Shown here: in pieces, positions 1-64,000 of the stretch | Layout: the number at the start of each line of letters is the position of its first letter | Position numbering within the stretch: position 1 is the stretch's first letter | Origin: an uncultured Thermoleophilia bacterium | GTDB lineage: Bacteria > Actinomycetota > Thermoleophilia > UBA2241 | Assembly (NCBI GenBank): GCA_963767505.1 | Contig: CAVYDV010000007.1 | Location: 2,195 to 66,194, forward strand | Length of the DNA stretch: 64,000 nucleotides | Reading direction: 5' to 3' | Position numbers and translations under genes: made by a program | The notes under the pieces: generated by a model | Seen by the model: the letters and a program-made list of their open reading frames with translations, nothing else | Databases searched by the model: none | What the model was told of the DNA's origin: nothing

Positions 1-1391
1 GAGGCAGGGCGGGCTACGTGACACGGATCCAGGCGTTCATGCACAGCATCCACGGCTGGCGCAGCGGCGAGCATTCCACTCCTGACGCCGACGACCGTCT
101 GGCCCGCTACGACCGGCGCCTGCCGCACAGTCTCGAGCCGGGCGGATACGATCGTTACTTCTTCGGGCACGTGGGCGGCGGTCTGGGCCGCCATCTCGCG
201 GCGGCGATGCGCGGCGCGGGGCTCGCCGCAAGCTACGTGGGCGAGCCGGACGCCGCCGCCCTGCGTGCGGCAGGGGCGGCTTGCTCCGGCAAGGAGTGCC
301 TCCCCTATCAGCTCATCTGGGGCGCGTTCGAGCGCTTCATGGCCGAGGAGGCAAAGAACCTTGGGGGCGGACGTGCCCTGCTGCTGAGCGCGGGCAACGG
401 GTTCCAGGCCTGTCGGGCCAATTTGTTTCCGTTGACCGAGCAGCTCGCTCTCGAGCGATTGGGCCTGGACGGCCGCGTAGAGGTCGCCGACTTCAGCATC
501 GTCACGAGCGACCCGCGCATGATGCCGATCGCTTGGGCGGCTCTGGTCGCCATCGATCTGCTCAACATGATGCGCTTCCACAATCTGGCCGCTGAGCTTG
601 AGGCGGGCGTCGCCGACGAGCTCTTCGAGGCATACTCCGACCGTCTCGAGAGTCTGCTTGAGCGACCGCGGGCCAAGACGGGTTTCGCAGCTCCGGTCGC
701 CGCGGCCTTTCGTGTCGCTTGGGAAATCGAGCACCTGCTTGCCGAGGCAGCCAAGGCGTTCCGTCGTCAGTCTCTGGACCTCGAGCGGCTCGCCGAGGTG
801 CGCGATGTGTACCTGTGCGGCGATCTCTTCCTGCGCGTGGACGAGTGGGGCAACGACGATCTGCAGCGCAAGCTGGCGGCTCAGGGGCTGCGTGTCGTGG
901 TCGAGCCTTTCGGCGAGTTCTTCGAACTGCTCGTGCTACGTGCCATCCAGGATGGAGCATCCACTGTGGAGGTGGTCAAGAAGCGGGCGACGCTGCTCGC
1001 CATGCGGGCAATCGCCGGACGGCTGCTCGCAGCCGTTCGCGCCGAGCACCCATGGGTTTTCTGGCACGACGTGCGCCAAGTCGATCGCGAGAGTCGCCGG
1101 CTCATCAGCGGCTATCCCTTTGGTGAGACCATTCCCACGGTCGGCGGCGCCCTTCTCTCCTGGCGTACCCAACCGGTGGACGGGCTCGTCACTGTGGCGC
1201 CGCGGGGCTGCGGGCCGGCCCTGATCGCAGAGGCGCAGCTGCGGCGCGAGGCCGGGTTGCCGATCCTTTTCGTGTACAACGACGGCGACCCCATCGATGA
1301 GAGCCGCCTGGCCGGCTTCGCATGGCGGTTGCGTCGCCGACCCGCACGCCGGCGCACGACGAGCGGCGCCCGACCAGCCCTCCGCGTCTGA
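1..1391 (+). CDS. C-terminal part of a CoA-substrate-specific enzyme activase / 2-hydroxyacyl-CoA dehydratase activator-like protein (5' truncated by window edge)
   Basis: Frame is open from the window start (GRAGYVTRIQAF). Motifs CSGKECLPY, GFQACRA, PRGCGP and 'PILFVYNDGD' resemble the C-terminal domains of large activase fusions. Confidence 0.65.
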   Translation, partial: GRAGYVTRIQAFMHSIHGWRSGEHSTPDADDRLARYDRRLPHSLEPGGYDRYFFGHVGGGLGRHLAAAMRGAGLAASYVGEPDAAALRAAGAACSGKECLPYQLIWGAFERFMAEEAKNLGGGRALLLSAGNGFQACRANLFPLTEQLALERLGLDGRVEVADFSIVTSDPRMMPIAWAALVAIDLLNMMRFHNLAAELEAGVADELFEAYSDRLESLLERPRAKTGFAAPVAAAFRVAWEIEHLLAEAAKAFRRQSLDLERLAEVRDVYLCGDLFLRVDEWGNDDLQRKLAAQGLRVVVEPFGEFFELLVLRAIQDGASTVEVVKKRATLLAMRAIAGRLLAAVRAEHPWVFWHDVRQVDRESRRLISGYPFGETIPTVGGALLSWRTQPVDGLVTVAPRGCGPALIAEAQLRREAGLPILFVYNDGDPIDESRLAGFAWRLRRRPARRRTTSGARPALRV

Positions 1392-1610
1392 CGCGGGTCC
1401 GCCGGCCTGGCACCCCACGGCGGCTCCCGTCGGTGTCTCCCCCGGTCGGGCTGGGCTCGGCCTCGGCGGGAAGGGGTTTGCGGGCGGACTTGGGCGGTGA
1501 GAGCCTTCGGGGCTAGGCGCCGGCGCCATGAGCGACAAGACCCGGCGTGACGTGGCGGGATTTTCGGGGAACTGTCACTGCGTAGCTGCAATCCAGACCA
1601 GGGAGTCCCC

Positions 1611-2546
1611 ATGACTATCGAACCCCGCGCGGTGCTGCGCGTCATCGAGCCGGAGTCGGTCGTTGAGGGTGCCGGTGTCCGGCTCCGGCGGAGCATCGCC
1701 ACGCCCACCCTCGAGTACGTCGATCCGTTTCTCCTCCTCGACCACTTCGAGTCGGAGAATCCTCAGGATTACCTTGCCGGTTTCCCCTGGCATCCTCACA
1801 GGGGCATCGAGACGGTGACCTACATGCTGGCCGGAGAGGTCGACCATCGCGACAGCATCCACAACGCCGGGAGGATAGGCGCCGGAGACGTCCAGTGGAT
1901 GACGGCCGGCGGCGGTATCATGCACGAGGAGATGCCCCGACCCGGACCGGACGGGCGCATGGCAGGCTTCCAGCTCTGGGTGAATCTGCCTGCCGCACTC
2001 AAGATGACGAAGCCGCGCTACCAGGACCTGCGAGCGGACGTCATCCCTGAGGTGCGGCGCAGGGACGGGTCGGTGATCCGGGTGGTCGCGGGAGAGGTGG
2101 ATGGAGTCTCCGGAGCGGTCGCTGAGATCTACGCGGAGCCCGAGTATCTCGATGTGTCGTTGTTTTCCGCGACGACGTTCGCGCAGTTGGTGCCGAGGGG
2201 CCACGCGGCCTTCGTCTACGTGTTCGAAGGCGAAGGCCGATTCGGGGTCGGGGGCCGTCAGGGTGACGGAGGCAGCGGCGACGGCCAGCCGCTGCCCGCT
2301 ACGCGGCTCGCTCTCTTCGGCGACGGCGACGAGGTGCGCGTGGAGACGCATGATCAGCCTGTCCGGTTCCTGCTCGTGAGCGGTCGTCCGCTGGGGGAAC
2401 CGATCGCGAGGTATGGGCCGTTCGTGATGAACACGCGCGACGAGCTGCAACTAGCCCTAGACGATCTGCGCGCCGACACCTTCGTTTGGCGTGACGGTAG
2501 GGACTGGGCGAGCGGGCGGCAAACGTGGCGGCGCGGCTCGGACTAG
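1611..2546 (+). CDS. Pirin family protein
   Basis: DPFLLLDHF, GFPWHPHRGIETVTY, QWMTAGGGIMHEE, GFQLWVNLP and YGPFVMNT motifs; GGGAG RBS. Confidence 0.95.
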   Translation: MTIEPRAVLRVIEPESVVEGAGVRLRRSIATPTLEYVDPFLLLDHFESENPQDYLAGFPWHPHRGIETVTYMLAGEVDHRDSIHNAGRIGAGDVQWMTAGGGIMHEEMPRPGPDGRMAGFQLWVNLPAALKMTKPRYQDLRADVIPEVRRRDGSVIRVVAGEVDGVSGAVAEIYAEPEYLDVSLFSATTFAQLVPRGHAAFVYVFEGEGRFGVGGRQGDGGSGDGQPLPATRLALFGDGDEVRVETHDQPVRFLLVSGRPLGEPIARYGPFVMNTRDELQLALDDLRADTFVWRDGRDWASGRQTWRRGSD

Positions 2547-3369
2547 TCCCGTTCGGCACCTGCCGCCTCGGGGCCCCGTGTCGTGGCCGAGGCGCAGGTC
2601 CGCGACCACGGGCCAGTGATCGGACGGCAGCCGTCCGCGGGGGCACAGGTGAGCGATCCGTGCGTCGAGTGCCTCCCATTCGGGCGTGACCAGCACGAAG
2701 TCTAGCCTCGTCCCCCGAGTGCTGCCGTCCCATGGATGGTGCGTGGCAGCTCCTTGGCCGCGCTCTCCCAGGTGAGCGAGCGTATCGCGCAGGCCGGCGG
2801 CCACCAGGTGCGCCACCGCCGGATCCCTGGCGGTGGCGTTCAGGTCGCCCAGCACGATCCAGGGCAGTCCGGGGTCCAGCCAAGCTAGCAGCGCCTCGGC
2901 GCTCCGCGATCGCATCGTCGGTGAGGCGCCGTCCCAATGGACGTTGGCGACCCCGAAACGCTGCTTCGACGCTCTGTCCAGGAAGCGGCACAGCGTGACC
3001 ATGCAAGTAATGGCATTGCCCCATCCCCGTGAGCCCGGGATTCATGGGGTCGGCGAGAACCAGCGCACCGTCCAGGCCTCGAGGTCGAGGCGCGCGGGCC
3101 GGAACAACACGCTGCAACGCTCGCCTCTGAGGCGGCCATCGTCGCGCCCTGCGCCGGCTGCGGCGTACCCCTTGAGTCTCCTCAGCAGCGTGCATTGCTG
3201 GAAGCCGTGGACTTCCTGCAGCCCCACCACATCCGCGTTCAGGGCTTCGAGTGCGGCCGCGCAGGCTCGACCGCGCAGCGGCCATGAGTTGCGCTCCGTC
3301 CCACGCCCAGCCGGTGCGGATGTTGAAGCTGGCGGCACGCAGGCGTTCGTCGGTGCGGCCGCTACGCAT
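2457..3369 (-). CDS. Endonuclease/exonuclease/phosphatase (EEP) family protein, split by apparent frameshifts (~3295, ~3040); true stop may be near 2543
   Basis: Motifs in three successive frames: SFNIR, ADVVGLQEV, then NVHWD, GDLNA, RLDFVLV and SDHWPVVA. Confidence 0.85.
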
Positions 3370-3410
3370 TCCTAGGTCCGCCAGGGACGAGGCCGGCGAG
3401 GGCTTGCGGG

Positions 3411-3833
3411 CTAGGGTCGCCAGAAGGCGCCGTCCTCGGGGGCCAGCATGCTATCCCGCTCCGGTCGTCCGTGGGCCTCCGCTTCTCTGCGGAGGATGGC
3501 CTTCTCCTCTGGCGTCGGGTGCCTGGCCTCCACGCCTCCTTGCTCAACGTAGTTCTTGAACACGACGAGATCGTGCATGATCCGCCGCCCGATCTCTGCC
3601 ATGGGCATCTGGTCTTGGTCGTCCGGGGGACTCATTTCGAATCGTACCCTCGTCCTGTCTGGCGCCAGCGGCTCGAAGCTGATGCGTCCGCTCGCCGCTG
3701 CATCCGCGCAGACGAACTCGTTGCACGCCAGCTTCTCGTGGCCCGTCAGCACCCAGTGTACGAAGTGCGGCCAGTTGGTCTCCACCACTGGGAGCGGTGC
3801 CGGTACGTCGATATGACGGCTGATGATGTGCAT
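3411..3833 (-). CDS. SRPBCC/cyclase-dehydrase-like small protein
   Basis: I.RHIDVPAPL...WPHF start and 'DLVVFKNYVE' C-terminal helix typical of actinobacterial SRPBCC proteins; GGGAAGGAG RBS. Confidence 0.6.
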   Translation of the reverse strand: MHIISRHIDVPAPLPVVETNWPHFVHWVLTGHEKLACNEFVCADAAASGRISFEPLAPDRTRVRFEMSPPDDQDQMPMAEIGRRIMHDLVVFKNYVEQGGVEARHPTPEEKAILRREAEAHGRPERDSMLAPEDGAFWRP

Positions 3834-3914
3834 CGTGCTCTCCTTCCCGATCGTCGCTGCTCGCCCATTTTAGGAGGGTCGTCCTCGCCGTCAGCCATGA
3901 GACCGTCACCGATC

Positions 3915-5294
3915 TCAGATTCCGGTCATGACGGGCACCCTTCTCTGCTTGATGGCCACGAGCAGCGAGTCGAAGTCCTTCTCGACCTGATCGGCGTACG
4001 ATTCGGCGAAGTCGGCGATGGCCCGGTCGAAGCGGTCGCCGCCGCCCAGGTACGCGCTGATCGCGATTCGCTGGCCGGATCGCGCATGTCCACGCGCGAG
4101 GGCCCAGCCGCAGACCTCGGCGTAGACCTCAAGGCCGGCCGGTCTGACGCGCTCGATCTCGAAGGACCCCTTCATGTCGCGCAGCTGACGCCAGTAGAAG
4201 TGGCTTCCGTTCGGCCCGGTCATCCAGCCGAGGAAGATGTCGCTGGCCGCCTGCATGAGGCGTTGACCGGCGACGACTCTGTGCCCTTGGTGCTCGTACC
4301 TGCTCTCGCCGAGGTATGGTGCGAGCACAGACCGGGTCGCCTCCTTGATCTGAAGGAGCAGCGGGTCATCCTGGTCTCGCCCTCTCATGAGCATGATGAA
4401 GCAGTGTGTCCCGACGCTGCCGACACCCACGACCTTCCTGGCGACGTCGAGATAGTCGAACCGGTCGAGGAGCGTGCGGCGGGCGTCGGTCAGGGTCTCG
4501 CCGTAGGGCTGCAGGAGGTCCAGGACCTCATCGATGTCGCGATGTTCCTCGAAGTGCATGATCAGCGGCGGCTGGTCCACGATGCGGCGCACGCCGTCGA
4601 CGATCTCGGTCATCTTGCCGGCTGCGTGCAGGTTGTCGCGAGACCGCGCCTTGGCGAGCGCGGCCCGCACCCTATTGTCCCGAGGTGCGCGCTTGGTGCT
4701 TCGCAAGACTCGGAGGACGTCGTCGGCAACGACGCGCGAGTACCAGACGTCGAGTTCGCGCATCTCGGCGTAGGCGGCCATGTGTTGCCGGTACGAGCGC
4801 GCGGCGGCGAGCGCTGAGTCTCGGCCGACGTCCCGACTGAATGCGTTGTTGCGGGCCGCGACGACGAAGCTGGCCGCCAAGCGCTTGATGTCCCATTCGA
4901 AGGGCCCGGGAAAGGTCTCATCGAAGTCGTTCACGTCGAACATGAGGGTGCGCTCCGGTGAGGCGAACATGCCGAAGTTCGAGAGGTGTGCGTCGCCGCA
5001 CAGCTGTACGGAGAGCTCGGTGCGCGGCAGGGGCGCGAGATCGGCCGCCATGAGCGCCGCCGACCCGCGGAAGAAGGTGAAGGGCGAGACAGACATCCGC
5101 CCCCAGCGGATGGGGACGAGGTCCTGGAACCGGTCGGTGTCCTCAGCCTTCAGCAGGGAGATGGGGTCCGGGCGGTCCGGGGGCGCGGTCCACGCGCCGT
5201 GCGTCCGGCGAGGAACGGCCTTGCGTCGCTGTCGCCCGTATGCGCGCTGATCCTCGGCAGATGGGCTACCTCTTCGTTCAGAGCCGGACATCAT
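3915..5294 (-). CDS. DUF2252 domain protein (kinase-like fold)
   Basis: RMSVSPFTFFRGSAALMAADL, CGDAHLSNFG, DVNDFDET, KVVGVGSVG, YWRQLRDMKGS motifs. Confidence 0.92.
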   Translation of the reverse strand: MMSGSERRGSPSAEDQRAYGRQRRKAVPRRTHGAWTAPPDRPDPISLLKAEDTDRFQDLVPIRWGRMSVSPFTFFRGSAALMAADLAPLPRTELSVQLCGDAHLSNFGMFASPERTLMFDVNDFDETFPGPFEWDIKRLAASFVVAARNNAFSRDVGRDSALAAARSYRQHMAAYAEMRELDVWYSRVVADDVLRVLRSTKRAPRDNRVRAALAKARSRDNLHAAGKMTEIVDGVRRIVDQPPLIMHFEEHRDIDEVLDLLQPYGETLTDARRTLLDRFDYLDVARKVVGVGSVGTHCFIMLMRGRDQDDPLLLQIKEATRSVLAPYLGESRYEHQGHRVVAGQRLMQAASDIFLGWMTGPNGSHFYWRQLRDMKGSFEIERVRPAGLEVYAEVCGWALARGHARSGQRIAISAYLGGGDRFDRAIADFAESYADQVEKDFDSLLVAIKQRRVPVMTGI

Positions 5295-5489
5295 GTGCTC
5301 CTTCTCTCCATGTCTGAGGGCAGCGGGTCCTCTTCGCACTCGCTGGCGGACTCGAGTCCCCAGTCTGCCCCCGTATCGACCTTCTCATGCCATGCTTCCC
5401 ACAATCCGCCCTCCTCCCACCCGTCGGTATGGTAGCCTGCCTTGATTCCGAAGCAGCGGGTGCTTCCTGGCGAACCACCAAGGAGGATG

Positions 5490-6395
5490 ATGACGGAGCT
5501 TGGCGGGCCAGAGTGGCGCGAGGAGGAGGCGCGGCTCGCAGCCCGGGACCGCATCACGTTCCTCGGCCATGCGACGGTTCTCGTTGAGCTGGACGGTCTG
5601 AGATTCCTCACCGATCCGCTCCTGCGCCAGCAGGTGGGTCCGCTCTGGCGCCGCACGCCCACGCCGCACCTGGGTCCCCTTTCCGGGCTCGATGCGATCC
5701 TCATCTCGCACCTGCACTTCGATCACTACGACCCACCCTCTCTGCGCCTGCTCGACAAGGGCGTGCCGATCATCGGTCCTCCGGGAAGCGCTCGTTCACT
5801 GCGCTGGCGAGGCTTCATGGAGGTCCACGAGCTCGGCCCCGGCGAGAGCATCCGCCTTGGCCCTGCAAGGATCACGGCTACTGAGGCCCAGCACCCACGC
5901 GGTCGTCACCCGCTGAGCCAGGGTGCTTCTAGCGTGGGCTACGTGATCAGCGGCAGCCAGGACATCTACTTCGCCGGCGACACGGGGCTCTTCCCTGGGA
6001 TGGCCGACCTCTGGCCGGGCCTCGACGTCGCCCTGCTGCCGATAGCAGGTCTTGGCCCCCGGCTGCCCGAGATCAAGCACTTGAGTCCGCGGCATGCGGT
6101 CCGGGCGATGGAACTGCTGCGACCGCAGCTGGTCATCCCGATCCATTGGGGCACGTATCATCTGCCCGGGACCACCTTGATGCGGATGCGGCCAGACATC
6201 CATCGTCGGGCGCCACTGATGTTCATGCGCGAGGCCGCCACCCTGCAGCCGGAGATCCGGACAGTGATGCTCGAACCAGGCAAGGCCCTGAATCTGGAGC
6301 CATCAGTATCTGCGTCGCTCCGGGGGACAGGGTCGCCGCGCCCCGTGGACCCGATGAACCGGGGCTCGCTGGGCGGCTCGCCAGGGTCGGGCTAG
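5490..6395 (+). CDS. MBL-fold metallo-hydrolase (UlaG/RomA-like)
   Basis: ITFLGHAT, LTDP, SHLHFDHYD, YFAGDT, PIHWGT motifs; AGGAGG RBS. Confidence 0.9.
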   Translation: MTELGGPEWREEEARLAARDRITFLGHATVLVELDGLRFLTDPLLRQQVGPLWRRTPTPHLGPLSGLDAILISHLHFDHYDPPSLRLLDKGVPIIGPPGSARSLRWRGFMEVHELGPGESIRLGPARITATEAQHPRGRHPLSQGASSVGYVISGSQDIYFAGDTGLFPGMADLWPGLDVALLPIAGLGPRLPEIKHLSPRHAVRAMELLRPQLVIPIHWGTYHLPGTTLMRMRPDIHRRAPLMFMREAATLQPEIRTVMLEPGKALNLEPSVSASLRGTGSPRPVDPMNRGSLGGSPGSG

Positions 6396-7118
6396 TCGGC
6401 CGCGCGCCGGCTTCCTCTCCCCCGACTGTAGTTCTGTACGATTATCGCCACCACGGTGATGAGGTAGAGCTGACCGGCCACCGCCTCGGCCATGGCCATG
6501 AGCCGTCCCACGTCGCCTCTCGCCGTCAGATCGCCGTAGCCGGTCGTCGTGATGGTCGCAAGGCTGAAGTAGAGGTAGTTGGTCGTCCTCACCGCTCCGA
6601 GGTCCTGGGCGAAGAACGGGTCGCCCTGCACTGAGGCCAGGAGGGAGAACGAGGTGGCGAAGAACAGCGCGATCATGAGGTACAGACAGATCGCGCTGTA
6701 GAGCGTATTGAGATCGACGACGCGATGGGTGAGACGGCGTCGAGCGATGGCCACCGGAGCCACGATGACGAGCAGGGCCGTGAGTCCTGCGGTCACGATT
6801 CTCGCCGTGCCGTCACTTCCGAGAACGCCGACGGCCATTCCTGAAAGTGTGACGATCACGAGAACGGCTGCGACTGACCCGAGGAGCCGCCGGTCTACAT
6901 GTGACGCGCGCAACGCCGCCCACGTGGTGGCCGCCAGGACGGCCAAGGCGATCACTCGCCCGTATGGATTGTCTCCACCCAACGCCGACGCGAAGTACGT
7001 GGCGACGATGAGCACCAGGACGAGGCCGTAGCCGTCCCAGAACCGCGGCCGTGCCTCGGTCGTGGCTCGCGCCTCCTTCCGCGGTCTCTCTCAGCTCGTT
7101 GCCTTCGGCTTCGTCCAT
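6392..7118 (-). CDS. Potassium channel family (ion_trans_2) membrane protein; frameshift near 7045
   Basis: YLYFSLATITTTGYGD selectivity filter and GQLY motif; several TM helices. Confidence 0.85.
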
Positions 7119-7216
7119 GGTCTCCTCGCACTTTACTGTACTCCATCGCTGTGGACTGGCCCAGACGCCACGACGATGCGGGTGGCCGATGAGCCCTCCC
7201 TTCCGCATAATGTGAG

Positions 7217-8038
7217 GTGATGCTGCACTATCCGGCCATATTCTTCGAGAGCGTGATCAGCGACGCTCAGCGGCCGCTGTTCTTCCTCCTCGTGGGCTTC
7301 CTCGTCACGTTCGGCCTGACGCGGCTGAGCACGCGCCTGGCGCGGGCGGGGGTGTTCTCAAGGCTGCGTCCCAGCAGCATAGTGACTACCGGAGGCCTGC
7401 ACATCCATCACGCGGTGTTCGGCATCGTCGGCATGGTCGCCTCAGGCATCCTGGCGTTCGCCTTCGACCTTCGCAGTCCATGGATCGAGATCCTGGCGTT
7501 TGCCTTTGGCGCCGGCGCCGCGCTCACGCTCGATGAGTTCGCCCTCATCCTGCACCTGGAGGATGTGTACTGGGCCGGTGAGGGACGTGCCTCCATCGAT
7601 GCCGTCATCTTGGGTGTGACGTTCGTCACGCTGCTTCTGACCGGGCTGCTCCCAAGGGGCGTCCACGAGGTGGCCGACTACGTCACGATCTCCCGCTGGG
7701 TCGGATTCACGCTGATCCTGGGCGGAACCGCATTCGTCGTTGTGAGCTACCTCAAGGGGAAGCTGTTCATGGGGACAGTCGGCATCTTCGTGCCGCTCGT
7801 CGCGATGATCGGCGCGGTGCGTCTCGCGAAGCCGAACTCGCCTTGGGCTCGGAGGCGCTACGCCGGCAACCCCGGCTTGCTTGATCGCGCGCGACGGCGT
7901 GACGAGGGCTTCCATCGTCGCTGGCTGCAGCGCAAACACCGCGTCTGGGACCTCATTGGCGGCAAGCCCCACCTGCGCATTCCGCGCGGCCCCGCGCCCC
8001 GCGCGAACCACGATCCTCGCGACGGCGATTCACGCTAG
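7217..8038 (+). CDS. Conserved actinobacterial-type integral membrane protein
   Basis: GGLHIHHAVFG, LTLDEFALILHLEDVYW, LKGK and RLAKPNSPWARRRY motifs; multiple TM segments. Confidence 0.75.
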   Translation: MMLHYPAIFFESVISDAQRPLFFLLVGFLVTFGLTRLSTRLARAGVFSRLRPSSIVTTGGLHIHHAVFGIVGMVASGILAFAFDLRSPWIEILAFAFGAGAALTLDEFALILHLEDVYWAGEGRASIDAVILGVTFVTLLLTGLLPRGVHEVADYVTISRWVGFTLILGGTAFVVVSYLKGKLFMGTVGIFVPLVAMIGAVRLAKPNSPWARRRYAGNPGLLDRARRRDEGFHRRWLQRKHRVWDLIGGKPHLRIPRGPAPRANHDPRDGDSR

Positions 8039-8101
8039 TCCGCGACGCGAGGGGCGCCTGGCCCGCGAGCGCTCGCTGGGCGGGCTGGCGGAATCGGCGC
8101 T

Positions 8102-9274
8102 CTAGGCGCTGCGGCCCTCGGTGAGGGCTCGAACGGCGACTCCCAGGCGGCGCGCCCCCTCCGACAGTGCTTCCTCATCATAGAGGCAGAACGCGAGGCG
8201 CAGAGAGGACTCACCCTCGGCGCCCGAGAAGCGCTCTCCCGGCGCGAACGAGACGGCGTGCTGCTCGGCGATAGGCAGCAGCCGGGTGGCGGACAGGTCG
8301 TGCGGAAGCGTCAGCCAGATGAAGAAGCCGCCGGCAGGCGAGGTGAAGCGGCAGTCCGCCGGCAGGTGCTCACGCAGGGCGTTTGCCAGCGCGTCCCTGC
8401 GCGACGCGTAGGCGCGACGAAGACCGGCGAGGTGCTGCTGATATCCCTCGCCGGCCATGACCCGCGCGACGACCGTCGCGGCGTACTGGCTCACGCAGCC
8501 CCCGCTCTGGAGCATGCCGGCGGCGGAGAGACGTTCCAGCAGGTCGGCTCGGGCATTGACCCAGCCCACACGCAAGCCTGGTGCCAGGCACTTCGAGAAC
8601 GATCCCAGCCGCACGACGGGAGCCTGCGGGTCGAGGGTCCACAACGAGGGTGGCGGGCTGACGTCGTACACGATGTCGCGGTACACGTCGTCCTCGATGA
8701 TGATTAGGTCGTGCGTGCGCGCCAGCGCGAGGAGGCGTGTGCGCCGGGCGGGTGAGAGACACAGCCCGGCGGGGTTGTGGAACGTGGGGATCGTGTAGAG
8801 CAGGCGCGGCCTCTTGCCCGCGGCACGGAGAGTGGCCAGGGTCTCCTCGAGTGCGGCGAGGTCGAGGCCGTACTCGTCGATCGGGACAGCCGCGATCTCG
8901 ACCGCGTGATCCCGCAGGGTGCCGAGGGCCAGGGCGTAGGTGGGCGACTCGACGAGCACGACGTCGCCGACCGCGGTGAGCATGGTGAGCACGAGGTCGA
9001 GCGCCTGGGAGTTGCCGCCGGAGATGAGGATGTCCGCGGGCGTGGCCTTATGGCCTTCGCAGCGCGCGATGCGAAGCGCGATCTGCTTGCGGAGGTCAGG
9101 TGGCCCGAGGGGTGCGCCATAGGCGAGGGCACCGGGGCCGTACGTCCCCAGCGCCTCGGCCGCCGCGTCCTGGATCAGGCCAGTGGGCAGCAGTGCTGGG
9201 TCGGGCTCTCCGAAGGCGAGTTCGATCATCCCGGGGCGGAGCTTGTGTTGGGTGTGGCTTGGCGATTCGATCAC
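8102..9274 (-). CDS. PLP-dependent aminotransferase class I/II (ARO8/LysN-like)
   Basis: YTIPTFHNPAG, IIEDDVY, GSFSKCLAPGLRVGW (PLP lysine), GGFFIWL, LRLAF. GTG start chosen 6 nt after a TATCAT -10 box. Confidence 0.92.
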   Translation of the reverse strand: MIESPSHTQHKLRPGMIELAFGEPDPALLPTGLIQDAAAEALGTYGPGALAYGAPLGPPDLRKQIALRIARCEGHKATPADILISGGNSQALDLVLTMLTAVGDVVLVESPTYALALGTLRDHAVEIAAVPIDEYGLDLAALEETLATLRAAGKRPRLLYTIPTFHNPAGLCLSPARRTRLLALARTHDLIIIEDDVYRDIVYDVSPPPSLWTLDPQAPVVRLGSFSKCLAPGLRVGWVNARADLLERLSAAGMLQSGGCVSQYAATVVARVMAGEGYQQHLAGLRRAYASRRDALANALREHLPADCRFTSPAGGFFIWLTLPHDLSATRLLPIAEQHAVSFAPGERFSGAEGESSLRLAFCLYDEEALSEGARRLGVAVRALTEGRSA

Positions 9275-9431
9275 GATCTCATGATACGGGAAGTGTGGCT
9301 CAGGCGTGACGTGCCAGGGACGATGGAGACCGGGGCGCGGACCGCTGCACTGGGTGCGCGTCGTGCTGTAGCATCCCTTCGCTGGGTCGCCCCTCCGTGG
9401 GGCGCTGCGCATCGGGACCAAGGTCGGCTGC

Positions 9432-10871
9432 GTGCTCTTCCCGACGATCACATTCGCCATCTTCTTTCTTGTCGTGTACGCCGTGAGCTGGCTGCTCATG
9501 CCGCGCCTGCGACTCTGGAAGGCGATGATCATCGTCGCCAGCTACGTGTTCTACGGCTGGTGGGACTGGCGGTTCGTGCTGCTCCTGGTGGCGGCGACCG
9601 TGGTCGATCAGGCGCTGGCCGTCCAGATCGGCCGGGCGCGCGCAAGAGCCGGCGGAGGCGGGGCCGCCAAGCGCTGGCTCGTGGTCGCGATCGTTGCCAA
9701 CCTCGCTGCGCTCGGTGCGTTCAAGTACTACGACTTCTTCGCCGTGAGCCTCGACCGCGCGCTCACCACGCTCGGCCTTGGCGTCTCGCTGCCGCTTCTG
9801 CAGATCGCCCTGCCCGTGGGCATCTCCTTCCTCGTGTTTCGCATGCTTTCGTACCTGATCGATATCTATCGCGGCAAGCTGGCGCCCGCTCCGCCCCTGG
9901 ACTTTGCGGTCTACGTGGCCTTCTTTCCCTACCTGCTCGCCGGCCCCATCTCGCGCGCCGCCGATTTCCTGCCCCAGCTGATCACTCCCCGTGATCCACG
10001 CTCGGTCGACGCCGCCAGGGCGTTCACCTTGATTCTCGGAGGACTGGCCAAGAAGACCCTCATCGCCGACTACTTGGCGACGCACATCGTGAACGGGGTC
10101 TTCTCCTCGCCGCAGTCCTACTCCTCATGGGAGGTCCTGTGGGGCATACTGGCTTACTCGGTGCAGATCTACTGCGATTTCAGCGCCTACAGTGATATCG
10201 CCATCGGCGTGTCCCTGCTGCTCGGCTTTCGGCTTCCGGACAACTTCAACGCGCCCTACACGGCACGGACCATCCAAGACTTCTGGCGTCGCTGGCACAT
10301 CACGCTCTCGAGCTGGCTGCGCGACTACCTGTACATCCCCCTGGGAGGAAACCGCAAGGGAAGCGCCCGAACGTATCTGAACATCATCATCACGTTTCTC
10401 CTTGCGGGCCTCTGGCATGGGGCCGGGTGGACGTTCGTGTTCTGGGGAGGCCTTCACGGCGTCGGCTTGTCACTGGAGCGTGCTCGCGCCACGGCGCGCC
10501 AGGCACGCGGCTTGCCGGAGCCTGGGCGTACGCCTCGCTCGCGGGCTCTCCAGCGTCTCGCCGTGTTCTCGTTCGTCAGCCTGGCCTGGGTGTTCTTCCG
10601 AGCCGATTCGATCGGCGGCGCGCTGGCGGTGCTGTGGCGGCTTCCGGCCGGTTTAGGGAGCCTCGGCTCGGCCGTGACCTGGCCGATCATCGGGCTTGTG
10701 ACGCTGGGCATCGCTATCCAGTACATCCCACCGCGTCTGATGGAGCGTTTCGAGGCGGGGATGGCCCGCGTGGGCTGGGTCGGTCAGGGTGCCGTGCTGG
10801 CCGTCGCCCTCTTCCTCATTGACGCGTTGGGGCCGCAGGGCGCGGCCGAGTTCCTGTACTTCAGCTTCTGA
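9432..10871 (+). CDS. MBOAT family O-acyltransferase (AlgI/PatA/DltB-like)
   Basis: LPVGISF, FFPYLLAGPI, QIYCDFSAYSDIAIG, FWRRWHITLSSWLRDYLYIPLGG, GLWHGA. Confidence 0.95.
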   Translation: MLFPTITFAIFFLVVYAVSWLLMPRLRLWKAMIIVASYVFYGWWDWRFVLLLVAATVVDQALAVQIGRARARAGGGGAAKRWLVVAIVANLAALGAFKYYDFFAVSLDRALTTLGLGVSLPLLQIALPVGISFLVFRMLSYLIDIYRGKLAPAPPLDFAVYVAFFPYLLAGPISRAADFLPQLITPRDPRSVDAARAFTLILGGLAKKTLIADYLATHIVNGVFSSPQSYSSWEVLWGILAYSVQIYCDFSAYSDIAIGVSLLLGFRLPDNFNAPYTARTIQDFWRRWHITLSSWLRDYLYIPLGGNRKGSARTYLNIIITFLLAGLWHGAGWTFVFWGGLHGVGLSLERARATARQARGLPEPGRTPRSRALQRLAVFSFVSLAWVFFRADSIGGALAVLWRLPAGLGSLGSAVTWPIIGLVTLGIAIQYIPPRLMERFEAGMARVGWVGQGAVLAVALFLIDALGPQGAAEFLYFSF

Positions 10872-10900
10872 CCTTCGGGGGATAGACGAGCGACTGGCAC

Positions 10901-11938
10901 ATGGCAGAGGGCTACGGACAGCACAGGGACGACGGGCGACGGGAGCGCGCCAAGAGCGGCTCGGCTCGGCCGCGTCGGCCGGGTCGGCCGATGCGGCGTG
11001 CTTCGGCGGGGGCGACGTTGCTCGCCATGCTCCTGGGCTTCTTCTTCGCAGGCTTGCTCGACGTCGGGGCCATAGACAGGGAGATCAAGGGCCGACCTCT
11101 CGGTGCAGCGCGCAGCGTGCAGTTGGCGCTACTCAAGCCGATGCTGGTGCTCAGCGAGAGCCTGCGGTTCGATCGACCGGCCGCGGCTCTGGACGCCATA
11201 CTCGGCCGCGGGGAACAGCAGCATCACACGCTCTCCGAGGTCCCCGCCGAGACCGAACCCAAGTGGCCCCGCGATATCAGCTCGGAGCAGCCTCTGCGCC
11301 TGTCCATCATCGGGGATTCGATGGCCCAGGTCTTCGGATCGTCGCTGAAGAACCTCGCCGAGGACACGAAGCTGATCCGGGCGAAGCTCGACTACAAGGT
11401 CTCGAGCGGACTCAGCAGGCCCGACTACTTCGACTGGCCGCAGCACATGGTCGATGAGCTTGTGCGCTTCGACCCGGATGCTACGGTGGTCGTCTTCGGC
11501 GCCAACGACGGGCAGAACGTGATGTACGGGGGCAAGGTGCTGAAGGAGGGGAGCAAGGCGTGGCAGCGTGTCTACGGGGAGCGGATCGGCGAGGCAATGG
11601 ACATCCTCACGCGCAACAGCAGGCGGGTCTACTGGGTGGGCAACCCGGTCATGCGGAACGAGGGCTACAGTGACCGCATCGCGCTGATGAACAGCCTCTA
11701 CGAGGCGGAGGCGCAGCACCACGCCGGTGTCATCTACATCGGGACTTGGGGCCTCCTGGCCGACGAGGAGGGTGACTTCGCCGAGTACTTCCGTGAAGCC
11801 GACGGCGATCTCGTGCTGGTGCGCGGCGCTGACGGAATCCACCTCACACGTGCCGGCGCAGACCGCGTGGCGGCCAATGTCCTGGACGTCATCTTGAAGG
11901 ATTGGGGGATGTCAGCACCGAGCGCGGCGACTGAGTGA
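10901..11938 (+). CDS. DUF459/SGNH-hydrolase family protein, probable extracytoplasmic O-acetyltransferase partner of the MBOAT
   Basis: N-terminal TM segment, IGDSM, SSGLSRPDYFDWP, GAND and DGIH catalytic motifs. Confidence 0.85.
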   Translation: MAEGYGQHRDDGRRERAKSGSARPRRPGRPMRRASAGATLLAMLLGFFFAGLLDVGAIDREIKGRPLGAARSVQLALLKPMLVLSESLRFDRPAAALDAILGRGEQQHHTLSEVPAETEPKWPRDISSEQPLRLSIIGDSMAQVFGSSLKNLAEDTKLIRAKLDYKVSSGLSRPDYFDWPQHMVDELVRFDPDATVVVFGANDGQNVMYGGKVLKEGSKAWQRVYGERIGEAMDILTRNSRRVYWVGNPVMRNEGYSDRIALMNSLYEAEAQHHAGVIYIGTWGLLADEEGDFAEYFREADGDLVLVRGADGIHLTRAGADRVAANVLDVILKDWGMSAPSAATE

Positions 11939-11941
11939 GCG

Positions 11942-12385
11942 ATGCTGCCCAGAGGCCGCGGCGCGAGATGGTACGCTTGGAAGCGCCGGGGCCTCGCCGG
12001 AGGAGGCCCGGTACCGCCGTCATGGGTCCACGCATCGACATACCGCAGCGTCGATGAGCGCCTCCTCGCCGAGTGCGACGTGCAGACGTTTCGCTCGGGA
12101 GGCCCTGGGGGTCAGCATCAGAATGTCACGGACAGTGCCGTGCGTTTGCGCCATCGTCCGACCGGCCTGACGGTCACCTGTCGCGCACAGCGCAGCCAGC
12201 ATCTCAACAAGATGGATGCGCTTCGCCGGCTCCGCCTGAAGCTGGCCAAGCTCAACGAGCCTCCCCCTCTTGCGCGCCGGGCGACGAGACCTTCGAGGGC
12301 GGCGGTGGCCCGCCGTCTGTCGGGCAAGAAGTCCCGGGGGACTGTGAAGCGCCTGCGACGTTCCCCCGACGCTGAGCACGACTGA
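11942..12385 (+). CDS. arfB: RF-1 domain peptidyl-tRNA hydrolase (ArfB/YaeJ-like); start uncertain
   Basis: [11 protein letters not shown] (GGQ), [19 protein letters not shown], basic tail [23 protein letters not shown]. Confidence 0.75.
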
Positions 12386-12408
12386 CTCGTGCCTGTGTCA
12401 GAAGAAGG

Positions 12409-13227
12409 GTGGGCATGATCGTCTTCTTCGGGGTCCTGCTTCTGGCCGTGGCCGCGGGTCTGTTCGGGAGCATGCTCGGCGTAGGCGGGGGCGTCATCAT
12501 GGTGCCAGTCCTGTCCCTCGGCTTCGGCCTGCCCATCAAGACCGCGATAGCCACGAGTATGGTGTGTGTCATCGCCACCTCCGCCATGGCGCAACTCGCT
12601 TTCGTCAAGCGGGGAATGACGAATCTGCGACTCGGCTTCCTTCTTGAGATCGCGAGTGCGATCGGGGCCATCCTCGGAGGGCTCACCGCGGTGCTCGTGG
12701 ACGGCCGGCTGCTGCAGGTCGCGTTCGCAATCGTCCTCGCCTACGTCGCCTGGCAGATGGGCCGACGCGGTGGCGATCGCCCGACCGAGCGCACCGGCCT
12801 GCTGGAGGGGAGCTTCTACGATCCCGCGGAGCACCGCGACATCAGCTACGGAGTGCGCCGACCTCGGCTTGGGTTTGTGCTCAGCATAGGAGCTGGGAAC
12901 GTCGGTGGGCTGCTCGGTGTCGGCGGCGGGGTCTTCAATGTGCCGATTATGAACCTGCTCATGCGTGTGCCGCTCAAGGCCACCATCGCGACGAGCAACC
13001 TCATGATCGGGGTGACCGCAGCGACCAGCGCCGGCATCTTCTACGGCCGGGGGTTCGTGGATCCCGCCTACGCCGTTCCCGCGGCGCTGGGCATCTTGGT
13101 CGGCGCTCGCTTCGGTCCCCGGCTGGCGGCTCAGTTGCCTGCGCGGGTGCTCGGGATCGGCTTTCGGCTCGTTCTAGGTGTGTTCGCGGTTCTCATGGTC
13201 GTCGAGGCGGCGGGGGTGGGTCTGTGA
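12409..13227 (+). CDS. Sulfite exporter TauE/SafE family protein
   Basis: Two repeats of GSMLGVGGG / GGLLGVGGG, AIATS/ATSNLMIG; about 8 TM helices. Confidence 0.9.
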   Translation: MGMIVFFGVLLLAVAAGLFGSMLGVGGGVIMVPVLSLGFGLPIKTAIATSMVCVIATSAMAQLAFVKRGMTNLRLGFLLEIASAIGAILGGLTAVLVDGRLLQVAFAIVLAYVAWQMGRRGGDRPTERTGLLEGSFYDPAEHRDISYGVRRPRLGFVLSIGAGNVGGLLGVGGGVFNVPIMNLLMRVPLKATIATSNLMIGVTAATSAGIFYGRGFVDPAYAVPAALGILVGARFGPRLAAQLPARVLGIGFRLVLGVFAVLMVVEAAGVGL

Positions 13228-13607
13228 GCAAGCGGCGTGCAGACGGCCTCCCGGAGCCGTGCGCTCAAGCGCCGGGGAGGATGGTCGAGCGGTTGGTCGA
13301 GCGGCTGCTCGCCGCGCAGATCGGGTTGAGCGTGGCACTCATGCTCCTGGGAGCGGCTCTGAGGCTCGCCGCGGGCGAGAGGCTGCACAGCGGGGTGGTG
13401 GTCTCCTCCGAGCTGCCGGGGGCTCTACTGCGCTGGGAGCCGGCCGCCTTCCTTTCGCTCGGCTTGGTCGTCCTCGTCGCGACGCCCTTCGTCCGGGTCG
13501 CCGGCTATCTAGCCGTGTATGCCCTGGGACGTGACCGGCGATACGTTCTTGTGACCGCGATCGTGCTGGCGATCATGTGCATCGGCGTGCTGGCAGGGAG
13601 GGCGTAG
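13224..13607 (+). CDS. DUF1634 domain membrane protein
   Basis: LGLVVLVATPFVRV...DRRY motif; overlaps the tauE stop, the usual partner gene. Confidence 0.8.
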   Translation: MSKRRADGLPEPCAQAPGRMVERLVERLLAAQIGLSVALMLLGAALRLAAGERLHSGVVVSSELPGALLRWEPAAFLSLGLVVLVATPFVRVAGYLAVYALGRDRRYVLVTAIVLAIMCIGVLAGRA

Positions 13608-13722
13608 GAGGGGGACGGCGAATCGATCGCGGTGGCGCTGGCGGGCGGCACGCTATCCGCAGGATCCGTCGATGCACGTACCGCCACCATCGAGGTGTTG
13701 CAGGAGGAGCATTCGTGTCTCG

Positions 13723-15189
13723 CTAGTGCCGCACGCAATCACGCGAGGCGGCGCCGTACATGATGACCCTGTCCCTGCCCTCATGCTTGGCCTGGTACAG
13801 CGCCTCGTCGGCCAAGCCCATCAGATCGTCGAGAGAGGTCGCGTCCCGCGGGCAAGTCGCGACTCCTACGCTGATGGTGATGCAGGCGTCGGCGGGCAGG
13901 CCAAGGCCCGTGTACCTGGTGCCCTGCAGGGTGCGCCGCACGCGTTCGGCCACGTAGTAGGCGTTCTCTCCCGCCGTGTTGGGGAGGAGCATGGCGAATT
14001 CCTCGCCTCCATACCGTGCGCAGACGTCGCTGGTGCGCAGAGCCTCCTCCATGGCGCGAGCCACGGTCTGCAGGACGCGGTCGCCCGTGGCGTGCCCGTA
14101 CGCGTCGTTGAAGGCCTTGAAATGGTCGATGTCGACCATCAGGACGCTGAGGGGGTTCTGGTGGCGCAGCGCCCTCTCTATCTCCTCGTTGGCACGGTGC
14201 ATGAAGAACCGGCGGTTGTAGAGGCGCGTGAGATGATCGGTCACTACCTGCCGGCGGATGGCGTCGTACTTGTGTGCGTTCGAGAGCGCGCTCTGGATGT
14301 GGTTCTGCAACGCCGTCAGAATGCCGTCGGTCAGCAGATGGATGTAGTCGCCGCTGGTCGCCGTGACCATGAGGGCCATGTTGCCGATGTTCTCGGACAC
14401 CACGGGAATGACGATCTGACAGGTCATCGTGTGTGGGAAGAGCGAACAGACGTGCCGGTCCACGCGCACGAGGCAGCCATGCGTGACCGCTTGGCGCACG
14501 GGGCAATCCGGCGTGGATGCGCAGCAATCCACCGACATGGCGGGGGAGAGAGTCCCTTGGGCGCCTTCGAGAGAGAACGCGCGCGTGTCCTCGTCGAGAA
14601 GGAGGAGGGCGGCGAAGTCGGCCCGCAGGAAGGACCTTGCGGACGAAAGCACGCGCTCGACTGTCTCGCGATAGGGCAGGGACGAGTTCATCTCCTTGCC
14701 CAACTCGCCCACATCCATCAACTGTCGGTTGAGGGCCTTAGCGCGCATGAGGTCCTCCTTGACCCCCTGCGATACCCACTCCTTGTCCTCAGCGGCCGAG
14801 AAGACGGCGATCAGGGTGCCCACCAGGTAGGAGAGCTCGCGGGCCTCGTCGCGGTACATTGGGTCACTGTGCTCGTACTTGTCGCCCAAACGCTTGCGTG
14901 AGCGATTGATGAGGCTGCCTAGGGGGCGAAAGACGAGGATGTGGAGGGCGACCGCGATGGCGACCAGGGCGACGACCAGCGCGGCGGCGAGTGCCCACAA
15001 GGAGATCTCGCCCGGCGGCTGGGTGACGCCGAGCAACACCGCGGCCAGGATGGCCACGACTATCGCCGTGGTCTTGACCTCGAGGCTGAGACCGCGATTG
15101 TAGCGCGGGTCGTCGCGCCACTTCTGATGACCGGGATCTACCGTTGCGTCCGCCTCTCTGGAGCTTGCGGCCGTTCCAGATATCGGCAC
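13723..15189 (-). CDS. Membrane-anchored GAF-GGDEF diguanylate cyclase
   Basis: 2 TM helices, HAMP-like linker, GAF, TDHLTRLYNRR, DIDHFKAFNDAYGH..GD, RTSD I-site and YGGEEF active site. Confidence 0.92.
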   Translation of the reverse strand: MPISGTAASSREADATVDPGHQKWRDDPRYNRGLSLEVKTTAIVVAILAAVLLGVTQPPGEISLWALAAALVVALVAIAVALHILVFRPLGSLINRSRKRLGDKYEHSDPMYRDEARELSYLVGTLIAVFSAAEDKEWVSQGVKEDLMRAKALNRQLMDVGELGKEMNSSLPYRETVERVLSSARSFLRADFAALLLLDEDTRAFSLEGAQGTLSPAMSVDCCASTPDCPVRQAVTHGCLVRVDRHVCSLFPHTMTCQIVIPVVSENIGNMALMVTATSGDYIHLLTDGILTALQNHIQSALSNAHKYDAIRRQVVTDHLTRLYNRRFFMHRANEEIERALRHQNPLSVLMVDIDHFKAFNDAYGHATGDRVLQTVARAMEEALRTSDVCARYGGEEFAMLLPNTAGENAYYVAERVRRTLQGTRYTGLGLPADACITISVGVATCPRDATSLDDLMGLADEALYQAKHEGRDRVIMYGAASRDCVRH

Positions 15190-15226
15190 ATTGACGCCGA
15201 CCCATGAGGAGTGCGGCCGTCAGTCC

Positions 15227-15406
15227 CTACAGGCGGCTGAACACGCGGCGGTCTGAGGTAGTTCGGGGAGCTCTTCGGCGCTCGCCGATTCGGCGGTCGC
15301 GCACGTAGTAGACGCACAGGGAGCAGTACGTGCTGCAGTGGAGTCTTGTGTCCACGTCGGCGACGCAGATCATGCGAGTCGTCAGGCGAGGGCGGCGTTG
15401 CCTCAT
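15227..15406 (-). CDS. Unannotated 59-aa protein with a CxxxCxxC motif and DRR/ERR repeats
   Basis: Manual translation MRQRRPRLTTRMICVADVDTRLHCSTYCSLCVYYVRDRRIGERRRAPRTTSDRRVFSRL*. It fills the gap between the response regulator and the DGC on the same strand. Confidence 0.55.
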   Translation of the reverse strand: MRQRRPRLTTRMICVADVDTRLHCSTYCSLCVYYVRDRRIGERRRAPRTTSDRRVFSRL

Positions 15407-15484
15407 GGTGAGGAGTACGCGGAGCCCTCACCGATTCCTGCCGGAGATCGCCGACGCGGGTCTGGACCTCAGCTCGGGCGGTGT

Positions 15485-15853
15485 TCAGCCGGCCAGATAC
15501 TCGTCGACGACGGAGAGCACCTGGGCGATGCGAAAGGGCTTGGTGATGTAACCGTTGATTCCTGCGCTGTTTGCTCGCTCCATGTCGACTGTCATCGCCT
15601 TGGCCGAGAGGCCCACCACGGGGATGTCGCTGGTGACAGTGTCGGACTTGAGCTCGCATACCGCTTCGTAGCCGCTCAACACTGGCATCATCATGTCCAT
15701 GAGCACGAGGTCGGGCTGGTGCTCTCGGGCGCCGTCGACCGCTTCGCGACCGTTGGTCGCCTTGTAGACTGTGTATCCCTGCGTTTCGAGAGACATCGAG
15801 ACGATTCCCAGGATGTCCGGGTCGTCGTCTGCGACCAGGATGGCCTTTGGCAT
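15485..15853 (-). CDS. Single-domain response regulator (CheY/DivK-like)
   Basis: ILVADDD, PDLVLMDMMMP, SAKA, YITKPF; GGAGG RBS. Confidence 0.93.
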   Translation of the reverse strand: MPKAILVADDDPDILGIVSMSLETQGYTVYKATNGREAVDGAREHQPDLVLMDMMMPVLSGYEAVCELKSDTVTSDIPVVGLSAKAMTVDMERANSAGINGYITKPFRIAQVLSVVDEYLAG

Positions 15854-15866
15854 CCGCGCACCTCCT

Positions 15867-17706
15867 TCAGCTGATCTTGCCCGCCGCCAGTGGATCGGCT
15901 GGCTTCGTAGCTATCGGCATGGTGAACACGAAGCTGGAGCCCTTCCCGAGTTTGCTCTGCAGCCGGATCGAGCCGCCGTGGAGCTGGACCAGCTCGCGGA
16001 CGATCGCCAGGCCCAGGCCCGTGCCGCCCTGCAGGCGCGTCGCGGAGGAGTCGATCTGGGTGAAGCGCTGGAAGACCTTGTCCTGGTCCTCCTTGGCGAT
16101 CCCGATCCCGGTGTCGTTCACCCAGATCTCAACGAAGTCGCCGTTCGGCCGGGCCTCCACGCTGACGTTGCCGTTGTCGTGCGTGTACTTGATGCCGTTC
16201 GTCAAGAGATTGAGAAGGATCTGATTGAACTTCGCGGGGTCTGCGAGGACCAGGGGCAGGTCGGTGGGCAGGAAGGTCGAGATGCGGATGCGCTTCTCTT
16301 GAGCGCGCGGCTTGACCACCGGGAGGACGCCAAGCAGCGCCGCTCTCAGGTCGACCGACTCCTTGTTGAGCTCGAGGCGCCCGGACTCGATCTTGGTCAG
16401 GTCGAGCACGTCGTTGATGAGGCCGAGCAGCGTCTCTCCACCACGAAGGATGCTCTCGACGAACGTGGTCTGCTTCTCGTTGAGCTCCCCTGTGGCGCCA
16501 CTGAGCAGCAAGATCGCTGTAGCCGATGACCGACGTCAGCGGCGTTCGTAGCTCGTGGCTCATCGTCGCCATGAAGTCGCTCTTGAGCTCGTCGATGTGC
16601 GTGAGTTCCGCGTTCTTGCGCGCCAGCTCCGCGTTGGTTTGGATGGTGCGCAGCACGAGAGCGACGAGATCGCAGAGGGCCCGCACGGTGGAGAGCGTCG
16701 ACTCGGCGACGGTCTGTTCGCTTCGGTAGAGGAGGCAGACGACACCCAGCATGTCGCTCTTCGCTTCGAGTGGCACGGCCAAGAAGCCGTGGAAGCCGGC
16801 CTTCTCGATCGCCTTGAGGAGGAGTCCAATGCGATTGTCGGTCACCGTCTCGTACTTCCGCATGCCGTCCGCAGCGACATCCGCGATCCCCAGGTCCTTC
16901 ATCTTCCTTATGAGGGCTTGGTCCGTCTCTCCCTGTGCGGCTCTCTGGTCCCACTCGCCCGAGTTGGGGTTGTGGACGAGCACGAAGGCGGTTCTGAGAC
17001 CGGCTACGTCGCCGATCCTCTCGAGCGCGTGCGGCATCAGGGTATCGACGTCCTTGTGCCGCAGCAGGAGCCGGCTGCTCTCGCTCATCGTCATCAGCTG
17101 CTCGTTGACTTTCTGCAGGAGCCGGAGCTGTGTCTCGGTCTGCGCTTTCGCCTCGGCCAGCCCGGTGCTGCTGCGGACCAGTGCGGCCGCAAGCCGCCCT
17201 GCAAGCAACGCGACGATGAGGAACGCGGCGATGTGCAGCGAGACGATGGGAAGCGCCCAGTCGGCCGGCACATCGATCCGCACCAGTGTGACCGGCGCCT
17301 CCAGCCAGCCGGTTTCCTGCAGGCGCCAGAGGACGACATAGGCAAGTCCCGCCGTCGCCGCGGCCGCGTACGGTGCCCAGGCGGGAAGGAAGACGGCGGC
17401 CAGGACGATCGGCCACACGTAGAAGATCGCCACTGGGCTCAGGGTCCAGCCGCTGTAGGCGATGCCGGCTGTGATGAGCGCGATGTCGGTAGCGACCATC
17501 GCCCCCGCCAGCACGCGCGTAGGCACATGCCTCTCAAGAAGGAAGAAGGGGACCGTGACGGCGACGAGCGCGGCGAACGCCACGACTAGCTGTGTCGGCG
17601 AGAGCCCTTCGTCCTCGAGCTGCACCCAGAGCACCGCCGTGATCACGGCCAGTGAGGAGAGCACACGGGTGTACAGCACGTCGTGCAGCTGTTTGCGCAA
17701 GTCCAT
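15867..17706 (-). CDS. Membrane sensor histidine kinase with GAF domain; frameshift near 16512
   Basis: TM region plus GAF, then [16 protein letters not shown] (H-box). N, G1, F and G2 boxes ([25 protein letters not shown]) are in the next frame. Confidence 0.9.
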
Positions 17707-17964
17707 ACGCTAGCCCGTCGTTGGTTGTTGGTAGGGTATTCTATCGTGCAATCCAGAGTGCGTCTGCGCGCCCGGACCGATGGCTGTCGCTGAGGGTCCG
17801 GTCGCCGAATGCGGGGAGTTACGCCATGTCGCCTCTCCATCTTTCTCCGTGCCGGTTTCAGATATGTGCCGTCGCCGGTCTCGCCTCCCTGCAGCGTGAC
17901 GCAGACGCGCGAGTCTGAGCTCCCCGGTCGACCCCGGTCGGCCTCCGGCGGCAGCGGTGCCGGG

Positions 17965-19614
17965 GTGACGCTGGCGGCTGTCGAGGGGCGTCTCAAGTCC
18001 CGGGGTGGCCTCCTTGCGCTGTGGCTGACCGGGAGCCTTACCTACGCCGCCATCACACTCCTGATGCAGTGGGCCGGCGTTCCGGGCTGGGATGAGGCCG
18101 CGCATCTCTACAAGGCGTCCCTCGTGCGTGAGGGGCAGTCCGTGTTCTGGGACAACTTCTGGTACGGCGGCAGCTATGGAGCGGTCACCTACGGGTTCGG
18201 CTACTACTGGCTCGTGCAGTACGTGCCGGCCCGAGTGGTCGTCGTGATCGCCGCCGGCCTCATCCCTCCTCTGTACTACATCTACCAGCGTCGGATGTGG
18301 CAGATCGACGACGTTTGGCCAGCCTGGCTCTTCGCCGGGGTGATGGCCATCTACCTGGCTCACGGCCAGGATCCCTTTGTCGTCGCGCTGGCGCTGTCCG
18401 TGGGAGGGCTCGCGCTGTTGGCGACGGGGAGGCCCCTCTGGGGCGCTCTCCCCGTCGCCATAGGCGTCTTCGTAAATCCGATGGGTTTCGTCGTCACCGG
18501 TATCCTCATGCTCGCGGATCTTGTTGCTCGGCCTGAGACGCGTCGACGGTATGCGGTGTTCTTCGCCCCACTGGTGCCCGTGGTCGCCGTGCGTGTGCTC
18601 TTCGGGTGGTCGTTCGCCGAACCAGGCAGCTATCTCAACGAGACGAGTCAGCTCCTCATGTACCTTGGCTTCGCCTTGGCCGGGGTCGCCCTAGCGGGGG
18701 TCAACGCGGTACACCCCCGAGGTCCGTTCGTGACGCTCTTTCTCATCTACGCGGCAGTCTGCGTGACGTCGTTCGTCATGCCGGGCAGTCCGATCGGCAA
18801 CAACATAGGCCGCTTCTTCATGGTCTTCGGTCTGCCTCTCTTGTTTCTGCTGAGACACTCCCGCCTGCGTCGGCCGTTCCCGCATGGCGACCTTGCCATC
18901 GTTCCCATCGTCTTGTTCGCTCTTCTGCAGTTCGGAACGCCCATCGATCACTTCAGCAATGAGCGCGAGCTGCCGCAGACGAGGGAATCCTTCTTCGCCC
19001 CAGCACTGATGGTGGCCCGGGAGAGGCATGACAGCGACCATCGTATTCATGTCGTGGCATTGCGCCGACACTGGGAGGCTCTCTACTTTCCGCAAGCGGG
19101 GTTTCCCATCACTCGAGGCTGGTACCGGCAGGCAGACGCGATCCACAATGGCCTCTTCTACACGCCCTACGACGCGGCCTCCTACGCGCGGTGGTTGCGG
19201 AGCATGGGAGTCGAGTACGTGTTCCTTCCCGACGCTCCTCTGGATCCGTGGAGTCGTCGCGAGGCCCGTCTTCTGGCGGAGTCTCCGGAGTTCGAGGTCG
19301 CGGAGCGCGCCGGCAAGTGGACCATCTATCGTCTTCTAGGGGCAGAAGGGTTGGCGGTCGGGCTCGATGGAGGAAAGGCGCGGGTGACGGCTCTCGGTCA
19401 CCGTTCGTTCAGTGTCGCGGTCGACAGACCTGGGTCCTACTTGGTCAAGATCACCTGGAGTCCCTACTGGGAGCTGGAGGGCAACGGTCAGCTGGTCGCC
19501 GGCAGCGACGGCTTCATCCAGCTGGAGGCAGAAGAGGCCGGCACGTTCACGGCGAGGATTGACGTCGACGTGGTCCGAGTTCTCAGCCAAGCCAGAGAGG
19601 AGCTCCGCAGATGA
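17965..19614 (+). CDS. Polytopic membrane protein, possibly GT-C-type glycosyltransferase-like; start uncertain
   Basis: WDEAAHLY and WDNFWYGG in the first loop, about 11 TM helices, C-terminal extracellular domain with RGWYRQ. Confidence 0.55.
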   Translation: MTLAAVEGRLKSRGGLLALWLTGSLTYAAITLLMQWAGVPGWDEAAHLYKASLVREGQSVFWDNFWYGGSYGAVTYGFGYYWLVQYVPARVVVVIAAGLIPPLYYIYQRRMWQIDDVWPAWLFAGVMAIYLAHGQDPFVVALALSVGGLALLATGRPLWGALPVAIGVFVNPMGFVVTGILMLADLVARPETRRRYAVFFAPLVPVVAVRVLFGWSFAEPGSYLNETSQLLMYLGFALAGVALAGVNAVHPRGPFVTLFLIYAAVCVTSFVMPGSPIGNNIGRFFMVFGLPLLFLLRHSRLRRPFPHGDLAIVPIVLFALLQFGTPIDHFSNERELPQTRESFFAPALMVARERHDSDHRIHVVALRRHWEALYFPQAGFPITRGWYRQADAIHNGLFYTPYDAASYARWLRSMGVEYVFLPDAPLDPWSRREARLLAESPEFEVAERAGKWTIYRLLGAEGLAVGLDGGKARVTALGHRSFSVAVDRPGSYLVKITWSPYWELEGNGQLVAGSDGFIQLEAEEAGTFTARIDVDVVRVLSQAREELRR

Positions 19615-19778
19615 CGGCGCGTTCGCTCTCAGAAGGCGCCGGCGCTCAGGCGAGATTCGGCTCCACGTGTCGCCTTTTGCAGGGCGTTCTCGTGGACGTG
19701 GACCAGTTGACGGCACGAGCGCCCGGCAGTACAGTGCAAAAGGACCGTTTCAGTCCGGTCTGTCGGAGGGGATGGACA

Positions 19779-20195
19779 ATGGGACTTCAGCTCACTCGTG
19801 GCGGGGAGTACGCGTTGCGTGCCATGAGCTACTTGGCGTGCTATCCCGAGGGTCATGTGGCCTCACTGCGGGACATATGCCGAGCGCAGGAGATTCCCGA
19901 GAGCTTTCTGGCCAAGATCCTTCAGAACCTCGCTCACGCTGGTCTCGCCGTTTCGCAGCGCGGAGCGCACGGCGGTTTCGCCTTGGCACGCCCGGCCGCG
20001 GACATCAGCATGAGAGATATCGTTGAGGCTGTCGACGGCCCGATCGCACTCAACCCATGCGTGCTGTGGCCGGAGGAGTGCTCGCGCAGTGACGATTGCG
20101 CAGTCCACGAGGCCTGGATGCTCGCGCAAGATCAACTCATGGGTGTCCTTGGCACCGTCAAGCTCAGTTCGCTCGCTCCTCGAGCGGCCGGCTGA
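19779..20195 (+). CDS. Rrf2 family transcriptional regulator (three-Cys, probable Fe-S binding)
   Basis: EYALRAM, IPESFLAKIL, SQRGAHGGFALARP, DIVEAVDGP, C-x6-C-x5-C-xx-H; GGAGG RBS. Confidence 0.92.
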   Translation: MGLQLTRGGEYALRAMSYLACYPEGHVASLRDICRAQEIPESFLAKILQNLAHAGLAVSQRGAHGGFALARPAADISMRDIVEAVDGPIALNPCVLWPEECSRSDDCAVHEAWMLAQDQLMGVLGTVKLSSLAPRAAG

Positions 20196-20411
20196 CAGCC
20201 CCTCGCGCTCTCACCCGGGACTCATGGCCTCCACGACTGGCGCCGGTAGATTGGCTGACCGGCGTGATGCCGCCCGCACCGGTCCGATTGCGGGCGCACC
20301 ATCTCGAGCAGCTCCCGCGGTGGTGACGAGACGAAGAGAGCGCCTGCGGAAGGACATCCACAGGCGCTCCAATGCTTGCGAGACGAGCCCGCTCGTCGTC
20401 GCTGAGGTCGG

Positions 20412-20429
20412 GCGGCGCGACCGCGCCGC
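20412..20429 (-). promoter_or_regulatory. Putative bacterial SECIS hairpin (copy 1)
   Basis: GCGGCGC-GGTC-GCGCCGC begins 12 nt after the in-frame TGA at 20444-20442; identical to the copy at 20979-20996. Confidence 0.75.
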
Positions 20430-20435
20430 AAGGCA

Positions 20436-20642
20436 TCAGCCTCAGCCGAACTTGCCCATGCGCGGCCCGCAGTTCGACGAGGTCGTGCTCGAGCCGAAGG
20501 CGGTCAGGAAGCCCGTGATCTTCTGCTGGACCTCGGTGGAGCCACACTCCGGGCACACCTTGTCCTCGTCGCGCAGGAAGCCCTGGCGGAAGGTCTCGAA
20601 GGAGTGCCCGCATTCTCCGCATGTCAGTTCGTAGGTCGCCAA
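20436..20642 (-). CDS. FmdB-family zinc-ribbon protein, probable selenoprotein (…NCGPRMGKFG-U-G*)
   Basis: TTG start after GGAGG; YELTCGECGHSF…CPECGS; ends TGA GGC TGA followed by a hairpin. Confidence 0.8.
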
Positions 20643-20683
20643 GGCGTCCTCCTGGTGATGTGTTTCTCCGGCCTGCCCACAGA

Positions 20684-20908
20684 CTACTTGGGCCCCTTGG
20701 GGGGGAACTTCGCTTGGGAGCGAAGCGGCAACACGCGGCCCTTGGTGGGCTTCCACGGTGTTCCCCTGAACTCGAACTGTGACAGCTTCTGCTCGACATC
20801 CGTGGCTCCGCAGTTCGGACAGACCTTGTCCTCGTCGCGAATGAAGCGATGCAGGGTTATCTCGAAGGCGTGGCCGCACTTCTCGCAGACCAAATCATAT
20901 GAAGGCAT
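20684..20908 (-). CDS. FmdB-family zinc-ribbon protein (no Sec, basic tail)
   Basis: MPSYDLVCEKCGHAFE…CPNCGA; GAGGAGG RBS; TAG stop. Confidence 0.88.
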   Translation of the reverse strand: MPSYDLVCEKCGHAFEITLHRFIRDEDKVCPNCGATDVEQKLSQFEFRGTPWKPTKGRVLPLRSQAKFPPKGPK

Positions 20909-20978
20909 ATCCCTCCTCTCGAGGAACCGGTATCACTGAATCTCAGGGGTGTAGCGTACTACACACCGATGTCGTCCT

Positions 20979-20996
20979 GCGGCGCGACCGCGCCGC
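20979..20996 (-). promoter_or_regulatory. Putative bacterial SECIS hairpin (copy 2)
   Basis: GCGGCGC-GGTC-GCGCCGC begins 11 nt after the in-frame TGA at 21010-21008. Confidence 0.75.
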
Positions 20997-21001
20997 CGAG
21001 G

Positions 21002-21202
21002 TCAGCCTCAACACTTCTTGGGAATCAGCTTCTCCCCATCGTACGCGGCGACATCGAGGTTGCGGATGATCCCAACGAGTCTTTGGCGCACACGTGTGGA
21101 GCCGCACTCGGAGCAGACCCTGTCTTCCTTCTGGAGCAGGTGCTCACACTCGAGCTGGAACTTGCGCTTGCAGTCTTTGCACACGAGAGAATAGGAACCC
21201 AC
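21002..21202 (-). CDS. FmdB-like zinc-ribbon protein, probable selenoprotein (…IPKKC-U-G*)
   Basis: GTG start after GGAGG; YSLVCKDC…CSECGS; ends TGT TGA GGC TGA followed by a hairpin. Confidence 0.8.
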
Positions 21203-21243
21203 ATCTTCCTCCACGGAGTTGGCGCTCACATACCCGTGTAGGT

Positions 21244-21271
21244 ATTATACAGCGTAGCCCTTTGAGCGCAA
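21244..21271 (-). promoter_or_regulatory. Sigma-A-type promoter for the zinc-ribbon gene cluster
   Basis: Minus strand TTGCGC-16 nt-TATAAT upstream of the 21202 start. Confidence 0.55.
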
Positions 21272-21346
21272 TCGCGTCGGCGTATGCGTCGCCGGCAAGA
21301 GACGGGCGCTGCCGGGCTCCCTCACAGCGGCGTCGGAAGGATTACC

Positions 21347-21838
21347 ATGCGCAGCAGGAAGCTCCAGTTCGCGGTTCTTGCCGTCACCCTCGCGGTCGCT
21401 CTCTTGGTGGTGGCATGCGGGGGTTCATCGGACTCTTCGGCCCCTTCTTCCGCCTCCGGCGACGTCGAGGTGCTCGCCCCCGCCGATTTCAGCGTGGCCG
21501 CCTACGCCGGCAAGCCACTCGTCGTCAACTTCTTCGGTTCGTGGTGTGGCCCGTGCAAGGCTGAGGCCCCCGCCTTGGCCGAGTTTGCGGCGGCGCACCC
21601 TGAGGCCCAGTTCGTGGGCATCGCCGTGAACGATTCAGAGGACGCCGCGGTGGGGTTCATGAAGGAGTATGGCTTGGGCTACCCAATCGTGATCGACGAC
21701 GGTAGCCTGGGATCGTCGTGGGGTGTCAGCGGGGTCCCGACGACGATCTTCATCAACAGCGACGGGCAGGAGGTCGACAGGATCGTCGGCGCCGCCGGCC
21801 GCGAGCAATTCGAGGAGAGCCTCGAGAAGGCGCAGTGA
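21347..21838 (+). CDS. TlpA/ResA-family thiol-disulfide oxidoreductase lipoprotein
   Basis: Lipobox LVVAC, GKPLVVNFFGSWCGPC, GVPTTIFI. Confidence 0.92.
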   Translation: MRSRKLQFAVLAVTLAVALLVVACGGSSDSSAPSSASGDVEVLAPADFSVAAYAGKPLVVNFFGSWCGPCKAEAPALAEFAAAHPEAQFVGIAVNDSEDAAVGFMKEYGLGYPIVIDDGSLGSSWGVSGVPTTIFINSDGQEVDRIVGAAGREQFEESLEKAQ

Positions 21839-21907
21839 AACGACGGGGTCCGGCGAGCATGAGCCGCCGCCCTCCGCGGCGCTCTCTCCGGCGCTAGGGC
21901 GCCCGGG

Positions 21908-22627
21908 ATGATCGCCGCCGAGCTCACCTCGCTGAGTGCCACAGGCGTGGGGCTGGCGCTTCTGGCGGGCCTGCTTTCGTTTGCTTCCCCTTGTGTCTTG
22001 CCGCTCCTGCCGGTGTATCTTTCGTTCATCTCCGGGGTCGGTGTCGAGGAGCTTGGCGGCCAGCAGCGACGGGTGCTCGGCGCTTCCTTGCTGTTCGTGG
22101 CCGGCTTCACGGTTGTGTTCGTGCTCATGGGTGCCGGCGCCGGAGGCGTGGGGCGACTCCTCCTCCTCTATCGGCAAGAGCTCATGATCGCCGCCGGCGC
22201 CTTCATCGCGCTCAGCGGTCTCGTCGTGGCCGGTGTCATTCACTTGCCGAAGCCGGCCATGAGGGTCGTTCCGCGGCGCATGGGTGTCGGCGGCGCCTTT
22301 CTGACCGGCGCCGCGCTCGCCATTGGCTGGACGCCCTGCGTCGGCTACGTCCTGGGAGCCATTCTCACCATGGCCGCGTCGAGCCAGAGCGTGTGGTCTG
22401 GCTCCCTGCTGCTCCTCGCCTACTCCGTGGGGTTGGGTGTGCCCTTCGTACTGGCCGCTCTGGCTTTCGACTGGATGAGCGCCAGGCTCAAGTTCATCAA
22501 GCGCCACTATCGGGGGGTGCAAGTGACCGCGGGCGTCCTGCTGGTCGTCTTTGGCGTTCTGCTCATGCTTGGTGTGCTGGAGCGCCTGAGCCGCTGGCTG
22601 CCGTCATTCAGCCTCGGAGGCCTGTGA
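21908..22627 (+). CDS. ccdA: Cytochrome c biogenesis / disulfide transporter CcdA
   Basis: AGLLSFASPCVLPLLPVYLS and GWTPCVG motifs; 6 TM helices. Confidence 0.93.
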   Translation: MIAAELTSLSATGVGLALLAGLLSFASPCVLPLLPVYLSFISGVGVEELGGQQRRVLGASLLFVAGFTVVFVLMGAGAGGVGRLLLLYRQELMIAAGAFIALSGLVVAGVIHLPKPAMRVVPRRMGVGGAFLTGAALAIGWTPCVGYVLGAILTMAASSQSVWSGSLLLLAYSVGLGVPFVLAALAFDWMSARLKFIKRHYRGVQVTAGVLLVVFGVLLMLGVLERLSRWLPSFSLGGL

Positions 22628-22645
22628 GGCGGTATCCTAGGCCAG

Positions 22646-25613
22646 ATGGAAACTCGGCACCGCATCGCTGAGATAGGCCCGCAGGCCCGCGCCGCGGCCG
22701 AGGCCCTCCGGCTCGTCGTGTCGGGCGACGTATCGACATCGCGGATCAAGCGCTGGCTCTACTCGACCGACGCCTCCAGCTATCGGGTCGTGCCGGATGT
22801 CGTGCTCGTGGCCGGTTCGACCGACGACCTCATCGCCGCCGCCGCGATCGCCGCCGACTACGACCTACCCGTCGTCGTTCGCGGAGCAGGGACGAGTCTG
22901 GCCGGCCAGGCGATAGGGCCCGGCATCATGGTGGACTGCTTCAAGCTCGACCGCATCATCTCTCTCGACCCCGACGCTGCGACGGCCCGAGTGGAGCCGG
23001 GGGTGATCCAGGCGTCCCTCAATCGTGCCGCGGCGCCCTACGGGCTTGAATTCGGTCCCGACACGTCCACGATCGAACAGGCGACCATCGGCGGCATGGT
23101 AGGCAACAACTCCTCGGGCTCGCGCTCGATCATCTACGGCGAGTCGAGGGACAAGGTGCGGCGCATCGCGGCCGTGCTCTCCGACGGGGACGCTGCTGTC
23201 TTCGGAGCCTCGTCCGGCTGCGAGCTCGCCGCCGGGCTCAAGCTAGGCGGCGGAGCGAACGGGCTGCGGGCGCAAGGGCTCGCCGGGGCCCTCGCGACCG
23301 TACGAGAGCGCTACGGCCAAGCGATTGCGAAGGGCTTCCCGGATGTGCGGCGCTACACCTCTGGCTACAACCTTCGCGAGTTGCTTGAGCCGGAGCCCAA
23401 CCTCGGGAGGTTGCTTGCCGGCTCGGAGGGAACGCTCGCATTGTTCACAGAGCTGGAGGTCGCTCTCGACCCGCTGCCTCGAGTCTCGCCTCGGAGCAGC
23501 ACTCACCTTCGCCGATCTGCGGACGGCTCTCGTGGCCAACGTCGTCCTCCTCGAGACTGGTCCGTCGGCCGTCGAGTTCCTCGATCTCGACCCGCTCCGT
23601 CGCGCTCCCAACCTGCGGACGTTCGCGTCGATGGCGCCCTTTCTTGCCGGGGAGGATGAGGCGATGCTCATCGTGGAGTACCAGGGCAGCGAGGACGATG
23701 TGCATGAGGGACTCGGCCGCCTGCGTACGGCACTTCCTGGGCTGGATGCAGGGGGAGTGAGCTGGCTGGACACGGCGGAGTCCCTGGCGGATGCCGGCGC
23801 GCTGAGGCGAGCAGTCTTGCCGCTGCTCATGGGCGCCCCCGGAGCCGAGCGACCGGCGGCTTTCGTCGAGGACACGGCTGTGGCGCCTGAGCGCCTTGCG
23901 GACTTCGTCGCCGACTTCCAGCAGCTCGTCCAGGCCCGCGGTCTGCGGGCCTCCTTCACGGGTCACGCCTCTGCAGGGTGTCTCCATGTCCGGCCGCTGC
24001 TCGACCTCAAGACCGCCGCCGGGGTCGGGCACATGGGCTCGCTGGCCGGCGAGGTGGCCGCTCTCGTGAAGGCCCATCGCGGCACGATCTCGGGTGAGCA
24101 CGGCTGTGGTCGCTCGCGGAGTTGTCTCTTGCCCGGAGTGCTCGGCGAGGAGCTCTACACGGCCATGGTCGCGGTCAAGGACGCTTTCGACCCATCACGT
24201 CTATTCGGCCCGGGCATCGTGGTGGACGGGACGCCGGTCACTGAAGGGCTTCGCTTCGGCGTCGACTACCGTGCTGCCGGCGCTTGGAAGCCTCGCCTAT
24301 CCTACGCGGCTGAAGGTGGGTTCGACCTGGCGATCGAGAAGTGCTTCGGGGCGGGTCTGTGCAAGAAGCTGGTCGGCACGATGTGCCCGCCGGCCGCTGT
24401 GGACCGTGACGAGGCGCGCAGCACCCGGGCACGAGCGAGCGCGCTCCAGGGCATCCTCAGCGGCGCGATCGAACTCGACACTATCGGCGACAGTGAGTTC
24501 GACGAGGTGCTCGGGAGTTGTGTGGCCTGCAAGGCCTGCAAGACGGAGTGTCCAGCGGGCGTGGACATGGCGGCGCTCAAGACGGAGTGGCTTGCCGAGA
24601 AGCGTGCGCGCAGCGGTGTGCCCGCGTTGGCACGCGGTGTCGGCGATCTCCGTCGTGCGACCGCTCTGGTCTCGTTCGCGGCCCCGGTGATCAACGCGGC
24701 CGCCAAGACACGCATCGCCCGTCGCGTAGCAGATCGTCTGGGCGTGGCTCACACACGCCCGCTGCCGACCGTGGTGCGGCGGTCGCTCACGCAGAGGCTC
24801 GCATCGGATAAGGTCCCCAGGTTGCGCTCGACGGGGAGCGCCGTGCTCTTCGTCGACTGCTTCGTGCAGTACCAAGAGCCATGTATCGGCGAGGCGCTGG
24901 CAGCGATGCTTCGAATAGCCGGGATCGATCTGACCCTCCTGGACGCCGGTTGTTGTGGACGTACGGCCTTCTCGACAGGACAGATCGAGAAAGCGCGCGC
25001 CATGGCCGAGCGGGCTCTGGGTCCACTGCACGTGCGGGCGCGCGCCGGCGACGATCTCCTGTTCATCGAACCCAGCTGTCTCTCGATGATCCGCGACGAT
25101 TGGGCGCGCCTGCTGCCGGACGACGACAGGGTCGCCGAGGTGGCGGAGGCGGCTCGCCCTGCTCTCGCTCTTGTCGCGGATCTGGCCCGCGACAAGCGGC
25201 TCCGTTTCCTCGCGGGAGGACACGTGCTTCTCCACAGCCATTGCCACGAGAAGGCGCTGTGTTTCGCAAGGGCGACGGAAGAGGCGTTGCGCTCCGTCCC
25301 GGAGTTGCAGGTGGACATCCTCGACGCCGGGTGTTGTGGCATGTCCGGTCTCTTCGGCTACGAGGCCGACCATCACGACATCAGCGTGGCCATGGCGGAA
25401 CGTGTCCTGCTTCCGGCGGTGAGAGCGGCTCCCGAAAGAGCTCTGGTCCTCGCAACGGGTACGTCGTGCCGTGCCCAGATCGGCGATCTGGCGGCTCGGC
25501 GCGCGCTCCATCCTCTGGAATTCCTTGCTCAGCGCCTGACGTGCGGTCCGGCCGATGAGGGAGGGCGGTCTCCGTCCTCCTCCAGTCCGTCAGGGTCTTC
25601 ATGGGCTGGCTGA
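22646..25613 (+). CDS. FAD-binding and Fe-S oxidoreductase (GlcD/GlcF fusion, YdiJ-like 2-hydroxyacid dehydrogenase); frameshift near 23485
   Basis: YSTDASSY, RGAGTSLAGQA, ATIGGMVGNNSSG, GSEGTL, then GHASAGCLHVRP, SGEHG, CVACKACKTECP and two CCG domains. Confidence 0.9.
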
Positions 25614-25780
25614 TCCTCATCACAGGCGTTGTGGGATTGTCGATCGCCGGGTATGGTCTCGTCGCTCTGACGATCGGCGCGGTCCGGCGCCGCCAGTTTC
25701 TCGATATCATATGGGCTGTGGCCGTCGTGATCGCCGTGGTCTTGCTTCTCATCGCAGAAGGCGATCGGCTGCTCAGGTGA
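25601..25780 (+). CDS. Small 59-aa two-TM membrane protein (not in ORF track)
   Basis: MGWLILITGVVGLSIAGYGLVALTIGAVRRRQFLDIIWAVAVVIAVVLLLIAEGDRLLR*; two hydrophobic helices around a basic loop. Confidence 0.6.
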   Translation: MGWLILITGVVGLSIAGYGLVALTIGAVRRRQFLDIIWAVAVVIAVVLLLIAEGDRLLR

Positions 25781-25955
25781 TGGCCCGGAGTGGTGCGCGC
25801 GCTCCGTGCCGACCTGCTTGGGGGAGTCTGGTTCCACGGGGCGAATCTCAACGGAGGGTGTATGCCGCGACGCCGGGGCGCGTGGACAGGAACGGATCGC
25901 GGTCGAAGGCCAGTCGTCTTCGCGCCGATGCTACGACGCTCAGGAGGGTGAGAAG

Positions 25956-26543
25956 ATGGCCAAGCGACGCATCCTCGTGGTCGATGATGAGGCGGACATC
26001 CGGCACCTCGTCGGCGAGGCCCTCACGGCGTCAGGCTACGACGTTCGCGTGGCCGCGGACGGCCGGGATGCCATCCGCACGGCCGCCCAGTACCTGCCCG
26101 ATCTCGTCCTCCTGGATGTGACGATGCCCGGGATGGACGGCTATGCAGTGTACGAGCGCCTGCGAGCGAAGCCTGTCGATCTGCGCTCGCCGATCGTGTT
26201 TCTCACCGCTCGCCGCGGAATGGACGACAAGCTCTTGGGGTTCGAGAAGGGCGCCGCCGACTACGTCACCAAGCCGTTCCACATCAAGGAACTGCTGGCA
26301 CGGGTCAAGGTCCACCTCGGTGAGCTGCATCCGCCGCGCGGAGACACTCCCAACCCGCTAACTGACCGCGAGCTCGAGGTGCTGGGGCTCCTATCCGGGG
26401 GCAAGACCTACAAGCAGGTGGCGCGCGCCCTCGGTCTCTCGCAGAGCACCGTGCGCAATCATCTGCACAACGTCTATCACAAGCTCAACGTGGTCGATCG
26501 TGCGCAGGCTGTGATTGTCAGCCGCGAGAACGGGTGGATCTAG
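25956..26543 (+). CDS. DNA-binding response regulator (REC + LuxR-type HTH)
   Basis: ILVVDDE, LLDVTMP, DYVTKPF; LTDRELEVL…TVRNHLHNVYHKLNV..RAQAV; AGGAGG RBS. Confidence 0.93.
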   Translation: MAKRRILVVDDEADIRHLVGEALTASGYDVRVAADGRDAIRTAAQYLPDLVLLDVTMPGMDGYAVYERLRAKPVDLRSPIVFLTARRGMDDKLLGFEKGAADYVTKPFHIKELLARVKVHLGELHPPRGDTPNPLTDRELEVLGLLSGGKTYKQVARALGLSQSTVRNHLHNVYHKLNVVDRAQAVIVSRENGWI

Positions 26544-26603
26544 CCGAGCACGAGGCTGGCGCCTCGGCGCGTCTCCGCCTTGGACTCGACGGATGCCGGC
26601 AGA

Positions 26604-26861
26604 TCAAGACGTCGAGACAGGCATGTCGGTGAGTTTCCAGGCGACGCTTGCGTCACGTCGCTCGCCGCGCCGCCTTTCGGCGAAGGGGCCGGGGCCGCTG
26701 AGCCAACGGTCTTGCCGCCGGTCTCCGTCGCGACGGTCGATGATGACTCGCACGTCGCTTCGCCCTGAGTAGTACTGCGTCAGACGCCCGTAGAAGAACC
26801 CCTCGAGCCTGCGCGGAATCACGATCACCCTCGCCTGGGCGGCCTGCGTCATCTCGGACAT
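26604..26861 (-). CDS. Small hypothetical protein with tandem DRR/ERR motifs
   Basis: VRVIIDRRDGDRR…ERRRGERR; strong AGAGGAGGT RBS. Confidence 0.8.
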   Translation of the reverse strand: MSEMTQAAQARVIVIPRRLEGFFYGRLTQYYSGRSDVRVIIDRRDGDRRQDRWLSGPGPFAERRRGERRDASVAWKLTDMPVSTS

Positions 26862-27109
26862 GGTCTACCTCCTCTGACGCCTCCAGACTACCACCGCGTG
26901 CTCCAACGCATTCGCCGCGGATGCAGCCATCTCCTCTGCAATGCGTGCGGCGGGCACACATCCGTTGTCAGGCTCGACGACGGATTCGCTGGTGCGTCGT
27001 CTGGGGATGTCGTAGTCCCCATCGGCCCGTGAGGACTTTCCCTGTCCTCATTCGGTCGGTACACTTGAGGCGTCGGCAGGGGTGGAAGCCACCAGCGAGG
27101 AGACGCGAC

Positions 27110-29789
27110 GTGAATCTGGCCATCGATGGACGGGAGATCACCGCCGAGCCCGGCGCGACCATCCTTCAAGCGGCTCGCTCGGTCGGCATCGACATCCCGA
27201 CACTGTGTCAGGATGACCGCCTCGAGCCCTTCGCGGCCTGTCGCCTCTGCCTCGTGCAGGTCGCAGGCGCGCCTGCTCCGGTGGTGGCCTGCGGTACCGA
27301 GGTGTGCGACGGGATGCAGGTGACGACCTGCACGCCCGAGATCGACGAGCAACGCCGGATGCTCATCGATCTCTTGCTCAGCGATCACAGCATCGACTGC
27401 CTCGTCTGCGACCAGTCTGGGGCATGCCGTCTGCAGCAGATGGCCTACCGCTACGGCGTCTCGACGACCTCGTATGCCGGCGAGACGCGCGACTACCCTC
27501 CCCGCGAGGACACGCCGTTCATCGCCTACGATCCCGGCAAGTGCATCATGTGCGGCCGATGCGTCGGTATCTGCCAGCAGGTGCAAGGCTGTCACGTCCT
27601 CGACTTCGCGGAGCGCGGCTTTGGTTCATTGGTCACCACCTCGTTCGACCGGTCCATGGTCGACACGGACTGCGAGATGTGCGGCAACTGCGTCTCCTCT
27701 TGCCCCACAGGCGCGCTGCAGGACAAGCTCAGCCGGCACCGCGGCCGCACATGGGACGTCGACCTGGTCGACACGGTCTGCGTGTACTGCGGCTGCGGTT
27801 GCACCATCCAGCTTCACGTCAAGGACGACAGGGTCGTTCAGGTCACATCACGTGTCGGCGAGGGGCCGGGTGAGGGCAATCTCTGCGTCAAGGGCCGCTA
27901 CGGCTTCCAGTTCATCGGGCACCCCGAACGTCTGACAACGCCCTTGATCCGGCGCCACGGGGAGCTCGTGCCGGCGACGTGGGACGAAGCTCTCGAGCTG
28001 GTCGCCGCGCGCCTCGGCGAGATCAAGGTCGAACACGGGCCGGATGTGCTGGCTGGGTTCTCCTCGGCCAAGTGTACGAACGAGGAGAACTACGTCTTCC
28101 AGAAGTTCATGCGCGCCGTGATCGGCACCCAGAACGTCGATCACTGCGCGCGTCTCTGTCACGCGAGCACGGTCAGCGGCCTGCGCCAGTCGTTGGGCAG
28201 CGGGGCCATGACCAACTCGTTCGATGACCTCGAGGAGGCCGACGTCATCCTGATCATCGGCTCCAACACCAGCGAAGCCCACCCCATCGCCGCTCTTCGC
28301 GTGAAGAAGGCATTGCGCCGCGGCGCGAAGCTCATCGTCGCGGACCCTCGCGAGATCGACATGGCCAGCCGCGCCGACATCCATCTTCAGCTTCGCTCGG
28401 GGACCAACGTCGCGGTCCTGAACGGTCTTATGCATGTGATTCTGGAGGAGGGCCTCGCGGACGATGAGTTCATCGCCACTCGCACCGAGGGCTACGACGA
28501 GATGCCCTCGGTCCTCGCCGCGTATACGCCGGAGCTGGTGGAGGAGATCAGTGGCGTGTCCGCCGACGCGCTGCGCGAGGCGGCGCGCGTCTTCGGCAGG
28601 GCCGAGCGGGGAGCCATCATCTACTCGATGGGAATCACCCAGCACTCGCACGGCACGGAGCACGTCATTGCGATCAGCAATCTCGCGCTGCTCACCGGTA
28701 ACCTCGGTCGTCGCGGGACCGGGGTCAATCCGCTGCGCGGCCAGAACAACGTTCAGGGCGCCTGCGATGTCGGAGCGCTGCCCAACGTCTACACGGGCTA
28801 TCAGGCGGTCGGCGACCCGGCCGCGCAGAAGAAGTTCTCTGAGGCATGGGGCGTCGATCTTCCGGACCGGCCCGGTCTCACGGTGACCGAGGTCTTCGAC
28901 GCCATCGCCACCGGGGAGGTTAGGGGCCTCTACATCGTGGGCGAGAACCCGATGCTCTCGGAACCCGACCAGAGGCACGTCGAGCAGGCGCTGAAGGATC
29001 TCGACTTCCTCGTGGTGCAGGATCTCTTCCTCAGCGAGACGGCGCGAGTACGCCGACGTCGTGCTGCCGGCCGCGAGCTTCGCCGAGAAGGATGGCACGT
29101 TCACCAACACCGAGCGCAAGGTACAGCGCGTAAGGAGCGCCGTGACGGCGCCGGGCGAGGCGCGCTCCGATTGGGAGATCGTCGCGGATCTCGCGCACCG
29201 ACTGGGCGCCCGGGAAGGCTGGGACTACTCTCACGCCGGTGACATCATGGAGGAGATCGCCAGCGTCACTCCCTCGTACGCGGGCATCACCTTCGCGAGG
29301 CTCGACGAGGGAGGCCTCTGCTGGCCCTGCCCCGATACGTCGCACCCTGGCACGCCGATCCTCCACGTCGGCTCGTTCACGCGTGGCAAGGGGAAGTTCT
29401 TCCCGATCGTGTATCAGGCGTCCGCCGAAGAGCCAGACGGGGACTTCCCCTTCACGCTCACGACCGGCCGCATGCTCGAGCACTACCACACCGGCACGCT
29501 GACGCGCCGTTCTGACGGGCTGAACGAGCTCGTTCCGATGGGGTCGGCCGAGGTGAGTCCGCTGGATGCCGGGCGACTCGGAGTGATCGACGGCGCCACC
29601 ATCACGGTGGAGACGCGTCGCGGCGCCATCGGCATCCCGGCGGAGGTCACGGACCGCATTCGACCCGGGACGGTGTTCATCCCGTTTCACTTCTGGGAGG
29701 CGCCGGCGAATCGTCTGACCAACCCGGCCAGGGATCCGGTGGCCAACATCCCCGAGTTCAAGGTGTGCGCCTGTCGCGTCACGATCTGA
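27110..29789 (+). CDS. fdhF: Formate dehydrogenase alpha subunit (Mo/W-bis-PGD, Cys ligand) with N-terminal NuoG-like Fe-S domains; frameshift near 29047
   Basis: [2Fe-2S] (IPTLC…ACRLC…C), HxxxCxxCxxxxxC, 2x[4Fe-4S], TVCVYCGCGC, NVDHCARLCHAST, PLRGQNNVQGACD, TFTNTERKVQ, PEFKVCAC. Confidence 0.92.
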
Positions 29790-29861
29790 AGGTCTCAGTG
29801 GGAAGGCCCCCGCAGGGGTGTAAGCTTGATCGAGACCCCGGAGAAAGGTCGTCTCGCAGCC

Positions 29862-30662
29862 ATGGTCGCCGACTATCACATTCACACGGCTCTGTGCGGA
29901 CACGCCGATGGCGAGCCGCGCGAGTACGTGGAGCGTGCCATCGCGCTCGGCATGACCGAGATCGGCTTCGCCGATCATCTGCCGCTCTCGATGCACGAAC
30001 AGCCGGGCTACGCCATGCGCCGCGAGGATGTGGGCGAGTACGTGGCGACGGTGCAGGCTCTGGCGAGGGAGTACGCTCCGCAGATCCGTATCCTGCTGGG
30101 CGCGGAGGTGGACTACTTCGAGCAGTCGGTGGAGACGGATGCGGCGCTGCTGGCGGAGTACCCCTTCGACTACGCGATAGGGTCGGTCCACTTCGTCGGC
30201 GACGGCTTCTCCTTCGACCATCCGCGGAGCGCGCAGCGCTTTGGGCGCTACGGCGTCGACAACGTGTATCTGGCGAGCTACGAGCTCGCTGCCAAGGCAG
30301 CCTCGACCGGCCTCTTCCACATCATCGGGCATCTCGATCTTGCCAAGAAGCACGGACACCGGCCGGATGATGCCGAGCGCGTGTCTGCCGCCGCGTCCGC
30401 CGCGCTGGCCGCGATTAGGGCGGCGGGAGTCGCCATCGAGCTCAATACGGCCGGCTGGCGCCAACCGGTCGGTGAGGCGTATCCGGCGCCGGGCCTTCTC
30501 GTCGAGGCCGCCGCTCTGGGCGTCCCGCTGGCTTTCGGCTCGGACGCCCACCACCCTGACGACGTGGGCTCGGACTTCGCCCGCGCAGAGGCGCTTGCAC
30601 GGGCGTCGGGATACGCCACCGCCCTCCACCTCTCTAGCGGCGCAGTGAAGGCGCTCCCGTGA
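29862..30662 (+). CDS. Histidinol-phosphatase, PHP (HisJ/HisK) family
   Basis: DYHIHT.LCGHA, GFADH, GAEVDY, IGSVH, GHLDL, GSDAH. Confidence 0.9.
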   Translation: MVADYHIHTALCGHADGEPREYVERAIALGMTEIGFADHLPLSMHEQPGYAMRREDVGEYVATVQALAREYAPQIRILLGAEVDYFEQSVETDAALLAEYPFDYAIGSVHFVGDGFSFDHPRSAQRFGRYGVDNVYLASYELAAKAASTGLFHIIGHLDLAKKHGHRPDDAERVSAAASAALAAIRAAGVAIELNTAGWRQPVGEAYPAPGLLVEAAALGVPLAFGSDAHHPDDVGSDFARAEALARASGYATALHLSSGAVKALP

Positions 30663-31549
30663 AGCGCCTGGGCCGACTCCTGATGGCCATTCACAATCCC
30701 CATGCCTCCGGGGGGGAGTATCAGCGTGACGTTCCGCTCATGCTTGAGGCCCTTCGCGGGCTCGGGTATGAGGTGGAATCGCGCGCGACCGAGGGAGTCG
30801 GGCATGCGACGGGCCTTGCTCGGGAGGCCGTCGCCGAGGGGTGCGACGTGGTCTGCGCGATCGGGGGCGACGGCACGGTCAACGAGACGCTGAACGGTCT
30901 GGTCGGGAGCGGCTTGCCGCTCGCCATCATCCCGACAGGCACGGTCAATGTGCTGGCGATGGAGCTCGGGATCCCGCTCGATCCACCCGACGCCGTGCGT
31001 GTCCTCGAGAAGGGGAACACCTCATCCATCGATCTCGGGCGGGTCAACGATCGCTACTTCGGCCTGATGGCGGGCGTGGGCATGGACGCAGCAGTCGTCG
31101 CCTCGTTGAACCCCACCTTGAAGAGGGCTCTCAGGGAGGCGGCGTTCGCGGTACAGGGGTTGGCCAACTACCTCATCAAGGAGGACCCGCTCATTCGCAT
31201 CGAGGCCGCGGAGCGCACCGTGGAGGGCTACTTCGTGGTCATCGGAAACTCGTCGAACTACGGGGGGGGCTTCGGTATCACGCCGCTGGCGGACATGCGC
31301 GACGGCCTGCTCGACGTCTGCGTCCTCAAGGACAAGTCGTTCCTCAGCACGGCGACGTACTGGACGGCGGCGCTGCTCAACGCTCACGTCAAGCACCCGA
31401 AGGTCGAGTACTTCCGTACCGAGGAGGTCCGTCTCACCTGTGCGGACGATGGCAAGGAAGTGCTCGTGCAGACAGACGGCGAGGTCGCCGGCAGCCTGCC
31501 CGTCACCTGTCGCGTCGTGCCACACGCCCTGCAGGTGGTCGTGCCGTAG
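30659..31549 (+). CDS. Diacylglycerol/lipid kinase family protein (YegS/DagK-like)
   Basis: HNPHAS, GGDGTVNE, IPTGTVNVLA, GMDA, YGGG, DGLLDV, QTDGE. Confidence 0.93.
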   Translation: MKRLGRLLMAIHNPHASGGEYQRDVPLMLEALRGLGYEVESRATEGVGHATGLAREAVAEGCDVVCAIGGDGTVNETLNGLVGSGLPLAIIPTGTVNVLAMELGIPLDPPDAVRVLEKGNTSSIDLGRVNDRYFGLMAGVGMDAAVVASLNPTLKRALREAAFAVQGLANYLIKEDPLIRIEAAERTVEGYFVVIGNSSNYGGGFGITPLADMRDGLLDVCVLKDKSFLSTATYWTAALLNAHVKHPKVEYFRTEEVRLTCADDGKEVLVQTDGEVAGSLPVTCRVVPHALQVVVP

Positions 31550-31559
31550 GAGCTTCGCC

Positions 31560-32156
31560 CTAGAGACCCATCAACTGGGCGAGAGCCGTCAGGCGATCGC
31601 TGTAGTTCTTGCGTGCTCTGGCATCGCGGGCCGCCAGCTCGTCGGGGTCGGCCACGGGGACGACCCTGAAGGCCGGGTTGTCGAAGACGCGCAACTCGAG
31701 TGAGTCACTCTCCCGGTAGGGCTGGTCCTTGAACAGCTTGTGCAGCACGTAGCGTGTCGCGGCTTCGCCCACAGTGAGGATGTAGTGCGGGGTGGTGATG
31801 GAGAGCTCTCTGGAGAAGTACGGGAAGCAGTTGTCCAGCTCCTCGGTCTCGGGCGCGCGAACGCTCGTGGCATCTCGCGCCACGCACTTGAGGAGGGTTG
31901 TCGCGTAGACCTTGTCGCCAGCGCCGGCCAGGGCCGGCATGAACTCTGAGAGACGCTCGACCTGCTCCCGGCCCGCCGTCCGTCCCTCCGCCTCGTCAGC
32001 GGGGTCAGGGGCCAGCGCGACGACCATCACGGCGCAGTGCGGATGGCCGCCGCCAGGCACGGAGCGCAGTCGCCGTGCGACGATGTCTCGGCATTGAACG
32101 CATGCGCCGACGCTCTGCGCGAGCCTGTCAAGCTGTTCGGCCGCGTCTTCCATCAC
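31560..32156 (-). CDS. Family-4 uracil-DNA glycosylase-like Fe-S protein with degenerate active site
   Basis: CxxC, VPGGG, LKC, RAP…E..NC.PY..RE…P..I..VG scaffold kept; GEAPG is ALAPD, N is T, HP is DP. Confidence 0.7.
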   Translation of the reverse strand: MMEDAAEQLDRLAQSVGACVQCRDIVARRLRSVPGGGHPHCAVMVVALAPDPADEAEGRTAGREQVERLSEFMPALAGAGDKVYATTLLKCVARDATSVRAPETEELDNCFPYFSRELSITTPHYILTVGEAATRYVLHKLFKDQPYRESDSLELRVFDNPAFRVVPVADPDELAARDARARKNYSDRLTALAQLMGL

Positions 32157-32210
32157 GAGTCCCTTCTGTCGGGGTACCGGCTGGGCCGCGATCCATTGCG
32201 GCCAGCTTGG

Positions 32211-32552
32211 TCAAGCGTTCTCCGTGTTGAGTCGGTACTGGCAGACGATAGCAGTGGGTCGCCCGACAAGAGCGAGCAGTAGCTCATCACCGAACGGCGC
32301 CAGCACCATGGTCACCTCTTCGAACTCCACCGAGATGTACTTGGCCGCATGCTCGCCGAGCTCCGCGGCGAGGTGAGCGCTGTACTCGATCACTCCGCCG
32401 GCCTGGGCGGCGAATGCATCGACATTGAAGTCTGGCTCGGCGTCCGCCGCCACCAGGAAGCCGTCGCGAGAGATGAGAAGGGCCGCGATCATCCCGGGTA
32501 TCCGGCGATACGGGGCGAGTCGGCCGACGAGAGCGTCAGCTTGGTCGGTCAC
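32211..32552 (-). CDS. Roadblock/LC7 (MglB-like) protein
   Basis: IPGMIAALLISRDGFLVAA…ELGE..AKYISVEFE pattern; 113 aa. Confidence 0.85.
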   Translation of the reverse strand: MTDQADALVGRLAPYRRIPGMIAALLISRDGFLVAADAEPDFNVDAFAAQAGGVIEYSAHLAAELGEHAAKYISVEFEEVTMVLAPFGDELLLALVGRPTAIVCQYRLNTENA

Positions 32553-32914
32553 GATTCCTCCAAGGCGGTCTCGATTTGAGCGCGCATAGACGCGCCGAAG
32601 CTCTCTGCGGTGGCATCGTCCGCAAACGTGAGGGTGAGGCCGTCACGCGTGCCGGCAAGCTCACTGAGGAAGATGGTCATGCGAGGAATCGGCGCCTTCT
32701 CGACGTCCGGCAGAACACCCTCCAGCGGCAGTTGGATGAGCGAGTCGCCCGAAAGAAAGAGGCGGTTCGCTTCGCGCCCGGACAGTCTCACCTGCACTCG
32801 CACCGTCACTCCGTGGGGGAGCTGCTCTCTGGCGATGTCGATCTCCACATCCTCAAGAGTAGCGAGGCGGGTGGGAGGTAGCAAGACGCGGCCCGCGCGG
32901 GGCCGCCGTGTCAC
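32549..32914 (-). CDS. Hypothetical protein
   Basis: 4-nt overlaps with both neighbours; protein-like composition. Confidence 0.7.
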   Translation of the reverse strand: MTRRPRAGRVLLPPTRLATLEDVEIDIAREQLPHGVTVRVQVRLSGREANRLFLSGDSLIQLPLEGVLPDVEKAPIPRMTIFLSELAGTRDGLTLTFADDATAESFGASMRAQIETALEES

Positions 32915-33897
32915 TGAGCCGCAGCCAGTCTGGCGGCTTGGGGTGCGAGAGCCTTGTCCGTCGCTGTCGGCTGAGCTTGGTCTCGCGCGGTGGCCAGCAG
33001 CTCATCGAAAGAGCTTGCAGCGGGGAACGACGCAGCGCCGGCCGCGAGGGTCTGGCGGCGTCCCGCAATGAGGCCGGCGGCGACCTCGCGCGCAGCCCTG
33101 GAGGCGGACTCGCGGGCCTCCGACAAGGAGCGGCCGGGTAGCAGGAGCACGAAGGCGTTCGGAGGGAGACTGAAGGCAAGACCGTCTTCTCCAAGCTGGC
33201 TCTCGAGACACGCCGCCACGTGCCTGATCAGCGCCTCGTAGTCCCGCTTGCTGAGGCGACCACGACCCATCTCTGCGTTTTGGAGTCGGAGGTACACGAG
33301 GCTGAGCGGCTTGTCGTGAGCATGAGCGATACCCATGCGGACGGCCGCCATTCCCGGCAAGCGCTCAGCAGTCAGGCATCCGCTGACGTTGTCGATCCTC
33401 GCCGGGCGAGCGCGCCGACTGCGGTCAGGGCTGAGGCGGTACGCGGCGATGACCCCGCCGGCGAGCAGCATGAGGAGGATGACCACGCTGGCCGCTTGGT
33501 TGCCGCCGAGGCTGGGATCGGCGATGGCCAGCACGATGAGCAGCAGGGGCGTCGCGGCGAGGAGATAGGGCCGATCGTGCTGCGGAGAGACACCCAGTTG
33601 TCCGGCTGCGAGGAGCGTCACGGCGCCCAGAAGCCAGCTCTCGACGCCTCCCGCCAGCGCCAGCGCACAGCCCAGGAGGAGCCAATCGGCGACCGCGAAG
33701 CTGTGGGCGAGGTGTTGGGGCCGGCGTTTGGCGACGCCGATCGAAAGGAGTCCGATGACGAGGCCGAGACCTGCGGGCGGCAGCGCCGCCGGGTGGCCGG
33801 CGGCGTACGCGCCGGCGCCGAGCAGCAAGAAGAAGAGGACTCGGTAGCGGCCTCGCATGAGGGCCTGGTTCCGGCGCCTGCGAGGGGGTTGCCTCAT
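32911..33897 (-). CDS. Membrane protein with degenerate GGDEF domain
   Basis: About 5 TM helices, then IDNVSGCL, PLSLVYLRL, FVLLLPG, AGAASFP…ELLATA; LPPNAF replaces GGDEF. Confidence 0.7.
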   Translation of the reverse strand: MRQPPRRRRNQALMRGRYRVLFFLLLGAGAYAAGHPAALPPAGLGLVIGLLSIGVAKRRPQHLAHSFAVADWLLLGCALALAGGVESWLLGAVTLLAAGQLGVSPQHDRPYLLAATPLLLIVLAIADPSLGGNQAASVVILLMLLAGGVIAAYRLSPDRSRRARPARIDNVSGCLTAERLPGMAAVRMGIAHAHDKPLSLVYLRLQNAEMGRGRLSKRDYEALIRHVAACLESQLGEDGLAFSLPPNAFVLLLPGRSLSEARESASRAAREVAAGLIAGRRQTLAAGAASFPAASSFDELLATARDQAQPTATDKALAPQAARLAAAQ

Positions 33898-34062
33898 AGA
33901 GACGTCGGCCGGATCTGCGCCTTGGCCTGCTCGGGGGATCCACAGTGCATGCGAGCGTCATTCTGTCGCGCTCCCGCGTTTCCTGCATCGAAGGGGTCGG
34001 GAGCCGGCCTCGCGATGCGGCTCCGACGTCCGGCTGGCGGCGTGAGGCATGCGCGCGATAAC

Positions 34063-35873
34063 ATGGGCCCCTTGGAGAGGACGCTTTTCTATTCCGGAAA
34101 CGAGGCGATAGCTCACGGTGCCGTGCGCGCCGGAGCGGCCTTCGCCTGCGGCTATCCGGGTACGCCGTCGACCGAGATCATCGAGGCGGCCGCCAACGGT
34201 CGACGGCATTCACGCCCAATGGTGCATCAACGAGAAGGTCGCGCTGGAGACGGCCGTGGGCGCCTCCCTGGCCGGCGCGCGCACTCTGGTCACGATGAAG
34301 CACGTCGGCCTGAACGTGGCCGCCGATCCCTTCATGACCCTGGCTCTCACCGGGGTCAACGCAGGACTGGTCATCGTCACTGCCGACGATCCCGGCATGC
34401 ACTCGTCCCAGAACGAGCAGGACAGTCGTGCCTATGCGAAGTTCGCCAAGGTGCCGATGCTGGAGCCTTCAGACAGCCAGGAGGCCTACGATTTCCTGGC
34501 TGAGGCGTTCGCTCTCTCCGAGGAGTTCGACACTCCAGTCCTGCTGCGCACGACTACGCGGCTGTCCCATGGACGGGGCCGGGTCGTGCCTCGTGTGCCG
34601 GTGGACCTTGAACCCCGCGCCTACGCGCGCGACGTCGACAAGTACGTGATGGTCCCGGCGTACGCTCGCGCCCGGAACCGCGTCGTCCTCGAGCGTCTCG
34701 AGAAGCTGCGACGGCGCTCTGAGGAGTCACCGCTCAACGTGCTCGAGGCGGGCAGCGTGGACTTGGGCATCATCGCCTCCGGCATCGCCTACGCATACTG
34801 CCGGGAGGCGTTTCCGAACGCGTGGTTCTTGAAGCTCGGCATGTCGCATCCCCTCCCGTACGCGAAGGTCGCAAGGCTCTACCAGGAGGTATCCCGCGTG
34901 GCCGTGGTCGAGGAACTCGATCCGTTCATCGAGGAGCAGGTGCGTGCTCTCGGGCTTCCCGTCTTCGGCAAGCAGGCGATCCCAGCCGACGGCGAGCTCG
35001 ACCAGGAGATGGTGTTCAATGCCATCGAGCCTTTCCTGCAGCGCCGTCCGCCACGGCGTCGGCGTGTGCAGCTTCCGCCGACGCCGAAGGTGTCGACCCA
35101 GGCGCCGCCGGGTGACCTGCCGGTCCGGCCGCCGGTCCTCTGTCCGGGTTGCACCCATCGCTCCGTGTACCACGCCTTGCGGCGGCACAAGCTCGCGGCG
35201 ATGGGGGACATCGGCTGCTACACGCTGGGCTCACTGCCCCCGCTTGGCGCCCTCGATACCTGCCTCTGCATGGGGGCGAGCATCGGGATGATGGCGGGCT
35301 TCAACAAGGCGCTTGGCCGCAAGGCCGCAGTGGGTGTCATCGGCGACTCGACCTTCTTCCACTCGGGCATCACGCCGCTGATCGACGCCGTCTACAATCA
35401 GATCCGAAGGCCTGGTGCTGGTGCTCGACAATCGCACGACCGCGATGACCGGGCACCAGGGGCACCCTGGGACCGGCCTGCACGCCGACGGCAGCAACGG
35501 GCCGGCCATCGGCATCCAGGGGCTGTGCGAGGGCATCGGCGTTCGCTGCGTCACGGTCGACGCCAACGACTTCGCGGCGCTCGATGAGGCCATCAGGGAC
35601 GAGGTCGATGCGCCGGGGCTCGGCGTCGTCGTAGCTCTTGCGCCCTGTGCATTGGCGGTGCGCGAGAAGAGGGGCAGGATCCTCGTTGAGGAGGAGCGCT
35701 GCAACCTCTGCGGCGTGTGCCTCAAGCTCGGCTGTCCGTCCATCGTCCCCGGCGACGCGGCGATCACGATCGCCGATTCGTGCACTGGCTGCGCGCTCTG
35801 CGTCGAAGTGTGTCGTCGCGGAGCTCTGAGCTTCGCCGGAGGTCCTGGCGACAGCGACGGAGCCGCCGGATGA
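34063..35873 (+). CDS. iorA: Indolepyruvate:ferredoxin oxidoreductase alpha subunit; frameshifts near 34197 and 35405
   Basis: SGNEAIA.GA, GYPGTPSTEI, NEKVALE, MKHVGLNVAADP, DDPGMHSSQNEQD, RPPVLCPGC, GDIGCYTLG, GDSTFFHSG, DNRTTAMTGHQ, C-terminal ferredoxin. Confidence 0.92.
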
Positions 35874-36464
35874 ACGGCGTGACGACGGTCTCGCTGGTGG
35901 GTGTCGGAGGGCAGGGCATCCTGCTGGCCGCCGCCGTCCTGGCTGAGACTGCCGCCGCCGAGGGCCACGACGTGAAGGCCAGCGAGGTCAAGGGAATGTC
36001 CCAGCGCGGCGGCAGCGTCCTGAGCTCCGTGCGCTTCGGCGATCACGTGTGGTCTCCGGTGTCGCGTCATGCCGACGTGATCGTCGGCATCGAGCTGCTT
36101 GGAAGGCAGGAGGGGTCTCGACCTCCTGGCGGCGCACGGGACGCTGGTCTGCGCCGTGACCACGCGGATCGCTCCCGGGAGCGTTCTGCGGCGCGAGGCT
36201 GCGTACCCGGAGGACTTGGCGGTCGCCGCCGAGGAACGCGGCGTTCGCCTCATCGCCGTCGATGCGACCGATCTCGCGCGCCGGGCGGGCGACAAGCGAG
36301 CCGCCAATGTGGCTCTTCTCGGCGCTGCGAGCGTCGTGTTGCCCTTCGGCGAGGCGTCTTGGCAGAGCGGCATCGCGGCGGCAGTGCCGGCGAAGGCCCT
36401 CGATGTCAATCAGCGAGCTTTCGCCTTGGGGCGCGCCGTCGGCAGCGAGGAGGTCAGTCCGTGA
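35870..36464 (+). CDS. iorB: Indolepyruvate:ferredoxin oxidoreductase beta subunit; frameshift near 36100
   Basis: GVGGQGILLA, SEVKGMSQRGGSV, AANVALLGA, NQRAFALG. Confidence 0.9.
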
Positions 36465-36874
36465 AGGTCACCCAGCTCACCGTGTTTCTCGAGAATCGCA
36501 GCGGGCGGCTCGCAGAGGTCGCGGCCATCCTGGGAAGGGCGGGCATCAACATCCGCGGGTTCTCGACCACCGAGGCCGCCGAGTACGGCATCGTGCGTCT
36601 TGTCGTGGCAGACCCCGAGCGTGCGAAGCAGTTGCTGCACGATGGGGGGTTCACGACTCACTTCTCGAGCGTCATCTGTGTCAAGGTTCCGGACGAGCCC
36701 GGCGGGCTCGCTGAAGTGCTCGATCAGCTGGCAGCCGCGGGCGTCTCCATCGACTACCTGTACAGCATCTCGTTCCAGAACATCTGCTTCGCCGTGCGCG
36801 ACATCGACGACGCCATCGACCTGCTTCGAGACAAGGTCACACTGCTGAGCGACGCCGAGGTGCGCGCCCTATGA
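36461..36874 (+). CDS. ACT domain (tandem) amino-acid-binding protein
   Basis: QLTVFLENRSGRLAEV, GINIR, YGIVRLVV, VPDEPGGLA, IDYLYS. Confidence 0.9.
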   Translation: MKVTQLTVFLENRSGRLAEVAAILGRAGINIRGFSTTEAAEYGIVRLVVADPERAKQLLHDGGFTTHFSSVICVKVPDEPGGLAEVLDQLAAAGVSIDYLYSISFQNICFAVRDIDDAIDLLRDKVTLLSDAEVRAL

Positions 36875-38218
36875 CCCGCAGCGAGGAGCATCTTCTCCCG
36901 GATCGCTCCGGGGGCTTGATGTGGGAGCCCGCCGTCGAGACGCTGTCGCGGGAGGCGCTCGACGAACTGCAGATGGAGCGCCTGCAGAGAGCGCTGGCAG
37001 AACGCCCGCGCGAACGTGCCGTTCTACCGCGAGAGCTTCGGCCAGGCTGGGATCGCCCCGGGCGACGTGGCCTCGCGCGCCGATGTCGCCCGTCTGCCCT
37101 TCACCACCAAGGTCGACCTGCGCGACCACTATCCGTTCGGGATGTTCGCCCGCCCGCGCTCCGAGATCATCCGCGTGCATGCGTCCTCAGGCACGACCGG
37201 GAACCCGACGACCGTCGGCTACACGCGCGCCGACATCGACACGTGGGGCGATCTGATCGCCCGGACTCTCGCCGCCGGAGGGGTCAAGCCGGGCGATCTG
37301 CTGCAGAACGCCTACGGCTACGGTCTCTTCACCGGCGGGCTCGGTCTGCACTTCGGCGCCGAACGGCTGGGCTGCACGGTCGTACCCATCTCGGGCGGCA
37401 ACACTGAGCGTCAGCTCAAGATCATGCGCGATTTCGGCGCGACCGCGCTGAGCTGCACGCCGTCGTACGCCATGTACCTCGGCGACGCGGCCCGCGATCG
37501 CGGGCTTCGCCCCGAGGACCTGCCGATCAGGGTGGGCTTTCATGGGGCCGAGCCTTGGACGAACGAGATGCGCACGCTCATCGAGGCGGCGCTCGGTATC
37601 GACGCCCTCGATATATACGGCCTCTCCGAGATGGGCGGGCCGGGCGTGGCCTTCGAGTGCCTCTGCAAGGCCGGCATGCACGTGAACGAAGACCACTACA
37701 TGGCCGAGATCATCGATCCGGAGACGCTGCAGCCACTTCCGGAGGGCGAGGTCGGTGAGCTGGTCTTCACGACCCTGTCGCGCGAGGCACAGCCACTCAT
37801 CCGCTATCGCACGCGCGACCTTTGCAGCCTCGACTCGACGCCCTGCGCCTGCGGCCGCACCTCCCTGCGCATGAGCAAGCCCATCGGGCGCAGCGACGAT
37901 ATGCTGATCATCAGGGGTGTCAACGTCTTCCCGAGCCAGATCGAGGAAGTCCTCATGAGCATCCCGGAGATCGAACCGCACTACCAGATCGTGGTCGATC
38001 GCGAGGGCTTCCTCGACGTCATCGAGGTCTGGGTCGAGGTGGGCGAGGGGGTCTTCCCGGAGACCATGGGCGATCTCGAGCGCTTCCAGCGAAAGGTGCA
38101 GACGCGGATCTTCAACGTGCTGAACATCCAGGTGGCGGTCAAGCTGAAGGAGCCACGAACCGTTCAGCGCTCCGAAGGCAAGGCTGTGCGCGTCGTCGAC
38201 AGACGCAAGAGCCTGTAG
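36871..38218 (+). CDS. paaK: Phenylacetate-CoA ligase family (copy 1); frameshift near 37005
   Basis: LPFTTK.DLRDHYPFG, HASSGTTG, YGYGLFTGG, GAEPW, YGLSE, RYRTRD, GRSDDMLIIRGVNVFPSQIE, GKAVRVVD. Confidence 0.93.
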
Positions 38219-38329
38219 GGCTCCCGCGCCCGGGTCGCAAGGGTCCCAGGGTCCCGCGGCAAGCTGCCCGCGGCGGTCTCGAAGACGTGCGGCGAGCGGC
38301 GGTGTCGCCGTCTCCCCTATAATCTGGGT

Positions 38330-40173
38330 GTGAGTCCCATCCGATCGACCCTCGGGCCGCTGCGCGGTCTCCACATCGATCTCACCAGTCGGACCAGCCA
38401 CGAAGAGGCGGTCCCCCAGGAGGTCGCGCGCGCCTTTCTCGGTGGCCGAGGCCTGGGCGTCTACCTTGCGATGCGCCTGCGGCTGTACGACGTCGAGCCA
38501 CTGGCGCCGGAGAACGCCCTGATCTTCGCGCCCGGGCCGCTCACGGGGACCGGCGCTCCCGCGAGCGGCCGCTATAGCGTGACGAGCCGCTCACCGCTCA
38601 CTCGCACCGTCTTCGACGGCAACTCCGGCGGCAACTGGGGCAACGCTTTCCGGCGTCTCGGCTGGGACTACCTGATCGTCTCCGGAGCACTCCAGAGCTC
38701 CCGGGTACTTGTCGATCACCGCCGAGGGCGTCGAGTGGTCGCAGGCTGACGAGCTGTGGGGCCTCGACGTGCCGACCTCGATAGCCCGCCTGCGCGAAGT
38801 GCGCCCGGACAGCGAGGCGGCGGTCATCGGCCCGGCGGGTGAGCGCGGCGTCCTGTTCGCCTCCATCGTCAACAATCGTGGGCGCTCCATCGGCCGCGGC
38901 GGTCTGGGCACGGTCATGGGGGCCAAGCGGCTGAAGGCGATCGTGGTCGCCGGCCACGGCACGCACAAGCCCGCCGTCGCCGATCCCGAGCGTCTCGAGT
39001 TCATCGTGTACGAGGCCGAGAAGCTCCTGAAGGCGAACCCCATCACATCCCAGGCACTGCCCGAGTTCGGCACATCCGTCCTCGTGAACGTCCTGAATCA
39101 GGCCGGAGCGCTGCCTACTCGCAACTACCGGGAGAGCCAGTTCGAGCACGCCGACCTGATCTCCGGCGAGATACTCAGGAAGGAGCACCTGCGTCGACGC
39201 AGCGCCTGCCGAGGTTGCGTCATCGGCTGCGCCCGGCGCACGACGGCCGGCTCGGAGAGCGGTGAAGGGCCCGAGTACGAGAGCATCTGGGCGCTGGGCG
39301 CCGACTGCGGTGTCGGCGACCTCACCGCCGTCGTCCAGGCCAGCTACGTCTGCAATCGCGCGGGCATGGACACCATCACCATGGGCGCGACGATCGCGTG
39401 TGCGATGGAGCTCGCCGAGGAGGGCCTCCTCTCCGGTCCGCGCTTCGGTGACGCCCGGGCGATCGTCGCTCTGGCTGAGGCGACCGCCGCGGGGGAGGGC
39501 CTGGGCGCCGAGCTCGGGCTCGGCTCGGCGCGGCTGGCGGCGCGCTACGGTCGACCGGAGCTGTCGATGAGCGTCAAGTCGCTCGAGACTCCGGCCTACG
39601 ACCCCCGGGGCATGAAGGCCCAGGGCCTCGCCTACGCCACGTCAAATCGAGGCGGCTGCCACCTGCGCGCCAACATGCTCGGCCCCGAGATCCTGGGCGT
39701 GCCCAAGATGGTCGACAGGTTCGCCACACTGGGCAAGGCGGGTCTTCTCATCAACATGCAGAACCTCAACGCGGTGCTCGACTCCCTGAGCGTCTGCAAG
39801 TTCACGGCGTTCGCCATGAAGGAGGACTACTACGCGCGCCTGCTGAGTGCGGTGTGGGGGGAGACCATCGAGCCCCAGGAGCTGCTGCTGCTCGGCGAGC
39901 GCATCTGGAACGCCGAGCGGCTCTTCAACAACGCGGCCGGCTTCGACCGCTCTCACGATACCCTGCCGGCCCGGATCCTGCACGACCCCGTGCCCGCCGG
40001 GCCGGCCGTCGGCCAGGTGGTAGACTTGCCGCCGATGCTCGACGAGTACTACATCTCGCGCGGCTGGGACGTCGAGGGTCGACCCTCGGTCGCCAAGCTG
40101 GAGCCGCCTTGGGCTGACGGATCACGCGGCCGACCTGCGCGGGGGCGTGCGTGGCGCCCCGGACGCACGCTGA
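38330..40173 (+). CDS. aor: Aldehyde:ferredoxin oxidoreductase (W-containing family); frameshifts near 38700 and 40104
   Basis: FLGGRGLG, SPLT…DGNSGG, IGPAGE, GRGGLGTVMGAKRLKAI, CxxCxxxC, GPEYE, DTIT, AYDPRG, RGGCHL, ERIWNAERLFN, YY..RGWD. Confidence 0.92.
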
Positions 40174-40781
40174 TGAGTTCCGCCGTCCTCGAGCAGTTCC
40201 AGCGCATCGGCCGCGATCTCTTTCTGGCCGGCGTCATCAGCTCGCACGGCGGCAACATGAGCGTCCGCATGGGAGACCGCATCCTGATCACGCGGCGTGG
40301 GTCGATGCTGGCGCAGCTCGAGGAGCGCGACATCATCGCCACAGGCCTCGAGGAGAACGACGCCAACGTGATGCTCGCCTCTACCGAGATCGGCGTGCAT
40401 CGTGCCATCTACCAGGGGACGTCCGCGCAGGCGATCGTCCATACTCACCCGCCGTACGCCATCGCTCGGTCGCTCGTCTGCGACGAGGTCGTGCCCATCG
40501 ACAGCGAGGGCTCGTATCTGCTGCACAAGGTGCCGGTCGTCGTCGCCGAACTCACGGCGGGGTCCAAGGAAGTGGCGACACTCCTGCCGCAATGGCTCAA
40601 GGAGTACGACCTCGTCATGCTGCGCGGCCACGGTCCGTTCGCCATCGGGCACCTGCTCGAGGAGGCCTACCAGCTGACCAGCGTCTTCGAGATGACCTGC
40701 AAGATCATGACGATCGCAGAGAGCATGGGGCAGCAGGTCAAGGAGTACCGCAAGGGATCCGAGCGCTACGAGAGCTGGTGA
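40173..40781 (+). CDS. Class II aldolase/adducin family protein (FucA-like)
   Basis: SHGGNMSVR, ITRRGS, ASTEIGVHRAIY, IVHTHPP, LRGHG; TGATG stop/start overlap with aor. Confidence 0.9.
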   Translation: MSSAVLEQFQRIGRDLFLAGVISSHGGNMSVRMGDRILITRRGSMLAQLEERDIIATGLEENDANVMLASTEIGVHRAIYQGTSAQAIVHTHPPYAIARSLVCDEVVPIDSEGSYLLHKVPVVVAELTAGSKEVATLLPQWLKEYDLVMLRGHGPFAIGHLLEEAYQLTSVFEMTCKIMTIAESMGQQVKEYRKGSERYESW

Positions 40782-40935
40782 GCGGGCCGCGCTTCCGCGC
40801 TCTGTTCTCGAAGATCAGGCAGTGCGCCGCGGCCTGCTCCTCCGCGAGAATCCCGCGAGATGCGCGAGCCTCGTCTGACCGTCACCCATCTCGGCTGGGG
40901 CGTCGCTCGTCCGCGACTTGCGGCGACGGAAGGGG

Positions 40936-43046
40936 CTAGCCGCCGCTCGGCGTCGGCGTGGGCGTCGGCGTCGGAGTCGGCGTCGGTGTCGGCGTCGGGC
41001 GCCGGAGGCGGTTTCGGCGTCTTCGTCGGCTTGATCGTCCTCGTGGGCGTGGGCGTGGGCGACGCCGAGCCGCTCTCGGATGGCTCGGGTGACGCTGACA
41101 TCTTGGAGTAGGCTCCGTTCCACGGGCTGAACGACCACGACGCATACGAGAAGCCGGGATGCGGCCCGTTCTTGAAGGCGGCGGCGAAGTACTTGCCCCA
41201 CATCGGCGCGCAGTACGTGCCGCCGAAGGCTCCATACATGGGCGAGTTCTTCTCCGAATCGCCCATCCAGACGGCGGCGGCGAGTTGCGGTGTGTAGCCG
41301 CAGAACCACACGTCCCAGCCGTTCTCGGTGGTGCCCGTCTTGCCGGCCCTCGGGTGCGGGTAGTACGCGCCGGAGGCCGATCCGGTGCCGCTGCTCGCCG
41401 CCCGCTCCAGGTTCTTGGTGACGACAGAGGCTACGCCCGCGGGAAGCACGCGCTTGCCCTTCGTCTTGGGCTTCCAGTCGACGCGGCCACCGGGCAGTAC
41501 GACCTTGACGATGGCCTGCGGTTTGTGGTGGATGCCTCCGCTGGCCAGAGTGGCGTAGGCGACCGCCATCTCGAGAGGAGTCACCCCGGAGGTGCCCAGG
41601 GTGATCGACGGCACTTCGTCAAGCTTGCTGGTGACGCCCATCTTGTGAGCGATGTCGGCCGTGTTCTCGGGGCCGACATCGACCGAGAGCTGGGCGTACA
41701 CGACGTTGTCGGAGATGGTGGTGGCCTGCGACACGGACTCTGGGCCTCCGGACCCGTCGCCATTCACGACCCACGGCGCCGCGTATGCGCCCATGGGGAT
41801 GACGATCGGACTCTTGGACGAGTAGTACGTCGTGTCCGGATTCATGCCCTGGAGCACGGCGGCGGTGAGCACGAAGGGCTTCATCGACGATCCAGGCTGG
41901 CGCTTCGCCTGCCAGGCCAGGTTGAACTTCTGCTTCTTGTAGTCGAGGCCTCCGACCATGGTGCGGATGTAGCCGTTCTTGGGGTCGATGGCAACGAGGG
42001 CCGCCGAGGGCTTGAAGCCGAAGTTCAGCGGCGCCGTGCTGTTCCTGAGGATGTCGACGGCATCCTGCTGCCAGCTCATGTCGATGCTGGTGTGGACCTT
42101 GAGGCCACCCTCGAACACCTGGCGGCTACCGTACCGTTTCGTGAGCACGCGCGTGACGTAGTCGATGAAGTAGTCGGCCATGTCGTTGTTCAGCGACGGC
42201 GGGTGCTTGTAGACGCCGAGCTTGCGCTTGCTGGCGGACGCCGCCTTGTTGGGCGTGATGTAGCCGTGCTTGGCCATGAGTTCGAGCACGATGTTGCGCC
42301 GCCGTTTGGCCTCTTTGGGGTTGGTCGTCGGCGCGGCGCGCGTGGGCGCGTTCGGGAGCGCCGCGAGCAGCGCCGCTTCCTCGAGCCTCAGCTCGGAGGC
42401 GCGCTTGTGGAAGTAGGTGCGGGCGGCCGCCTCGACACCGTATGCGCCGGCGCCGTAGTAGACCGTGTTGAGGTACTCAGTGAGGATCTTGTCCTTCGAC
42501 CACTTGTCCTCGAGCTGCCAGGCGAGCACGGCCTCACGCAGCTTGCGCGTGTACGTCCGCTCGCTGCCCACGTAGGCGTTCTTGACGAACTGCTCGGTGA
42601 TGGTCGAGCCGCCCTGCACGACTGTGCCGGCGCGCACGTTCTCGACCAGCGCACGCGCGACACCCTGTGAGTCGACGCCGTGGTGGGTGTAGAAGCGCGC
42701 GTCCTCTGTGGCGACGGTCGCCTGCTTCATCGACTCCGGGATCTTGGCGCTCGGCACTATCACGCGGTTCTCGGCGCCGTGCAGCTCGGCGATCTTCCTG
42801 CCGTTGCGGTCGTAGATCGTCGTGTTGACGGCGTTCGGGCGTCGTTCCAGCTCGCTGAGAGTGGGGAGATCGCGCGAGAGGGCGTAGATGGCGCCGGCGC
42901 TCATGCCCAGCGCGACCACGATCAGCAGCAGCAGCGCGAGCACGACGAACTTGAGCCACCGTCGCCTTGGTCGTTTCCGGCCCTGCTGCCGCTGGCGGCG
43001 CCGGACGTCTCTGGAAGCGTCGGCCTGTCGTTCTCTGGTCAGACAT
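40936..43046 (-). CDS. Class A penicillin-binding protein (transglycosylase/transpeptidase); frameshifts near 42965 and 41000
   Basis: EDARFYTHHGVD, GGSTITEQFVKN, RKLRE, YLNTVYYG, RQPGSSMKPF (SxxK), SDN, GKTGT; Pro/Thr tail. Confidence 0.93.
40946..41062 (-). repeat. Hexanucleotide (CCGACG/CCCACG-like) repeats encoding the Pro-Thr tail of the PBP
   Basis: Plus strand tandem ggcgtc/ggcgtg/ggagtc/ggtgtc units, translating as PTPTPTPT on the minus strand. Confidence 0.75.
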
Positions 43047-43185
43047 GTGTCCTCATTGTACCCGATGTGCTGGAGCGGGTCCGTTCGACGCTCGGAAGCC
43101 CGCTTTCGCTGAGACGCGTGAACGCGTGCGGAACGTTCATGCAGTCGGCACGCCGCTCTCGCCGCGAGGTCGTCGTCCCGTGCGC

Positions 43186-43978
43186 TCAGGTCGCGCCCGT
43201 CGCGAGATCATCCACATCGTCTGCAGCTGTCGGGACCGCTTCCTTGGGCTGCACGATTCGCGCGATCGGGATGGAGACCTCGTAGAGGATCAGCATGGGA
43301 ATGAGCATGGCGATCATGGAGAAGGCGTCCTGGCCCGGCGTCAGCAGGGCGGCGAACAGGGCCATGATGACGATCGCGTAGCGGCGGTTCTTGCGCAGGA
43401 ACCTGTCGCTGATCACGCCGACCTTGGCGAGCAGCACGAGGACGACCGGCATCTCGAAGATGAGGCCGAAGGCGAGAACGAACAGGGCTACGAACGTGAA
43501 GTACTCGGTGGCCCGGTTCTGCACATTGAAGGTGTCGCCCCCGAAGTTGAGGAGAAACGTGAGGCCCTTGGGAAGGACGAAGAAGTACCCGAATGCGACG
43601 CCGCCGAGAAACAGCACACTGGTCGCCGCAACGACAGGGTAGAAGTACCGCTTCTCGCTGCTCGTGAAGGCCGGGCCGACGAACGCCCAGAGCTGCCAGA
43701 TGAGGAATGGGGAGGTCATGAGAAGACTCGCCACTACCCAGACCTTGAGGCTGACCATGAACGGCTCGATCGGGGCTGAGCGTGATGATCTGGTAGGAGG
43801 TGATATCCAGGCCGGGGACGTGCCTGAGCGGGTACAGAAGCAGGCTGAAGACGAAGTCGTTGAAGATGGCCGCCGCGATGACGCCGGCGACCAGGACCAC
43901 TACCACCCAGAACATCCGCTTGCGCAGCTCGTCCAGGTGCTCGAGGATGGTGAACCTGTCGTCGGGGCCGGCCGCCAT
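43186..43978 (-). CDS. tatC: Twin-arginine translocase subunit TatC; frameshift near 43770
   Basis: EHLDELRKR, WQLWAFVGP…EKR, FGLIFEMP, RRYAIV, ALLTP.D, LYEVSI. Confidence 0.93.
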
Positions 43979-43984
43979 GGCGCC

Positions 43985-44488
43985 TCAGGCGTCGCCGGGC
44001 GGGGAGGTCGTCGCGGATACGCTGGGCTCTGGGGGCGCCTCGGGACCCTCCGGCGCGTCTGCCGCGTCAGCTTCAGCCTCCTGCGGCCGTGTCGACGTCG
44101 CCTCGGCGGTGGCCTCCAGCGCCTCGGCCGTCTCGACTTCGGCGGCGTCTGCAAGCATCTCGTCCGCCTCCTTCGGCACGTCTCCCGCCGACGCTGCGCG
44201 CCGGCGGCCGGCAGAACGTCGATCGCCGCAGTGACGGCGTCATCGCCGGACTTCGCCGGCGCGGGCTGGTCGGCGGCCTTCATATCGATGCTGATGCTGG
44301 ACTTCAGGTCCTTGACGTCGGCGGCGACGTCGTCGATACCGAGCTCTGAACGTGCCGTCGATGTCGCCTTCTTGAGCTCCCGCATGGCCTGGCCGAGGCT
44401 GCGTCCCGCCTGTGGCAGCCGCTTGGGGCCGAACACGAGTAGGGCGAGGACGAGCACGATCAGCGATCTCCATGGGGCCGATGTTCAC
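43985..44488 (-). CDS. tatA: TatA/TatB family subunit with acidic tail; frameshifts near 44460 and 44195
   Basis: NIGPMEI…LALLVFGPKRLPQAGRSLGQAMRELKKA. Confidence 0.85.
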
Positions 44489-44760
44489 GGGTGGGTCCTT
44501 GCGTCGGGTATGAACCATCTCATCTTAGGCTGGCCCGGGAGGGCGGTCAACGCGGCACGCCCCGAACTGGCCTGGTTTGCCGCGGGGCCGCGTCGGTGCC
44601 GTGCGAGATAGCAAAGTACCTGCACGTCACGAGCGGCGCGGACGCGCGCCGCCGCTCCTGGGTACTTGCGCGGCGGAAGGTGTGTTGGTATGTTAGCGTC
44701 CTAGAGGCTCGCCCCGGTTCTTTCCGGTGCGGGTCCTGATTTTCCTCATGGCTGGTTCTG

Positions 44761-45129
44761 ATGACCGAAGCGTACCTCACCAACTGGCTGTACATCGGCC
44801 TCTTCATCGCCGCCGGCGGAGCTCTGGTCGTCCTCATCCTGGTGTTCTCCAAGCTGGTGAACCCACAGCACCTCACGCCGGAGAAGCTCGCCCCCTACGA
44901 GTGCGGCATTCCGCCGGTCGGGCGACCTTGGTCGCCGTTCGCCGTGCGCTACTTCGTGTTCGGCCTTCTCTTCCTCATTTTCGACGTCGAGGCCATCTTC
45001 CTGTTCCCCTGGGCGATCGTGTTTCGCGGCCTGGGGACGGCGGGGTTCATCGAGATGGCGCTCTTCGTCGCCGTCCTGGGCTTCGGGCTGGTCTACGCCT
45101 GGCGCAAGGGGGCTCTGGAGTGGGCATGA
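44761..45129 (+). CDS. nuoA: Complex I subunit A
   Basis: KLAPYECG, FLIFDVE.IFLFPWA, YAWRKGALEW. Confidence 0.95.
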   Translation: MTEAYLTNWLYIGLFIAAGGALVVLILVFSKLVNPQHLTPEKLAPYECGIPPVGRPWSPFAVRYFVFGLLFLIFDVEAIFLFPWAIVFRGLGTAGFIEMALFVAVLGFGLVYAWRKGALEWA

Positions 45130-45675
45130 CCGGCCGAGGTTCCGGCCAGGCCAGGCCGCGTTTTCCCAAGCTCGAGCACTTTCAGAAGCCGAACGTCATC
45201 ACGACGACCACCGACCTCATCTTCAGTTGGGCCCGCTCCCACTCCGTGTTCCCGTTCCAGTACGGACTGGCCTGTTGCGCCATCGAGATGCTGAGCTCCG
45301 GGTTCGCTCGCTTCGACATCGCCCGGCTACGGGATGGAGGTCTTCCGGCCGACTCCGCGGCAGAGCGATCTGATGATCGTCGCAGGCACGGTCAACGAGA
45401 AGATGGCTCCGGTACTCGAGCTGCTCTACCAGCAGATGTCGGAGCCCAAGTGGGTCGTCAGCATGGGTGCCTGCGCCAACAGCGGCGGGCCCTTCTACGA
45501 CGGCTACAACGTGGTCAACGGGGTCGACAAGGTCGTCCCGGTAGACGTCTACATCCCCGGTTGCCCGCCACGGCCGGAGGCGCTGTTCCAGGGGCTTCTC
45601 GAGCTGCAGAAGAAGATCCAGCGGCACTCGTTCGTTCCGGTCGCGCCTCCGGCGTCCGGCGACGGGGGAGGCTGA
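45126..45675 (+). CDS. nuoB: Complex I subunit B; frameshift near 45330
   Basis: [49 protein letters not shown]. Confidence 0.93.
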
Positions 45676-45680
45676 GGCTC

Positions 45681-46175
45681 ATGGCGCTCGAAGTCGGTGT
45701 CAATCCCATGGGGATAGATGCTATCGCCGAGCTCCTGGCGACCGCGTTTGCGGGCGAGCTGGAGGACGTGCGCGTGCAGGAGCCGGACACGGTCGTGGCG
45801 CGTTGCGCCAGGGAGAAGACCAAGGACGTGGCACGTCGCCTCAAGGCTCAGGATGACGTCGGCTACGGGACCCTCAACTGGATTGCCGGCGTCGATCGCG
45901 GGACGTGCCTGGAAAGCGTGTATCACCTGTACAGCTGGAAGACCAACAGCTATCTTCGGCTGCACGTCCAGCTGTCGTCGACAGACCCCGAGGTGGAGAC
46001 GGTCAGCGACATCTGGCCGGCGGCCGAGTGGCTCGAGCGCGAGGCGTGGGACATGTTCGGCATCCGCTACGTCGATCACCCCGACCTGCGCCGCATCCTG
46101 CTCAAGGACGACTTCGTCGGCCACCCGCTGCGCAAGGACTACGTCGACCTCGTCGAGAACCATCCGCATGCCTGA
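45681..46175 (+). CDS. nuoC: Complex I subunit C
   Basis: TVSDIWPAAEWLEREAWDMFGIRY.DHPDLRRIL…GHPLRKDY. Confidence 0.93.
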   Translation: MALEVGVNPMGIDAIAELLATAFAGELEDVRVQEPDTVVARCAREKTKDVARRLKAQDDVGYGTLNWIAGVDRGTCLESVYHLYSWKTNSYLRLHVQLSSTDPEVETVSDIWPAAEWLEREAWDMFGIRYVDHPDLRRILLKDDFVGHPLRKDYVDLVENHPHA

Positions 46176-47383
46176 CCAGCTTCGCGACAGCCGCTCCGGA
46201 TGAGGCGGTCCAGCTGGCGCAGCGGCGCATCGATGAGGCGTACGCCCGGGGCGAGGGGTCGAACCTCGAAGGCCTCAGGTTCAACGAGGTCATCGTCAAC
46301 ATGGGGCCGCAGCACCCCTCGACGCACGGCGTGTTGCGGCTGGTCGTCACTCTCGACGGCGAGCTCGTCAGGGACGTGATCCCCGTCGTCGGGTACCTTC
46401 ACCGCTGCAAGGAGAAGCTCGCCGAGAAGCGCACCTACTACCAGTACATCCCCATCACCGATCGCACCGAGTACCTTGCCGGGATGAACTGCGAGTGGGG
46501 ATACGTGATGACTGTCGAGAAGTTGGCCGGTATCCGGCCGACCCGGCGGGCGGAGTTCATCCGCGTCATCATGGCCGAACTCAATCGTATCGCCAGCCAC
46601 ATGGTCGCCATCGGCACGTTCACCGCCGACCTGGCGCCGCTGGGGACGGCCATGCTCTTCTATACGTTCCGCGACCGTGAGCTCATCCTCGATCTGCTGG
46701 AGGACGTGAGCGGCGCGCGCATGATGTTCAACTACTTCCGTTTCGGCGGGGTGCGCTACGACCTGCCGGATGGCTGGGTCGAGACGTGTCGCGACGTCAT
46801 GCGCAGGATGCCCAAGCTCATCGATGAGTACGAATCGCTCGTACAGGGCAACGCCATCTTCCTGCAGCGATGCGTCGGCAAGGGGGTGATCTCGCAGCAG
46901 GACGTGGTCGACTACGCGATCACGGGGCCGTGCGCGCGCGCCTCGGGCGTGCCCCACGACCTGCGCCGCACACGCCCCTACTCGGTCTATCCCGAGCTCG
47001 ACTTCGAGCTGCCGCTGGGCCAACATGGCGACGTCTTCGACCGCTACCAGGTGCGCGTGGACGAGATGCGCCAGTCGGTGAGGATCATCGAGCAGGCGCT
47101 CGACATGCTGCCGAAAGGCCCGGTTCAGATCGGCTCGCTGCGTGCACCCTACGCGATCACGCCGCCCCCCGGTGAGTGCTATGTGGGACAGGAGAACCCG
47201 CGCGGCGAGTACGGCACCTACATCGTGAGCGACGGCTCGCGCTACCCCTACCGGCTCAAGTACCGCGACCCCTGCTTCATGCACCTGCAGATATTCCCGA
47301 AGCTTCTGCGGGGCAACAGGATCGCCGACGCCGTCGCCATCTCAGGCAGCATGGACCTCGTCCTCGGAGGCATCGACAGATGA
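46168..47383 (+). CDS. nuoD: Complex I subunit D; start uncertain, probable frameshift near 46190
   Basis: NMGPQHPSTHGVLRL, GYLHR, ELNRIASH, GPCARASG, ENPRGE, DLVLGGIDR; no NiFe CxxC motifs. Confidence 0.93.
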
Positions 47384-48502
47384 ACGACCTCCTCACAGGC
47401 ATCCTGCGCGCGGTCCTGTTCGTGCTCATCGCCTACACGGTGGTCATGGTCTCCGCGCTGATCAACATCGTCTTCGAGCGCCGCGTCCTGGCCTTCATGC
47501 AGGACCGTCTGGGGCCCAACCGCACCGGCCCTCAGGGGCTGCTGCAGAGCGCCGCGGACGCCGTGAAGATGATGGGCAAGGAGGACTTCCGCCCCGCCCT
47601 CGCCGACCGGTATCTGTTCACGATGGCGCCCATGGTCGTGATGATCGGCGCCGTGGCGATCCAGACCGTCGTTCCCTACACGAAGGGACTCATGGCCACC
47701 GACCTCGATGTGGGCCTGGTCTTCATCGTCGCCATCACCGGCTTCACGACTCTGGCCATCCTTCTCGGCGGCTGGTCGTCGTGCAACAAGTACTCCCTCG
47801 TCGGCGCCCTGCGCGGCGCGGCGCAGATGATCAGCTATGAGATCCCGATGATCCTCAGCCTTCTGGTCGTCGCCATGCTCGTCGGCTCACTGCGGCTTGG
47901 CGAGGTCGTCGCGGCTCAGGACGGCTACCAGTGGCTCGTCTTCTATGCGCCGTTCACGTTCCTCATCTTCTACATCGCCTCGATCGCCGAGCTGAACCGC
48001 GGCCCGTTCGACCTGCCGGAGTCGGAGTCGGAGCTCGTCTCCGGCTACGGCACGGAGTACTCGGGCATGCGTTTCGGCATGTTCTATCTCAACGAGTTCG
48101 CAGGACTGACGGTCATGTCCATGATCGCTGTGACCCTGTTCTTCGGCGGATGGCACGGCCCCTTCGAAGATGCGATCCGCTTCTGGGGCGTCTCGTGGCT
48201 GCCGCTGGTGTGGTTTCTCATCAAGACATACGCTCTCGTCTTCCTCCTGATCTGGATCAGGACCTCGCTGCCACGTCTGCAGGTCGATCAGCTCATGGCC
48301 TTCGCCTGGAAGATCCTCATTCCGCTTGGCTTGGTCAACATCCTCGTGGCGGGCGCCGTGGTGCTCTGGGTGCCGCAGTGGAAGTGGGGCATGGCGGTCT
48401 TCAGCTGGCTGGCCCTTCTGGCCTTCGTCGCGCTCTTCGATCCCGATCCTCAAGTGGCGTCTGCGCAAGCGGCGCGTCCCGGTGCCGGTGGTGAGTGCCT
48501 GA
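47380..48502 (+). CDS. nuoH: Complex I subunit H; frameshift near 48440, true stop probably TGA 48500-48502
   Basis: ERRVLAFMQDRLGPNR, ADAVKMMGKE, NKYSL.GALR..AQMISYE, AELNRGPFDLPESESEL..GY.TEYSG. Confidence 0.93.
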
Positions 48503-49270
48503 TGCTCGGTATGTTCAAGGCCATGCGCACCACGATCCGGCATCTCCCGGCCAGGAAGATCACGGTGCAGTATCCCGAGCAGCGCGAGCGGCTGCCGGCG
48601 CGCAGCCGCGGCCTCTTCCGCGTCGTCGTCGACCCGGGCAGCGGCGACGCCCGCTGCCGGTCGTGCACGCTCTGCGAGACGAACTGCCCCGTGCAGGTGA
48701 TCCGCGTGGAGCACACCAGCAAGTACGAGCTTCCGGCGCCCAATCTGGCGCGGATCTCCCGGGCGCGTCTCGCCGCTCAGCCCAGCATCGACCTCGACAT
48801 GCTGCAACCGGTGCTCGATGACTTCTACGAGCACGGCACGGGGCTCATCGCCATCCTGCAGAACACGCAGGATGTGTATCGGTACCTGCCGCGCCGGGCC
48901 CTCGAGGAGATCTCCCTGCAGACTGGCGCCTCCCTCTCACACATCTACGGCGTCGCAAGCTTCTACAACCAGTTCCGGCTCTCACCGGTCGGTGACCACA
49001 TCGTCGAAGTGTGCCACGGCACGGCCTGCCACGTCGCCGGGTCACGGAAGATCGCCGAGGCTCTCGAGGAGGAGCTCGGCGTCCCCGAGGGCAAGACCAC
49101 GGAGGACATGAAGTTCACGCTCTGCGTCGGTGGCCTGCATGGGGGCGTGCTCGCAGGCTCCCGTCATGCGTATCGGTGACCTCACCTACGGGGGGCTCAC
49201 GCCGGACAAGACACGCCAGATCATCCGCGGCATGCTGGCGCGAGGTCGAAGCGGAGAAGGGCCGAGCTGA
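48502..49270 (+). CDS. nuoE: Fusion of the N-terminal half of NuoI to NuoE/HydC-like [2Fe-2S] subunit; frameshift near 49125, end uncertain
   Basis: MLGMFKAMRTTIRHL…ITVQYPEQR…RSRG…CRSCTLCETNCP (NuoI-N) is in frame with LIAILQNTQ..YRYLP…GVASFYNQF…VCHGTACHVAG…ACMGAC (NuoE). Confidence 0.85.
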
Positions 49271-49277
49271 AGGCGCC

Positions 49278-51173
49278 GTGACCGACACGACGCGACACGA
49301 CTCGAGACCCCAGGCCGAGGGGCGGAACGTGCGCGTCGCCGGGGTCGCCGGCGGTGGCTACCGCGTCACGGTCTGCGCGGGCACCGCGTGCACGTTCGCC
49401 GGCTCACCGGCTGTGCAAGAGGCGTTCTTGCAGGAAGTGCAGGCCGCGGGTCTCGGTGACAAGGTCGAGGTCTCAATCATCGGGTGCCACGGCCTGTGCT
49501 CGATGAGTCCGGTCGTCGTGCTCAGCGACGATACGTTGTACGGGCACCTGCGGCCTGAGGACGTCGGCAAGGTCGTCGAGGAGCACCTCAGAGGCGGTGT
49601 CCCGGTCGAGAAGTTCCTGTACAAGGACCCGCACACGGGCGCCCGTGTGCGCGACTGGCACGACATCGATTTCTACCGGGAGCAGACGCGCATCGCGCTG
49701 CGCAACGTCGGCATGGTCAATCCCGAGAGTATCGATGAGTCCGTCGCCCGCGGCGGGTATGCGGCGGCTCGCATGGTGCTCACCGAGAAGACGCCGGAGT
49801 GGGTGGTGGCGCAAGTCACAGACTCCGCGATCCGCGGTCGCGGAGGTGCCGGGTTCTCGACGGGCGTCAAGTGGAAGTTCGCCCAGCAGTCACGGAGCGA
49901 GGTGAAGTACATCATCTGTAACGGCGACGAGGGCGACCCCGGGGCCTTCATGGACGCGTCGATAATGGACGGCGACCCTCACACGGTCATCGAGGGCATG
50001 ATCATCGGCAGCTACGCGATCGGAGCGCACGAGGGCTACATCTACGTGCGGGCCGAGTACCCACTCGCGGTCAGACGCCTGACCATGGCGATCGCCGACG
50101 CCGAGGCGGCCGGCTACCTCGGCGCCGACATCTTCGGGAGCGGCTGGGACTTCAGCTTGAAACTCAAGCTCGGCGCAGGCGCCTTCGTCTGCGGGGAGGA
50201 GACGGCCCTGATCGCCTCGATCGAGGGCCGGCGCGGCATGCCGCGCACACGGCCGCCGTTCCCTGCGGTCAGCGGCCTGTGGGGCAAACCGACCAGCATC
50301 AACAACGTCGAGACGTTCGCCAATATCCCGTGGATCGTGACCCACGATGCCGCGGACTACGCCCAGCTCGGCGTGGAAGGCTGTCATGGAACGAAGGCCT
50401 TCAGCCTCGCCGGCAAGGTCGTCAACGGTGGCCTCGCGGAGGTATCCATGGGCGTCACGCTGCGCCATGTCATCTTCGACATCGGCGGTGGCATCAGTGA
50501 CGGGCGGGAGTTCAAGGCCGTGCAGCTCGGCGGACCGTCGGGCGGATGCGTCCCGGCGAGCATGCTCGACACGCCGGTGGACTACGAGAGCCTTGCGGCG
50601 ACGGGCGCCATGGTGGGATCGGGCGGCATCGTCGTGGTCGACGATCAGACGTGCATGGTCGATGTGGCGCGCTTCTTCCTCCACTTCACACAGAGCGAGT
50701 CCTGCGGCAAGTGCGTGCCTTGCCGGCTTGGGACCAAGCGCATGCTCGACATCCTTGATCGCATCGTCTCCGGCGAGGGACGTGAGGGCGACGTCGAGCT
50801 GCTCGAGGAACTCAGCGGCTACGTCATGGAGGGCAGCCTGTGCGCCCTTGGGGGTACAGCGCCCAACCCTGTGCTTACCACCATCAAGTACTTCCGCAAG
50901 GAGTACGAGGCGCATGTCAACGAGAAGCGTTGTCCGGCGGGGAAGTGCAAGCCTCTCATCCGCTACACGATAGATGCGGAGGCCTGCACCGGCTGCACGC
51001 TCTGCGCCAAGAAGTGCCCCGTCGGCTGCATCACGGGCGAGCGGAAGCTGACCCACGTGATCGACCAGGACGCCTGCATCAAGTGCGACACCTGCCGCCA
51101 GGTGTGCAAGTTCGACGCGGTGCGCGTCCTGTCTGGCATCGAGCAGCCGGCGGCCGTCGGTGGGGAGGCGTAG
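49278..51173 (+). CDS. nuoF: NuoF/HydB-type flavoprotein with N-terminal [2Fe-2S] and C-terminal 2x[4Fe-4S] domains
   Basis: CAGTAC…GCHGLC, RGRGGAGF.TG.KW, CNGDEGDPGAFMD, GAFVCGEETAL, ESCGKCVPCRLG, SLCALG, H…RCPAGKC, two CxxCxxCxxxC motifs. Confidence 0.92.
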   Translation: MTDTTRHDSRPQAEGRNVRVAGVAGGGYRVTVCAGTACTFAGSPAVQEAFLQEVQAAGLGDKVEVSIIGCHGLCSMSPVVVLSDDTLYGHLRPEDVGKVVEEHLRGGVPVEKFLYKDPHTGARVRDWHDIDFYREQTRIALRNVGMVNPESIDESVARGGYAAARMVLTEKTPEWVVAQVTDSAIRGRGGAGFSTGVKWKFAQQSRSEVKYIICNGDEGDPGAFMDASIMDGDPHTVIEGMIIGSYAIGAHEGYIYVRAEYPLAVRRLTMAIADAEAAGYLGADIFGSGWDFSLKLKLGAGAFVCGEETALIASIEGRRGMPRTRPPFPAVSGLWGKPTSINNVETFANIPWIVTHDAADYAQLGVEGCHGTKAFSLAGKVVNGGLAEVSMGVTLRHVIFDIGGGISDGREFKAVQLGGPSGGCVPASMLDTPVDYESLAATGAMVGSGGIVVVDDQTCMVDVARFFLHFTQSESCGKCVPCRLGTKRMLDILDRIVSGEGREGDVELLEELSGYVMEGSLCALGGTAPNPVLTTIKYFRKEYEAHVNEKRCPAGKCKPLIRYTIDAEACTGCTLCAKKCPVGCITGERKLTHVIDQDACIKCDTCRQVCKFDAVRVLSGIEQPAAVGGEA

Positions 51174-51180
51174 GGAGACG

Positions 51181-53667
51181 ATGGCCGCCGCCGCAGACAA
51201 CAGGCACACGCCGGCCCATCCCGGCCAGGTGACAGTCGTCATCGACGGACAGGACGTGGCGTGCGATCACGGCGAGACCGTGCTCACGGCCGCGCGGCGC
51301 GTCGGCATCCACATCCCGACGATGTGCCTCGAGGCGCGGCTGCACCCCCTGGGCGCCTGTCGCATCTGCATCGTGGAGGTGGAAGGCGCACGCAAGGTGA
51401 TGACGAGTTGCACGACGGCCGTCGCTGAAGGCATGGTGGTGCGAACCGACACCGAGAGGGTGCGCGCCATGCGCCACCTCTACCTCGAACTCCTGCTCAG
51501 CGATCACAACTCCTTCTGCACGCCGCCGTGTCGCGATGCCTGCCCGACCCACATCAAGATCCCGCAGTTCCTCGACTTCATTGCGCAGCAGGACTACGAG
51601 AGCGGCGTGCGCAAGCTCCGCGAGGACCTGCCGTTTCCCGCTACTCTGGGGCGCGTCTGCCCGCGGCCTTGCGAAGGCCCGTGCCGCCGGCAGCTCGTCG
51701 ATCAGTCCATCACGATCTGCCAGCTCCATCGCTTCATGGCCGATCAGTGTCTCGAGGGGGAGCAGGAGGGCGAGTTGCTGCTGCCGAACGAGCCCAAACC
51801 GGAGAGCGGCAAGCGCATCGCGATCGTGGGCGCGGGGCCGGCCGGCCTCTCCGCCGCCTTCTATGCTCGACTCGAGGGGCATGCGGTCAAGATCTTTGAA
51901 GCCTTGCCCAAGCCGGGCGGCATGCTCCGCTACGGCATCCCGAGTTACCGTCTGCCGCGAGACGTCCTCGACAGGGAGATCAACGTCCTGTGGCGCATGG
52001 GCGTCGAGCTCCAGACGGACAGCCGCCTGGGGGTCGACTTCCAGATCGAGGAGTTGCTCGCGGACTATGACGCCGTCTTCCTCGCCTTGGGCGCCTTCAA
52101 CAGCAACGCCATGCGCATCCCGGGTGAGGACGCCGACGGTGTCGTGACCGCCGTCGACTTCCTCGGCGAGCTGGAGCGCGACGGGGAAGTGCACGTCGGC
52201 GAGAAAGTCACAGTCATCGGTGGCGGCTTCACCGCGATGGATGCCTGCCGCACCTCTATTCGCAAGGGCGCCAAAGAGGTGACCTGCCTCTATCGTCGCT
52301 CGCGCGAGGAGATGCCCGCGCATCGCAGCGAGGTCGACGAGGCCGAGGAGGAAGGCGTCAAGCTTGAGCTCTTGTGTGCTCCCGTGCGCGTCGTCACTGG
52401 GCGCCTTCACCGCCATTCCGGGAGCAGGGTGACGGGCATCCAGATGCTTCGTATGGAGCTGGGCGAGCCGGACGAGTCGGGCCGCCGCCGTCCAGTGCCC
52501 GTGGAGGGCTCCGAGTTCATCGTCGAGTGCGATCAGGTGATCGTCGCCATCGGCCAACACCCGAAACTCGACGGTACCAGCGAGGAGCAGGGCGTAGCGC
52601 GCACCAAGTGGCGCACGCTCAAGGTAGATGACTGGACATTCCAGGCCGCCGACCCACGCGTGTTCGCCGGAGGCGACGTCGTGCTCGGTGCACAGACCGT
52701 GATCCAGGCGGTGGCGCAGGGTAAGAAGGCGGCCTGGAGCATGGACGCCTTCCTGCGCGGCGCGGACATGGCCGACGTATCCAGGCAGCTGATGCAGCTC
52801 AAGTCGACTCCGTTCGTGGAGGCTCTGGCGGCCAAGCACAAGGTCGACCCGGATATCGTGCGCATGGCGGAGATCCCCCCGGTGTTCATCGACATGGCCA
52901 CGGACGTGAGCCGGCCCTGTCCGCCGTCGGAGATGCCCAAACTGGCGGCCGGCGAGCGGAGCGGGACTTTCGAGCAGATAGAGCTCGGCTTCGGCGAAGA
53001 GCAAGCCATGGAGGGCGCGGCACGCTGTCTCGACTGCTACTGCCCCTCGAACGGCACCTGCGACCTGCAGCGGTACGGCATCGAGTATGAGGTGTTCAGG
53101 AACCGCTTCCACGGCGGAGACGCTCACGACTACCCTGCCGACTTCCGTCACGATTTCATCATGCGCGAGCCCAATCGGTGCATCGACTGTGGACGCTGCG
53201 TGATCGTCTGCGGCGAAGAAGTCGGGGCGAGCTGCTACGCCAACATGGGCCGCGGATTCGACATGATCGTCAGCACGGCCGACAACCTGCCCCTGCAGAT
53301 GGTGGGCTGCGTTTCGTGTGGCAAGTGCGCCGAGACATGCCCGACGGGCGCGATCGTCACGAACCCGCGCCGCCTGCAGCGATACGGTCTCGACGAGAGC
53401 CGGTGCATGTTCTGCGGGGAGTGCGTCGAGGTCTGCCCGTACGGTGCACTGGAGCAGGCCAGCTTCTTCGAACTCGCCGACTTCAGCAGGACGGCCCTTG
53501 CCGGCGCGTCGCTCTACGAGCGGGACCCCCGCTCTGCCGAGGCGCCGCGAAAGTCAGTGACCGATCTGGTCCCCCACGTCCTCGCGGCGGAACTGGGACA
53601 AGGCTGGGTCTGGTCGCCCATCAAGGACGATCCCGTCGACCTCGACGAAGGGGAGGATGAGGGCTGA
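51181..53667 (+). CDS. NuoG-N-terminal / GltD(NfnA/SfrB-like) FAD-NADPH oxidoreductase fusion carrying the C-terminal half of NuoI
   Basis: [2Fe-2S] domain; PPCRDACP, GRVCPRPCE..C, IVGAGPAGL, GGGFTAMD…YRRS, FAGGD; RCLDCYC….CDLQ; three CxxCxxCxxxC motifs, the last followed by NuoI-like 'ALEQASFFELADFSR'. Confidence 0.88.
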   Translation: MAAAADNRHTPAHPGQVTVVIDGQDVACDHGETVLTAARRVGIHIPTMCLEARLHPLGACRICIVEVEGARKVMTSCTTAVAEGMVVRTDTERVRAMRHLYLELLLSDHNSFCTPPCRDACPTHIKIPQFLDFIAQQDYESGVRKLREDLPFPATLGRVCPRPCEGPCRRQLVDQSITICQLHRFMADQCLEGEQEGELLLPNEPKPESGKRIAIVGAGPAGLSAAFYARLEGHAVKIFEALPKPGGMLRYGIPSYRLPRDVLDREINVLWRMGVELQTDSRLGVDFQIEELLADYDAVFLALGAFNSNAMRIPGEDADGVVTAVDFLGELERDGEVHVGEKVTVIGGGFTAMDACRTSIRKGAKEVTCLYRRSREEMPAHRSEVDEAEEEGVKLELLCAPVRVVTGRLHRHSGSRVTGIQMLRMELGEPDESGRRRPVPVEGSEFIVECDQVIVAIGQHPKLDGTSEEQGVARTKWRTLKVDDWTFQAADPRVFAGGDVVLGAQTVIQAVAQGKKAAWSMDAFLRGADMADVSRQLMQLKSTPFVEALAAKHKVDPDIVRMAEIPPVFIDMATDVSRPCPPSEMPKLAAGERSGTFEQIELGFGEEQAMEGAARCLDCYCPSNGTCDLQRYGIEYEVFRNRFHGGDAHDYPADFRHDFIMREPNRCIDCGRCVIVCGEEVGASCYANMGRGFDMIVSTADNLPLQMVGCVSCGKCAETCPTGAIVTNPRRLQRYGLDESRCMFCGECVEVCPYGALEQASFFELADFSRTALAGASLYERDPRSAEAPRKSVTDLVPHVLAAELGQGWVWSPIKDDPVDLDEGEDEG

Positions 53668-54179
53668 TGCCGGGCGGCGACTTCCATCCGTGGCTGTTCG
53701 TCATCGTCGCCGCATGGGTGCTGGTCTGCGCAGTCGGCGTCGTCGCGTCGAGAAAGATCATGTACTCCGCCGTCTCCATGGTGTTCTGCTTTCTCGGCGT
53801 TGCGTTCGCCTACGCCCTCCTCCACGCCGAACTGATCGCCATCATGCAACTCCTGGTCTACGTGGGCGCCATCTCGATCGTCATCATCTTCGCGATCATG
53901 CTCACCGAGGCCCAGGGTGGCGTCTACCGGCTGTTCTTCAACCGTCAGGCCATCGCCGCTGGCGTGCTGGCGGCCGTCGTCGCCGCGGCACTCGTCGCGG
54001 CCATCGCCACGGCCGATATCGGCAAGATCGATGACATCACGCTCAACCCCGGCGTCAGAGAGCTGTCCACCATCCTCTTCAACCGCTACGTGTTTCCGTT
54101 CGAGCTCATCTCGCTGGTGTTGCTCGCGGCCATGATCGGCGCCATCGTCCTGGCTCGCAGAGAGGAGGGACCGCGGTGA
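53667..54179 (+). CDS. nuoJ: Complex I subunit J
   Basis: AELIAIMQLLVYVGAI.IVIIFAIMLT, YVFPFELISLVLLAAMIGAIVLAR. Confidence 0.93.
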   Translation: MPGGDFHPWLFVIVAAWVLVCAVGVVASRKIMYSAVSMVFCFLGVAFAYALLHAELIAIMQLLVYVGAISIVIIFAIMLTEAQGGVYRLFFNRQAIAAGVLAAVVAAALVAAIATADIGKIDDITLNPGVRELSTILFNRYVFPFELISLVLLAAMIGAIVLARREEGPR

Positions 54180-54484
54180 ATCCCCTCGCCTGGTGGCTCG
54201 TTCTGGCCGCGTTGCTGTTTTGCATCGGCGCCTTCGGAGCCTTGGCGCGGCGCAACGTGATCGTCGTCGTCATGAGCCTCGAAATCATGCTCAGTGCGGT
54301 CAATGTCGCGCTCGTCGCCACAGCCTCGTTTCGCACCGGCGTCCCCGGCGGGGGCACGCTGTTCGCGCTGTTCATCATCGCTCTCGCCGCCGCCGAGGTC
54401 ACGGTCGGCATGGCGATCGTGATCGCCAACTACCGTCACCAGCGAACGGTCCAGGTCGACCAGTACGACGAGCTCAAGGGCTGA
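54176..54484 (+). CDS. nuoK: Complex I subunit K
   Basis: LFCIG…RRN…MSLEIML.AVN, AAAEVTVGMAI, LKG. Confidence 0.95.
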   Translation: MNPLAWWLVLAALLFCIGAFGALARRNVIVVVMSLEIMLSAVNVALVATASFRTGVPGGGTLFALFIIALAAAEVTVGMAIVIANYRHQRTVQVDQYDELKG

Positions 54485-54509
54485 TGGGCGTGGGCTTGGG
54501 GGGGACGCC

Positions 54510-56405
54510 ATGAAGGGGATCGTCGCGCTCATCCCGCTGCTGCCGCTGATTGGCTTCCTCTTCACGCTGCTCTTCGGGAAGCGCCTTCGGCAGCAGGCGC
54601 ATGTACTGCCGACGGCGCTCGTCACCGGCTCGGCCGCGCTGTGCATCGCCGCGTTCGTGTGGGTCCTCCGGCACGACGGAGAGCCCTTCCTCTTCCGGCC
54701 GTTCACCTGGATCACGGCCGGCGCCTTCGATCTGCAGTGGGGCTTCCAGGTCGACGGTCTGACCGGCATCATGCTGCTGGTCGTCGGCCCGATCGGCATG
54801 CTCGTGCACTACTACTCCATCGGCTACATGCGGGATGACCCCGGCTACTACCGCTTCTTCGCCTATCTGAACCTCTTCATGTTCGTGATGTTCATGCTCA
54901 TCCTGGCCGACAACTACCTCGTGATGTTCCTGGGTTGGGAGGGGGTCGGCCTCTGTTCCTACCTCCTGATCGCATTCTGGTACCGCAAGCAGAGCGCCAG
55001 CCAAGCGGGGAAGAAGGCCTTCCTGGTCAACCGCGTCGGCGACTTCGGCTTCACGCTGGGCATGTTCCTCATCTTCGTGACGACCGGGACACTGCAGTTC
55101 ACGGGCGTGTTCGAGCGGGCCGACGCCGGCGAGATCGGCGCCAGCACGCTGACCTGGATATGCCTGCTGCTCTTCGTGGGGGCCGTGGGCAAGAGCGCCC
55201 AGTTCCCACTGCACGTCTGGCTCCCTGATGCGATGGAGGGTCCCACTCCGGTGAGCGCCCTCATCCACGCCGCCACCATGGTCAACGCCGGTGTCTACAT
55301 GGTGGCGCGCTCCTACCCGCTCTTCCTGCATTCCGAGGCCGCGATGGTGGTCGTCATGGTCATCGGCACCTTCACCGCGATCTACGCTGCGTACATCGCC
55401 CTCACGCAGCACGACATCAAGAAGGTGATCGCATATTCGACGATCTCCTCGCTCGGTTTCATGTTCATGGCGCTGGGCGCCGGGGCGTGGGTGGCCGGGG
55501 TCTTCTACCTCTTCGCTCACGGCTTCTTCAAGGGCCTGCTCTTTCTCTGCTCCGGGTCGGTGATCCACGCGATGTCGGGCGAGCAGGACATGCGGCGTAT
55601 GGGCGGTCTGCGCCGGGCGCTCCCCGTCACTTTCTGGACCATGCTGATCGGCGCCTTGGCGATGGTCGGAGTGATTCCTCTGGCGGGCTTCTGGGCCAAG
55701 GACGAGATCCTGGCCGGCGCCTTCCACCAGTCTGTCCTGGTCTGGGTCGTGGGCATCATCACGGCCTTCCTCACCTCGATCTACATGTTCCGTCTGATGT
55801 TCATGACCTTCTGGGGCGAGAGCCGAGCCGATGAGACAACGCGGGCGCACGTACACGAGTCATCCGCGGTGATGACTGTGCCGCTCGTCCTGCTTGCGGT
55901 ACCTGCTGCGTTGCTCGGTCTCGTCGTGGGCTGGCCGCCCGAGGGCGGATGGATCTACGGGTTCCTGGAGCCCGTGTTCTTCGAGCTCGAGCATGAGGAG
56001 TTCCACTGGCTGGGATCGGGCGGGCTGCTCATGCTGGTCTCGCTCGTCGTGGTGTTGCTTGGTATCGCCGTCGCCTACAGGCTCTATGTCAGCCACGTCG
56101 AGGCTCCGGATCGCCTCGCTCGGCGGCTTCCGCGGGCGTACACGGCGTCGCTCAACAAGCTCTACATGGACGAGGTCTACGAGGTCGTCCCGATCCGCAG
56201 CACCCTCGCCACGGCGAGCTGGCTCTGGACGTTCATCGACGTCAAGGTGATCGACGGCGCGGTGAACGGCATCGCCGCGCTGTGGGAGTTGTTCGGCGAG
56301 CGACTGCGCCCCCTGCAGACAGGACGCGCACAGAACTACGCGTTGTACACGCTGATCGGGACGCTGATCCTCCTCGTTGTCCTGGCCTGGATATGGGTGG
56401 TGTGA
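54510..56405 (+). CDS. nuoL: Complex I subunit L
   Basis: YSIGYM, GWEGVGLCSYLLI, NRVGDFG, GKSAQFPLHVWLPDAMEGPTPVSALIHAATMV, DIKKVIAYST, QTGRAQNY. Confidence 0.96.
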   Translation: MKGIVALIPLLPLIGFLFTLLFGKRLRQQAHVLPTALVTGSAALCIAAFVWVLRHDGEPFLFRPFTWITAGAFDLQWGFQVDGLTGIMLLVVGPIGMLVHYYSIGYMRDDPGYYRFFAYLNLFMFVMFMLILADNYLVMFLGWEGVGLCSYLLIAFWYRKQSASQAGKKAFLVNRVGDFGFTLGMFLIFVTTGTLQFTGVFERADAGEIGASTLTWICLLLFVGAVGKSAQFPLHVWLPDAMEGPTPVSALIHAATMVNAGVYMVARSYPLFLHSEAAMVVVMVIGTFTAIYAAYIALTQHDIKKVIAYSTISSLGFMFMALGAGAWVAGVFYLFAHGFFKGLLFLCSGSVIHAMSGEQDMRRMGGLRRALPVTFWTMLIGALAMVGVIPLAGFWAKDEILAGAFHQSVLVWVVGIITAFLTSIYMFRLMFMTFWGESRADETTRAHVHESSAVMTVPLVLLAVPAALLGLVVGWPPEGGWIYGFLEPVFFELEHEEFHWLGSGGLLMLVSLVVVLLGIAVAYRLYVSHVEAPDRLARRLPRAYTASLNKLYMDEVYEVVPIRSTLATASWLWTFIDVKVIDGAVNGIAALWELFGERLRPLQTGRAQNYALYTLIGTLILLVVLAWIWVV

Positions 56406-56406
56406 C

Positions 56407-57993
56407 GTGAACTGGCAGGAGCAGATCGGTTTCCCGATCCTCTCGGTCATCACCTTCCTGCCGCTCGCGGGCGTGCTCCTGATCCTGCTGGTCGGCCGCG
56501 GCCGACCCTCTGTGTACAAGGGCATCTCGCTGCTGGTCACGCTGGGAGCCTTCGCGCTGGCCCTGCTCATGTTGGCGGTCTTCGACACCGAGGCGCGAGG
56601 CATGCAGTTCGTCGAGGATCTCGCCTGGGTCCCGGCCCTGAACATCCACTACGGGCTCGGCATCGACGGCATCAGCGCGCTCCTCGTGTTTCTCACAGCG
56701 CTGCTCGGGGTGGTCGTCATCGTCGCGAGCTGGCACTACGCCAAGGATCGCGAGATGGGGTTCTTCATCTCGCTGCTGCTCCTGCAGGTCGGCATGGTCG
56801 GGGTCTTCTGCGCCACGGACCTCTTCCTCTTCTACGTGTTCTGGGAGGCCATGCTGGTGCCGATGTACTTCATCATCGGCATCTGGGGTGGGCCGCGACG
56901 CATCTACGCTGCCATCAAGTTCTTCCTCTTCACCCTCGTCGGCAGCCTGCTGATGCTCGTCGCCATGATCGTCGTCGTCTACTACGTCAACGACGCCACC
57001 GGAGTGCTCACGTTCAATATCCGGGAGTTGAGCGAGCAGATCTATCCCTACCGGCTCCAGTTCTGGGCCTTCCTCGCGTTCTTCCTGGCGTTCGCCATCA
57101 AGGTGCCGATGTTCCCCCTCCACACTTGGCTGCCCGACGCTCACGTCGAGGCGCCGATGGCGGGTTCGGTGCTCCTGGCCGGTGTGCTGTTGAAGATGGG
57201 GGGATACGGCATGCTCCGCTTCTGCCTTCCCTTCTTCCCTGATGCCGCAGTGGCGTTTGCCCCGTACATCATCGTCCTCTCGGTGATCGCCATCCTGTAC
57301 GGCGCTCTGGTGTCGCTGGTGCAGAAGGACCTCAAGAAGCTCGTCGCCTACTCGAGCGTCAGTCACATGGGCTTCGTGACTGCGGGCATCTTCGCCTCGA
57401 TCGCGGTCGCCGGGAACGCCATCGGCATGGAGGGCGCCATTCTGGTGATGTTCAACCACGGCGTCCTCACCGGCGCGCTCTTCCTCCTGGTCGGCTTCCT
57501 GTACGAGCGCACGCGTACGCGTCAGATAGCTGACATGGCCATGCTGGCGACGCCGATGCCGGTGGCTGCGGGGTTCCTGCTGTTCTTCTCCCTCGGCTCC
57601 CTCGGCCTTCCCGGCCTGAGCGGGTTCGTGGGCGAGTTCCTCAGCCTTCTCGGGCTGTTCCAGTACTCCTACTGGTTGACGGCGCTGGCGGCCCTCGGTG
57701 TGATCCTCGCCGCCGCCTATCTTCTGTGGATGTTCCAGCGCGTGATGTTCAACGATCGCGGCGTCGACGCGGTGACGCCCTCGGCTGGTCTGAGCGACCT
57801 CGGCGTCCGCGAGATCGTGTCGCTGCTGCCCCTGGTCGTGCTGGCCGTCTGGGCGGGCGTGTACCCGAACACCTTCCTCGACTTCCTGCATGTGCCGGTG
57901 CAGGAGATCCTCGACGAGGTCATGCCGTCGCTGGAGAGCGCTCGAACGAGCGGGCTGGCTCAGCTCATCGCCGGGGCGAAAGGGCACTTCTGA
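56407..57993 (+). CDS. nuoM: Complex I subunit M
   Basis: LGIDGIS, FYVFWEAMLVPMYFIIGIWG, AIKVPMFPLHTWLPDAHVEAP, LLKMGGYG, GLPGLSGFVGEF. Confidence 0.96.
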   Translation: MNWQEQIGFPILSVITFLPLAGVLLILLVGRGRPSVYKGISLLVTLGAFALALLMLAVFDTEARGMQFVEDLAWVPALNIHYGLGIDGISALLVFLTALLGVVVIVASWHYAKDREMGFFISLLLLQVGMVGVFCATDLFLFYVFWEAMLVPMYFIIGIWGGPRRIYAAIKFFLFTLVGSLLMLVAMIVVVYYVNDATGVLTFNIRELSEQIYPYRLQFWAFLAFFLAFAIKVPMFPLHTWLPDAHVEAPMAGSVLLAGVLLKMGGYGMLRFCLPFFPDAAVAFAPYIIVLSVIAILYGALVSLVQKDLKKLVAYSSVSHMGFVTAGIFASIAVAGNAIGMEGAILVMFNHGVLTGALFLLVGFLYERTRTRQIADMAMLATPMPVAAGFLLFFSLGSLGLPGLSGFVGEFLSLLGLFQYSYWLTALAALGVILAAAYLLWMFQRVMFNDRGVDAVTPSAGLSDLGVREIVSLLPLVVLAVWAGVYPNTFLDFLHVPVQEILDEVMPSLESARTSGLAQLIAGAKGHF

Positions 57994-59572
57994 TGGACGC
58001 CAACAACTCGCTGGCGATCATCCTGCCGGGCGTCGTCGTGGCGCTGGCGGCCGTCGCCGTCTTCGCTGTGGATCTCATCACGCGCAGGAAGTCTGTGCTG
58101 GCGTGGGTGGCCAGCGCCGGACTCATCGCCGCCGCGGCAGTCGCGGTCGGCCAATGGCTCGCGCTTTCGGAGTCTTCACGGGGTGGCGGTGGGCGCGACC
58201 CCGAGGTCGGCTTCGCCGGTATGGTCGCGCTCGACAAGTACGCCGTGTTCTGCGTGGTGCTCTTCGCCGTCATCGGTGTGCTCAGCATCATGCTCTCGGA
58301 TTCGTATCTGGCACGACGCCGGGCCGCGCGGGGCGAATTCTACGGGCTTCTTCTGCTCGTCATCACCGGGATGATCGGCATGGTGGTGAGCACGGATCTC
58401 ATCGCCTTCTTCATCTCGTTCGAGCTGATGTCGCTGCCGACGTACGTACTTGCCGGCTACCTCTGGCGCCAGGAGCGCTCTGGAGAGGCGTCGCTCAAGT
58501 ACTTCGTCACCGGAGCCTTCTCGTCCGCCATCCTGGCGTTCGGCCTGGCGCTGGTCTATGCAGCGACGGGCCAGACGAACTACGCGGCGATCGCCGAGGG
58601 CCTGGGCGTCCTGGAGGCGATTCGACGCCCGCGGGCTGCTCGTCGCGGCGCTCGCCCTCGTCGTGACCGGCTTCGGCTTCAAGATCTCGGCCGTTCCCTT
58701 CCACGCCTGGGCGCCGGACGTCTATGAAGGAGCCCCTACGCCGGTTACGGCCTTCATGTCAGTCGGCGTCAAGGCTGCCGCCTTCGCCGGGTTCGCCAAG
58801 CTGTTCGTCACCGCGCTTGGCCCCGAGTGGGCCACCTGGGTCGATGCTCTGATCATCCTGGCCGTGCTGACGATGGTCGTCGGCAACGTGCTCGCCCTGC
58901 CGCAGCGCAATCTCAAGCGCATGCTGGCCTACTCGAGCATCGCGCACGCCGGGTATCTGACGCTCGGCCTGGTCGCTGCGGGCGGGCCGGGGGGCCGACT
59001 CGGCATGTCTGCCATCCTCTTCTACCTGGCGGCCTACGCATTCATGAACCTGGGTGCTTTCGGCGTTCTCATCTGGATCCGGAACCGGCGCCCGTTCCGC
59101 TACACGCTCGACGAGGTGAGCGGGCTTGCCCGCAGCATGCCCTGGGCGGCGCTCTTCACGGTGTTTTTCATGGTGTCGCTCGCCGGCATCCCGCCGACGA
59201 TCGGCTTCTGGGGCAAGTTCTACCTGTTCACGCGCAGTCGTGCAAGGCGGGTACACATGGCTCGCCATCCTCGCCGTGGTCATGAGCTCGGTGTCCGCCT
59301 TCTACTATCTGCGCGTCGTCTGGCACATGTACTTCAAGGAGGCTCCCGAGGGCGCTGTCGCGGGCGTTGCGGAGTCGGAGGCGGAGTCGGGCGCCGAGTC
59401 GGGGCCTTCGGTCTCGGCGGAGACCGGCGATGGGGTCGAGCCTCGGACGTCCGAGGTCGGCGTCGTCGCCGCGGTCAGCCTGGCCGCCGCCGCCGTGCTC
59501 GTCCTCGGTGTCTTCCCGGAGTGGCTGCTGAGCTCGGCCGAGGATGCCGTGAGGTTGATCCTCGGCGGGTGA
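57993..59572 (+). CDS. nuoN: Complex I subunit N; frameshifts near 58620 and 59232
   Basis: [85 protein letters not shown]. Confidence 0.93.
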
Positions 59573-59668
59573 CCTCCGGTCCTCCGAGTCGCTGAGGCCA
59601 AGCCCTGCTCTCCGCGTCGCACACTCCGGACACCGCGCTTCGTGCGCCGCCGCTGGTACACTGAGACG

Positions 59669-60451
59669 ATGCAGATCCTGTTCATCGGCGACGTGTTCGG
59701 GCAGCCCGGGAGGGATGCCCTCCTGCGCTGGCTCCCGGACTTCAAGGAGGAGTCCGGCGTCGACTTCGTGATCGCCAACGGCGAGAACGCGGCCAACGGC
59801 GCCGGCATCACCTCGAAGCTCGCGCTGAAGCTGCTGGACGGCGGCGTGGACGTGATCACGACCGGCAATCACGTCTACCGGCAGAAGGAGGTCTACGGCT
59901 TCCTGAACGTCGACGAGCGCATCGTGCGGCCGGCGAACTACCCGGCGCGTTCTCCCGGCCGAGGCCTGACGGTCCGTCCGGCGACCGACGGCAGCGAGGT
60001 AGCCGTCATCAATCTGGCCGGTGAGCTCTTCATGAACAGCGGCATGTCGCCGTTTCGCCTCGTCGATCGACTCGTCGACGAGGCGGCCGAGCTCGCCGAG
60101 GCGATCGTCGTCGATCTGCATGCGGAGGCGACCAGCGAGAAGGTGGCGATGGGCCACTACCTCGACGGTCGCGTGACGGCACTGCTGGGCACGCACACGC
60201 ACGTGCAGACATCCGACGCCCGGGTGCTGCCCGGCGGTACCGCCTACGTCACCGACGTCGGCATGACCGGGCCGCTCGAGTCGGTGATCGGCGTGCGCAC
60301 GGACATCATCGTGCAGCGCTTTCTCACCGAACTGCCGGCGCAGTTCGCGGTGGCGGAGGGGAGCGTGCGCCTCAACGCCGCGCTCATCACGCAGGAGGGC
60401 GGCCGGGCCACAGGGATTGAGACGATCGAGGAGATCTTGCCGGGAGGGTAG
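59669..60451 (+). CDS. ymdB: YmdB/TIGR00282 family metallophosphoesterase
   Basis: ILFIGDVFG.PGR, ANGENAA.G.GIT, TTGNH, RPANYP, DLHAEATSEK, GTHTHVQT.D, TDVGMTGP. Confidence 0.93.
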   Translation: MQILFIGDVFGQPGRDALLRWLPDFKEESGVDFVIANGENAANGAGITSKLALKLLDGGVDVITTGNHVYRQKEVYGFLNVDERIVRPANYPARSPGRGLTVRPATDGSEVAVINLAGELFMNSGMSPFRLVDRLVDEAAELAEAIVVDLHAEATSEKVAMGHYLDGRVTALLGTHTHVQTSDARVLPGGTAYVTDVGMTGPLESVIGVRTDIIVQRFLTELPAQFAVAEGSVRLNAALITQEGGRATGIETIEEILPGG

Positions 60452-60456
60452 CTCCG

Positions 60457-61758
60457 CTACGCCTTGTCGCGCAGATCCAGGACCCGCTTCGCCTTGCCGG
60501 CGCTCCGCTCGATCGCTCCGGGTTCGACCAGCGTGACGTGCGCCCTTAGGCCGAGGACCGACTGGAGCTTGTCCGCGACGGCGCTCTGGAAGGCGACCAG
60601 GTCGGCCATCACGTCCGAGAAGACGGTCTCCTCGACCTCGAGACGAACCTCGAGGTCATCGAGGTTCTTCTTGCGGTCGACGACGATGAGGTAGTGGGGA
60701 CGCACGCCCTCGATCCCGAAGAGCACGTCCTCGATCTGGCTGGGGAAGACGTTCACGCCGCGGATGATGAGCATGTCATCGGTACGCTGGCGCACCTTGC
60801 TCATCCGCGCGAGCGTGCGTCCGCACTCGCAGCGCGACGGATCGAGCACGGTCAGGTCGTGCGTGCGGTAGCGCAGGACCGGGAACGCCTCCTTGGTCAG
60901 CGTCGTGATGACGAGCTCGCCCTCCTCGCCGTGGGCGAGCGGCTCCTCGGTCGCCGGGTCGATGACCTCGAGGAGGAGGTGATCCTCGTTGACGTGCAGG
61001 CCGCAGGTGCACTCACACTCGCCGGCGACTCCGGGTCCCATCACCTCGGACAGCCCGTAGTTGTCGGTGGCGCGGATACCGAGCTTCGCCTCGATCTCGG
61101 CCTTCATCGGCTCGGAGCAAGGTTCGCCTCCGAACAGTCCGAGCCTGAGCTTGAGCGCGGAGAAGTCGACACCGAGCTTCTCTCCCTGTTCGGCGAGATA
61201 GAGAGCGTACGACGGCGTCGACACGAGGACCGTCGTTCCGAAGTCCTCCATCATGAGCAGGTGACGCTCTGTCTGCCCGGAGCCGGCGGGGATGATCGTC
61301 GCACCGATGCGTTCGATGCCGTAGTGCATGCCCCACCCGCCCGTGAACATGCCGTAGAGGAAGGCCATCTGGACGAGGTCGCCGCGGTGGACGCCGGCCG
61401 CGGCGGCGACTCGTGCCGTCAGCTCGGTCCACGTGTTGATGTCGCCGCGCGAGTAGGCGACGACGATCGGCTTGCCCGTCGTGCCGGAGGAGGAATGGAC
61501 GCGCACCACCTCGTCGAGAGGGAGGGCGAGCATGCCGAACGGATACGTGTCCCTGAGCGCTGCCTTGTCGGTGAACGGCAGGCGTCGCACGTCTTCGAGC
61601 GTGCGGATGTCTCGCGGTCGCACTCCCCTCTCGTCCATCTCGGAGCGGTAGTACGGGACTCGCTCGTAGGCCCACGAGGTCGTCATCTGGAGTCGGCGCA
61701 GCTGCAGCTCGTGCAATGCCGAGCGGTCCATGCACTCGTACTCGGGGTTCCAGATCAT
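60457..61758 (-). CDS. paaK: Phenylacetate-CoA ligase family (copy 2)
   Basis: LPFTDK..LRDTYPFG, HSSSGTTGKP, YGMFTGG, NYGLSE, RYRTHD, DDMLIIRGVNVFPSQIE, GKAKRVLD. Confidence 0.93.
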   Translation of the reverse strand: MIWNPEYECMDRSALHELQLRRLQMTTSWAYERVPYYRSEMDERGVRPRDIRTLEDVRRLPFTDKAALRDTYPFGMLALPLDEVVRVHSSSGTTGKPIVVAYSRGDINTWTELTARVAAAAGVHRGDLVQMAFLYGMFTGGWGMHYGIERIGATIIPAGSGQTERHLLMMEDFGTTVLVSTPSYALYLAEQGEKLGVDFSALKLRLGLFGGEPCSEPMKAEIEAKLGIRATDNYGLSEVMGPGVAGECECTCGLHVNEDHLLLEVIDPATEEPLAHGEEGELVITTLTKEAFPVLRYRTHDLTVLDPSRCECGRTLARMSKVRQRTDDMLIIRGVNVFPSQIEDVLFGIEGVRPHYLIVVDRKKNLDDLEVRLEVEETVFSDVMADLVAFQSAVADKLQSVLGLRAHVTLVEPGAIERSAGKAKRVLDLRDKA

Positions 61759-62510
61759 GGTCCCTCCCCTTCCTCGCGCCACGCGCCAAGGTAGATGGTC
61801 CGCACCGACTCGTCGGCGAGCAACTCGTCGGCTGTTCCTTCGAGTACCACGCGGCCGGTGCGCATGACGTAGCCACGGTCTGCGTGCTTGAGAGCGAGCC
61901 GCGCATCCTGCTCGACGAGCATGATGGTGACCCCCTGGGCACGCAGTTCCTCGAGCACCGAGAAGATCTCGGCGATGACCTTGGGCGCCAGGCCGAGGGA
62001 CGGCTCGTCGAGCAGCAGCAGTCGCGGTCGGGACATAAGCGCTCGCGCCACGGCCAGCATCTGCTGCTCCCCCCCTGAGAGCGTCTCCGCAGGCTGATCC
62101 GCTCGTTCCCCGAGCACCGGGAAGAGCCTGTGCACCCTCTCCAGCCCCTCCGCGATCGCGGACCGTCGCTCGCGCCCGGCACCGTAGGCGCCGAGTTCGA
62201 GATTCTCCCGTACGCTCATCGTTCCGAACAGCAGCCTGCCTTCGGGAACGAGTGCCAGGCCGCGTCGCACGAGCCGCTCGGGCCGCGGTGCGGTCAGGTG
62301 GGCGCCGTCGTAGGTCACGGTCCCGGCGCGCACGGGCACGAGCCCTACGATGGCTTTGAGCAGGGTGGACTTGCCGGCGCCGTTGGCGCCGATCACGGTG
62401 ACGAGTTCGCCTTCGCCGACCGTGACGTCGATGCCGTGCAGCACCTCTACGCGCCCGTAGCCGGACTTCACGGCGCTGAGCTCGAGGAGCGCGCCAGACT
62501 CAGGCATCAT
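61755..62510 (-). CDS. livF: Branched-chain amino acid-type ABC transporter ATPase
   Basis: GANGAGKST, LVPEGR, LSGGEQQMLA, LLLDEPSLGLAP, LVEQ. Confidence 0.95.
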   Translation of the reverse strand: MMPESGALLELSAVKSGYGRVEVLHGIDVTVGEGELVTVIGANGAGKSTLLKAIVGLVPVRAGTVTYDGAHLTAPRPERLVRRGLALVPEGRLLFGTMSVRENLELGAYGAGRERRSAIAEGLERVHRLFPVLGERADQPAETLSGGEQQMLAVARALMSRPRLLLLDEPSLGLAPKVIAEIFSVLEELRAQGVTIMLVEQDARLALKHADRGYVMRTGRVVLEGTADELLADESVRTIYLGAWREEGEGP

Positions 62511-63274
62511 CGACCGCCTCCTCTCCGAGGTACGCAGCGATCACGGCGGGGTCCTTCTGGATCATCCGTGGCGGTCCCTCGGCGATCTTGCGGCCTCGGT
62601 CGAGCACGAGGATCTCGTCGGAGACGTCCATGACGAGACCCATGTCGTGCTCCACGATGACGACGGTGATGCCCGTGTCTCGAACCCGGAACAGCGTCTG
62701 GACGAGTTCGCGCGGTCTCGGTGGCGTTGAGCCCTGCCGCCGGCTCGTCGAGCAGCAGAAGGCGCGGCTTGGTGGCGAGTGCGCGCGCGATCTCGACCAG
62801 GCGGCGGATGCCCGCGGGAAGGTCGGCAGCCGGCGCGTCGATCCACTCCTCGATGCCGATAAGGCGCAGAAGGCGTCCGGCCTCGTCGCGGGCCTCCCGA
62901 TCTTCCGCGACCGCGATCGGCAGCCTGAGCATCGCCGCCGTGAATCCCTGGCGCTGGTGAGCCTGCCTGCCGACCATGACGTTCTCGCCCGCGGTCATCG
63001 CCTCGAAGAGCTGAGTGTTCTGGAAGGTGCGCGCGACGCCCGCGACCACCGTGTCTCGCGGTCGGCGGCCGACAAGCTCGATGCCGTCGAACAGGACCGA
63101 GCCCTCGTCAGGCCTATCGAACCCGGTGAGTGCGTTGAACAGCGTGGACTTGCCGGCGCCGTTGGGTCCGATGAGCGCCTGGATGGTGCCCTCGAACACG
63201 TCGAACGAGACATCGTCGACGGCGGTGAGCCCTCCGAAGCGCTTGGTGACGTTGCGCACCTGCAGAAGAGTCAC
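62500..63274 (-). CDS. livG: Branched-chain amino acid-type ABC transporter ATPase; frameshift near 62712
   Basis: KRFGGLTAV, GPNGAGKST, ARTFQN, LDEPAAGLN, then VEHDM…DPAVIAAYLG in the next frame. Confidence 0.92.
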
Positions 63275-64000
63275 GCGGTGTCGGCCCCCTTGCGCCGCCG
63301 GCGCCACAGGCCGGCAAGCCCTCCGGGCGCGAACACGATCACGAGGACGATAGCGAGTCCGTAGATGTCTTCCTGGTACGACTGGAGAGTCTGGGCCGTG
63401 TCGCGCGGGATGCCGGGGATGAGCGCGTCGAGATACTGCACGAGTGTGAGCAGCACCGCGCCGGCGAGCGGTCCCGCGAGCGAGCCGGCGCCCCCCACCA
63501 CGGTCATCGCAATGAAGGCGATCGACGCCGTAAGGGTGAAGATGCTCGGGGACACGAAGCCCACTACGCTGGCGTAGAGCGCGCCGGCGAGACCGGCGAG
63601 CAGCGCGCTGACGACGAAGGTCCGCACCTTCACGCCGACAATGTCGACACCGCACGCCTGTGCGCCCAGCGGGCTGCCGTGCAGTGCGCGCATGGCGCGG
63701 CCGGGTCGCATCGACGTTATGTTGAAGGCGATCAGAAGCGCGATGCCGACCGTCGCCCACACGAGCCAGTAGAGCGAGGCGGCCTCGCGGATCTCGATGG
63801 GGCCCAAGGTGGGGAAGGGTATGCCACCGAACCCGTCGACGCCTCCGGTGATGGGCTCGGCCTCGACGAACGCAAGCGTCATCAACAGCCCGAAGCCCAG
63901 CGTCGCCATGGCGAGGTAGTGCCCCTTGAGGCGCAGGCTCGGCAGGGCGAGGACCAGTCCGCCCACCGCGGCCAGCGCGCCGGACGCGGCGAACGCCAGT
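63271..64000 (-). CDS. livM: Branched-chain amino acid-type ABC transporter permease (5' truncated by window edge)
   Basis: LRLKGHYLAMATLGFG, GRAMRAL, AGLAGALYA, VVGGAGSLAGP, FAPGGLAG. Confidence 0.92.
   Translation of the reverse strand, partial: LAFAASGALAAVGGLVLALPSLRLKGHYLAMATLGFGLLMTLAFVEAEPITGGVDGFGGIPFPTLGPIEIREAASLYWLVWATVGIALLIAFNITSMRPGRAMRALHGSPLGAQACGVDIVGVKVRTFVVSALLAGLAGALYASVVGFVSPSIFTLTASIAFIAMTVVGGAGSLAGPLAGAVLLTLVQYLDALIPGIPRDTAQTLQSYQEDIYGLAIVLVIVFAPGGLAGLWRRRRKGADTA

Follow-up and report, generated by a model that had tools for sequence, protein, structure and literature searches.

Candidate FmdB-type zinc-ribbon selenoproteins with a C-terminal selenocysteine and a SECIS-type hairpin beyond the stop codon in a Thermoleophilia genome

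The win locus and its gene ends

The window, that is, the whole 64,000-nucleotide stretch of DNA analysed here, comes from the metagenome-assembled genome (MAG) of an uncultured Thermoleophilia bacterium. It carries three small minus-strand genes, winA, winB, and winC, flanked on both sides by plus-strand genes. The features discussed below are as follows (window coordinates).

19611..20195, plus strand: Rrf2-family transcriptional regulator, convergent with winC (Rrf2, 123.8 bits)
20401..20446, minus strand: possible lower stem around the winC hairpin, GCUGAGG (20446-20440) with CCUCAGC (20407-20401), or the second GCUGA with UCAGC
20412..20429, minus strand: SECIS-type hairpin of winC, 7-bp stem, GGUC loop, 12 nt past the UGA
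20436..20642, minus strand: winC, FmdB-family zinc-ribbon gene, 68 codons
20684..20908, minus strand: winB, middle FmdB-family paralog, 74 aa, no tail Cys, TAG stop, no hairpin
20979..20996, minus strand: SECIS-type hairpin of winA, 7-bp stem, GGUC loop, 11 nt past the UGA, in the 3′ UTR between winA and winB
21002..21202, minus strand: winA, diverged FmdB-type zinc-ribbon gene, 66 codons
21284..21838, plus strand: TlpA-like thioredoxin-fold protein with a WCGPC motif (Redoxin, 66.1 bits; Thioredoxin, 50.1 bits), divergent from winA across an 81-nt gap
21908..22627, plus strand: CcdA/DsbD-type membrane thiol-disulfide electron transporter, downstream of TlpA (DsbD_TM, 51.9 bits)

The winA start is GTG at 21202, preceded by GGAGGAAG, and the winC start is TTG at 20642, with AGGAGG ahead of it. 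A sequence-only reading of this DNA had reported that both genes end in TGA-GGC-TGA, and re-reading of the minus strand bears this out. In winA, the 3′ end AAG AAG TGT TGA GGC TGA comprises a first TGA at 21010-21008, a GGC (Gly) codon at 21007-21005 and a second TGA at 21004-21002; with the first TGA read as selenocysteine (Sec, U) the product would end ..IPKKC-Sec-Gly-stop. In winC, the 3′ end AAG TTC GGC TGA GGC TGA places the same three codons at 20444-20442, 20441-20439, and 20438-20436, and the product would end ..NCGPRMGKFG-Sec-Gly-stop. The tail spacing of winC had been given as C-x7-U and is in fact C-x8-U. The description of winB as a TAG-terminated gene without a hairpin also holds; its downstream fold reaches -8.3 kcal/mol (z +1.15).

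Membership in the FmdB family was judged by the curated cut-offs of PF09723 (Zn_ribbon_8, 34.4 bits) and TIGR02605 (31.3 bits), and by a CxxC-x17-19-CxxC pattern beginning near the initiator Met. Both winC (44.4 and 41.2 bits) and winB (47.8 and 46.1 bits) score above the cut-offs. winA is below both (21.4 and 15.9 bits), and its placement in the family comes solely from 41-47% identity to its paralogs over 42-56 aa. Its orthologs in three relatives (L062, L089, and L092) end in KKC-U-G or KKCA-U-A and keep the hairpin. In an alignment of 73 sequences, all four ribbon Cys are unchanged as Cys (73/73), and Cys58 and Sec67 of winC, the latter being column 67 in the tail, are likewise invariant (73/73). 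An AlphaFold2 model of winC built on these sequences gives pLDDT values of 71-77 for the ribbon and 47-54 for the tail; with a mean of 65, the model is not good enough for fold searching to be informative. A sequence search of solved structures returned generic zinc-finger matches only.

The hairpin and the selenocysteine machinery

An identical 18-nt hairpin, GCGGCGC-GGTC-GCGCCGC, is present at 20996-20979 and at 20429-20412 in flanks that are unlike, and it starts 11 nt (winA) and 12 nt (winC) past the first TGA, all as first described. For winC, a lower stem that takes in the UGA had also been proposed. The heptamers GCTGAGG and CCTCAGC are indeed there, but in the minimum-energy fold UCAGC pairs with the second GCUGA. 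A lower stem forms in some relatives (e.g., L062, L068, L072, and L090), not in all, and positions 20403-20405 in this region differ in RNA-library contigs of a relative.

The constraints given for bacterial SECIS elements [PMC13188914] allow loops of 3-9 nt and stems of 4-16 bp, require a G within the first two loop positions, place the loop 16-37 nt from the UGA and set an upper limit of -7.5 kcal/mol on the minimum free energy. With a 4-nt GGUC loop, a 7-bp stem, 18-19 nt between UGA and loop and a folding energy of -14.2 kcal/mol, the hairpins fall within all of these limits. The z-score of the 18-mer is -2.66, and the 48-nt stretches from the UGA onward score -1.83 and -1.16. In DNA with 67% GC, folding energy alone is weak evidence, and the stability is unremarkable relative to GC-rich shuffles (z -1.2 to -2.7).

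These modest z-scores would also suit a different explanation, in which the first TGA is the real stop of a TGA-GGC-TGA tandem stop and the hairpin, co-inherited with the 3′ end of the gene, is a terminator without a U-tract, an mRNA stabiliser or a protein-binding site. Terminators of this kind are said to occur in high-GC actinobacteria, and the hairpin lies immediately past the ORF. However, the peroxiredoxin gene PrxU of the same genome (FTFV-U-PTE), which encodes a known type of selenoprotein, bears the same kind of GGUC-loop hairpin, TCTCGGC-GGUC-GCCGAGA, 10 nt past its in-frame UGA. This is essentially the same distance, and it lies inside the coding region, where a terminator would be senseless. 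Scanning known selenoproteins for the hairpin had been proposed as a check, and PrxU provides the positive answer. Moreover, the hairpin follows a TGA in five cases (three FmdB-type genes, PrxU and a membrane-like ORF) versus two cases after TAG or TAA, each with a 5-bp stem. Hence, the hairpin is not common after non-TGA stops, whereas a wide occurrence there is what the sequence-only reading had named as counting against selenocysteine, and a general terminator after any stop (0-2 weak TAG/TAA cases) was rejected. A dispersed REP-like repeat was also rejected, since the winA and winC sites hold the only two exact copies of the 18-mer within the 2.54 Mb of the genome.

Both hairpins are spanned by RNA-library contigs from a roughly 94% identical relative, one of which (library X16) runs for 1000 nt over 20314-21194. 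These contigs speak weakly against a terminator, since a contig need not derive from a single transcript; they come from relatives 86-96% alike, transcript ends are not readable from them, and the stretches they leave uncovered carry no information. None of the sequencing runs searched contained half of the sampled words, and the RNA-library runs X16-X18 contained only 0.07-0.14. Taken with the conservation of the gene ends described below, we consider it very improbable that the first TGA is a real stop.

All four genes of the selenocysteine pathway that one would look for, selA, selB, selC, and selD, were found in this Thermoleophilia MAG. The tRNA-Sec (selC), called SeC(tca) by aragorn, reaches 70.5 bits (cut-off 47), and selB scores 310 bits, with its C-terminal part within the same 726-aa frame. 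The selD gene (346 bits) has its own in-frame TGA, reading AKSG-U-AAK. The selA gene scores 399 bits and is split across three reading frames in this assembly. We attribute this split to probable indel errors of the assembly, because two further long window genes seem to be frameshifted as well and 26 of the 27 family genomes with at least 90% completeness have an intact selA.

Taken at face value, the split selA would mean that winA and winC belong to a lineage with true Sec genes in which insertion is defunct here, such that the products stop at ..KKC and ..KFG. Several observations argue against this outcome. The closest sampled relative, G060 (97% complete), shares the trio and all five genes with this genome; its selA match spans model positions 1-452 in one frame without stops. 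In the present genome, selD and PrxU keep their in-frame TGAs with hairpins, the hairpins of all five Sec-type FmdB genes (see below) are intact, and the frameshifted look of other long window genes points to assembly indels. A loss of Sec insertion in this organism thus appears highly unlikely, and we return to the reading in which the first UGA is decoded.

Conservation in paralogs and relatives

Five of the nine FmdB-type genes of the genome end in TGA, one or two codons and a stop, three of them outside the winA/winC locus. A GGUC-loop hairpin is found 10-14 nt past the TGA in all five, although the encoded proteins are mutually only 37-56% identical. The paralogs have two stem types related by compensatory changes, GCGGCGC/GCGCCGC versus (A/G)CGCCGC/GCGGCG(T/C). 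In the same genus, 23 of the 24 best matches were checked by script, and all 23 end in TGA, one or two codons and a stop, followed by the hairpin. (The 24th was flagged as having one TGA, by a single scan only.) Across 62 distinct genes ending F-[GTS]-TGA or KKC(A)-TGA, the second stop follows one or two codons on in every case (62/62), against a background of 25 in 951 TGA-ended ORFs. The codon after the first TGA is GGC in 47, GGG in three, GGA in two, GCC or GCG in eight, CGC in one and AGT in one. This codon is kept as Gly, by synonymous variants, or as Ala in 60 of 62, while the spacer that follows varies freely, which speaks against the first TGA being the stop.

The stem itself covaries. 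In 61 sequences, 91.1% of cells are paired versus 79.7% in shuffles, double changes occur in six of the seven pairs, and there are 34 double-change cells versus 6.8 expected. The covariation score, 0.289 versus 0.110, was reached by none of 500 shuffles, and every slid register scores lower. More distant relatives, drawn from further Thermoleophilia families and from MAGs with the labels Coriobacteriia, Actinomycetes, and Eubacteriales, keep the ..GF[GTS]-TGA-1-2 codons-stop ending with different hairpins, most of which have GU in the loop. In total, 77 distinct Sec-type proteins were recovered from Thermoleophilia and other MAGs labelled Actinomycetota or Bacillota. It had been anticipated that gene callers truncate such proteins; in agreement, 12 of the 15 homologs taken from databases stop at ..FG, and not one of the 15 is named a selenoprotein.

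The TGA form tracks selA, a further point against a plain stop. Among genomes at least 90% complete with a match read through a TGA, 37 of 38 have selA. Within one family of matches (f4), selA is present in 18 of 19 genomes with TGA-type tails, and the two genomes with Cys-type tails, G080 and G108, are both without it. In a second family (f2), none of the matches has the TGA, selA is present in only 8 of 27 genomes and the examined tails are Cys-rich. The Cys forms are thus concentrated in selA-less genomes. Close homologs have Cys-rich tails (..GFGGGGGCCGGSCGCGH) in which Cys begins 4-6 residues past the shared GFG, and none of the relatives and database homologs examined has a Cys exactly at the Sec position followed by Gly and stop (..FG-C-G). 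As the tail of the Cys forms is longer (GFGGGGGCCGGxCGCGH), the usual criterion that the UGA aligns with Cys applies only loosely.

Part of the same data set is what a real stop would lead one to expect. In five of the 24 same-genus genomes (93, 90, 66, 68, and 64% complete) the TGA form and the intact hairpin are retained, and selA, selB, selD, tRNA-Sec, and PrxU were not found. A similar case is G139 (92% complete), which keeps the motif, with no sel genes found. Summing the missing fractions of the genomes predicts about 3.5 sel-less genomes, so the absence may just reflect missing contigs. Collectively, the sel genes, the PrxU hairpin, the conserved TGA-codon-stop ending, the covariation and the tracking of selA support the original proposal of hidden selenoproteins, and from these sequence comparisons we put the probability that winA and winC are selenoprotein genes whose first UGA is read as selenocysteine at roughly 0.87.

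Known selenoproteins and a possible redox role

Whether Sec in the FmdB family was already part of prediction surveys had been left as a question, and the answer is yes: a study of the GOS marine metagenome predicted FmdB-family selenoproteins [Zhang & Gladyshev 2008, PMC2398784], and these are treated under TIGR02605 in PMC9312934 and PMC13188914. These proteins share with winA and winC the TIGR02605/PF09723 zinc ribbon, a UGA-encoded Sec, a bacterial SECIS and an unassigned function. In the GOS type, the Sec is inside the zinc-binding CxxC motif, given as CxxU [PMC2398784], as U/CxxU in a 2022 review and as UxxU with two Sec in a 2026 review; the 2008 paper reports only two sequences and gives no accession. 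In contrast, the ribbon Cys are all ordinary here, the Sec is penultimate (sometimes antepenultimate) and the SECIS lies beyond the stop codon. With the four ribbon Cys conserved as described above, a GOS-type protein, in which UGA replaces a zinc-binding Cys, is ruled out.

Known C-terminal-Sec families resemble the present one in having Sec at most three residues from the C-terminus, so that most of the SECIS has to fall in the 3′ UTR, a Cys next to or near the Sec, and truncation by gene callers. They differ in fold (glutaredoxin-like, DUF466 or others) and are without sequence relationship to FmdB zinc ribbons. The comparison was made with the table of the 2026 review and with NCBIfam models derived from Haft & Gwadz 2023 and Haft & Tolstoy 2025. 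Ten proteins, five from this genome and five from relatives (nine Sec-type read-through proteins and one Cys-tail relative), gave no match at E ≤ 1 to the NCBIfam selenoprotein models, among them KCU-star NF033934, UXX-star NF041114/NF041211, NF041197, and NF049953, and winA, winB, and winC gave none at E ≤ 0.01. Elsewhere in the genome, NF041211 matches unrelated loci only, all below its cut-off. The small selenoproteins NF041197 (dual CXXC motif, OS_HP3/DW) and NF049953 (protein DG) are also tiny CxxC...CxxC proteins with one Sec, routinely missed by annotation and of unassigned function; their Sec motifs are RxU, GxU, and GUxG versus F-[GTS]-U here, and they are not tabulated as C-terminal (-star) forms in Table 1 of PMC13188914. 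FmdB and zinc ribbons are absent from the main text of BSepDB [PMC13326102] and deep-Sep [PMC12013277], whose supplements could list such genes. A literature search returned nothing relevant on FmdB-family zinc ribbons, zinc-ribbon selenoproteins with SECIS or Thermoleophilia selenocysteine. The C-terminal C-x8-10-GF[GTS]-U-G form therefore matches none of the NCBIfam selenoprotein models and none of the 119 families in the 2026 catalogue.

In the proposed mechanism, SelB carrying Sec-tRNA(Sec) would be recruited by the GGUC-loop hairpin 11-12 nt downstream of the UGA and would decode the first UGA as selenocysteine; the hairpin would be in the 3′ UTR because the true stop comes only one codon after the Sec UGA. 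The product, of about 66-68 residues, would consist of an N-terminal four-Cys FmdB-type zinc ribbon, a flexible Ser/Gly-rich linker and a tail with Cys and Sec, C-x8-U-G in winC and adjacent C-U-G in winA. On such a disordered tail, the Cys/Sec pair may serve as a mobile selenenylsulfide redox arm or as an arm that binds soft metals.

Animal thioredoxin reductase carries a C-terminal Gly-Cys-Sec-Gly redox tail. The likeness is that winA would end in Cys-Sec-Gly-COOH, that the tail is predicted to be flexible (as in the winC model, pLDDT 47-54) and that its Cys/Sec pair could form a selenenylsulfide. It is a resemblance of motif only, as most members here have C-x8-10-U rather than adjacent C-U, and the winA and winC proteins, which have no flavoprotein domain, cannot reduce their own tails.

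The gene neighbourhood, together with this analogy, is the basis of the proposed function. Of 60 Sec-type loci, 43 have a TlpA-like gene within 1.5 kb, 39 a CcdA/DsbD-type gene and 16 an Rrf2 gene; among 34 non-Sec loci, the counts are 3, 0 and 0. The flanks of only 1.5 kb may not always reach Rrf2. The three paralogs outside the window have no common neighbour theme (GNAT, PGA_cap, pterin dehydratase, EamA, subtilase). The conserved TlpA and CcdA neighbours suggest that the tail acts in thiol/selenol redox chemistry or binds metal, probably in connection with the divergent TlpA-CcdA thiol-disulfide relay and the nearby Rrf2 regulator. A more detailed picture, offered as speculation that may well prove wrong, is that of a new class of minimal selenium redox carriers: the zinc ribbon would act as a handle, and the disordered Cys...Sec-Gly tail, comparable to a thioredoxin reductase tail standing on its own, would cycle as a selenenylsulfide that feeds or senses CcdA-TlpA under Rrf2 control, with an expansion to five paralogs in the genome and reversion to Cys-rich tails on loss of the Sec machinery.

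If confirmed, these genes would add a widespread, uncatalogued selenoprotein group that annotation pipelines truncate, and would point to the final two or three residues as the functional part of the FmdB zinc-ribbon family. They would also provide many natural cases of a bacterial SECIS wholly past the stop codon, an arrangement that has served for the expression of mammalian thioredoxin reductase in E. coli. Moreover, the conserved TlpA-CcdA-Rrf2 neighbourhood would give the family a concrete redox hypothesis.

Selenoprotein reading of winA and winC and fit to the bacterial SECIS model

The observation on winA and winC, two of the three FmdB-type zinc-ribbon paralogs in the window, is confirmed, and their reading as selenoprotein genes is well supported (probability roughly 0.87). 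The first UGA would be decoded by the ordinary bacterial selenocysteine (Sec, U) mechanism, the unusual feature being a SECIS element that would lie wholly behind the stop codon. The features, as read from the sequence, are:

GTG start 21202, behind GGAGGAAG; first TGA 21010-21008, second TGA 21004-21002; minus strand: winA
20996-20979, minus strand: winA hairpin, GCGGCGC-GGTC-GCGCCGC, perfect, starting 11 nt past the first TGA
20908..20684, minus strand: winB, the middle paralog, with a TAG stop
TTG start 20642, behind AGGAGG; first TGA 20444-20442, second TGA 20438-20436; minus strand: winC
20429-20412, minus strand: winC hairpin, GCGGCGC-GGTC-GCGCCGC, perfect, starting 12 nt past the first TGA

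On the minus strand, winA ends in AAG AAG TGT TGA GGC TGA and winC in AAG TTC GGC TGA GGC TGA, and every coordinate assigned in the sequence-only reading is borne out. The exact 18-mer is present at these two sites only in the 2.54-Mb genome, and the spacers and downstream sequences surrounding its two copies are unlike. As had also been claimed, winB ends in TAG without a hairpin; folding of the sequence downstream of this stop gave no structure. Two details of the winC tail are revised. The spacing, described as C-x7-U, is C-x8-U, and the heptamers of the lower stem proposed around the hairpin are complementary, but the minimum-energy fold prefers the neighbouring register.

The constraints on bacterial SECIS elements quoted in a 2026 review are a loop of 3-9 nt that has a G at one of its first two nucleotides, a stem of 4-16 bp, a UGA-to-loop distance of 16-37 nt and an MFE <= -7.5 kcal/mol (PMC13188914). 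With a GGUC loop, a 7-bp stem, UGA-to-loop distances of 18 and 19 nt, respectively, and an MFE of -14.2 kcal/mol, the winA and winC hairpins lie within all of these published limits, which answers the folding check proposed from the sequence. With the U of UGA counted as 1, the second G of the loop is nucleotide 23 in winA and nucleotide 24 in winC; in E. coli fdhF, the essential G23-U24 lies within a GGUC loop. Hairpin stability alone is not significant relative to GC-rich shuffles (z -1.2 to -2.7).

Recurrence of the motif in the genome and its relatives

A genome scan looked for GGTC-loop hairpins with a stem of at least 5 bp and a distance of 6-19 nt to a preceding TGA. Three further FmdB-type zinc-ribbon genes were recovered, and the Sec-type ending (first TGA read as Sec) is present in 5/9 FmdB-type genes of the genome:

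contig C2: FmdB-type gene ending ..SGFT-TGA-GGC-GCC-TGA
contig C4: FmdB-type gene ending ..SSGFG-TGA-GGC-TGA
contig C4: second FmdB-type gene, ending ..GSGFG-TGA-GGC-TGA

The five Sec-type paralogs share only 37-56% protein identity; the GGTC loop is kept, and the stems differ by compensatory changes. A like hairpin after the in-frame TGA of a known selenoprotein, suggested as a check, was found in the same scan: in the peroxiredoxin FTFV-U-PTE, TCTCGGC-GGTC-GCCGAGA follows 10 nt past the TGA. Among hairpins with a GGTC loop at Sec-like spacing that pass a coding-signal filter, five follow TGA vs two following TAG/TAA, both with 5-bp stems, and a general terminator is therefore rejected. RNA-library contigs of relatives, ~94% identical, span the trio and cross both hairpins, which fits a non-terminating hairpin, although the ends of transcripts are not visible in contigs and some DNA may have been carried over.

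A membrane-like ORF on contig C5 (~119420-119846, plus strand; locus L031, 922-1347), ~3 kb from tRNA-Sec, reads ..YVSGPPPGGT-TGA-GAVLPPVGGVLAAILGLQ, with a TTCCTCC-GGTC-GGAGGGG hairpin 10 nt past the TGA. It matches no NCBIfam family and may be another uncatalogued selenoprotein.

With regard to the SECIS reading in relatives, a profile built from the five paralogs matched in 24/24 same-genus genomes. The 23 parsed best-match loci all read ..C-x-x-P-x-G-x-x-F-G/T, TGA, 1-2 codons, stop, and in each of them a GGTC-loop hairpin with a stem of 7-8 bp follows 11-13 nt past the TGA (the 24th locus is outside the parsed set, and the profile search flags it '1 TGA' only). A one-genome-per-species scan gave 67 loci. 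Two tail types occur among relatives, the Sec type with a hairpin and a Cys-rich type (..GFGGGGGCCGGSCGCGH-stop) without one. A second Thermoleophilia family (27/29 script-parsed loci) has the Sec type too, as do MAGs labelled Coriobacteriia, Actinomycetes and Eubacteriales; the hairpins of these genes are different (loops e.g. CGUGCG, GUAG, GGUU, GUUU), and the second stop varies (TGA, TAG, TAA). Among distinct genes in which the first-stop TGA comes after F-[GTS] or KKC(A), the next stop is 1-2 codons on in 62/62, counted with no tail-length filter, against a background of 25/951 TGA-ended ORFs in the window's genome. The codon past the TGA in these 62 genes is Gly in 52 (GGC 47, GGG 3, GGA 2), Ala in 8, Arg in 1 and Ser in 1, and the bases between the second stop and the hairpin start vary freely. 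In 61 aligned sequences, stem pairing is 91.1% vs 79.7% in shuffles, two-sided changes are seen in 6/7 pairs, and double-change cells number 34 vs 6.8 expected, with all slid registers scoring lower. Across 73 aligned proteins, no variation is seen at the four ribbon Cys, the tail Cys or the Sec column. Orthologs of winA end KKC-U-G-TGA, KKCA-U-A-TAA or KKCA-U-A-TAG, each with a hairpin.

In Thermoleophilia family f4 (loci L138-L159), Sec-type tails have two or three extra spaced Cys, e.g. ..GACLDTGRCVPSSGCAPRSGFS-U-AG; this Cys3-Sec pattern resembles a metal site more closely than it does a simple redox pair.

Sec machinery and its co-occurrence with the tail type

The assembly comprises 8 contigs (77.7% complete, 67% GC; the window is contig C7). 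selA, selB, selC and selD, the genes named for a check, are all present in one locus on contig C5: tRNA-Sec (70.5 bits; aragorn call SeC(tca)), selB (310 bits, the C-terminal part in-frame with the rest), selA (399 bits) and selD (346 bits), the last with its own in-frame TGA, reading AKSG-U-AAK. Apparent frame breaks affect selA and two window genes:

C5:126590-127986: selA, split over three reading frames in the assembly
window 22646-25700, plus strand: FAD-binding oxidase/Fe-S gene, continuing in a second reading frame
window 26921-29789, plus strand: Cys-type formate dehydrogenase alpha subunit, continuing in a second reading frame

Because two long window genes look frameshifted as well and selA is intact in 26/27 family genomes at least 90% complete, the evidence points to assembly indels, not to three pseudogenes.

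In a sample of 150 class-level genomes, each at least 90% complete, selA is present in 37/38 genomes with a match reading through the TGA; because the genomes are related to one another, such counts are no formal statistic. In family f4, 18/19 TGA-type genomes tested for selA are positive. On the proposed check of homologs for Cys, Cys-rich tails do occur, but their Cys start 4-6 residues past the shared GFG, and none of them ends ..FG-C-G. The two f4 genomes with Cys-type tails (G080 and G108) both lack selA. Family f2 gave no TGA-containing match, the f2 tails looked at are Cys-rich, and 8/27 f2 genomes have selA. Such a replacement of Sec forms by Cys forms where the machinery is missing is what genuine selenoproteins usually show in evolution. 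Against the reading, in 5/24 same-genus genomes (93, 90, 66, 68 and 64% complete) the motif is kept, yet no selA, selB, selD, tRNA-Sec or PrxU (the peroxiredoxin selenoprotein) was found; G139, at 92% completeness, resembles them. Since all sel genes share a single locus and ~3.5 such same-genus genomes are predicted when the missing fractions are summed, incompleteness is a sufficient, unproven explanation.

Outside the window, a full pyrrolysine cluster lies on contig C4, at positions 4658-10799 of locus L160 (C4:438000-454000):

pylB, 424.7 bits
pylC, 293 bits
pylD, 197 bits
pylS C-terminal subunit, 296.6 bits
corrinoid protein, 212.7 bits, slightly below the cut-off of 215.3
probable pylSn
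tRNA(CUA) with a 6-bp anticodon stem, typical of tRNA-Pyl

This Thermoleophilia MAG is thus equipped for the 22nd amino acid as well as the 21st.

Relation to known selenoproteins and possible role of the tail

Zhang and Gladyshev (2008) predicted two FmdB-family selenoproteins with a CxxU motif in the GOS metagenome (PMC2398784). Where a 2022 review lists the family, it is as U/CxxU (PMC9312934), and Table 1 of the 2026 review has it as UxxU (PMC13188914), both without accession. In the GOS proteins Sec is in the zinc site, whereas in winA/winC-type proteins it is in the tail. None of the 119 families in the 2026 table (PMC13188914) combines a zinc ribbon with Sec at the C-terminus. In NCBIfam release 20, neither the C-terminal-Sec families KCU-star, UXX-star and SaoC nor the small zinc-ribbon selenoproteins NF041197 and NF049953 gave a match at E <= 1. 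The names given to database homologs go no further than 'putative FmdB family regulatory protein' or 'zinc ribbon domain-containing protein', and 12/15 of these homologs end early at ..FG. FmdB-family selenoproteins as such are known; new here are the Sec position, the motif and a broad group uncatalogued in the 2026 table and NCBIfam.

In the AlphaFold2 model built from 73 sequences, a three-stranded ribbon is predicted with moderate confidence (pLDDT 71-77) and the tail is disordered (47-54), so that the invariant Cys and Sec, 8-10 residues apart (adjacent in winA), would be carried by a flexible arm. Genes for a TlpA-like thioredoxin and a CcdA/DsbD-type transporter lie next to the main-type gene in divergent orientation. 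Within 1.5-kb flanks, TlpA is near 43/60 Sec-type vs 3/34 non-Sec loci, CcdA is near 39/60 vs 0/34, and an Rrf2 regulator is downstream in 16/60 Sec-type loci, counts that include at least four duplicate loci and L061, a false call flagged 'Sec'. In three relatives, as in this genome, the trio A-B-C stands in place of the single gene.

The starts of winA and the divergent TlpA-like gene are separated by 81 nt (window 21203-21283), within which lies a TATAAT-like hexamer (GTATAATACC, ~21250-21241, minus strand). This gap would be the obvious site for regulating both genes together, perhaps through the conserved Rrf2 regulator.

From the flexible Cys/Sec arm and the conserved TlpA-CcdA neighbours, we infer that the tail may be an arm for selenenylsulfide redox chemistry or for binding soft metals, and that it would be functionally tied to the TlpA-CcdA thiol-disulfide relay.

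What the first reader, a model, noticed from the sequence alone, without database searches (positions are those of the whole stretch)
48502..53667. Complex I with a split NuoI: the electron-input module is inserted inside the nuoI gene
Seen: gene order is nuoA-B-C-D-H-[I-N::E]-F-[G/GltD::I-C]-J-K-L-M-N, with no standalone nuoI. The NuoI N-terminus (amphipathic helix, ITVQYPE, R.RG, first CxxCxxCxxxCP at ~48655-48690) runs in frame into NuoE, and no second Cys motif appears in any frame before NuoE begins. The missing half (YGLDESRCMFCGECVEVCPYGAL…FELADFSR, ~53370-53520) is at the C-terminus of the G-like subunit 4.7 kb later, immediately before nuoJ. That subunit therefore has an odd number (three) of ferredoxin motifs. 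Known: ABCDHIJKLMN is the order of 11-subunit complex I lacking NuoEFG, and in 2x[4Fe-4S] ferredoxin folds each cluster takes three Cys from one motif and one from the other. Inference: an EFG-like cassette landed in the loop between the two NuoI motifs and stayed in frame at both junctions. Clusters N6a/N6b would then be assembled in trans between two polypeptides, clamping a newly acquired input module onto the quinone module. I do not know of a description of this architecture.
Basis: partly seen in the sequence, partly recalled or inferred. Interest (0 to 1): 0.92.

Follow-up and report, generated by a model that had tools for sequence, protein, structure and literature searches.

The report
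Complex I with a split NuoI
In a group of uncultured Thermoleophilia, the complex I iron-sulfur subunit NuoI is encoded as two halves fused to two subunits of a flavoprotein module that sits inside the gene, an arrangement I could not find described in print.

Summary
The gene order is nuoA-B-C-D-H-[NuoI-N::NuoE]-NuoF-[2Fe2S/GltD/NuoG-FeS::NuoI-C]-J-K-L-M-N. The two pieces hit complementary halves of the NuoI model: profile 2-66 and 69-114 of 121. No intact nuoI was found in this genome or in 4 of 5 good-quality genomes of the same genus.

The fusions are not assembly artefacts. Intact 253-aa and about 825-aa versions occur in 48 of 56 and 67 of 81 family genomes, and in hundreds of metagenome proteins. 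Independent contigs bridge both junctions.

They break nuoB, the nuoH 3' end, nuoE and nuoN. Near-identical strains lack them.

The inserted cassette is an Nfn-Bfu/Stn-type NAD(P)H/ferredoxin module, not a canonical NuoEFG.

- The same cassette, with NuoI-like halves, sits between porA and porB in 7 of 7 paralogous PFOR loci.
- A reduced two-protein version occurs in a second family.

Assembly of N6a/N6b across two polypeptides is inferred. It rests on eight invariant cysteines, co-occurrence of the halves, and only a weak complex prediction (0.46 against 0.00 for controls). Five literature searches found no description.

The parts
44761..45129 (+). nuoA
   Evidence: tblastn with the G002 NuoA gives 83% identity over 122 of 122 residues. 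The ORF appears.
45120..45657 (+). nuoB, broken by an indel at about 45325-45327 in this assembly
   Evidence: tblastn with the G007 NuoB matches residues 1-69 in frame 3 and 70-179 in frame 1. NCBIfam finds only a NuoB fragment. Related contigs lack one base at 45325/45327.
45681..46172 (+). nuoC
   Evidence: TIGR01961 NuoC_fam scores 119 bits. tblastn covers 163 of 164 residues.
46172..47383 (+). nuoD
   Evidence: NF004739 NuoD scores 453 bits against a cut-off of 360. Identity to the G007 NuoD is 89%.
47380..48502 (+). nuoH. An extra base at 48445 shifts its last 18 or so codons. The true stop TGA at 48500-48502 overlaps the next ATG (TGATG).
   Evidence: PF00146 scores 373 bits and NF004741 336 bits against a cut-off of 305. 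The frame-2 tail ILKWRLRKRRVPVPVVSA* matches the orthologue C-termini. One base is left out at 48445 in contigs of runs X1, X2 and X3.
48502..49270 (+). Fusion gene NuoI N-half::linker::NuoE. It is 253 aa in intact orthologues. An extra base at about 49123 breaks NuoE in this assembly.
   Evidence: Orthologues of 251-253 aa make up 115 of the 120 best hits. One base is left out at 49123 in contigs of X1, X2 and X3.
48523..48723 (+). NuoI N-terminal half: the ITVQYPE and RSRG segments and the first CxxCxxCxxxCP motif (48655-48690)
   Evidence: TIGR01971 profile 2-66 of 121 at 50-51.5 bits, the top family. All 32 PDB hits are NuoI/NDUFS8/Nqo9 first halves. C52, C55, C58, C62 and P63 are invariant in 32 sequences.
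49278..51173 (+). NuoF-like subunit of the HydB/BfuB type. It has an N-terminal thioredoxin-like [2Fe-2S] domain, the FMN/NADH domain, the N3 cluster and a C-terminal 2x[4Fe-4S] domain. The start codon is uncertain.
   Evidence: Pfam PF01257, PF01512, PF10589 and PF00037 x2. TIGR01959 scores 490.7 bits against a cut-off of 558.65.
51181..53667 (+). NfnA/StnC-like subunit: [2Fe-2S] domain, then an inserted GltD-like FAD/NAD(P)H domain, then a HydA/NuoG-type 2x[4Fe-4S] domain, then the NuoI C-half, then a conserved tail. The stop overlaps the nuoJ ATG (TGATG). The ORF opens at GTG 51160; orthologues align from ATG 51181.
   Evidence: NF009454 scores 627 bits over residues 23-686 (cut-off 916). 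Pfam finds PF13510, PF14691, PF07992 and PF22117. The motifs HNSFCTPPCRDACP and CLDCYCPSNGTC are read. Alignment A2 holds 35 sequences.
53362..53499 (+). NuoI C-terminal half: the second CxxCxxCxxxCP motif and the FELA segment
   Evidence: TIGR01971 profile 69-114 of 121, 39.7 bits in the genome scan and 54.5 bits for the piece, the top family. The best single-stretch PDB hit is NuoI 8qby_I residues 90-134 of 163. C749, C752, C755, C759 and P760 are invariant in 35 sequences.
53667..54179 (+). nuoJ
   Evidence: NF005168 scores 107 bits. tblastn covers 170 of 170 residues.
54176..54484 (+). nuoK
   Evidence: NF004320 scores 104 bits against a cut-off of 57.
54510..56405 (+). nuoL
   Evidence: NF005141 scores 745 bits against a cut-off of 556.
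56377..57993 (+). nuoM
   Evidence: TIGR01972 scores 601 bits against a cut-off of 263.8.
57993..59595 (+). nuoN, broken by indels at about 58619 and 59232 in this assembly
   Evidence: TIGR01770 positions 2-193 lie in one frame and 204-400 in another. tblastn finds the pieces in frames 3 and 1. One base is left out at 58619 and at 59232 in related contigs.

Best explanation
This is a complex I operon of the 11-subunit type. Its NuoI gene is interrupted, in the loop between its two [4Fe-4S] motifs, by a three-gene flavoprotein cassette of the Nfn-Bfu/Stn kind. The cassette encodes a NuoE-like subunit, a HydB-type NuoF-like subunit, and a NuoG-N/GltD subunit.

Both junctions are in frame. The NuoI N-half is therefore the N-terminus of the NuoE-like subunit, and the NuoI C-half is the C-terminal region of the GltD-containing subunit.

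Inferred: the two orphan halves pair across the two polypeptides and rebuild the NuoI ferredoxin fold. Each cluster (N6a, N6b) would take three Cys from one chain and one from the other. This would both wire and clamp the input module onto NuoB (N2), NuoD and NuoH.

Inferred function: a proton-pumping quinone reductase. It would be fed by NAD(P)H at the GltD-type FAD, and in this family also by NADH at the FMN and probably by ferredoxin through the Bfu core.

The frameshifts in this MAG's copy are assembly or private indels and do not belong to the design.
For: SHOWN

Complementary halves:
- NuoI profile coverage is 2-66 and 69-114 of 121, with NuoI the top family for each piece.
- All 32 PDB hits of the N piece are NuoI homologues.

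The C motif is an orphan:
- Motifs A and B have the HydA/NuoG spacing, and they end the NF009454 match at residue 686 of this protein.

No intact NuoI over cut-off:
- None in G000, G007, G002, G010 or G004.

Conservation:
- The full-length NuoI-N::NuoE fusion is in 48 of 56 family-f1 genomes, with 4 more partial.
- The nuo-type C end is in 67 of 81 family genomes.
- 115 of the 120 best metagenome hits are 251-253 aa.
- The 120 best G-like hits are 71-95% identical.
- All 8 Cys and both Pro are invariant.

Co-occurrence of the halves:
- G009, G017, G142 and G189 lack both.
- The three genomes with only the N fusion (G179, G199, G184) have it no more than 3.4 kb from a contig end.

Both junctions are bridged by independent contigs:
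- X2 record 9 spans 43500-49941 and record 13 spans 50867-56943.

The Q-module looks normal in G007:
- NuoB has the tandem CC, GACA and GCPP motifs.
- NuoD has QHPSTHG and GYLH.

The cassette type:
- HydB-type NuoF with extra domains.
- The Stn/Nso motifs HxxxCxxxCxxxCP and CxxCxCxxxxxC are present. This was read and compared with passages of PMC7483475.

TGATG overlaps at nuoH/fusion and G-like/nuoJ suggest coupled translation.

WEAK

Complex prediction of G-like residues 655-835 with NuoI-N residues 1-100 and four 4Fe-4S clusters:
- Score 0.46; best of 3 controls 0.00.
- The pass mark was reached by 58 of 80 solved complexes and by 2 of 110 mismatched pairs.
- At 0.60 or under, only 7 of those 80 passed, and so did both passing mismatches.
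- The runs agree in at least 67% of contacts, and partner pLDDT is at least 52.
- Likeness to solved NuoI may drive the score.
Against: - No structure, protein or RNA evidence exists. No RNA run was listed.
- The complex prediction is only weak, and no contacts were returned.
- Each half scores far below the NuoI cut-off: 51.5 and 54.5 bits against 113.05.
- For the C piece, generic ferredoxin families follow closely (FdxA_fam 45.1 bits, HycF 47.6 bits). Polyferredoxins give higher summed PDB scores.
- Pfam also reads motifs B and C together as one dicluster domain (PF12838, residues 717-763). A cis pairing is therefore not formally excluded.
- The window's own copy is frameshifted in at least four genes as assembled.
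- Whether the roughly 35-residue linker lets NuoE reach a workable position was not tested.
- Donor specificity (NADPH, NADH or ferredoxin) is untested.
Confidence: 0.7

Rival explanations
1. The cassette with its split NuoI-like ferredoxin did not arise by insertion into this nuoI. It existed elsewhere as a portable module, for example in the PFOR operon, and replaced nuoI by recombination. The final structure would be the same but the history different.
For: - The por-type copy is more widespread in the class sample. It occurs in families f1 and f4, whereas the nuo type occurs in f1 only.
- 7 of 7 por loci carry the same [N-half::E]-F-[G::C-half] cassette between porA and porB.
Against: - The halves in both contexts hit NuoI best, not PorD or generic ferredoxins. 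For the por type, the N half scores 28-30 bits (the top five families are all NuoI) and the C half scores 51.2 bits on profile 69-120.
- The nuo copy keeps the full NuoI-specific N-terminus (profile positions 2-40). The por copy has lost the first 25 or so residues.
- The cassette sits exactly at the nuoI position between nuoH and nuoJ.
- A third, deeply divergent nuo-embedded form exists in family f6.
Confidence: 0.2
2. The two half-motifs do not pair with each other. The C motif pairs in cis with the preceding motif of the G-like subunit, or binds no cluster. The N-half is a vestigial anchor. Electrons reach N2 by another route or not at all.
For: - Pfam PF12838 aligns motifs B and C (residues 717-763) as one dicluster domain.
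- The B-to-C spacing of about 21 residues resembles clostridial ferredoxins.
- The complex prediction is weak.
Against: - Motifs A and B already form the complete HydA/NuoG-type domain found in relatives without motif C (NF009454 match). Motif B therefore has no free ligands.
- All four Cys plus Pro of both orphan motifs are invariant in 32 and 35 sequences.
- They are also kept in the f6 and por versions.
- The halves are gained and lost together.
Confidence: 0.1
3. The arrangement is an assembly artefact or a decaying pseudogene cluster in this MAG.
For: The window copy has frameshifts in nuoB, nuoH, nuoE and nuoN. The MAG is 77.7% complete.
Against: - Intact operons with the same order exist in G007 (100% complete) and G002 (98% complete).
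- 48 full-length fusions occur in 56 family genomes.
- 1218 and 1096 homologues were found in metagenome proteins.
- Contigs from three runs bridge the junctions and lack the extra bases.
Confidence: 0.02

Closest known systems
Nuo-Bfu: predicted complex I with a BfuABC input module (Schut et al. 2022, PMC9304861; passages read)
   Same: A complex I-like quinone reductase whose NADH module is of the bifurcating Bfu type. Its HydB-like NuoF carries extra Fe-S domains, and the module genes lie inside the nuo cluster.
   Different: - The paper reports it in Deferribacteres, Proteobacteria, Planctomycetes and Nitrospirae.
- The word 'NuoI' occurs 0 times and 'Actinobacteria' 0 times in its main text.
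- Here the module lies after nuoH and inside nuoI, its A subunit carries a GltD-type FAD/NAD(P)H domain, and NuoI is split.
- The paper's supplementary tables could not be read.
NfnABC / Stn / Nso: Nfn-Bfu transhydrogenase (Kremp 2020, PMC7483475; Xiao 2025, PMC12018979; passages read)
   Same: - A three-subunit set: NuoE-like, HydB/NuoF-like, and a NuoG-N subunit with an inserted GltD domain.
- The same HxxxCxxxCxxxCP and CxxCxCxxxxC motifs.
- The best NCBIfam hit is NF009454 at 627 bits.
   Different: - Those enzymes are soluble and use free ferredoxin.
- They have no NuoI-like half on either subunit.
- Here the A subunit lacks the large C-terminal molybdopterin-like part of StnC and instead ends in the NuoI C-half.
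- The NF009454 score is below its cut-off of 916.
Canonical NuoI / Nqo9 / NDUFS8 (TYKY)
   Same: - The sequence of both halves, including the N-terminal segment, the R-x-RG segment, both CxxCxxCxxxCP motifs and the FE(L/M)A segment.
- The position between nuoH and nuoJ.
   Different: The canonical protein is one polypeptide of 140-230 aa. Here it is two polypeptides separated by 4.6 kb of other coding sequence, and neither reaches the family cut-off alone.
11-subunit complex I (NUO11/NDH-1 type; Moparthi and Hagerhall 2011, PMC3144371, seen only in search listings)
   Same: The gene order is A-B-C-D-H-I-J-K-L-M-N once the cassette is removed. There is no nuoEFG between nuoD and nuoH.
   Different: Those enzymes have an intact NuoI and no dedicated flavoprotein module in the operon.
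Por-Bfu: predicted PFOR-Bfu enzymes (Schut 2022, passages read)
   Same: The paralogous loci in these genomes combine porG, porD, porA and porB with a Bfu module.
   Different: - Here the module is of Nfn type with a GltD domain.
- It is inserted between porA and porB.
- It is flanked by NuoI-like halves.
- It is fused to PorB.
- The paper reports Por-Bfu mainly in Chloroflexi and Proteobacteria.

Membership tests
NuoI (TIGR01971) | Whole-protein score over the curated cut-off of 113.05 bits | tested here: not met
   The N piece scores 51.5 bits and the C piece 54.5 bits. No place in the genome is over the cut-off.
NuoI (TIGR01971) | Two CxxCxxCxxxCP motifs in one polypeptide | tested here: not met
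   One motif lies at 48655-48690 and the other at about 53404-53439, on different proteins.
NuoI (TIGR01971) | NuoI-specific N-terminal segment and post-motif FE(L)A segment, with the profile covered end to end | tested here: met
   Profile 2-66 plus 69-114 of 121 is covered. All 32 PDB hits of the N piece are NuoI homologues.
NuoI (TIGR01971) | Encoded between nuoH and nuoJ | tested here: met
   The N-half starts at the nuoH stop and the C-half protein ends at the nuoJ start.
Respiratory complex I (Nuo) | Membrane subunits A, H, J, K, L, M, N and Q-module subunits B, C, D, with N2 ligands present | tested here: met
   NCBIfam and tblastn find all of them. The NuoB CC/GACA/GCPP and NuoD HG/GYLH motifs are present in the G007 orthologue. 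In the window copy, nuoB, nuoH and nuoN carry indels.
Bfu family (BfuBC core) | BfuB has an FMN domain, an N3-type cluster, a C-terminal 2x[4Fe-4S] domain and an N-terminal thioredoxin-like domain. BfuC is a [2Fe-2S] NuoE-like subunit. | tested here: met
   PF01512, PF10589, PF00037 x2 and PF01257 on the NuoF-like ORF; PF01257 on the fusion. The definition is taken from passages of PMC9304861.
Bfu family (BfuBC core) | Electron-bifurcating activity with NAD(H) and ferredoxin | not testable with these tools
   Needs enzyme assays.
Nfn-Bfu / Stn (NF009454-like A subunit) | N-terminal [2Fe-2S], an inserted GltD-like FAD/NAD(P)H domain, the two Nso/Stn Cys motifs, and a NuoG-type Fe-S domain | tested here: met
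   Pfam finds PF13510, PF14691, PF07992 and PF22117. The motifs are read and compared with PMC7483475.
Nfn-Bfu / Stn (NF009454-like A subunit) | Score over the curated cut-off of 916 bits | tested here: not met
   627.2 bits over residues 23-686.
Nuo-Bfu as described (Schut 2022) | 14 subunits with an intact NuoI and a NuoG-type BfuA | tested here: not met
   NuoI is split, the A subunit carries a GltD domain, and the cassette lies after nuoH.

The most novel reading that the evidence does not exclude
A naturally split 2x[4Fe-4S] ferredoxin fold acts as a portable, self-assembling electrical plug. The two NuoI halves are carried on two different subunits of an Nfn-Bfu flavoprotein module. They re-form one ferredoxin domain across polypeptides. 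This cassette has been used at least twice in Thermoleophilia, to hard-wire an NAD(P)H/ferredoxin module to complex I and to pyruvate:ferredoxin oxidoreductase. The complex I version would be a proton-pumping NADPH-accepting quinone reductase. The reduced family-f6 form points to the GltD/NADPH path as its conserved core.
Probability: 0.45. Interest if true: 0.9.

Novelty: new variant of a known kind. Interest (0 to 1): 0.8.

Why it matters
**A conserved core subunit is split.** NuoI is one of the most conserved core subunits of complex I. If its ferredoxin fold is built from two polypeptides, the pseudo-symmetric 2x[4Fe-4S] fold can work as a heterodimer of halves. That is a natural counterpart to half-ferredoxin ideas about the origin of the fold (PMC12648291, seen only as a search listing and abstract start).

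**It shows how an input module may have been acquired.** The 11-subunit complex I appears to have gained a flavoprotein input module independently of canonical NuoEFG, by insertion into a gene rather than beside it.

**It predicts two untested enzymes in abundant uncultured soil and sediment Actinomycetota.**
- A complex I that may accept NADPH, and perhaps ferredoxin, directly.
- A PFOR hard-wired to an Nfn-type module.

**It exposes an annotation gap.** Current names are 'NADH-quinone oxidoreductase subunit E' and 'FAD-dependent oxidoreductase'. These hide the fact that such genomes appear to lack nuoI.

Tried and rejected
- **Sequencing runs.** The look-up of sequencing runs listed no RNA holder, and no run held more than 0.14 of the words. 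Expression could not be addressed, and the window's own reads were not available. I laid contigs of relatives instead.
- **Longer fused forms of the NuoI-N piece.** Only 5 proteins were found at E <= 1e-8. They are 426-648 aa; four carry the NuoH domain and four the NuoE domain. They look like read-through calls of the kind seen in this window, not new architectures.
- **A third paralogue type?** Matches covering query residues 8-206 at 37-38% identity suggested one. L092 turned out to be the por type, with porA upstream.
- **The second-best NuoI-model hit in the own genome.** G000:C1:23065-23322 is an HdrA-like flavoprotein with a full dicluster domain, not a NuoI.
- **Representative-library search with the C end.** It gave 5171 hits at E <= 0.001 and 8 at E <= 1e-30. 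Beyond nuo-type and por-type lengths, I recognised no further partner fusion among the best 150. Many of those are polyferredoxins.
- **Literature.** Five searches found no description of a split NuoI or of this operon.
- **Steps not attempted.**
  - Single-chain structure prediction, because its output gives no inter-chain contacts.
  - A phylogeny of the cassette.
  - Checks of the Dehalococcoides Mbh-Bfu and Por-Bfu clusters.
- **Unpublished genomes.** The phylum count includes five unpublished genomes (G445, G602, G384, G308, G618). They contribute only to the tally of genomes without the junction match.

Full report
**What is in the window**

On the + strand, tblastn with intact orthologues and NCBIfam place the following genes:

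| Gene | Coordinates |
|---|---|
| nuoA | 44761-45129 |
| nuoB | 45120-45657 |
| nuoC | 45681-46172 |
| nuoD | 46172-47383 |
| nuoH | 47380-48502 |
| NuoI-N::NuoE fusion | 48502-49270 |
| NuoF-like gene | 49278-51173 |
| GltD-containing gene | 51181-53667 |
| nuoJ | 53667-54179 |
| nuoK | 54176-54484 |
| nuoL | 54510-56405 |
| nuoM | 56377-57993 |
| nuoN | 57993-59595 |

There is no nuoE, nuoF or nuoG between nuoD and nuoH, and no free-standing nuoI.

**The two halves**

- The fusion begins MLGMFKAMRTTIRHLPARKITVQYPEQRERLPARSRGLF...CRSCTLCETNCP. It continues in frame through about 35 residues into a NuoE domain.
- The TIGR01971 NuoI model matches residues 8-74 at profile positions 2-66 of 121 (51.5 bits).
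- The model matches residues 735-780 of the GltD-containing protein at positions 69-114. The score is 54.5 bits for the piece and 39.7 bits in the genome scan.
- In both cases NuoI is the top-ranked family.
- All 32 PDB sequences hit by the N piece at E <= 0.01 are NuoI/NDUFS8/Nqo9, always in their first half.
- The C piece is less specific. Polyferredoxins give the highest summed scores because they repeat the motif. The best single stretch is NuoI (8qby_I residues 90-134 of 163, 41 bits).
- NCBIfam ranks NuoI first for the C piece, ahead of HycF at 47.6 bits and FdxA at 45.1 bits.

The C motif is an orphan. The two motifs before it (CIDCGRCVIVC and CVSCGKCAETCP) have the HydA/NuoG spacing. 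They belong to the part of the protein that matches NF009454 up to residue 686.

**No intact NuoI**

The NuoI model finds nothing over its cut-off of 113.05 bits in the window's genome (2.54 Mb, 8 contigs, 77.7% complete). The same holds for G007 (100% complete), G002 (98%), G010 (95%) and G004 (93%). In each of those four genomes, the nuo-operon contig shows only the two halves.

G001 has the halves and also an intact NuoI at 155 bits. That NuoI lies in a second, canonical B-C-D-E-F-G-H-I-L-M-N operon. Its NuoD and NuoH are only 43% and 47% identical to those of the split operon.

**The arrangement is real, but this copy is damaged**

G007 and G002 have the same gene order with every gene open. 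The fusion is 253 aa and the GltD-containing protein about 824 aa.

In the window, several genes are out of frame:
- nuoE changes frame at about 49123.
- The nuoH 3' end changes frame at 48445, which is why nuoH seems to run into the fusion.
- nuoB and nuoN are also split across frames.

Contigs of roughly 95%-identical strains from runs X1 and X2 (one study) and X3 (another study) were laid on the window. They leave out exactly one base at 48445 and one at 49123. They also show deletions at 43770, 44080, 44095 (two bases), 44463, 45325/45327, 46179, 58619 and 59232. I read these as insertion errors or private changes of this MAG. An HdrA-like gene elsewhere in the genome is also split across frames.

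The same contigs bridge both junctions: X2 record 9 spans 43500-49941 and record 13 spans 50867-56943.

**Distribution**

- *Genus sample.* Of 18 same-genus genomes, 12 hold the fusion over the whole query, 3 hold it in pieces, and 3 do not.
- *Class sample (301 genomes).* The full-length fusion (model positions 1 to at least 250) is in 48 genomes, all in family f1. Four more f1 genomes hold partial copies, including G000. It was not found in G009, G017, G142 or G189 (76-89% complete).
- *Family sample (81 genomes).* The nuo-type C end is in 67 genomes.
- *The halves travel together.* The four genomes above lack both halves. The three with only the N fusion (G179, G199, G184) have it no more than 3.4 kb from a contig end.
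- *Phylum sample (401 genomes).* The junction query matched over its full length only in G000 and G031. Other genomes gave NuoI-length matches only. Five of the genomes in this sample are unpublished.
- *Metagenome proteins.* The fusion has 1218 homologues at E <= 1e-5. Of the best 120, 115 are 251-253 aa. The C end has 1096 homologues.
- *Source names.* Sources call these proteins 'NADH-quinone oxidoreductase subunit E', 'NAD(P)H-dependent oxidoreductase subunit E [Thermoleophilia bacterium]' and 'FAD-dependent oxidoreductase [Thermoleophilia bacterium]'.
- *Culture status.* The best 79 genome loci are all from uncultured MAGs, mostly labelled Thermoleophilia or Actinomycetota.

**What the cassette is**

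The NuoF-like protein has three parts beyond a plain NuoF: an N-terminal thioredoxin-like [2Fe-2S] domain, the FMN and N3 domains, and a C-terminal 2x[4Fe-4S] domain. This is the HydB/BfuB make-up that Schut et al. use to define the Bfu family (PMC9304861, passages).

The third subunit has an N-terminal [2Fe-2S] domain, a GltD-type FAD/NAD(P)H domain and a NuoG-type Fe-S domain. It also carries the motifs HNSFCTPPCRDACP and CLDCYCPSNGTC. These fit the HxxxCxxxCxxxCP and CxxCxCxxxxC motifs reported for Stn and Nso (PMC7483475, passages).

[quoted passage not shown] Those domains are all present here.

**Two further versions**

1. *A PFOR version.* In 7 of 7 paralogous loci examined (families f1 and f4), the order is porG-porD-porA-[NuoI-N-like::NuoE]-NuoF-[2Fe2S/GltD/Fe-S+NuoI-C-like::PorB].
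   - Their halves also hit NuoI best. The N half covers profile 28-63 at 28-30 bits, and the C half covers 69-120 at 51.2 bits.
   - The fused C part is PorB at 343.7 bits.
2. *A reduced complex I version in family f6.* In G023 the operon is nuoB-C-D-H-[NuoI-N::NuoE remnant::NuoF, 602 aa]-[2Fe2S/GltD/Fe-S::NuoI-C, 770 aa]-J-L-M-N.
   - The 602-aa protein has no PF01257 domain and no extra Bfu domains. Its FMN/NADH motifs look degenerate by eye, in this one sequence.
   - The GltD subunit is complete.
   - G028 and G035 show the NuoI-N match inside open frames of 607 and 614 aa. I did not inspect them further.

**How it most likely works**

Shown: two orphan half-ferredoxin segments of NuoI type lie on two subunits of one module, at the NuoI position of a complex I operon. 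The operon's Q-module keeps the N2 and quinone-site motifs. All eight cysteines are invariant.

Inferred:
- The halves pair to rebuild the N6a/N6b domain between the chains.
- This connects the Fe-S chain of the GltD subunit to N2 and fixes the module to the membrane arm.
- Electrons from NAD(P)H at the FAD reach menaquinone and drive proton pumping. In family f1, electrons from NADH at the FMN and perhaps from ferredoxin would do the same.

The only direct test I could run was weak. The complex score was 0.46, with the best of 3 controls at 0.00. The pass mark was reached by 58 of 80 solved complexes and 2 of 110 mismatches. At 0.60 or under, only 7 of those 80 passed, and so did both passing mismatches. 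The runs agree in at least 67% of contacts, and partner pLDDT is at least 52. Likeness to solved NuoI may explain the pass.

**History**

One insertion into the inter-motif loop of nuoI, followed by a copy into the por operon, needs the fewest steps. It also fits the fuller NuoI N-terminus of the nuo copy. The wider spread of the por copy keeps the reverse order open.

**Novelty**

Complex I with a Bfu module (Nuo-Bfu), PFOR with a Bfu module (Por-Bfu) and Nfn-Bfu have each been predicted or characterised. Five searches and the passages I read contain no split NuoI, no Nfn-type module in a nuo operon, and no such cassette in Thermoleophilia. Supplementary tables were not readable.

Noticed in passing
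window 43770, 44080, 44095, 44463, 45325/45327, 46179, 48445, 49123, 58619, 59232: Compared with contigs of roughly 95%-identical strains, the window carries extra single bases (two at 44095). These break nuoB, nuoH, nuoE and nuoN. Seventeen further indels were not shown by the tool. This suggests an indel-prone assembly, and it may explain the low completeness estimate (77.7%) of an 8-contig MAG.
   Followed up: partly
L023 (G001:C27:74000-90000, minus strand); L025-L030; L092: A paralogous operon has the order porG-porD-porA-[NuoI-N-like::NuoE]-NuoF-[2Fe2S/GltD/Fe-S+NuoI-C-like::PorB]. This is a PFOR hard-wired to the same Nfn-type cassette, with the last subunit fused to PorB. It was seen in 7 of 7 loci from families f1 and f4.
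   Followed up: partly
L031 (G023:C22:13000-31000, minus strand) 4754-8871: Family f6 has a reduced split-NuoI complex I. NuoI-N, a NuoE helical remnant and a NuoF with degenerate-looking FMN/NADH motifs are fused in one 602-aa protein. The GltD::NuoI-C subunit is 770 aa.
   Followed up: partly
L032 (G001:C23:14000-32000): Some genus members also carry a second, canonical nuoB-C-D-E-F-G-H-I-L-M-N operon with an intact NuoI (155 bits). It is only 43-57% identical to the split operon in NuoB, NuoD and NuoH.
   Followed up: partly
window 53530-53664 (residues 791-835 of the G-like protein): A conserved tail follows the NuoI C-half (DLVPHV...G.GW.W.PIKDDP). G813, G815, W818 and P820 are invariant in 35 sequences. 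It has no family match, and it is not seen in the f6 or por versions. Its role is unknown.
   Followed up: no
window 48500-48504 and 53665-53669: TGATG stop/start overlaps occur at nuoH/fusion and at G-like/nuoJ. The first of these is also present in G007.
   Followed up: partly
L002 (G000:C1:21565-24822) 1189-2590: An HdrA-like flavoprotein gene with a 2x[4Fe-4S] domain is split across two frames in this MAG. It was the second-best hit of the NuoI model in the genome.
   Followed up: partly
proteins P0140, P0148, P0228; P0241-P0244: Some public gene calls fuse the G-like C end to NuoJ (PF00499), or NuoH to the NuoI-N::NuoE fusion. These are probably read-through calls at the 1-nt overlaps or at indels. 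JGI names for the G-like protein include 'formate hydrogenlyase subunit...', so an automatic annotation had picked up the NuoI/HycF-like end.
   Followed up: no
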